DNA from: Klebsormidium nitens
Lineage: Eukaryota > Plantae > Klebsormidiophyceae
Reading direction: 5' to 3'
Length of the DNA: 39,355 bases
Assembly (NCBI GenBank): GCA_000708835.1
Contig: DF236959.1
Coordinates: 1 to 39,355 of the forward strand
Shown: in pieces, positions 1 through 39,355 of the stretch
Layout: each line of letters begins with the position of its first letter
How positions within the stretch are numbered: the first letter of the stretch is position 1
The notes under the pieces: generated by a model
The model's database searches: none
What the model was told of the DNA's origin: nothing
Seen by the model: only the letters and a program-made list of their open reading frames with translations
Position numbers and translations under genes: made by a program

Positions 1-195
1 TAATGTTCGACTGTATTGGACCCTGGACGGCCCTCTCCTCTTCCAAGGTCGTTCTGGTCTTTTTCCTGGAACAAGTTTTATTTGACGCTGGAGTATGTCC
101 AAAGAAGAGCCTGCAACCTTTATAATTACCGGATCAACTTTGGTCAGCGGCCGGATTTGCGTCTCACACAAATGCACTTTCGTACCTGTGCGCAG

Positions 196-3100
196 GCAGC
201 ATCGGCGGGCCTTCGACACTTGCGCTCACGCCTGCTCCGACGAGTGAGTCGTATTTCAAGTGGTCAGCTTTGCGGTCGATGCTCCGCCTCAATGATTCCC
301 TTTTGTGCTGTTTAAGGCTGGAATTTGGGACGACGGCACGATTCGGTGCATGTAACGTAACCGCAAGCCGTTTTAGGATCCAGGACTCCCGCTCCTGCGG
401 GCAACAAATTTTACAACTGCACCGCGTCGATTGCGGTCCAGACGCTTGTGAACCCTGTCAAGCGTGCTGAGGCCATCACCTTTTCAGAAAGCCCGCGCAG
501 AAATGAAGATCTCTTCAACGAAACGCTCGCGGCTCTCCATATTTGCGGCTTTATTTAGGAACGATCCAAATGTTCCGATTTCGAAACTCGATAAGTATCG
601 AAGCCTCGAGGGCTGATCAGCGCGAGGTGGGTGCACAAATTCCTTCACAGCCTTTCAGATCTGGACGCACTGAGCCATTGGGCGTCTAACTTTTAACGGC
701 GATAAACGATTTTTGACCACGCAGTGATTTACAAATGGTGACCGGCCTTTCAGGACAATCATCCAAAATGTCTGGACTTAGCTTCCGGTGCATGGGCTTG
801 ATGCAGGTACGCTTGCGTCCATTTGGGCGGCCAAAGACGTCAGCATATTGGGCATGCCCTCGAACCCGTTGTTCCGCGTGTACTGCTCCTACACCGTGAC
901 GATCAGTGGGGCCCCCGCCACGTCACTGACGGTCTGCACGTACAACGCAACCGGTGCTCTCGTCACGTCTCCCACGGCCACTGTTCCTGGAGGGACACCA
1001 CCGACACCCACCGTCTCCTGCCCAAGTAAGAAAAGGTGCCGTTCTAGTTTTTGCACGGGATCCGCACTCGCTGTGACCCGTGCACTGAACGCGGCCGGAC
1101 CTAGATTTCCTTCTATGGGGGAAAAGCGTGGTCCTCGGCCCCCTTTTGTCGATGACTCCGGGCTTTTGTCCAGAGACTGACGGAACATCAGCCGAAAACT
1201 CAACTGCCTGAATCTAATATATCTCCAAGTCAACGCTGGCGCCTTTCCGTCTACATGTTTGTAAAAGGTACAGTGAAAGAGGAAACGAGATTCTCCTCGT
1301 GAAAACCCGATTATAGGAACTTCTGTCCAGTCTCTGCAGGCCTTTCTTCGGAACTTGGATATCCGAGAGTAGATTACAGGAACTCGCACACCCGTGGCTT
1401 CAGGATGCCAATCTGCCTGCTGTGGCATGTACTCCCAGATACTCAGCGATTTTCCGTTTCTTGTACGTCCGAGCTCCGGAAAACTATTGTTGTACTTGCG
1501 GAAAGTGACTTCTAATTTCTAATCAGCTCTCTGTTTTCAAAGAGCGAACAGGCAATCCGTAAAGCAACGAAATATCAGACAAAAGTCGAGATTCACTTGG
1601 AGAGAGATCAGTCACGCTGACTCAGAATCAGAGACTCTAGTGGTTTACGCAATCTCTCATAACTCTTCAGGGTCCCTACCGATCGTGCTTCGAGTACTGT
1701 GCAAGTTATATAAAGTTTGATGACGTGATTTGTCTTCACAGGAAGCACCGCCCCCAACTCCTGCCCAGCGTCGGTTCAGCTGAATTTTGCGCTCGCGAAC
1801 GCGAGAGCTTTCTTCCAACAGACTCTCTGCAATTACGCCGTTGCTGTATTAAGCGGGGCTTCCGCACTTTGCGCTTACGACGCGACTTGCGCGTCAAAGG
1901 CAGGAAACGCCGCCAACTGCCCAAGTGAGTGCTTCTTCGCAGTTTTGTTCCATCTTATATTAGCTGAGAGAAAGAAAAAAATTACTTTTGTGGGACTTTC
2001 TTACGGATTCATAAAACACCATACGTATATCCCACGCGTAACAGCTCATTGAAGCTGGGTCATGTTACGCGTACAAGCGGCAAGGGAAACAGTTGAATGG
2101 CAGTCGAGGGGCTAATGGATACTGTACGCGTAAGCCCTCTCAAGTACTATGTGGGGAAGCCCTCTTCTCCTCTCAGTTCGGAGTGCATTAGATCCTGGAC
2201 GTGTTGATCCCATCCTAGAAAAACGTCTTCTTGATGCTGATAGTATCCAACAAAGCGCCTAAACGCAGAAGTTTGGACTCGACGGGTCAACTTCTAATGA
2301 TCAATAGCAAGATCCTCGTGCCTCACGGATGCAGTTCCGTACGTTTCTCTTCGTGTACAATCTGGCCATACGCAGTTCGTCAAATAGATCGAGACTGCGG
2401 TTTGGCATACAGCAGTATCGGAGCGGTGCACGAAGGGTGTTTTTAGGGAGCTAGGATTTTCTCTGTTGTCCGACGTGTAGGGGATCGATGAGGGGCTCGC
2501 CTTCGGATTCCAAATCATTAGTAGTTTCATTCAGATCACTTAGTGATTGACGCAATTTCGTACTTGTGCGCAGGAAACATTAGCGGGCCCCCGACGCCTG
2601 CTCCAACTCCTGCACTGACGCTTGCTCCGACGCAGCCACTGACGGGTGAGTCGCACTTAAATGTTCAGCTTTACGGTCGAAGTTCGATCCGCCGTCTTGT
2701 GTCCCCGCTGTTTTCCTGCTCGGAAGATTGGAAGGTCGGAAGATTGGACCACTGAGGGACGGTTTGGTGTTCGCAAGCGGCCTGTAATTAGCCTTTTCAG
2801 GAGTCCCGCTCCAACGCGCAAAACCGTCGCAGATGCACCAGCTGCGGTCCGGAGGCCGGTGAGTGATGACAAGCGTGCCTTTAATACTTCTTTTTAAAAC
2901 CCGGGCCAAAACGGAGAATTCTTTGAGAGAGAAGGTCGAGGCCTTGCTAGATCATGCGGGTACATTCATCAAGGAACGACTTTGAAGTTCGGCGGACTCT
3001 GAATCAAAAAATTCTGATCAAAGATCCGAGACTTGATCGTCGCAATTTTCATTACTACTGCTCCATTCAGCGTCCGTACACCGCTCTTATCCGGGTATAC

Positions 3101-4859
3101 AGGTGCCGTCGCGGCCATATGCCCAGCCACCAATATGGAGTCGGGGTCCTTGAACGAAGTGCAGTGCGGGTACGCTGTCAACAACGGCGCGAAGGTGAAT
3201 CCGATTGGAGTGGTCGCGCTTTGTACCTACAATTCGACCGGTGTCCTCCAAATTTCTGCGCTTTTTTCTGTACCCCCACAACTAGCCGGGGCTCCACTAT
3301 ATTCTTGCCCAGGTAAGATAGAGGGTGGTTCTTTCACGTGGTGTTGACATACCCTGAAATCAGAATGCACTTGTAAATTAAACAAGTCCATGTAGTGCAA
3401 TCTGACTCCTGTAGTAGCTAGATACTCGCGAATCCTCTGAATCATTCCAGTATGTTAGAGTTGAAGGTTGCGAATCGCGGATCTTGCTCTTTGCGCCCTT
3501 GATGCTTCTCAGACCAGAACAGACTTCCGCATTGCTAAGCATTCTCACACTATCAAAACCTGACTAGAGGACTGTTTCCGATTGTTGTTACAAAATCGCT
3601 CTGCTCCCTGCAAGAGATCTTCGCTCCTTGGAAGTCTTCTAACCTATTGCCATGTTGCCAAACGCAACACTTGTTCGGCAGCAGTCTGATCCGAATTCAA
3701 TCTGAAACAGCCGTCCGAAGTCTCGCTTGATCAATTTAGTGATCAGCTAAGTAGCGGAAGATCCCGATCAAACCAATTTGAAATCAGATGCACCTGCATA
3801 CAAACTGACAGCTGAGGAGAAGCTCACTCGGAAGAGCACGCGCATTCAACGCACTCGGCATGCCCGCCCTGCTGTCTCCGCGCCCACTCATGGGGGCTGC
3901 GTAGACAGTAAGCGGTCTGTACCGAAACCACAATAGTTTCACCGTGCCTCCTCCTTGCAGGAAGCACACCGATCCCCAACTCCTGCCCCGCCAATCCGCC
4001 GTTCGAAACACTAGTCGCTTTTGCTCGTCGCGTCAATGTATCATTGAACGCCGGAAGCCTCACCAGCTTCCAATGCATTTACTACACTGCGGCCGGAGAA
4101 TTCCAGGGGACCTGTACCTACGGGCCAGATCGCGTTCTGCTGTATTCTAGTGGAACTGTCGGACAACCATCGCCCTTCTTTACCGGCTGTTTTCGTGAGC
4201 GAGCGTGGGAACCCACCTATGTGACAAGCTTTCTGGTATGCAAATGCATCGTCCGGCTGAAGACTAACATGTGTTGAATGATAAAGTCGACCGCTGATTG
4301 GCGCCAATCCCGCGATGCACGTTTGATATCAGGACGGATGTTAAAATTCTGGTTTTCTTAGTGGCGTTGAAACCGAGATCAGCGGCTTTGGAAATGGACC
4401 ACAGAACCAGTTTGCCAGCCGTTTCTTTCTCCTTTGGCATACTTGTCAGAAAGCGTCTTGAAAGCCGACTTAAGCTCAACCAACGTTTGATTTGGAATGC
4501 CCAATTGCTGATGTGCTGAAGTCGAACCTTTCAGTGATTCTTGGGACGAAGATGCTTGTCAAAACACCGCAATTCCCTCCGATCCCCTCTGAGCCAGCCA
4601 GATGGAAAGGCTAGGTTCTGAACTTTCAAGACTAGTCAGCGGTGATTGCGAGTCAGCGGTTTGTCTTTGTGGGCAATGAATGACTAGTCATACTGTTTGA
4701 GTCAGCGGTTTGTCTTTGTGGGCAATGAATGACTAGTAGTCATACTGTTTGAGTCAGCGGTTTGTCTTTGTGGGCAATGAATGACTAGTCATACTGTTTG
4801 AGTCTGCCAGCCAGCGTTTATTTGGGTTACTTGCCTGGGTCGCAGCACTGAAGCTGTAA
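196..4859 (+). CDS. Cys-rich modular protein, paralogue 1 (5'-partial): Pro/Thr linker L - 4-Cys domain A - domain B - linker L - domain C - domain D - short tail; unknown family
   Basis: Exons with AG/GT borders, all phase 1-1 and multiples of 3: 196-243 (GSIGGPSTLALTPAPT), 807-1025 (..RVYCSY..TVCTYNATG..SCP), 1742-1924 (..NSCP..LCNY..LCAYDAT..NCP), 2574-2645 (GNISGPPTPAPTPALTLAPTQPLT), 3103-3312 (..ICP..QCGY..LCTYNSTG..SCP), 3961-4194 (..NSCP..QCIY..TCTYG..GCF). Probable terminal exon 4846-4859 (PLKL*). Open frame throughout, and every exon has a paralogue at 8403-13859. Bases 1-195 resemble the intron that follows B-type exons, so the gene starts upstream of the window. Confidence 0.8.
2331..2563. 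mobile_element. Candidate ~209 bp insertion flanked by a degenerate 12-bp target-site duplication, in intron of paralogue 1
   Basis: gcagttccgtac (2331-2342) and gcaatttcgtac (2552-2563) match at 10/12. The homologous introns (ending 195, 9939, 11435) have a single copy of this site and lack the intervening DNA. No TIR or poly(A) seen. Confidence 0.45.
4650..4804. repeat. Intronic tandem repeat, 3 x 49 bp (middle unit 52 bp)
   Basis: Unit gagtcagcggtttgtctttgtgggcaatgaatgactagtcatactgttt at 4650-4698, 4699-4750 (+3 bp) and 4751-4799. Single copy in the paralogous intron near 13750-13800. Confidence 0.95.
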
Positions 4860-7492
4860 AACCACTTGACTTCTGAGGATCATGAAACCGCTTCGAGCAG
4901 TCGGGGCCGAGGTGCTGCAATGGAAGATGTAGTAAAAGGCTTTTAATCTGTCAATTAGTCACGGGTCTCGTGCTTTGCAATCCACGCTTTCCGCTTGTGC
5001 TTACTGTCAGCTCACTTCCGGACTTCGATGCAGCAAGCAGCGAACCCGTGCCCTAGACAAATCCGAGCCCGAGTCCAACAGGTAAGCCACACGTGAACCT
5101 CGCTTTTTGGTCGACCGTCGAACCATCTCATTTCTCTCAAAATTGGCGAAGACCTCTACATTGAAAATACAAAAGAGTGCTCGTCAAGCTTGCTGAGCCT
5201 AGAAATTAAATTGCACAAATTGCACGAAGCTGATCCCAGAGCGGTGCACAAAACCTTTGCAGCTACGAATCCATCCGGTGTGTTCGTCTTGACTCCCATG
5301 CATGTAACTATTCGCTTGCCACCCTGTACTACTCTCAGAGCATCGATTTTCTTTCGCGCAGTTGGTCCGCTGATTGATATTAGACTAGCTAGCTAGCTCA
5401 CTTCAGAGAGGCAAAGTAGAGTCTGCCAATCTGCCAACACCATGTGAAGTACAGAGATTTAAGACGTGGCAGCCTAGACTTAGAGCCACGCACTTCGTTC
5501 AAACGATTGAAAGAGTAAATCCATAGTGGACCCAGAAGAGGACGCTTTTCCGTCCGTTCAAGCTTTTAGGCCATTCAAGCTTTTAGGCCATGTAACAATC
5601 CTGTAAATAGTCTTCGTCGCCTGTAATGTGAGACGTAAATACGGTCGCAAACAGTACTTACGGGTTCCTCAAAGTAGTCATTGAACGGAACTTCAAGTCC
5701 AACATATAGCTCTTCCGGTCCAGAGACTATCAAGCATGCCTAGCGCTTTGTGTGCGATCTCTCTATGTGGGTTTGAACGCATTTGTAAAACAGTTGGTCA
5801 TGTGTTGACTGTGCTTCTACGATATAGTGGCTACCATTGGTTCCGAAGCGACTTGCATTGGCGCCCGACGAGATCCGTATGTTTGCACCCATCTAGGCTA
5901 GCTGCGCCCGGCTGAAAAGGGCGGTAAAGCAACTGGAAGGCACTATTTTGACGACGTAAATTTAAGTTCTCTCTGCAAAGTGGAACTAAGAGGTCCATCG
6001 GGATATCGAGGAACAGCCATCGATCCTTACGAGGCGCCGGTTGGAACAGCTCCGAATCGTTTCCGCTACAATTGTACTGCGTATGTGGCAGGCCAGCTAG
6101 CGACTCCGTTAAGTAGAAGTAAAAGACCAGGCCGTCAGCACGGCGTCACAGTGCTGAGCGCGCGCGAGCACGCCCACGAGGTGGTCACCGGCCTACCGCG
6201 CTTCGGCGCGAGGTCGCGCGCGCGCTGAAAAAGCAGTCCTGCGACCGACTTCATCTCCTCTTCACGTTCTTGCAACCGTGGTGCGAGAGATAGCACCGAT
6301 GAGAAGGAGCTCGCGCAGCTACTTGCAGTTCTGCCACCTTCCGTTGGTCGAGAAGAGAGCCAGCTCTAAGTAGCTGGACGTTCGGACGTTCATCCGCTCC
6401 TGCGCACGTGCGTAATGGACAGCGTATACCTGGGCGGATTATGTCGATTGCCACGACACGTGTCAAGCTCGGAGGACCCGGACAGGTAGTAGAGCCTCGA
6501 TCTGGAGACCGAGGCTCGGTTCCGACGGCGGGCGTTCGACTGCCCAACGTCGAAAAGCAGATGTAAGAGAAATACGCCACTAGCTTTCAGGGCGAGAATC
6601 TAATCGCGCCTAGACGTTCAAACTGGCCGTCAGGGCGATCGCCTACGTAATGACAATAAGCTCCACGGAACAGGCTTCTTTTTATTGGCAGCGCATACCG
6701 GACGCGGCGAAGGGTGTTACGTACATATCTTCAGATTCCGGATCCGACGGTCTTTCATTCGAAGTCTCAGCAAATGAAGCCTCGGATTAAGCTGTAGGTA
6801 CGACGTACCGCCAATGATGACGTCACCTCAAGTAAAAACAAACCGAAAGCGACTCTAATGGAAAGAACGGCAAGGCCTCCAAGTTCTGTTGGGGGTTGCA
6901 TCAATCCCCTTTGAGAACTGACGATCCTCGAGGCCAAAATTCGACGGAGCTCGAGATTGTAAAACGAAGTAACAATCCTTGCAGCCGGGCAAGGAGAATG
7001 GACTGCATAAGGCAATGTTGTAAGCCGCAACGAAAGCTTAATGCCGCCCAGATCAGATGTCAATGGATATATCGCCGGGTGCTGTTTCTTCGTAGCTGTA
7101 ACACGTCTGCGTCTCTCTTGAGGAGAAGCACAGCACCCATGATTTGAATGCCTCGGGGTCGAGCGCACGTTAAAGTTTCGCGACAAACTTTCTTGGATCG
7201 ATCCGAGGACGCAAACGCCGCAAACGTCTCGTAGACTGAGTACGAGAGGTTGGGCTTTCAAACGGCTTGAAAAGCGTCATGCACAGAAGTTCTTCCGTCG
7301 AGTCATGATGATTGCAGCCCTCATTATGAAGACTTGAGAAAGTTATGTACAGTCTGGCATAAGCTCAAATTGAAAGACTACCTTCTCTACGTTTCACTTC
7401 CTAATTCTATCACATTCTTTCTGAGCCTTTTAAGCTTGCGAGGTGCCACCGACGTCCTATCCGGTCTGCACTTGCGCAACCTTCTCGCAGAA

Positions 7493-10400
7493 ATGGCGGT
7501 CAATTCGTCCCTTCTTGGCTTCCTTGGTCTACTCTGCATCGTTCTACAGATTGCTGAGGTAAGGAAGCGCGTACGTTGGTGGCAATGACAAGCAGTTCTG
7601 TGTTTTGGAAGGAAAGAGGACGTACTTCTGACGCTTGTAACTTGTGCCTAACTTTGGCTTCTTTTAAGCTTATGTGCTTGCTCTCATTATTCGCTTTTCT
7701 GTACAGCCGGAATCGTAAATCTCCGTTCCAAGTGACTCACGCATGCAAGCTGACAGACTGATCTTGATTCTGTCTCAGCAAAGGGGTTGGACACTTCAAA
7801 GTTCAATTGTGAATGCTTTGGTAGAATATTGTTATACCTATATGGGCCACCGGCCCCAGACATCTATTTCTTGCAGCTCATTTATGAGCTTCTTCCGAAA
7901 CCCCCGTGTTACCCGAGTAGGAGTTATTTGAGACCCCAGAAGCTACTCCGAAAAGGGGCTACCACGGCTGACACTCGTAAGAAGGGATGAAACTCGTGAA
8001 CTCTGCCATGATATGCAACCGGTTCGACTTCGACGTCATAGTTGATTGCTTATGGTTTTCCCCGGTCCTTACAGAAGACACAATCAGGAAGCACAGACAC
8101 GTTTGCGCTTACACGCATTCAGGTTCTTGCAACCCCTTTGGGGAAGGACTCCGGTTCCGTCGTCCCGGTCACGGAACTCCAATTCCGTGGAGAGACTACC
8201 GCAGTCGCCCACCGGAAGCTGATGCAGACTTTGTCACCAACGCAGACGCTAGGTGGGTGCACACCGAGCTTTACAACCTTCAAATCTGGATCCAGCTAAG
8301 CGACCCACTGCCTTTGAGAATGATCAAAAAAGATCTGCTGCTTTCAAGAGTGAATTTTAATTGTCAAATCTGGTGAATATAAATCTCGTTAGGCGTGTGC
8401 AGGTACGTCGTTTGCGTCTCTCTGCGCGCCTATTGACCAGTTCAAGAACCCGCTGACCCGCGTGTACTGCTCCTACAACGTGTCGATCGGCGGTGCCCCC
8501 TTCATGTCACTGACGGTCTGCACGTACAACGCAACCGGTGCTCTACTAGTTGCTGGGCTAGTCACGGTTCCCCCGGCCACTAGTATCCGAGGCTTCACAG
8601 AGATTCTACCAACAGAACCCGTCTCCTGCCCGGGTGAGGAAACGCGCCGTTCCAGTTTTGCAAAAAATCTGGCTGAACTCCGTTTTGACCCATGTTGCGA
8701 AGGCGGCCGGACCGGCCCTATTCTCCACTCTGGCAAGACGACCTAGATCGGGCGTCCATCAAAGAGGAGAAAGCCGAGGCCCGCCCTTGAACCCCAGATA
8801 AACAAGAAGTCCGGAAGGTTGGATGACAGGGCATCAAGCATGGAACATAATTTGGAAACTAAATCGTGAAACTTTGAAGTCCACGTTGGATCTTTTCAGT
8901 CCACCCAGAAATTGTGGAAGGTACACTGGGATTAGGGGAATCCAATCTTGCTCAAGTAAACTGGACGTTTGATTTTCTAAAGTAGCTGCAAGGCTGTCTC
9001 ACGATTTTTTGAAGTCGCCAGGCGGTTGACCAGGATCCCGCAAAGCCGTAGCTCTTTCAATCACTTCTAGAGCGGTCTGTAAAAGAAGCTTCTGTATATT
9101 TGAGCTTTGTTCACTCCTTTATGGTTTTTTCTCCGGCTACTAACACCCTCTCAAGTTGAAAACTATCAATGGATTTCAATGTTGGAGAGCGGACACGATA
9201 TGGTTTGGATCTCTCAGATATCTTGGTGATCAACCCTGACTATCTAGATATCTCCTATTCTGCTCAGAATACCGATGCATAATTCTGCGAATAATGCGCT
9301 CATTTGAACGAAGTAAAGTGGCATCCGATAATTGCAGGGAGCACCTTCCCCAACTCTTGCCCCGCGTCGCTTCAGCCTAACTTTGCGGACGCGAGCGCTT
9401 TCTACCAGCAGAATATCTGCGTGTACGCCGTAGCCGCATCAAACACGACTACTCCCCTTTGTGCTTACGATGCGACTGGCGCGTCAACCGGGATAAACGG
9501 CCGCAATTGCCCAAGTGAGCGCTGCTCCTTAATGCAAAGGGCCTTGATGTCAGCTCCATTGAATCGTTTTTCTTTTCTAAGGAGAAAGAGATTATGTGAC
9601 TCTCTTACAGATTCATAAAACCTCCAGAAATGACATCCCAGATTATCAAGTCGCTAGTATGTCAAATCTATGTCCAATCGAGCGCGAATGGAAACGATTG
9701 AAGGCCAGCACAAATGGCTGACTGAATACCATACGGGGGAAGCCGTCGGACTGCATTGGACCCTGAAATTGATGGCATTCTTCTTATTCAAGGTCGTTCT
9801 GGTCTCGTTCTAGAAAACGTTCTCTTTGATGCTGGGGTATGTCCAACGAAGAGCCTGAAACCTTAAAAGGGATCAACGGCGTTCATCAACGGCCGGATTC
9901 TCGTGTCTCACAAAGGCACTTTCGTACCTATGTGCGCAGGCAGAATCGGCGGGCCCCCAACACCTGTTGCGTCCATTTGCGCGGCTAATGATAACAGTAC
10001 GCCCTCGAAGCCGCTGACCCGCGTGTACTGTTTATTCAACGTTAACACAAACGTGACGATCAGCGGTGTCCCTGCCACGCCACTAACGGTCTGCACGTAT
10101 TACGCAACCGGTGCTCTCCTCCCGTTTCCTCCGGCCACCGTTCTTGGAGTTAGCACCTGCCCAGGTGAGAAAAGGCGCCATTCTAGTTTTGTACGGGGTC
10201 AGCACTCGGTTTGACTCATGCAGTGAATGCGGCCGGACCTAGACTTCCTTCAAGAGGATAATCAGCGGGGTCCTCGGCCCCTAATAAACGATGAGTCCGG
10301 AGATTGACGCGGAATCAGCAAAGATATGACTGACTGAAACTAAAAAATCTAGAAGTCAACGCTCGGCGCCTTTCCGTCTACCTGAATTGTAAAAGGTCCA

Positions 10401-13400
10401 GTAGACGAGGAATCAAAAGAAGTTTTCTCAGAAGGAACAGTTTGTGGTCAAGTTGCAGTTCAACCTGTGGCAGAATCACAAAGACTCAACGCTTTCAAGT
10501 TTCCGCTTCTTTTAGGTATGAGATCCAGGAAAGCTACTGTTGTGATTACAAACTTTAAACCAGCTCTCACGTTTCGACTAGCGGACACGCAATCGGTAAA
10601 GCGACGAAACCCGACAAACGTTGGAGATTCAGTCCAAGAGATTGAGTTAGACTGAGTCAGAGACTCTAATTTTACGAGATCCTCGTAAGCTTCCAGGGTC
10701 CCTACTAAGCGTGTTGCGAGAAGTGTGCTTAAAATGTAAAGTTCAATGATGTTATCTCTCTTCACAGGAAGCACCGCCCCCAACACTTGCCCCGCGTCGG
10801 TTCAGCAGACCGCCTCTGCGAACGCGAGAGCTTTCTTCCAGCAGACTATCTGCCTGTACGGAAACATTGCAAGCGGGACTTCCTCTTTTTGCTTTTACAA
10901 CGCGACTAGCGCGCCAATCGCAGGAAACGCCGCCAACTGCCCAAGTGAGTGCTTCTTCTTAAATGAATAGGGCCTAAATTTGATTCCATCTTTAAATTAT
11001 AGCCAGAAGCAAATGAGATTACTGGACATTCTTGCAGGTTCCTAAATACCATGATATATCCCATATGTAGCACGTCTCTATGTAAGCTGGTTCGAGTTAC
11101 GCATACGGACGCAACGGGAAACACTTGAAGGCCAGTCTGAGGGGCTATTGAATCATATGTTGTGTATGCGAATCAGCCCTCTCAAGTACTATACATATGG
11201 GTAAGCCCTCTCAAGTTTATAATGCACTAGACCCTGGATGCCATCAGAAGAAGACAATCCTTTTCTTCCTGTCCTTCTTTCGTTCTGTCGTTCTGCACGT
11301 TTCGTCCTAGAAAAAGATCTTCTTCATGCTGAGGTATCCAACAAGAGCGCCTAACCCCAGAAACTTGGACGGGTCAACATCGATCAACAGCAGAACTACT
11401 GTGCCTCACGAATGCAATTGTGTATCTGTGCGCAGAAACAATCGGCGGGCCCTCGACGCCTGCTCCAACACCTGCGCTGACGCCTGCTCCGACGCCACTG
11501 ACGAGTGAGTCGCACTTCAAGTGACCAGTCAGCTTTGCGGTCTACGCCCCGCTACTTTGGGCTCTCTTTCTAGCTATTTAAGGTCGGAAGATTGGACGAC
11601 TGAGTCACGGTTTGGTGACGTTGGCAACCGTAAGCCTTGTCATGAGGAGTCCCGCTCCAACGCGCAAACTCGTCACAGATGCAATGCGCCAGCCTGCGGT
11701 CCGGAGGCCGGTGAGTCCCCAGTGTGCCTAGTTTCTTCGTAAACTCCGGGCGGAAATGAGATCTTTTCAAGGGACGGTTCAAGGCTCGCTAAATAGATTG
11801 CGGCAACATAAGGAACGATAGGAGGCCCCCTTCCTCCCCTCCCGTTGACGCGATTAGTGTTGATTCGTAGCCACAGAACTTCAAATATACATTGAGATTG
11901 GCCATCTAGATAAAAAAGTTGATAGATAAATAATCTTATGTATTGACGCTGTTGTTATTGCTAGGAATCGAACGCTTGATCGTTAGGTGAGGACCCGTAG
12001 TTAAATCCGTCCCAACACATGTACACTTATTCTTTGCCCTCTGGGCCATACCGAAAGAAACCATTCCGATTTCGACTCTGGACAGGTGATCGGGCGTAAT
12101 ACAGTAATTGCTGCTTCGATCAGCGTCCTTACGCCGTTATCACTCCGGTATGCAGGTGCCATCGCGGCCAAATGCCAAGCCACCGATATGTTGCAGTCGG
12201 GTTTTTTAGGGTATGTGGAGTGCGAGTACGGCGTGTTTACCGCCGTATACGTGAATCCAATTGGAGCGATCGTGACTTGTCCCTACGATTCAACCGGTGG
12301 CCTCTTGAGTCCTTCGCTTTCTCAAGTTTCCCCAGAACTGAAAGGGGCTACAGCGTCCGGCTGCCCAGGTAACAAAGAGGGTGATTCTTTGACTTGGCGA
12401 TGACATACCGCTGAATTCTCAATGCAAAAAGGAGCCCATCTACTGCAATCTGACTCCTGTAGTAGCCCTGTAGTAGCTACCGTCGCAAACCCTATAAATC
12501 CGATTCCAGTATAGTGGAGTTGAAGGATGCAAATCTCGAATCTTCCTTTTGCGCCCTTGATGCCTCTCAATATGTCAATAGTGACGCATTTTCCCCTCGT
12601 TGATAAATAAAAACCAAGATTTAAATCATCACTAGAGGACTGTTTCCGATATTTGTTGAAGTGATCGTTTAACCAATTTTTATTTCGTAACTGCGACGTC
12701 CACTTGTATTGGCAGCAGTCTGATCCAAAGCCAATCTGAAACAGCCGTTCCGAGGTCTCGCTTGGCTACATTGGCCATCACTTAAGTAGCAGAATCCCGT
12801 TCACTCGAATTGAACTGAGCTGCATCTGCATACAAACCGGAGAGGCCACAGCTGATTTAAGAAGAAACTCGGAAAATTCAACCGAAAGAGCACGACGCAT
12901 TCGCACCCCGCATGACCGCATGCCCGCCCTCCCTTTCCACCGGCCCCCTTATGGGGGCTAAGAAGGTGCCAAGCGGTGTGTCGCGAAACCAAAATAGTCT
13001 CGCCGTGCCTCCTTATTGCAGGAAGAGCACCTCCGTCCTCATGCCCCGCCAGTCCGCCGTTCGAAGCATTGGTTGGGTTTGCTCGTGTCAGGAACATTTC
13101 ATTGATTGCCCGATCGGACAGCCTCAATACCTTTCGGTGCTCCTACTACAACCAGATCGGGGCGATGCTGGGAACCTGTAGCAACCGGCCAGACGGCGTT
13201 CTGTTTGGTTCTATCCGGCGTCCAACCGGACAGTTTTATCCCGGCTGTTATGGTGAGCGCCCGTGGGCACTTTCCTGGGTGAAAAGGTTTTGAAAGCGAC
13301 CGTATCGTTCTTGAACGGGGGGCTAAAGACTAAAAGTTCCTTGAATGATGAAATTGACCGCTGATTGGTGTCAATCCATGATGCGCTTACTATCAGGTAG

Positions 13401-13859
13401 GACATCAGAAGTCTTGCTTTTGGAGTGGCGTCTAGTCCGGGATCAGCGGCTTTGGAATCAAAGGAGCACAGAATCACGTTGCAAGCCGTTTCGTGGCCGT
13501 TTCTTTCTTCTTTGGCATACTTGTCAGGGAGCATCTTAGAATCCGACTTTGGCTCAGCCAACACTTGAATCCAAACGTCTTGCTGAATGATGAATCTGCT
13601 GAAGTCGCAAAAAATAACGAAGCTTCAATTGACCCCTGAGACTAAGATGCATCGTCAAAACACCGCAAAACTCACCGATCCCCCCTATGCCAGCCCAGAC
13701 GGAAAAGCTAGGTTCTCCTAGGTTCTGGACACTATTAAGCGGTGATTGACAATCAGCGGTTTGTCTCTGTGGCCAATGAATGGCTAGTCGTACTGTTTGA
13801 GTCTGCCAGCCAGAGGTTTATATGGAATATTTACCTGGTTCACAGCGGTAAAGCCGTAA
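7493..13859 (+). CDS. Cys-rich modular secreted protein, paralogue 2 (predicted 500 aa): signal peptide - A - B - fused L+A - B - L - C - D - tail; unknown family
   Basis: Predicted exons: 7493-7558 (MAVNSSLLGFLGLLCIVLQIAE, hydrophobic signal-like, donor GAG|GTAAGG), 7877-7976 (phase 0 to 1, less certain), 8403-8633, 9338-9514, 9940-10164, 10768-10944, 11436-11504, 12156-12368, 13022-13252, 13846-13859 (AVKP*). Lengths sum to 1503 nt with no internal stop. Each domain exon has 4 Cys. Confidence 0.8.
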
Positions 13860-15480
13860 AACCATTTACTTGAGGAGAAATTTGAAGGACCGCTTTGAGC
13901 AGTCGGGGCCGAGTGCCTGGCACTGGAAGATAAAGTAGAAGGCTTCCAATGTCCCAATCACCCACGGCTCTCGCTCTGCGATCCACGTCGTCCGATTCTT
14001 GTGCTTACGGTCACTTCACTTCCGGACTTCAATGCAGCAAAAAGCATTGCCGTGCGGCCCTAGACAAACTCAAGCCCTAGGAATAGGTGAGCCACACTGA
14101 AAACCTCGCTTTGTAGTCGACCGTCAAAGCATCTCAGTTCGCTCAGAATTGGCGTAGGCCTCTACAAACATACAAACGAGTGCTTTGTCAACCTTGCCCA
14201 GCCAAGAAATCAAATTGCACAAAACCAGCTCTCGGCTGCAAAGGTTCTTTGCAGCTACGATTCCGACCATTGGCAGTGGGTGTGTTCCTCTCGACTCCCA
14301 TGCATACTTTTCGCTTGCCCTCAAGTGCCCTCAAAACATTGATTTTCTTCTCAGTGCGCAGGTGGTCCGCTGATTGGTATCTGACTCGCTAGCTCACGAC
14401 ACAGAGTCGAGGGAGAGTCGGTCATCATCATGTGACGTATAGAACGTTAAGCCGTGGCCGCAGAGACTTGACCCAAGGCTATGCACTCTCTAAGAATATC
14501 ATTGCAATCCATCGTGGAAGGTTGTAGTGGATCCGACCAAAACAAAACACTTTTTCGCTCGATCGACCTGGCTTAAGTTAAGCTTAGGCCACGGTCGTGA
14601 TCAGGCTTGTACAAAGAAGATTCCTTGCCTAGGTACGGTGCCTTGAGTACACATTAACTAGTAAAGTTTGCAAACGGTAGCAATATATGTTGGGCATATT
14701 GAAGAGATATAAATTGGCCCCACGAAAGGAACCGTCGCTTGGAACGATCGAAGAATAGTCGGACAAACTGGAGTGCCAGGCCATGCACTGCGTCATGTGC
14801 TTTAATTTAGAGTTCAATGCAAGGATGTCAATTCCGAAGTTCTATGAACAATTCCTGCATATGCCAGGCGACCGTCGGACTCAAGTCGGATCGACTCAAT
14901 GACATGCTTGCATACTTGACTTGCGCGACCGCATATCAAGTGTTGCATACACAAAGGACTGATCGAGTCACTCAATTTCCGCGCGCAACGGTCTTGGTGC
15001 ATATCATATCTAACCTAAGTTCCGAAGTTCAAGCACACGTCAGGCTCAGAAACTTGTATCATGTGTTCACTTGTAGGTATGCTAGAGGTCGAGTTCCGCT
15101 GCCATCTGCGGCTAATACGCTCCAGCTAATCTATCGCCATTCTAGAAGGCCGTGGCATCCGATCGACCCCAGGCCCGTCGAGCTAATTTACCGTACTTCG
15201 AAGCGACAGATTTTGTAGTATATACAAATATCTGCTTGATGGCAGATTGTAGTTGTTGCATGCCGCGCTGCTCACGAGAACCATTGACCGGTATGGCGGG
15301 GCACCGTTCAATTAGAACGTTACTTGAGTACACGCCAAGCACGGCGCCAATGAAGCAGAGAAAATATCGTAGAAACTATGCGGGCGAGCACACTTCGGAT
15401 ACATCCTGTCACGCATCCAAAGCAGATAGACAAAGCCAGCACTGATCCTTCTCCATAAGTCGATATGGGCCAGATAGAAT

Positions 15481-18400
15481 CTATCGATGTTTTAGCCTGC
15501 TAGTTCCTTGCCCCCCTTTCCGCAGCACCCTCCGCTCCAGCATCCTTATGGGCACTCCCTCCATCCCAAACTCTTTCCTGCACATCCAGGAGATATTTGC
15601 ACATCTAGGGAGATCCGAAAATGGCAAAAGAGTTTGTGAACTGTCGCGTTCACGGAAAATCACTCTCGTACAGAAAATCAAATACGCACTTCGTACCTCG
15701 TCTCAACCTCTATCACCATAAGCCCGTCTGCAGACTCCACTTCTAGGTTTGTGAGCATCAAGACCACGCGAGGTCGAGAGACTGTCATCGTAAAAGCCCA
15801 ATCACATCGATCCCAAATCCAGAACTTCTGCAGTCCATTTTGTTGAAAAGTTGCTACCTCTTACCAGGCGTTAATTAGTCGGGCGTCTATGGAGAGACCT
15901 GCGTCCGACAGTCAGGAGTCCAAAACAAGATGTTCTGCGTCCCTTACTCTATCCATGTTTGACCTTGAAGATTCGAACCGATGACTGAGACGCACTCCAT
16001 CCGATGGAGAGTCGGATCCTTGCAGGAGAGGGATGACTGAAGACAAAGAGATGCTCAGAATAAGAGGCCAGCAGAACGACGGAGAACCCTGCCTTCGGCG
16101 GAATAACGAGAGGCCACAAGCGTGACCGGCACAAGGAACCGGCCCACCGGAACCAGTTTCCGTAGCGGAAGGAAGGCGGTGCTCCTCACCGGATCCCCGA
16201 TGCAAGAAACCGCAGTCTGGAGGCGGGAAAGTCGCCCGCGCCCGAGACGAAGACCACGAACGTGGGTGGCCGCGCTTTAATCTGCAACGGGATAGGTGAA
16301 AAGCGGACGCTTGATTGCCTGCCTTCGACGTATCCAACCTTTTCTCTTGCTCAACGTCGCGCTGTTCAATTGCTCTCGATATCTGAGGGCGTCGCAGGAC
16401 CGGTTCTACTGACGTCACATGGCGACTGTAAACCTTGCCCCTGTGCGGCTTGTGTCGCCGACCGACCGAAGTGGCGGTGATACTCCTGTGCTCTTTTCTA
16501 TGCTTTTGCATGACCGGTGCTGAAGTTTCGGGCCGCCCCGATCGTACGCCCTCGTTTGGAAAGAGTGCATTGGTCGTGTTCTTTGAGGCTTGGCTGCCCA
16601 TTCCTCACCTGGTGTCTCCTGAGTTTCCCTCTTGTTTTGGCTAGGATGGCTAGATATACAGTACTCACAGTCCAAATGTTTGAACTCGGTCGACTCGTGC
16701 GTTGACACTTCGGGCCCACGAGTTCGGCTCCAATCCTTATAACAAAAGTACAACATGAACGAAGGAAAATAGGTGAGTCGCTACTTGCCTGAGTGATATA
16801 GCGGACCCGGACGCCGTACCCCGGCTTATTGGGCATCTGCATCTCGACCTGCGGACGAAAAGCGCATGCGTCTAGTCTCTGATCCAAGATGACGCACGTG
16901 GCGAAACCATGCTTGCCGGGACTCGGAAGGCCCCGCCGAACATCGCAGCCGTTGAATGGCTCATCCCAAGCAGGCCCAGAAAACACAGTATCTGGTTTGA
17001 TGATACCCCGTGCAGCCAGTTGGATAAGACTTCGTGCCTGTGATCGCGACACTCAACAACCGGAGGTCACAGTTCCTTCCGACGAGACTTCGTGCCTGGA
17101 ATCACCGTGTGAGGACGAAAGGACGGGACGACCCGACCTTACGTCAAAAGTGACCCAAGCACAAAGAATGTCTAAGGACTAACGGTTTGCGTTTCGCTCG
17201 TGCTCCGGAGGAGAAGGGTTTGCCGACTTGTGACAGGGACGACGTGCAGGAAGTTAATGACGTCACGATGACGTCATCCAGTGAGCGGTAAAGAGGACGT
17301 CACGCACCTGTTGAAGCCAGCGATTGATGCGGGACGTCGGCAGACGCGTTTTCCAACTGTCGTAGAGCGACACCACCTTGAAGGTACGGGAGAATGTTCT
17401 CAACAAAAAGCTGGTTAGCGGCGGGTTAAGTACTAACTGCCACTTCGTCTTAGGTAGAGTGTGTCCGAGATCCTGATTCCCGACCCCGCAATTGTTCAGC
17501 TAAGAACCAAAGCATTTCCAGGACCTTGTGAAATAGGCGCAGAATGAACATCTAGAACTGGCTTCTAAACCAGTCGTCGGTGACAACCGGTGCGATGGGC
17601 TGGCTCGCCGGTGGCTTAGACGCCATTTTCGACACCGAACTTTGAGCGGACGATACATACGCGCGTGTAAATATCACGGGGACCGGTTCTAATTCTGACA
17701 TAACGTACGTATGGCTTCGTCACCCACTGTGCTGAACATTTGACTTTAAAGTCGACCAGGAGATTCTCGGGTAAAGTTTCGGTTCAAGGGGTCTGTTCAA
17801 TCATGCTGGCTAACCCATAACAAGGAAAGGGTTAAGCAAGTAAATGGATTTGCACCTTGGGCATCAGCCTGGCGGCCCCCAGGCCCTTCAGAGCAGAAAG
17901 GGTGAGAATCGGCGCCCCCCGTGCCTGCACTCAAATGAGATGAGCAGTTTCAGCTGGTTTTCACACCAGCACACGCATAGGCATACGCATGGGGCAGCAC
18001 ACAAATTTTTGCCTTTCGGCACCCGTCTGGCGCAAAAAGCTGACGGGTTTATCTTCTGAGAAACCGCGACCGTCTGCAAGGAGGCGGAAACGCAAACAGC
18101 TTCAACTGAGGGAGTAGTAAGCATCCTAAAACCCTAAGATTGTAAGACCAGATAAAGCTTAAGGTGTGGTCTCATGTCCGGTCAGTTTCTGATGGAATCC
18201 CATTTTGAGACTTGGTCAAGCAGGCCATCCGCCCCACTCTGACGTCTCATAGACTGATACAATCACCAGATGAAACTGAAAGAAAAAGTTGGGAGGCTCC
18301 AGCGTGCGAGACACCTTCTAAATCCACAGAGTTGACGTCAACAGTGGCATGCAGAATGTTTGGGCATTAGTTGATGATCATGACCTACACCGGGATTGCC

Positions 18401-21400
18401 TCCAATATGATCGCCCTACTTACCGTGTGTCAACGAAGGCTCAGCATTCTGAAGCAGTTTATAAACATCCACTCAACCAGCGCGACAGTGTTCCCTCCAG
18501 TGTGAATCAACAACCAAGCAGTCTACAGCGCCAATCGGCGCGTATTTTTGGTCGTCGATCGACGAGTGAAGAGTAAAAGAACGCGGTGAAGATTGCTGAG
18601 ACCTCAGAGGCCCATCCGAATGGTTCTGTACAGCCTACTATACGGACCAACGTTCTTGAGGTTACTCGAAACCGCTGCTTTTTGACGAAAAGGTCTTTCG
18701 TCAGACCTTGTCAATCACTGAAAGGCTGGATGGCGTTAAAACAGAGGTGCAGAACTTTGATCAAAATGCAAACGCGATGAGGGTTTGACCCCGGACCTGG
18801 GGCAGCAGCTCGTTGAGCTCCGCCTCTAGTTTCTTCGTCAGCTTCCGCTGTTCCGGCCCCGACAAGCAGTCAATCTTGTTCACCAGAACCTGCAAAAAAC
18901 CATTCAGCCAGACTTTAACATCGCCAAACTTTCATTTTCTGGTGTAAAAAGACTGATTTGCGATGAGCCGACGGAGATAAGTAGGTCTCTGTCTTAACCC
19001 TGGGGATCTGTTTACCGTTTCAAAACAGAGTGAGAGAGCCAACCCGGTGGATGTAGACGTGCGGTTGATCGAAAGGATTCAAAGTGCATCCGAATGGCTT
19101 TGAAGTCTCGCTAGAGCAGTGACAGCAGTGAAGCGCAATCCAATGTTAAGATCGATACGAGACCGGCCTCAACCAAAGACATGGACTGAAGGTCGGAAAA
19201 ACATTCTATGAAGCGTCCAAGCGGAATCAGGGAACTAAAACGCAAACCTCCTCTCCAGCTTCTCGTGAGAACGAGAAAATTTAGAAAGGCTCACGACGAG
19301 GGCCCGCACGGCAAGCAGTCAGATTGATTTGGGGATGCCATAAACCGCCTTCTAATCGTGGAAGCATACTTTGGTGAAACGACACCGACCCTTCCTGAAT
19401 AGGTCCAGTTCAGAGCGGGGTAACTGGAGGAGGGAGAACATGCTCACGATGAGGGCGCGCCCTTCCTCCAGGACCCAGCTCGCGAGCGTGACCTCGTTGC
19501 CCTTCATCAGCACGCCGGACGCCGCGATCTGCGAATGCACGCCGGCAAAGCAGATTCGTCAACAACGGGTTTTGATAGGACGAGACGTCAATAACTTACA
19601 GCACGCTGTGAGCACCTTTTGCCTCCTTGGGACCTCAAGTCACTTGAATCAGTGGTCATTGAGTTACTGGTCTCTTAATGGTAGCTGTGCAACTCTGACC
19701 AGTTCTTATAGACGCGCACCACTGCTTGCATTCGTGATAGAGCGCAAGGTTGACGCCTGGATTGCCTCACCCTTTCCGAGCTGTCAGATGATCTTATTCA
19801 GGATCTTGAGAACACAAGCCCTGAGACGGGTGGTTAGGGTGGGGGTTCGTCGGACTGAGCTACGTGCGGGGCGGGTACATCCGAAAAAGAATTTCTGAGC
19901 TACTGACCGTCACCAGGTTTGCTACCCCTGACCTCGAGAGTCGTCCGGTTTGCTTCCCTTGTCGAACGAGTTTTGTCTTTGACCGCCGGAGGAGGGGTCC
20001 GACGCTTTGCTGATTTCGCGTCAGACCTCAGAGTTGCTCATTAGATCAGCATGATTTGGGTGACCAACAATGGCGGCAACCAAAACAATTTGAAGGAGCG
20101 TGTCACCTCTTGAGCATCCAGCATAAGTGCCACCACGTGCGCGCGCATGATCTTCTTCCGGGCGTCGGCTGCGCTCAGCTGCGGGGCGCCCTCCTCCAAC
20201 CGAGACCGGTGCATCCAACCGGCCGTATCGACCTGAGGACACAAGCAACCATATTGATTATCACGAGCGCGTCGAACGACGTGAATCCACGGCGACCTGC
20301 TACGCATCATGACCTGCTCCCATGTCGCCGGAAAAAGGGAACATGTGACTGCCGTGTTTGGCAACTTGGGAACTTCCATACGGGCTTTGCTCGCCGAGGA
20401 GTTAAGGGTAACGCAATCATTCAATCGGACAAGGTCTCACTAGTGTGCTTATGAGTTCCGTCCATCTATGACTGCTGAGTTACAAGAAGAACTCAGAGCA
20501 GATCACAGGCCCACTGTGGAACGTCGCTACCAAAGCAAGAGGCACGGTCGAAAGTGGAAACAACAGTCAAGCTTCATTATTTTCCCATTTGGGCAGGGTA
20601 GTGAGCAGAGCCGTTTGGTTTCTGACACTCACGCCACCTACATTACTGGAAAATGGACGAGTAAAATCTTCGGAATTGTGTTTTATAAATCTGGCGGAGC
20701 CCAAAGAGATTTTTAGAGTAGCGAAACTACACTGTGTTCAGGGCGCAAGGCCTTACCAGCCAAATCGGTCGTCCGTTGTGCTCGAACGGAATCTGGACGG
20801 AATCACGCGTCAGCCCCGGCTCCGGACCGGTCAGCACGCGGTCCTGGCCCAACAGGAAGTTTACCTGGATACGTGGGAGCGTAACGTTTGCTGTCAGGCG
20901 CCTGGAAGCGTTACAGGAGGATGGAGTAAGCGTGCCCGGAGCGCACAAAGACGGGTCAGAAGCGACGGTCGGGCGCGTGCGACCGGGGTGGAGCATTTTG
21001 TGTTTGAGGACGGATACTACGGCCTTGAATTAACACCTTGGCAACCTTTTTCTTGCTTTTCAAAAGACACTTGCGCTGAGGAAAGCTAGCTGAGCAGGAC
21101 TCCGGAGGCCAGCCTGGAGCTTAAGGTCGGACGGCGTGATGAGTGGATTGAGGCCTCCTTTGGAAGGCCAAACTCCAGTATCTTAATAACATTGAAAACT
21201 CGAGTTAGGGTTTAAGGTTGCTGGGCAAACCAAGTTCAAGGGAGGGATCTGATTGAAGCTTTTTCGTTCTGACCAGAACGCTGACAGCGTCATCCCGCCA
21301 GCCATGCTTTGCTGCGCGTGACATGGACATACTTAAAATAAAAGTGGACTTAAAAACCTTACCAAAGTGGACTTGCCCACGTTCGGCCGCCCCGCGATCG

Positions 21401-24400
21401 CGAACTGCAGCGGCACGGCTTCCGCCGCCTCTAGTTCCGCTTCCTTCCGCTGCCGTCCTTCCGCTTCTTCCATCGTAAAGGCACCGTAACCGCTTTCTAC
21501 AACCTCCTCTAATGGAGAGCTTTTGGCCCCGTTTCGCGAGAGCGACGTTTCGTGTAAGCTCATCCCGTTCGAGAACCCATTTTCCCCATCGTTTGAACCA
21601 TCAACAGCCGTGTCCGATGCTAACTCTACTATATTCTTTTTACTCGCGCTTGCTGTTACTGAAACACGCCCGGATGCAACCGAATCAGAACCATTTACAG
21701 CAAAAGGCCGATCCGCTTCAGCTTCCAATCCCTCCTCAGCTCCCATATTCACTCTCGTTCCCGCTTCTAGAGCACTTTCATTGGTCAGATCTTTGGACCC
21801 CATCCCTCCCTCCCCGTCTATACTTACTTGATCTGGGCCCAATACCGCCTCCCTTCCACTCCCCTCTGACTGAACCCATCGAACGTCCAGCCCCTGTTCT
21901 CGAAACACCTCGCCCGCACTTTCTCCTTCCGCTGCCGTTCCGTTCCCCTGAACCAAGGCAGGTTCCGCCCTCACATCTCCCTCTCTTATGTGGACTGCTG
22001 AAGCGCCTTCATCTAGTATTTCACTTTCAGTGGGCTCTCCGTGAGTACCCGTTGACTTGAGTGGAGGGGGGGGTCGCGAGGCGGCCGCGGCGCGTTCTCT
22101 CCGCGCCGTAACCTCAGCGGGGATGTTGGCAGTCGCGCGATCGATGTGCGGTTGCAGCTTTTCGTACAGGTCGGCCAAACCCTGCGAAAGGGTGTTGGGT
22201 TTTGAAACTGCAAATTCGGGTGAAATTGAAAGCAGCTGAATTCTGGTGCGCTCGCAAAGGTCAGACAGTGCTCAGATCATTTTGACACCATTTCATCAAG
22301 ATGCAAACGCAGACTTCTCCGCTCTCCATGCTGATTGCCAATGCTTCCCCAAACTACCCCTTCCCTATCGCTGCCAGCACATATTTCGCCTGGAAAAAAG
22401 CGTCTTAAACCCTAAAGCTTCTCAAGTCATCGACCTCCACAAATTGCAAATGTCCAACTTCCCGCTTTCTGCACTGACGGCCACTCTACGGAGGCCCACA
22501 CGGCCACAATAGCCTGCGCGTAGACCGCCAGACAACCAACTCCCCAGCCCCAAAAACCATGAGATCTCGTTAAGTTGCGATTGCCCAGCTCCCCACTCTC
22601 CGCACCGACGGCCACTGCCTCGCCAACCCCACTCGTTATGCTTCTCCCATGGCCGCCTGCAAGTACCTAGTCCGCCTGCCAGCAGACTTTCCGATATTTA
22701 AAAACTCCTTGAGACATTTGAATTTGCTTGTAAGTGTTCAACGAAAGTGCAGAATCCCACCTCGCCGCTCTCTGTGCTAGATGGCCATCGCCTCCCCAAA
22801 CTCCACTTGGTACGCCTCCCCCACCGCCGTCAGCACATACTTCGCCTGGCAACAAAGCTCCTAAACCCCAAGAAAGACTTTGAATGATAGACATTATGGA
22901 CGTGCGAAGGCCCACCTCGCCGCTCTCTGCGCTGATGGCCACTGCCTCCCCAAACCCCACTTGGTACGCCTCCCCCATCGCCGCCAGCACGTAGTCGGCT
23001 TGGCGGTTGCCCCCCTCGCACTTGTTGGCCGCAAGAATGACCGGCAGCCGGGTCTGGCAGCGGAGCCAGCGCGCGAGCTCGATGTCCATTGGCTGGACCT
23101 GGAAAAGTCAATTTTGGGTCAGCGTTTTGGTTAAGCGTTCCAAGTTACGTTCCTCAATCCTTCGAGATCGTGCGACTTTATTCTCTGTGAGCAAATTCAA
23201 GTCAAAGCACCGAGGTTATTGGCAGCTGGGTTTGAGGCCGCAGCCACCGCGCGAGCTCCATGTCCATTGGCTGGACCTGAGAGGGAAACTTTTGGGTCAG
23301 CGTTTGGTTGACCATTCTGAGAAAGGTCCTTGTTTTCCAATGGGAGATTCCTGTAAGCTGTTCCCAGTGGAGGCCCAATTAGATTTCTAAGTCGAGCGTA
23401 GCTCCGCAGCCACCGCCCGTGTTCGAAGTCCATTGGTTGGACCCAAGAAGGGTTAGCGCTTTGATTAGGCGTTCTGACCCTCAATAATATTGGATTGCAT
23501 ATCCCTGTGGGTTTCCAATCTACGCCCCAAAATATCGGCAGCCGAGTCTGGTGCTGCAGCAAGGGCGCGAGCTCGATGTCCACTGGCTGGACCTGAGAAA
23601 GTGAACCTGGGTTCAGCATCTTGGTTAAGCTTTCCTTAATTATGTCAGATTGTGTTGACTATTTTTTCTATAAGCGATCATGAACTACGGCCCCGAGGTG
23701 ACTGGCAGCTGGGTCTGACACCACAGCCACCGTGTGAGCTCGATATCCATCGGCTGAACCTGATAAGGTAAACTTTGACGGTCAGCGTTCGCTTGACCAT
23801 TCTGGGAGAGGCCCTTGTTTTTCTGGTGGAAGATTCGCGTCTGATAAGCTATTCCCAGTCTTGAAGGCCCGATGTCCTTTGGAAACGAGCCTGGCTCCGC
23901 AGCCACCTCGCAAGCTTGATGGCCATTGGCTGGACCTGAGAAGGCAGAATCCGAGGTCACCGTTTCGTTGAAGCCTTCGGGTTAACGTCCCTTCTTTTGA
24001 TCGGTAATCTTGAGTCAAGGCCCCTAATTGAAAATCAACCGGGTCTGGCGCCGCAGCCAGCGCGCGAGCTCAATGTCCAATGGCTGAACCTGAAGAAGTG
24101 AACTTTGGGGTCAGCGTTGGGTTGACTATTCTGGGAAGGGTCCTTGTTTTCCAACAGGGGATGCCCGTCTGGTAAGCTGTTCCCAGTGGAGGCCCGCTCT
24201 CATTTGGAAACCAAGGCCAGCTTCGCAGCCACCGCGCAGATTTGATGTTCACTGGTTGGACCCGAGAAAATAGAACCAGGGTTAGCGCTTTGGTTAGGCG
24301 TTCTGACCCTCAGTTCCTTTTGGATCGAACACCCTTGTGGTTCCTATTAACGTCGGGGTCTGGCGCCGAAGCCAGCGCGCGAGCTCGATGTCCGACGACT

Positions 24401-26696
24401 GGACCTGAGAAGATGAATTTTGGCGTCAGTCGTTTTGGCTACGCCTTTGAGTGACTTTCGACAGGATCGATCTGTGTTGGATCCCCCTTCTAAAAAGTGC
24501 TACAAGGGCGATATTTACAGTGCGATTGGACCAGGGCTTGCGCCAGATCGTCACGCGGCTTGAAAGGACCCCTGGATGAGTTGTCTAAGATACCTCAGCG
24601 GATTTGTATCCCAAACCTTTTGGTTTTGGTTTTACTCGGGGCTGTTGCTTAGCATGTCGCCAGCACTCCCAAACGAAATGCAGATAAGTCCGATGCGGCA
24701 GCCACAGTACGAGGTCCACATCTGAGAAATCTTGTACTAAGTCAGCGCTTTGGGTTGGTTCTGGGTGGTCCATCTCAAAGTTATTTCGCTGCCTCTCTAG
24801 ACCAATTGTTCCACTTGATCACATCACTTTGTTTGGGCTTAGGTTGTTTCATTGTCTCTGCTTTTATACGCAGGTGCTTCAAATTGGCCACCCTGATTAC
24901 GGGACGCAATCTACATAAGTCGTTCAAAAACACAAGCCAGGTGGCAAGGCGTTTCAAAGGAACAGAAGCCTAGAAGGCACGGCAGCTATAGAGGACAAAG
25001 TCAGTTTTTGGTAGCACGACTGACAGTTCTGCAGAAGCTCTACTAAGAGCTCCGGCGCAGAGAGTTTTTGAACCCTCACCCCAGCCCGTGCGTCCAGCAT
25101 GAACAACGCCAAGTGACTGCGCGTCAGCAGCTTTGCAGTCAGGGCCATCGCACGGCCCAGCAGGCTCCCCCCCTCAGAGTCGGCCTCCATCCCTGCTGTG
25201 TCAAACAGCTTAAAACGCAGGTCCGACAATTGCGCGACTCCTTCGCGATAGTCCCGAGTGACATGGCCGCCGGGGGTGTCGTAAACCTGAGAAGAGGAGA
25301 AGAAGAAAAGCACGAGATGGTCTATATCGACGCCAATGAGACTCCTTCTCATTGGCGTCGCATTGCTGACTTCTAACTCAAGCCTTATGCTTGAAACATA
25401 AGGCTTGAGTTAGAAGTCAGCAATGCTTTTTCTGTGATCTTAGCAGATGTGGCTCCCGAGGGTGGTCTAGGGCTGGGAACACGGCACCGAAGTGGAAGAC
25501 TTGAGTTGGGTGGCAGGACGAGAAACTGTTTTCGCGAAGCTGCTGCGAGCTTGGGAAGCTTCAAGCTATTCCTATATACCAAGGATGCGAGCAGAATGTA
25601 CAAGGAGCTATCAGCATCTTAAGCAACACGGAAAGCAGGTCATGCAGACTATATGGGTGCAATAAAGTGCGCCTTCTGAAAATATTCACAGAGAGACATA
25701 GTTCAAACTCTGCACAACTGCACAACCACAGTTTAGTGTCGCTTGTGCCCCCCGCTGAGAGGGCTTGAAAAGGTACTTGATTTCAAGTGTCAAAGCATAA
25801 ATTCACAAAGACAGTGTTGAGACGTCATCAGAATTCTGTAAGAACCGATTCCCATGCCACGATTTCCATAGAGAAGTGACCCTCATAAGAATGTTTTTTT
25901 GATATCATCACTGGGTGCTTCACCCCCAACGCGCCTGTGCAACTTTCGTGAAAGCAACCATACACTAAGCGCACCACCAATAACCTCGGACTTAATGTGC
26001 ACATTTTAGCACCACCAGTTTGCAGACGGTGTAAATGTCCATAGAGTTTAAGGAACCTTTGCGCAAGTTTACACGCACTTTTAAATGTTGTTCATCCTCA
26101 GTGAGGCCCACAAAAATGTCACCTTCATCACCACCACCACCACCATCATCCTCATTTGGCGCTTTGCCTTTGTCAAACGCCACCACAGCTGACAGCTACA
26201 AGATCTTCCTCAAATAGGGCCTCAGAGGGCGGGGACTTTCACAGCCATAAGCTTCTGACCAGATGCGCTTACACACGCAGCTGACAATCAATACCCTCTG
26301 CGTAGATATTACACAGAATACGTTGCCACAACTCAGGGAATAAAGTTCTCTCAGAATGAGCTCCCAGGTTTCATGATGCTTCTTCAGTCTCACCAGTGCT
26401 TCTTTCCGCCTCACAAGCCGGTTGTAAAGTGCTGACTTCCCTACATTGGGCCTTCCAACAAGAACCACGCTTGGCAGTAGGGCCTGATCCTCGTCTCGCA
26501 CTGTCTTTGGCTGTTTCTTCTTCGTATCTTTCTGAACGGGCTTCTTCGAGGAGCTGTTGACCTCTTTAATGTGTGACGGTGGTCGCTTTGAGGACAGCAG
26601 ACGGGTGGCGGAAATTAATTGCAAAGCCTGTGAGGGAACGTGGGGCCTAAACAGGAGTTTGCAAACCTTGTCAAGGGGTAAGCGGAGCATTGTCAT
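15481..26696 (-). CDS. der: EngA/Der double-GTPase ribosome biogenesis factor, organellar (probably mitochondrial type), 13 exons, predicted 768 aa
   Basis: Exons (minus strand): 26696-26394 (GRPNVGKSALYNRL, G1), 25286-25080 (TRD, DTAG), 23098-22916 (ANKCE; AISAESG), 22181-21363 (GRPNVGKSTL, second G1), 20864-20757 (GLTRDS), 20232-20107 (VDTAG), 19528-19448 (EEGRAL), 18889-18797 (VNKID), 17924-17856 (LSALKG), 17376-17308 (INRWL), 16848-16789 (RYITQ), 16281-16190 (KARPPTF), 15577-15481 (GVPIRM..*). Two complete GTPase motif sets plus KH-like C-terminus, and phases are consistent at every junction. Confidence 0.93.
22315..22845 (-). repeat. Four degenerate tandem copies of the 3' half of Der exon 3 plus donor region (in intron 3)
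   Basis: Copies of 'ADYVLAAMGEAYQVGFGEAVAISAESGE|gt' end at 22761 (GT kept, 1-nt insertion gives TAG), 22589 (donor CT, stops), 22458 (donor TT) and 22315 (GT kept, TAG). Confidence 0.85.
23099..24420 (-). repeat. Eight tandem copies of the acceptor plus first ~19 codons of Der exon 3 (in intron 2), unit 143-178 bp
   Basis: Copy starts at 23276, 23442, 23592, 23759, 23935, 24089, 24261 and 24404, each translating as a VQPxDxELARWLRxQTxL variant. CAG acceptor intact in six; TGG at 23442 and CGG at 24261. Confidence 0.93.
25328..25426. repeat. Two abutting perfect inverted repeats (13-bp and 30-bp stems, each with a 7-nt loop) in Der intron 1
   Basis: cgacgccaatgag (25328-25340) pairs with ctcattggcgtcg (25348-25360). 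gcattgctgacttctaactcaagccttatg (25360-25389) pairs with cataaggcttgagttagaagtcagcaatgc (25397-25426). Confidence 0.95.
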
Positions 26697-27204
26697 AAGA
26701 AGTACGAGCCCCGTTCAAACACACCTCATCAAATAAATCCAACAAAGATTCCTTTAGCTTTCTGAGCAAGCACTTTTCGCTTGCTCCTCAGCGACGTAAC
26801 TGCTCTTAAAGGACAAAGAATGAATGCTTCCATGAAGACGTCTTTGCAAGAAAGGCGTTTCTCCCTGACAAGATTTATTGATATAAAGCAAAGCACCGCA
26901 TTGCATTTGAATTTAGGGTTTTCTTTTTGCAGAGTTTGGGTTCGTACACCCCTGCCACATGGACGAATAGGAGAACGCCAACTGGCATGGCCGTCGACAA
27001 GCTGCTCTGTTTCAGGCAAAGGGCTTTGTGCAGCCCTGAAATCCCATGCAGGGAGGCAAGCGCCTTGATTGAAGCCTAAGGTATACGCTCCCTGAACTTG
27101 AAGAAAAGCCTGCCAGGGAACGGTACTGCATCTTATGGCGCCGTCTCCGGTTGAAGGCTTTTGTAATTAGAGATCTACTCCAGCAAAGACCTGCTTCGGG
27201 AAAG
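26697..27204. promoter_or_regulatory. Probable shared (bidirectional) promoter region between der and the DUF3754 gene
   Basis: Divergent start codons at 26696 (-) and 27205 (+) are separated by 508 bp. No individual motif identified. Confidence 0.5.
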
Positions 27205-30200
27205 ATGGGGCCACCAATCATGGTGCTGAGCCCTCAAGCAAGCAGCGGGCTGGCTACCGGGCAAGTCTCCTCAAGGATTGGAGGAAGGGTTCAAAGCTGC
27301 ATCCCTGCTTGTTCTGTTAAATGCAGCTCAAATTCTGATAGCTTGCATGCAAGAAGCGTCACAACTCGGCGCTCTGATGCAGAATTGAGTCAGGCTCGGG
27401 TTTCGAGATCGAGATTGCAGTGTTCCAATCCATGCTTACGTCTGACATACGAAGGCCCCCTGCCCCTTCCTTCTAGATATAGCAAAAGCCCATTGAATAC
27501 GTGCACTGCAAGGAAGCTTGGAACCAGCTTTGGACTTGAAGGTCGAAGGGGAAAAAGGTTTCTGACCCGCTCTAGTTTGGAGGATCCTGCGGAGCTAGCG
27601 GAGGCCGCTCACCAAACGGGGGAGCAGTTTGCCAGTGTGGTGGAAGGGGGCGCCGAGGGTATCGCAAACTCAGGAAAGGCAATTGCAGGGGCAGCGGCTG
27701 CAGCGGGCGTTCTTGCGGGACAGATCGGCAAGGTGGTCGGAAAAACCACATCTCTAGTTAGAGACGCTTACGGACCCGACGTTGAGGATCAGATCAGTAA
27801 TTACCAGCACGATGACCCCGTGAATGTCCTGGAACAGATCGAGGGTGCGGTTGGGCTTGCGAAAGGCGATGTGGATTTGGAAGGGTTTAGGGAGAAGCTC
27901 GCTGACGTCATTGATGAGGTCAGCGATGAGGTGAAGCTGGCGGCGAGCCAGGCGGGCTTGGCGGCGGTCGCTGCAGCTGGGGCGGCTCTCAACCGGGACG
28001 AAAAGGAAACTCCGAAAGCCTACGCTTGCGCCGTGGTTGAAGAACCAAAGAAATGGGCGGTGGGGAGTGCGACAGCAGGTTCATCTAAAGCCCCAACAAA
28101 GCAACAAGCAGAGCCGTCTGAGACTGGTCTGCCTGCGGGGGAGGACAAGAATGCGAGAAAGATTGAGGGCCTGGTGGCGTCGCAGTTGAAGCTGGAGGTT
28201 TCGGAAGCGGGACCGGTGTTAGATGCAGAACGAGGCGTGGACAAAGAAGGAGCTGCGGTGGTGGTTGTGGACGCACTGAAAGAGCGGCTGGCCGACTTCG
28301 CGGGTGGCGTCGAGGAGGAGATTAAGAGGAAGCAAGCGGAGCGAGATGCAGAAAAGCAGAGAGAAAGGGATTCGGAAGAGAAAAGCAGAGAGCATGAGGA
28401 GAGGCATCGCGACCAGAAACCCATCGTCCGGGGGGGTCATTCTGTGGGGGAAAACGGGGGAGGGAGACCGAACCGGGGCGGGTTGCAGAGACAGATAGGG
28501 GCGACTAAAGTGCGGGTTGGCCGGGAGCGGCACATCCCTGTGAACAAGGCGGATTTGATTCCAGCGATGCGGGACTTGTTTGAGGACGAAAGGGATGCGG
28601 CCGGGTTTGTGGCGGTGTGTACGTCAGTGGAGTCGATCTTGCATGCAGAGCACCAGGTGAGGTGATGGGGTGTTTGGAAGGAAGCGCGTTTGAGTAACTG
28701 CAAGCTCAAAAAAGGTCTGGGGATTGCTGTGCCTGTGATTCCCCATCGTTCGTTCCACACCTGGAAAGGAAGGCATGCGAGAGTCAAACTCTACAAGTTC
28801 TTGCTTTGAGGACAAATGATAGTATCCATTGTCCCAAGAAGTTGTACGATCTCACCTGTGTACCTGTGCATGAGTCCCGGAAAGAGGGCGTTGGGAGATC
28901 GGTCCCCCTGAAGTCGCATGGCAACTGTGATTGTGCCCCTCTGCACCTGTGTCGCCAAAGATTCAAGTGATGGTGACAATGGCCGAGCCTCTAATTTTCT
29001 TACAGCAGATTGGTTGTGACGTTCTGGGCTGCTCCGGTCAACACCCCCTTTGATCCCTTTTGCTTCTCCTATGTGGCTTCTCCTATGTGATATTGCAGGA
29101 CCAGGGCACCACTCGTTCCCAAGAATTCGTCTTGCAAAGCGTAACAGATGCGAGGCTTACACCCTTTTTCACTGTACAGGTTATTATGGAAGAGCTGCGC
29201 GCCGACTACGCCCTCACCCACACAGAGGAGAGCGATGACGATGCTGACGTCAGCAACCAGGCGGGAACGCTCGCCGCGGGAAGCTCCGCCCGGAGAGGGT
29301 CTGAGTCAGACGACGACCGGAAGTCTCTGGCAGCCAAAAGCGGCACTCTTTCCGAGGACGAATCCACTGAGGCGGGGCTGGGAAAAGTCTCGTCCAAAAT
29401 ACTGCAAAAGCTGCTCGGGTCACGGGAGAAGAAACGGGCAGCCCGGAAAGCGATTGGCAAAGTCAAGAAGGCTGTGAGTGGGGACGAAGACGGTTCCAGC
29501 GACGAATCCGGAGGGAACGGGGCGGGCCGGGTCGGAAAGATTGTATTATCGGAGCCGGGAAGGGGATCCCTCGTTCAGTCGAAGTTTAGTGACGTGGCAG
29601 ACGAGGGGAAAGCGCGCCGCAGCGTGAGGGACGACGCGAGCGAGCGGTTCGAGACGAACGTGCTGGAGATCCTCAGCCGCGGCCAGTTCGAGGCGCTGAC
29701 GTCAGCGGACCTGGAGCTGACGGCGGCGCTGAACGAGGACTACCTGCTGACGCTGCCGATCAACGTGGACTGGAAGAGCTCGTCGAAGGAGGCCATCATT
29801 TTTCGGTGAGGTTCTTGTTGTGAACGGATGTTTTGGGAGCTTGTGTGCAATTCGTGAGCCCACCCTTGTTGCAAATGCAGGACCTCGAGACGAGATGATG
29901 CTTGGGGCAATTCAGGACTGGTTCATTGCGATCCCGTACTCTTTTATTTGACGGAGACGGGTTTCTGCAATTTTTTGTCTCGAGCCTGCATGCGATACAG
30001 GGTTTCTAGCATTGGTATCTCCTCTGTGTTTCCCTTCCTTTAAAAAAGAATGAAAGCCTTCTGACCGTACCTCAGTCAAGAGCCCACTCACGAGGGCTCC
30101 TTTCATCTCAGAAAGATCCGAGAACAACCCAATTCTAGGAATTAGAAAGCTTCCCTCACCCTTGGGCTTTCTTCAGTTGTTGTCGAGCCTCACTATTCTG

Positions 30201-33200
30201 CCGAAATACGATAGGCTTATTTCTTTTAGAATAAGGTTGGTTACACTTTGAACTTAATAGATTAATGCTATAGACAAGAGTTTGTTGCGCTGAGTCCACC
30301 CCCCAAGACCCCTTGCAGGCGCGAGAGAGGCCGCACGACTGACCTTGAAACAAAATAGCTCCGTTTGCTTACATCAAAGCTTCTGCTGTGTCCAGCCGCA
30401 GATAACAGCGCGACCAACGCTTAACGCCACGGTCCTCAAATTGCGAACTTGTGATACTTTGGACCAACATTTGTTTCCAATCAACAGGCGCGGCTATTCC
30501 GTGGAGCGCGAGAGCGGGCGCATGACTGGCCCCAAGACGGACTACCTCCAGTCGGTGTTCCTGCAGAGCCTCTTCCAGGGCGCGGTGCGCCCGCTGTACG
30601 AAGTCGGCACCAAGATCCGGAAGACGTACCAGGCGGTGTCGAACGATAAGAACATTCGGCCGGTGCTACGCAAGGTCGAGCGGTGGCTGGGAGAGCCGCT
30701 GCCGGTGGAAGGAGAGGGCGAAGGAGAGGGCGAGATTGCGGGGTGAGAAGTTCTGAAATTTATGTTCTTTTGAGCATTATGGGTTCTGGACTGAGAGCTA
30801 AACAAGTCTTTCGGGGGTTGATGACATCACATGGTCGAGCGGTGGCTGGGAGAGTCGTTGCCACTGGAGGGAGAGGACGAAGGAGAGGGCGAGGTTGCCG
30901 GGTTGGCAGTTTTGACGCTTTCTGGGGTTGAGCTTTTGGGGTTCCGAACGCTGCGGGGGCATAACTTTGAGTTTTGAGCTGTTTATGTTTTGAAATTACG
31001 AGATTCTTGTCCAATTGGGAGCTACTCCTGGTGTGAAGAGACTGGGACGCAAGGGGGTGGGATCGAGGCGAGACGGGAGTGGGGTTGGTTTGAGGTTTCT
31101 GAAGGCCGTCAGAGACATGTTTTGCGGTCTGGAAAAGGTTAGCTGCAATTTGCTAGCGCCCTCAATTTCGCGTTGGCTCGCAATTGCCGCATCGAGCCTT
31201 TCGAACGCCTGTTTCGAGGCTTGAGAGGCTTTTCTTTTCTTCCGCTCCCTGCTTGCCCAGTTCGTGTCTTGTTATTGATGGAATGAAACAGCGAGTGTGA
31301 TTCTGGAATCACGATTGCAATTCCTTATCTTCCATTGGACCGGTCGCTGTCACCATTTCCCGGGACTCCAAGGTTGGCGCTCGAGCCAGCGATCCCTCAC
31401 TCACAATGAACCCACGCGTGCCATTTCCAACCTGACATGGGGCACCCGTTTCCCCAGCGCCGCCGTCACCAAGGCTCGCAACGGCCAGGTCACCGTCCCC
31501 CGTTACGAGGCCTTCCTCTCGTCGGCTGGCTCCCAAATCTGCAAAGTCGGTACATTTGCCATGCTTTACTCACAACTCTACCAATCGTAAATTGACGCGT
31601 GGCTTCTGGTTGCGCAGCCCCGCCGTTACCGAGGCCCGGAACGGCCCTGTCACGGTCCCCCGTTACGAGGCCTTCCTTTCATCGGCTGGCTCCCGGGGTT
31701 TGCTCATCAAGAAGTTGCTCATCAGCCTGGGCCTTGTTCCGGAGGAGAGGGACAAGCTGGCGGACTTAGCGGAGGAGATTGCGAGGCGAGAAGCGGAGCT
31801 CAGGTACAGAATGTTATCAGCCTTTGCTTTTCCCTTTTCGGGAGCTCTCATTCAGTCTTGCGATGGAGCAGTCCCTTTCATCTTTTCTGAAAATGATGTC
31901 TCCTACTCGGAAACTGTACGTATCTCGACAGAAATCGTCGATTTGTTTGGAACAGAGGGGCTCCGCCGGGTCTCTCTTAGGAAAGAGATAGTGACGCCAA
32001 AGATTGGCACTCCATGACGCAAGTTAATATGTCCTCCGACTGCTTCACACGCTGGATCATAAATCTGAATTTTTAGGAACTCTTTGTCACGTTAACAGGC
32101 ATCTCATTGCGAAGTGCATCAAGGCTTTACATCCCGTCGCTAACCTTCACCCCCTGCCAAGCTGACCTACTCTTCACTCCATTCTCCAGCCCCCGTTACG
32201 TCAGCCGCGTCTCGATGCAAGACGTCTTCCGCCCGTCCCTGGAGAATGTCTCTGGGGGCAGCCTCTGGGACCGGGTTAAGGCGTCCGCCGGGGTTATGTT
32301 CGCCCAAACCACCCTTCTCGAGCCCGCTTACCGGGAGATGGTTATCTTGTACACGCCAAAACCCTCGGACAGCAAACCCACTCTCTGGCAACGCTGGGTC
32401 CGGCGTCCGAAAAACGCGCTGCAGCGGCGGTTTAGGAGGGAGGTCGCCGAGGGGGGGTCGGATGACGGGCAGGATGAAGGGGGGGAAGTGGGGGACGAGG
32501 GGAAGTTGCAGCTGAACATGTATAAGGACATTCCGATCCCGGAGCTGAAGGTGGTGTTCCCGGACAAGAAGCTGTCGTACCGGCTGCTAGACACGGTGAG
32601 GATTAAGACTCTGGGTTACTGGGCTGTCGTGGTCTGACGTTACGAGGTTCACAGCGCGTTTTTAAGGCCGACGAGGAAGTGAGCAATGAAGGAAGCATCC
32701 CTTGAACCAAAGCGGGACGAATTTGAAGACAGGACTTGGAGTGTGACATTGTCGGACGAGAAGCCGTCTCGCCTCAACACGGGGAATGGCACTGTTCAGC
32801 AAAGCTTCACGATCGGGTTCGACAGTTGATCAGAGTATAAAAGACCAATTGAATTTTGAGGCTGATATTCTTCAGGTTGGAAAATATGAAGCATTGGCAC
32901 CTCACGCTGGACAGAGGGAATAAGGGGATGGACGGCTCAAGGCAAACCCATTCTACGTCACTGTCTAACACCTCTTAGGGGCAATCTCCATACGCGGAGT
33001 TTTTAGCGCTAGCTAAGTACGGTAATTTCTCTGAGGATCGGTTATCCTGCCAAACGCAGTAACCAGCTCTGACCCTCGTTGATTTTGTCTTTAACCGCAG
33101 GTTCGGCTTGACTTAACCACCATCTTGGGTATACTCGCCTTCGGGCTGCAATACCGCTTCGACGACCTCAACTCCATGTAAGCAGTTTTGGCTTGCAGCG

Positions 33201-35757
33201 CCGCGTCTCCGCCTCTTTCTCTGGTGGCTACAATAGTAGTCAGCCGTTTGCCTCAAGCCTGCCAGTCTTCTCTTCTGTTCTCATTCCCCAGCAATTGATC
33301 ATGGATCATTTCTACAGTGACCCTCCTTGAGCATGCAATCTTTTCGTTTGTCCTTCTCTTTTGGTCACGACTTCCTTGCCACGCTCTCTCGTGCAAATAT
33401 TCCCGTCATTCTGTTTTTCTTGCAGCTCCAACTTCATCTTGGACGCGATTGCCTTCGCCTCCCTGTCCTACTTCCTGTTCCGGACGTCTCTCTCGTACGC
33501 TCGCACCTTTGACCGATACCGGGTATGCCGGAAGTTTTTATCGTTAAACTGAGGCTATCAAAATCTGCCGTCGTCAGTTGTTTAGAATCAGAGTAGCCCG
33601 TCCTTGAGTCACACATTCAAAGAAGCGCGCTCAACGTCCCGATGCCCGTGAGGACGCAAGTCAGCAAATTTGGTGTGATATCCACTTCAATGGCAACCGC
33701 GTAGCTGATTCTGACGGTTGTGCTCATTATCTAGTTGAGCTCATCGCTTGGGTTCAACGCACCCGCCATACTGAATATGCCGATTTTCTCCAGCTTTCGG
33801 TGGATAAGTCCCTGTAGGCATAGCGGCTGTTGGTGTGATCCACATGAGGTCCGTTTTCCACTTGCTTCGACGCTTGAAGTAGTGAATGCCTGACTGAAGT
33901 CGCACCGAACTTTCCCCCAGCTGCTCGTGAACAAGACCCTGTACGAGAAGACGCTGGCCAGCGGCTTCGGTGTGATCCACTTCATCGTGGACGCCAGCGA
34001 GGACCAGCAGTTCAAGGAGGCGGCGCTCGCATACGGCCTCCTATTGAAGGCCGACACGTGGCAGGTATGGATCTCTGGTCGTTTCGTCGTTCATGTTGGA
34101 TTGATGTTGCTCATAGAATCTGCCAATGCTAATTGGGTTTTGCCGCTTGCTGATCTCAATCACAGTGTCTTTTGCCTGGAGCTCTGGATGTATTCCACAA
34201 TGAGCACACCAGCTGTGTTTGATTGCGGCAAGCTTTACCAAGCGCTCAACCCTCCAGAAATCTAGCTAGCAGATCTCGGCCCGGTGTCAACGATTGGCCA
34301 ATCGAAATTGGACCAACCTAGCGTTTCTAACGGCAATTCACAACGAGAGTCTCGGAAGTATGGCCTACCGGATTAGATTCTCACTTTCCCACTTACAAGG
34401 CTTGACATTTCACGCTTTTTTGTAACAGACGCAGCAGGGACTGGCGCGGGACTGCGTGGCATTTTTGGAGCAGAGATGCGGCGCGCAGGTGAGAGAGTCC
34501 CCACATACACACCGGCACTTTGCTTCACCCGTCAACGTTGGTGACTGAGGTTCTGCTACAGTCTGGGCAGATTGGGTAACGTAGTAGGCTGATTCGACGG
34601 CTACTTGGAAGCAAACATGCGCCAGACAAGTCGCACATCATGGCCGAGTGCTCAGCAGAGGGGTTATTATAACACTTGACTGCCAGAGTCCGCTTGGTCA
34701 TTGCGGTGTCCACCATCCAAAGGCCCATCTGATTCTTTAGACCGATAAGTCGCGTTATTGATCAGAGTTCGGAGGATTTCGGCGCCGAAAATCTTTCAAA
34801 AGAAACTTTGCACGAGACAGCACTGGCTGTTACGGAATAGGGTGCTTTTTCACGTCATTCATTAGCTCATGGAGTACTTCGTAACGTCATCTGATTGTTT
34901 TTTCTGAGTAGCTTCCGCCTTCGATGCCGAGGTCAGGTCATTTGGCTCGTTCTCGCCTTTGGAAGAGTCAAGCTTTTTGGATGTCAGATCTGTGGAGTCT
35001 TCTACTTTGAAAAGCGGTAGTTTCTAATTTTTCAAACACGTGGTTGTAACTTGCACAGATTCTCATGCCCGTGGACCGGGCGCTCGAGACGTTAATCCGC
35101 TTGGGACTGGCGGAATCCACCACGAAAGGCGACCTGAAGCGGGCGGTCAGCAGCGGAAGGTCGCCGGAGACTGCGGACGACGGCCTGGGTGCAAGTCGAC
35201 AGACGCCGAACGGTTCGTCAATCTCGGAAGAAGCGGAAAGAGAGGCTGGGCGGGACGCCGAAACTTTGCAATTCGACCAAGGGCTTTCGTTTGGGGAAGA
35301 GAGGGAAGGGGAGAAAAGAAAAGCGGAAGTGGAGACTGAGAACCTGCAAATGAACGGAACGGGGTCGGAGAAGAACGGGGTGTCGACAGTTGCGGAAGCG
35401 GAACGAGGCTCGAAGAGCAGAACGGAAGAGCGAACCAGGACTCCGGGACAGGCCGCATCAGCGGAATCCGTGCAGGTTGATCGGAACGCACGGGCGGAAA
35501 GCTCGGACGGTCTAGCAAATGCGCGATCGAGGGGTTTGGAGGCGCAGGCGGATTCGGACGGGCGGACGGAAAGGACGGAAAGCTTGGACGGGCGGGCGGA
35601 ACGAACGGAAGAAGGGACGGCGGAACGGAGCGGAAAGGACGGGGAGCTTGTCTACCGGGCGATTCGGACAGGGGAAGCGATGCCCGGGTTAGAGCGGCGC
35701 TGGCTGGGGCTGCTGATGCGGCCGTCGGTGTGGGCACTCAATAAGGAGACGCACTGA
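27205..35757 (+). CDS. DUF3754-family protein (plant At2g46915-like, TMEM143-related), 10 exons, predicted 1333 aa, probable plastid transit peptide
   Basis: Exons: 27205-28656, 29180-29805, 30488-30742, 31618-31803, 32190-32595, 33101-33177, 33426-33522, 33921-34064, 34429-34488, 35059-35757. Phases are consistent and lengths sum to 4002 nt. Recognised family motifs: ERHIPVNKADLI, YLLTLPINVDW, LLEPAYREMVILY, YKDIPIPELKVVFPDKKL, LLVNKTLYEKTLASGFG, MPVDRALETLIRLGL. Start Met could be 27205 or 27220. Confidence 0.85.
30833..30910 (+). repeat. Duplicate of the last ~69 nt of DUF3754 exon 3 plus donor, offset 159 bp
   Basis: ggtcgagcggtggctgggagag... at 30674 and 30833, 8 mismatches and no indels. 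GT retained at 30902 (GTTGGC vs GTGAGA). Confidence 0.9.
31441..31535 (+). repeat. Duplicate of acceptor plus first ~77 nt of DUF3754 exon 4, offset 160 bp
   Basis: ccccag|cgccgccgtcacc...ggctggctccc (31458) vs gcgcag|ccccgccgttacc...ggctggctccc (31618): 10 mismatches in 77 nt, same frame, reaches a stop at 31590. Confidence 0.9.
33635..33850 (+). repeat. Two decayed copies of the 5' part of DUF3754 exon 8
   Basis: ttttctccag|ctttcggtggataagtccctgtagg...gcggctgttggtgtgatccac (33794) and ...tcagcaaatttggtgtgatatccacttca (about 33660-33690) match tttcccccag|ctgctcgtgaacaagaccctgtacg...gcggcttcggtgtgatccacttca (33921). Confidence 0.7.
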
Positions 35758-37819
35758 GCGGAACGGTAGCGGAAGCGGAAGCGGAAGCGGATCTGGGCTG
35801 GGTTGAAACGGGAATGGAAGTTTGCGAAGTGACGAGCAAGGGGTAATGCAGGATGCGTGAGTCTGGGGATTTTTTGGCCCGAGACCATGGCTGATGGATC
35901 GGTTTCTTCAGACTCTCTCAATGTGGGGTATTGTGGGCCGACCGCCAAATCTCGTTGGTGAACGTTATTCTGGTGAGAGGAGTACTCGAGTACTTGGCAG
36001 CTCTTGGGGAAGAGATCCGCCGGAAGTGTCCGGTTGTGAAGTGACTTTCTGCGTCTGAGCCGGATTGCATCGAAGTCAGGAAACGCACGCTATTGGGTTC
36101 TTGAAAGTAATAAAAGTCAACAATTGCATCTTGATTCTAGATAGATTTAGCATCATACCGCCCTAGGCTGACGCGCATAGACTAGCGACCGTTATTGAGA
36201 TAGGGATAAGGTTAAGGAACGGTGTTTCAACTTTTATAGCTCCCGGAATTTGTTTGGGCGCCCGTTAGTCAGCGCCAATTTGACACTGTTGTCTTAGCTT
36301 TTAGGTATAGATGCTTACTTTAAGAATCGGTTAGCAATTTATGACCGTTGGTTAGTTGTACCTCCAGACACTGGACATTTGTCCAACTAGGACAGCGGCA
36401 CCAGGCATGAGCATATGTAGTTAGTAGAGAAGATTTAAACGTCTTCGCTGCTTCCCTTACGAGTTGCGGTCTTTCCATCCCGCAAGCCAGCCTGAGCCAG
36501 GCTGTTCAATCCCATTCAGTCCGATGATCGCTTTAATGCAGGTTGCATTAAACCTTTAGTAAGTTCACATATAGCTAGCTAGATCAGAGTGTTGTTTGAT
36601 CAAGAAAACCAGTTGTATAATTGTATTCTGTCTCCAACGTGACCGTATCTCAGGGTGAGCACAATATTTTTCCACCGGCTTTCCGATCGGTCTTCTTGAC
36701 TAGGGCATCAGGTTGACGGATCAGGTGCATGTGCCACGTACCGCGTACGCCGGCGCCAAACGTACGACGGCACCTTATCATATACGCATGCACCTAAAGA
36801 AATGACGCTGATTCCCAATTACATTTAAGCGGATTGCATGTGCAATGATGCCTCCCGAGGCAGGCCATGGCATCGCCACCCGCGGAGGTGACCGTACGTC
36901 GCCGTCGCCCAATGATGCATGCCGTAGCTGCTTATACGTCCGGGCATTCATATATGATGGCAAAATGTAAGTTCCACGTTACTCGTGAGTATCACTAAGT
37001 GGTGAGGAACTCTGTGTCATATCATGAATGGTGGTTTGGGCGCCGGCAATGATTTAGAAGGTAGCCTGCATGGGGGAAGAGACAGCGACTGACATCATTG
37101 GCTGCGGTTATGCCAGGCTCTTAGTAGGCCAATGCTGAGTCGGACCGGACGGTCCAGAACCAAGACGTCCGACATTACCGTGGGCCGCGAAAGCGTTTCA
37201 GGCTCATTTGAGCACGTACAACCTGTGTACCATGCATGATTGCGCGCCGCTTGAACTTTCATCATTCGATCTGTTGTGGGAACACATGGCGTACTCATCA
37301 TGGCAAGTTGGACTAAGAGAGTCGAAAGCAAGTAACAGGCTCTGCCATATGTATGCAATTACCTATTGGTGTAAGAGGGTGCATGACCAAAGTTGCAGTC
37401 CAAGCTCCAGTCCAAAGTTTCTGATTAGAACTAGAAAGGCTGCCTGGATGGTCATTCTTCGTTCGAAGCTAGGAAAGTGCAAGCGTCAAACCAGAAGTTC
37501 CTCTTTACTAGCATTTCCAGCTTGCAGCCACTCTTTAGTGACCCAGACTGAATTGACGTGACCCCGTCCAATCTTTAGCTATAGTATCGTTCACAAGATT
37601 CGTTGAAAAACGAAGTACGAAACTTCTCTGCTCAACATTATCTTACAGGCCCTTTCTGCAAACCGACCATGTTGATGCAGGAGTCTGGCGGACCTTTGCC
37701 TGACGTACCTCCCAAACGGTCGCCCCTTTCGCACCTTCCGAACAGCCCAATCCGAATCAGTTACACAAGAAAGTTTCCCGACATGGTAATAACTGGCGGG
37801 CCGTTTATTTAGGAGGGCC

Positions 37820-39203
37820 TTACTGCCCACGTTTGCTGCGCCCCACTTGATTGAGAACTATGGTGGAGAGGGTGCCCAGGGCGAGGTAGAAGAGGGTGAC
37901 GTCAGCCCCGGTACGTACCAGGAAACTCATCCGGGCGGCCTCGACGATGAGGTGGTCCAAACCGAACTCCGCAATGTGCTCCACGAAATCTGCGGTTTCA
38001 GTTGAAGGTAAAAGTCAGTAGAATTGTATCAATAACAGAAAGGTCAGATACGCGCAGATAGGATTATGAGACAGAGATGCTGACTCGATAGCTGACTCGA
38101 GGTGAGCAAAAGAGATGCTAAAGCCCATCAGATCAAGTAACCTGTCATTCAAACTTTACGACAAAGCTCAGAAATCTCGACGCGAAGGCAGGCGTACGGA
38201 GTTGAAACGGCGGATGAAAAGGGAAGCTCACTAGAAGGATCAGGCACATAGAAAATCACGAGTCACAGAACAACGCGCAACAGGAGAGACGGTAAACTAC
38301 CCCAAGTAAGCACCTGCTGCGCGTTTCACGCCGCCGTACGACCGGAAGATCTTCCCGGCTCTCTGCGCCGCCTGCTGGAACGGATTCCGCTCTGTGGCGT
38401 TCCCCGGTCGAGTCAACCGGGCGACGGCGTCCGCCACGGCTTGTGGGTTAAGCGTAACCGGGTCGAGAACCAGCCCCGCGCCGCTGGCCGCGAGCCGCGC
38501 GCCCATGTCGAACTGATCGGCGAAGTACGGGAGGCAGAGAACCGGGGCGCCGTAGTAGAGAGCCTCCTGCGCGCACATTTTTGAAGGAATGTCAGTCTTT
38601 CAGTACTGGAAGTTGACCTGATTGTGATCCAGGGAACTGAAAGGACACACAGCGAAGTGGGCTGTACGCTGCTCTCCTGTAGAGGGGTTGAGATGAAGGA
38701 ACGTGGTAGAGCGCGCCAGAAAACGCGCTGGTAGAAACGAACGAATGGCAAACACGGCCAATCGGACTGACCTGAAGAAGGACGTTCGGAATACGTGGAA
38801 AAATTTGAAAGGAATTGTTCTTAAGTTTCGCTTGCGTCCGCTACTGATAGGGGATACATTCTTGGCACCAATCGGCACAACAATTGAAACATCACGTCCA
38901 GTGATATGATTCATGCAACAGTTCGCTGAAATCCCAACCCAATGGAGAAAAATGAAAAGATCTTCGAATGATCGAACCCTTCCTAGCAAGTTTGTAAGAA
39001 CCCGCCCTGGCGCACCTGAAAGCCATTCCCGCCGCAGTGCAGTACGGCGGCACCGATCGCCGCGTGCGCCAGCACCGCCTGCTGGGGGATCCACTTCTCC
39101 AGCCGGAACTTTCCGGGGGGCAGGTTCAGCCCCGCAAGCGCGTCTCGATTCGCCCCCCGGAGCGCCCACAAAACGTGCGACATGTTAGATTGTATCAATG
39201 CAT
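37820..39203 (-). CDS. UDP-glycosyltransferase (GT1 family), 3' part only; C-terminal hydrophobic segment
   Basis: Exons 39203-39016, 38566-38314 and 37989-37820. Spliced 44-aa UGT signature WIPQQAVLAHAAIGAAVLHCGGNGFQEALYYGAPVLCLPYFADQ. Terminal exon DFVEHIAEFGLDHL..GADVTLFYLALGTLSTIVLNQVGRSKRGQ*. The gene continues beyond the window end. Confidence 0.9.
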
Positions 39204-39355
39204 CTGGTAGACAATCACATGTTGCAAACAACACAATGGCACGAGCGTCTCTCAAAGGCGCCTTCTTCCTTCCTTCATGCTTTTCTGATTATGATATCGA
39301 TCATGTTCCTCCTGCTCAAGTCTATAGTCTCACTTCACTCTACAGACTGAGCCTT

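Follow-up and report, generated by a model that had tools for sequence, protein, structure and literature searches.

Animal class 1-1 modules, such as EGF, CCP/sushi, Kazal and Ig, place one small disulfide module in each symmetric phase-1 exon, and this construction of secreted proteins has been described as mainly animal and minor in plants (PMC6335736). Frame-keeping exon skipping is likewise described as an animal trait, without enrichment in plants (PMC6335736). Another described design is that of RALF, in which a signal peptide, a basic pro-site and a four-Cys mature unit are combined (PMC12605736). Here, we describe a family sharing features of both, two members of which lie in the first 39,355 nt of contig DF236959.1 of the streptophyte alga Klebsormidium nitens (assembly GCA_000708835.1), i.e. 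the whole stretch analysed, hereafter the window; all exons of these two genes lie on the forward (+) strand.

Gene models and module exons

The start of the scaffold carries two tandem paralogues, KFL_000100010 (gene 1) and KFL_000100020 (gene 2), both annotated as hypothetical; no paper naming either locus tag was found. One long gene spanning positions 196-13859 was ruled out, since a stop exon is present at 5034 and a further signal exon, the start of gene 2, at 7493; both genes extend past their last module exon.

Gene 1, the 5' end of which precedes the scaffold start, is first seen with a Pro/Thr linker exon (196..243), followed by an alpha module of type A (807..1025) with Trp in place of the first Cys and a beta module of type B (1742..1924) with an additional, fifth Cys. 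A second linker exon (2574..2645) precedes an alpha module of type C (3103..3312), only the first half of which is used in the GenBank model, and a beta module of type D (3961..4194), which is out of frame in that model. The final coding exon (5034..5081), consisting of a short tail and the stop, lies ahead of a predicted 3' UTR intron and is homologous to 14038-14086 of gene 2.

Gene 2 begins with a signal-peptide exon (7493..7558; conserved in four paralogues), followed by a phase-0 intron and a pro-segment exon of phase 0-1 (8123..8252), with the motif HRKLMQ as a likely site-1-protease-type cut site. Both exons are conserved in five genes, in which the motif is invariant. There follow an alpha module of type A (8403..8633), a beta module of type B (9338..9514), a linker stub and an alpha module of type A in one exon (9940..10164), a beta module of type B (10768..10944), a linker exon (11436..11504), an alpha module of type C (12156..12368), a beta module of type D (13022..13252) and a final coding exon, again a short tail with the stop (14038..14086), before a predicted 3' UTR intron. 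The GenBank model runs from the last linker exon into the intron, stops at 11524 and lacks both of the subsequent modules, i.e. the C and D exons are left out or misread in the models of both genes.

The preliminary description had listed ten domain exons sharing a four-Cys CxY frame with minor exceptions, with one domain per exon of 177-234 nt between phase-1 introns, and this holds for all ten: each is AG/GT bounded with splice sites close to consensus, has a length divisible by three, is open in phase 1-1 and ends in C-P/F/Y. The modules comprise 55-77 residues with four Cys; in the ten exons, C2, C3 and C4 never vary and C1 is kept in 9/10. Besides the two exceptions in gene 1, one CxY is altered in exon 9940 (CxF) and in exon 13022 (CxN). 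Pro/Thr linkers were also said to have phase 1-1 exons of their own, which is correct for 196-243, 2574-2645 and 11436-11504 but not for exon 9940, a module with a fused linker rather than a module alone, where an in-frame genomic deletion took out the intervening intron. In our model of gene 2, every internal exon downstream of the pro exon is 1-1.

In neutral simulations calibrated on paralogous introns, only 3-8/10,000 runs left both copies of an exon with AG/GT borders, a 3n length, an open frame and four Cys, and of 17 introns inspected in a pair of neighbouring genes, none was of phase 1. Therefore, the anatomy of the module exons is not due to chance. A module offset relative to the exon borders was rejected at the level of Cys counts, the linker-bounded eight-Cys units being split 4+4 at the intron.

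Two alternating module classes

Five further K. nitens genes brought the family to 31 module exons in seven genes. The modules form two classes, alpha and beta, which are distinct groups in the tree (support 95/92), and all complete units (15/15) run alpha then beta with no exception, while Pro/Thr linkers are found only between alpha-beta pairs and never within them. Therefore, the duplicated unit is the pair of about 125 residues, not a freely shuffled single exon, and the strict order suggests that the pair is the working unit as well. Whole cassettes are homologous at the intron level, and the data show two routes of growth for the family, namely copying of a linker+alpha+beta exon cassette, the phase-1 borders of which keep the frame, and whole-gene duplication; the many phase-1 introns therefore trace to about three ancestral ones. 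The initial idea of an exon-shuffled module thus survives in part: it agrees with the symmetric 1-1 exons and perhaps with the relative gene L002 1893-4582, in which an alpha-beta pair is joined to a different Cys-rich terminal exon (the other genes hold the module only), but free shuffling of single exons is not supported, given the alternation.

Searches for relatives and fold

Pfam-A and NCBIfam searches with 10 and 28 modules yielded nothing above the curated cut-off; the best E values, 0.03-0.05, were those of single members, and no family was common to two of the 28 modules. Kazal_C6, for instance, was matched by one member only (E 0.048, 14 bits versus a cut-off of 27). Among 1.84 billion proteins, significant matches came only from K. 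nitens, as did those of three queries run word-based against 5.8 billion proteins, and no match was found in metagenome, viral and prokaryote contigs, in Rfam or by feature search among the unnamed clusters of the Atlas. Two borderline matches of the full HMM scan, P0007 and P0008, are unrelated repeats without the four-Cys frame. A lead to the CAP/SCP C-terminal segment (Atlas feature score 0.91, but only 144 shared features) was ruled out, with no PF00188 match and no CAP structure among the fold matches.

By sequence profile, the best E value against the PDB was only 1.1-1.7. The structure models reached a pLDDT of 60-65, and fold searches with two of these low-confidence models gave no Foldseek E <1 and best VIA Z scores of 3.8 and 4.4, all matches being generic beta-meanders and propeller blades. 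The module may, with low confidence, be a small three-stranded antiparallel sheet; given the low pLDDT and the lack of a fold match, the models therefore point to no ligand. Disulfides are predicted to link C2 to C3 and C1 to C4, and the Cys left unpaired in exon 807 might be bonded to the fifth Cys of exon 1742. Its first characterization as an unrecognised family agrees with the module HMM, Pfam/NCBIfam, PDB and fold searches, which identified no characterised family or structure.

Secretion, putative processing and selection

The proposal that the family is secreted is supported by a signal peptide, a pro-segment, Pro/Thr linkers and N-glycan sequons. The gene 2 product consists of signal peptide, RKLM pro-segment and six modules without a membrane anchor; Pro/Thr/Ser/Ala make up 42% of its residues, it has eight N-glycan sequons, and the majority of the modules carry little net charge. 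RKLM presumably fits a site-1 protease site of the RxxL type; no paper with RKLM as such a site was found in the literature. In the Golgi, a protease of the site-1 type would cleave the precursor there; O-glycans may decorate the linkers, and the mature protein would probably reside in the wall or mucilage.

Indels keep the frame, also in the exons omitted by GenBank, which shows that these, too, are under coding selection. Omega of the modules ranges from 0.55 to 1.09. For the B modules, a site model places ~30% of sites near omega 0 and ~23% at omega 4, with an LRT of 21.6 versus <=5.9 in 74 null simulations (18.6 with harder trimming and 11.4 without the most divergent copy), in a custom implementation with eight short paralogues of one genome, which gene conversion or misalignment can inflate. 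In the A class, the signal is limited to one site (P 0.012). As modelled, the Cys/Tyr/Gly core is frozen, while the remaining positions evolve at least as fast as expected under neutrality. If the signal is real, beta modules are under diversifying selection around a fixed Cys/Tyr core. The strict alternation of the two module classes is new here, as would be this selection.

Possible functions

We favour, at a probability of roughly 0.45, the reading that the tandem genes 1 and 2 belong to a K. nitens glycoprotein family, soluble and secreted, whose members act as multivalent binders of variable foreign ligands in recognition or defence. The architecture is a signal peptide, an RKLM pro-segment and two or three alpha-beta pairs spaced by Pro/Thr linkers; the mature protein would present several disulfide-stapled pairs at once, and a fast-changing surface on a fixed core suggests binding of something variable outside the cell. 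We are least sure of the ligand, which might be a foreign and variable microbial surface glycan or protein, and of the role in recognition or defence with birth-and-death turnover.

Structural wall or mucilage glycoproteins are a less probable reading: the pairs would bind polysaccharides of the alga itself or each other, cross-linking the wall or gluing filaments to the substrate, and fast change would reflect weak constraint outside the disulfide core. The composition and the eight sequons of the gene 2 product fit this, as do the long Pro/Thr rod of the L002 relative and the multivalent, soluble layout; however, a fixed self ligand is not expected to raise omega to about 4 in one quarter of the B-module sites, and no known carbohydrate-binding fold was among the structure matches of the low-confidence models.

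A fungal origin, compatible with any function, appears unlikely. Agaricomycete small secreted Cys proteins carry CP..CxY..CxYxxxtGxL..CP, i.e. four Cys and two CxY in the order of the K. nitens modules, albeit with a longer C1-C2 and a shorter C2-C3 spacing than in the alpha class, and such a module could have been transferred horizontally and then amplified. Profile searches found no relatives in other green plants, in line with transfer, but no fungal protein was matched either in the sequence, Atlas or fold searches; the latter is a weak argument, since true members score 12-25 bits with the first profile versus the 35 bits needed, which makes the searches low in sensitivity for one remote module. 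It is similarly doubtful that the alga evolved its own animal-style family for extracellular recognition, i.e. a new disulfide fold arranged in alpha-beta pairs, multiplied via phase-1 exons, positively selected for the recognition of microbes and possibly based on a fungal module.

Decay of a largely redundant repeat family, in which entire genes or just their distal C and D exons have fallen out of use and drift, is more improbable still. Exon DNA is no more conserved than intron DNA (74.7% versus 76.6% identity), omega of the C modules is 0.9-1.1, the GenBank model stops short of C, a Cys is lost in exon 807, and damaged copies occur in paralogues (frameshifts in two exons of L001, loss of a donor in L002). 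Against decay, frame, splice sites and Cys of C and D are intact in both copies (P about 4e-4 each under neutrality), pN is below pS for C and D pooled (P 0.03), and about one in three B sites hardly varies. Regulated skipping of single module exons to give many proteins per gene is very improbable, for although 1-1 exons can be skipped in frame and some exons are irregularly joined in the GenBank models of relatives, these joins look like predictor errors, splice sites are near consensus, a gene holds <=6 modules, the pair is probably the working unit, and such skipping is not enriched in plants (PMC6335736).

The module has no name, family or structure, in a secreted design held to be mainly animal (PMC6335736). 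Should positive selection prove real, this family would be a candidate for extracellular microbe recognition in an alga that lives on land and stands close to the base of the lineage leading to land plants, and its pairs are small, easily expressed units suited to ligand screens. Otherwise, it merely adds to the lineage-specific wall protein families of this genome, and the corrected gene models are the useful result.

Comparison with known systems

In plants and green algae, chimeric hydroxyproline-rich wall glycoproteins (pherophorin-type, chimeric AGPs/extensins) likewise combine secreted globular modules with Pro/Thr/Ala-rich spacers. In contrast, the K. nitens modules are unrelated to theirs, Ser-Pro4 blocks are absent and, except in the L002 relative, the spacers are short (16-24 residues).

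With RALF and other site-1-protease-processed peptides, the family shares the signal peptide, the four-Cys unit and probably the basic pro-site, and with fast-evolving defensin-like and NCR peptides a lineage-restricted expansion, fixed Cys and a variable surface. Unlike all of these, the K. nitens proteins are multi-module, with about 500 residues and Pro/Thr spacers. They also lack the YISY motif and any RALF profile or Pfam match, and their mostly near-neutral modules differ from cationic antimicrobial peptides.

Compared with the animal 1-1 modules, the K. nitens module shows no similarity in sequence or, judged by low-confidence models, in fold; its signal-peptide intron is of phase 0, its alpha-beta pair is obligate, and just one other domain type has so far been found with it. 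It also belongs to the plant lineage, where this mode has been described as minor (PMC6335736). Nevertheless, both form tandem arrays in secreted proteins that grew by exon duplication.

Gene and exon structure

The window covers the first 39 kb of Klebsormidium nitens scaffold DF236959.1. The region 196–13859, previously presented as a family of secreted proteins built from shufflable exons, indeed harbours secreted-type module genes, but these are two tandem paralogues, i.e. gene 1 (KFL_000100010, a partial, hypothetical gene annotated in GenBank at 196–4014) and gene 2 (KFL_000100020, hypothetical, 7493–11524), whose entire exon and intron blocks align at 67–77 %. The ten module exons are as first described: open, bordered by AG/GT, 177–234 nt in length, a multiple of three and phase 1-1. 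The last three Cys of the module are invariant across the ten, the first is absent only in exon 807, and the three Pro/Thr linker exons are likewise phase 1-1. By hand mapping, 0/17 introns were in phase 1 in two nearby genes, encoding a DUF3754 protein and an EngA/Der GTPase.

Gene 2 opens with a signal-peptide exon (7493–7558) and a pro-segment exon carrying HRKLMQ (8123–8252), continues with six modules and a linker, and closes with a short stop exon starting at 14038; unlike the module introns, the intron after the signal peptide is in phase 0. Its spliced model yields 514 residues with 25 Cys, eight N-glycan sequons and no hydrophobic stretch downstream of the signal peptide. Gene 1 is truncated by the scaffold edge, lacking its 5' end, and has its last coding exon at 5034–5081. 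Exon 9940 is a linker-exon start fused to a module; since 9–222 matches 9749–9966 and 813–1284 matches 9967–10412 in self-alignment, we conclude that an in-frame deletion removed the intron between the two. The last coding intron of gene 1 carries three copies of a 49-nt unit (4650–4804) that occurs once in gene 2.

Elsewhere in the window, the introns flanking one exon of the minus-strand EngA/Der gene contain many diverged copies of parts of that exon (22300–24450), and another intron stretch of this gene holds a near-perfect inverted repeat of 67 nt (25360–25426). In the DUF3754 gene, exon-end stretches of 80–86 nt are copied into the adjoining introns at 85–88 % identity (30671–30915 and 31455–31694), and UDP-glycosyltransferase exons (PF00201) occupy the minus strand at 37800–39355, continuing past the window end.

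Distribution of the family and pairing of the modules

A profile of the ten modules, the search proposed in the preliminary description, was run against 1.84 billion protein representatives and gave six strong matches, every one a K. nitens hypothetical protein; two borderline matches were unrelated repeats and were rejected as family members. Pfam, NCBIfam and PDB sequence searches matched no module, in line with the expected lack of a characterised family. No relative was found by word-based protein searches or in metagenome, viral or prokaryote contigs, and no paper in the literature names these loci. The motif had been described as fungus-like; the searches returned no fungal protein, at a sensitivity where true family members score only 12–25 bits with the first profile, below what the search of 1.84 billion representatives required, so that a distant fungal relative with a single module may have escaped them.

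The loci of the matched proteins add 21 module exons, 17 of them intact and phase 1-1; one lost its donor (locus L002, 12048), two are frameshifted (locus L001, near 13588 and 15861) and one is cut by a contig end. The signal exon and the RKLM exon are conserved in five genes. The only mixed architecture among the family genes is that of L002 1893–4582, where a module pair and a long Pro/Thr rod are followed by a different, unnamed terminal exon (4206–4582) encoding a Cys-rich domain of 124 residues, for which a Pfam search gave no match. Since L001, L002 and a third locus, L003, lie on short scaffolds (6–22 kb) and the two genes described here sit where a scaffold begins, further copies may hide in assembly gaps. 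Outside the aligned gene blocks, an intergenic stretch of about 100 nt (6133–6236) is 77 % identical to L001 19217–19322, with no match in Rfam.

Aligned together, 28 modules fall into two classes: alpha, with types A, C and E (support 95/92), and beta, with types B and D, whose members begin with PNSCP. The two classes share homology in the region of the second CxY (hhalign 64 %, E 7e-5). Alpha precedes beta in 7/7 genes, i.e. in 15 pairs with zero exceptions, the genes being kin and the pairs thus not independent events, and none of them kept an unpaired duplicate. Linker exons sit solely between a beta and the following alpha. Considering this invariant order and the position of the linkers, we conclude that the genes grew by duplication of a linker–alpha–beta cassette and, because whole cassettes were duplicated, that their numerous phase-1 introns derive from about three. 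This is our main correction to the preliminary description: nothing supports the free movement of single exons.

Predicted structure

Two AlphaFold2 models of single alpha modules (pLDDT 60 and 65) agree on a three-stranded antiparallel sheet in which the CxY motifs occupy two adjacent strands. Since the strand register sets the second Cys (C2) opposite the third, the models suggest disulfides C2–C3 and C1–C4. Fold searches, including Foldseek as proposed earlier, returned only generic beta-meanders: the Foldseek E in PDB was never < 1, the best VIA Z values were 3.8 and 4.4, and the Atlas TM was ≤ 0.56. Of note, the alpha module 807–1025 has Trp in place of its first Cys, and its partner 1742–1924 is the only B module with a fifth Cys (replacing Gly), so that the pair retains eight; this possibly reflects a compensating inter-module disulfide, or else chance.

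Coding constraint and selection

The C and D exons (3103, 3961, 12156 and 13022) are omitted or misread in the GenBank models, which in relatives also skip clear exons, e.g. the pro exon in L002. Intron identity between genes 1 and 2 is 76.6 %, at 34 gaps per kb, 76/94 not being multiples of three, whereas exons (74.7 %) show 12 gaps, i.e. ten multiples of three and two that compensate each other. In simulations at intron rates, both exon copies stayed intact in 3–8 of 10,000 runs, and pN was below pS for the pooled exons (omega 0.66, P 0.013) and for C and D alone (omega 0.63, P 0.03). Taken together, these results indicate that selection has kept the module exons in frame.

Whole-module omega was 0.77 (A), 0.94 (B), 1.09 (C), 0.55 (D) and 0.62 (E). 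A site model (own implementation, GY94, fixed tree), applied to short alignments of paralogues from one genome with gene conversion uncontrolled, assigned an omega near zero to about 30 % of sites in the eight B modules and one of about 4 to 23 %. The comparison of M2a with M1a gave 21.2–21.6 (null simulations, n=74, at most 5.9), 18.6 when the alignment was trimmed more strictly and 11.4 once the most divergent copy was dropped; the A modules have one such high-omega site (P 0.012). This combination of a frozen Cys/Tyr/Gly core, a diversifying surface and some decayed copies is typical of recognition and defence families.

Possible function

The module family is real, undescribed and so far restricted to K. 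nitens, and its modules follow a pairing rule and carry a signal of selection. As read from the sequence, its proteins have an architecture of the secreted type, its genes grew by paired cassettes, and its exons are under coding constraint, with purifying and diversifying selection mixed. RKLM presumably fits a site-1-type protease site. The precursor would be cleaved after this motif by such a protease, a processing known for RALF (PMC12605736), and this protease class is present throughout Archaeplastida (PMC6713707). The linkers may be O-glycosylated, and the soluble protein would act in wall or mucilage as a multivalent binder displaying two or three pairs. It is tempting to speculate that the most likely target of the secreted pairs is a variable foreign surface, to which we assign a probability of roughly 45 %. 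Among the rival readings, a structural role on the alga's own wall polymers seems rather unlikely. Decay of the family, with the frameshifted exons on one side and the constrained ones on the other, is an unlikely explanation. Combinatorial splicing would leave the frame of these exons intact and is nevertheless very improbable; frame-keeping exon skipping is described as an animal trait, minor in plants (PMC6335736), which lowers its likelihood. Assembly from symmetric modules is likewise described as typical of animals and minor in plants (PMC6335736), which makes the architecture of the K. nitens genes, with their symmetric phase 1-1 module exons, notable.
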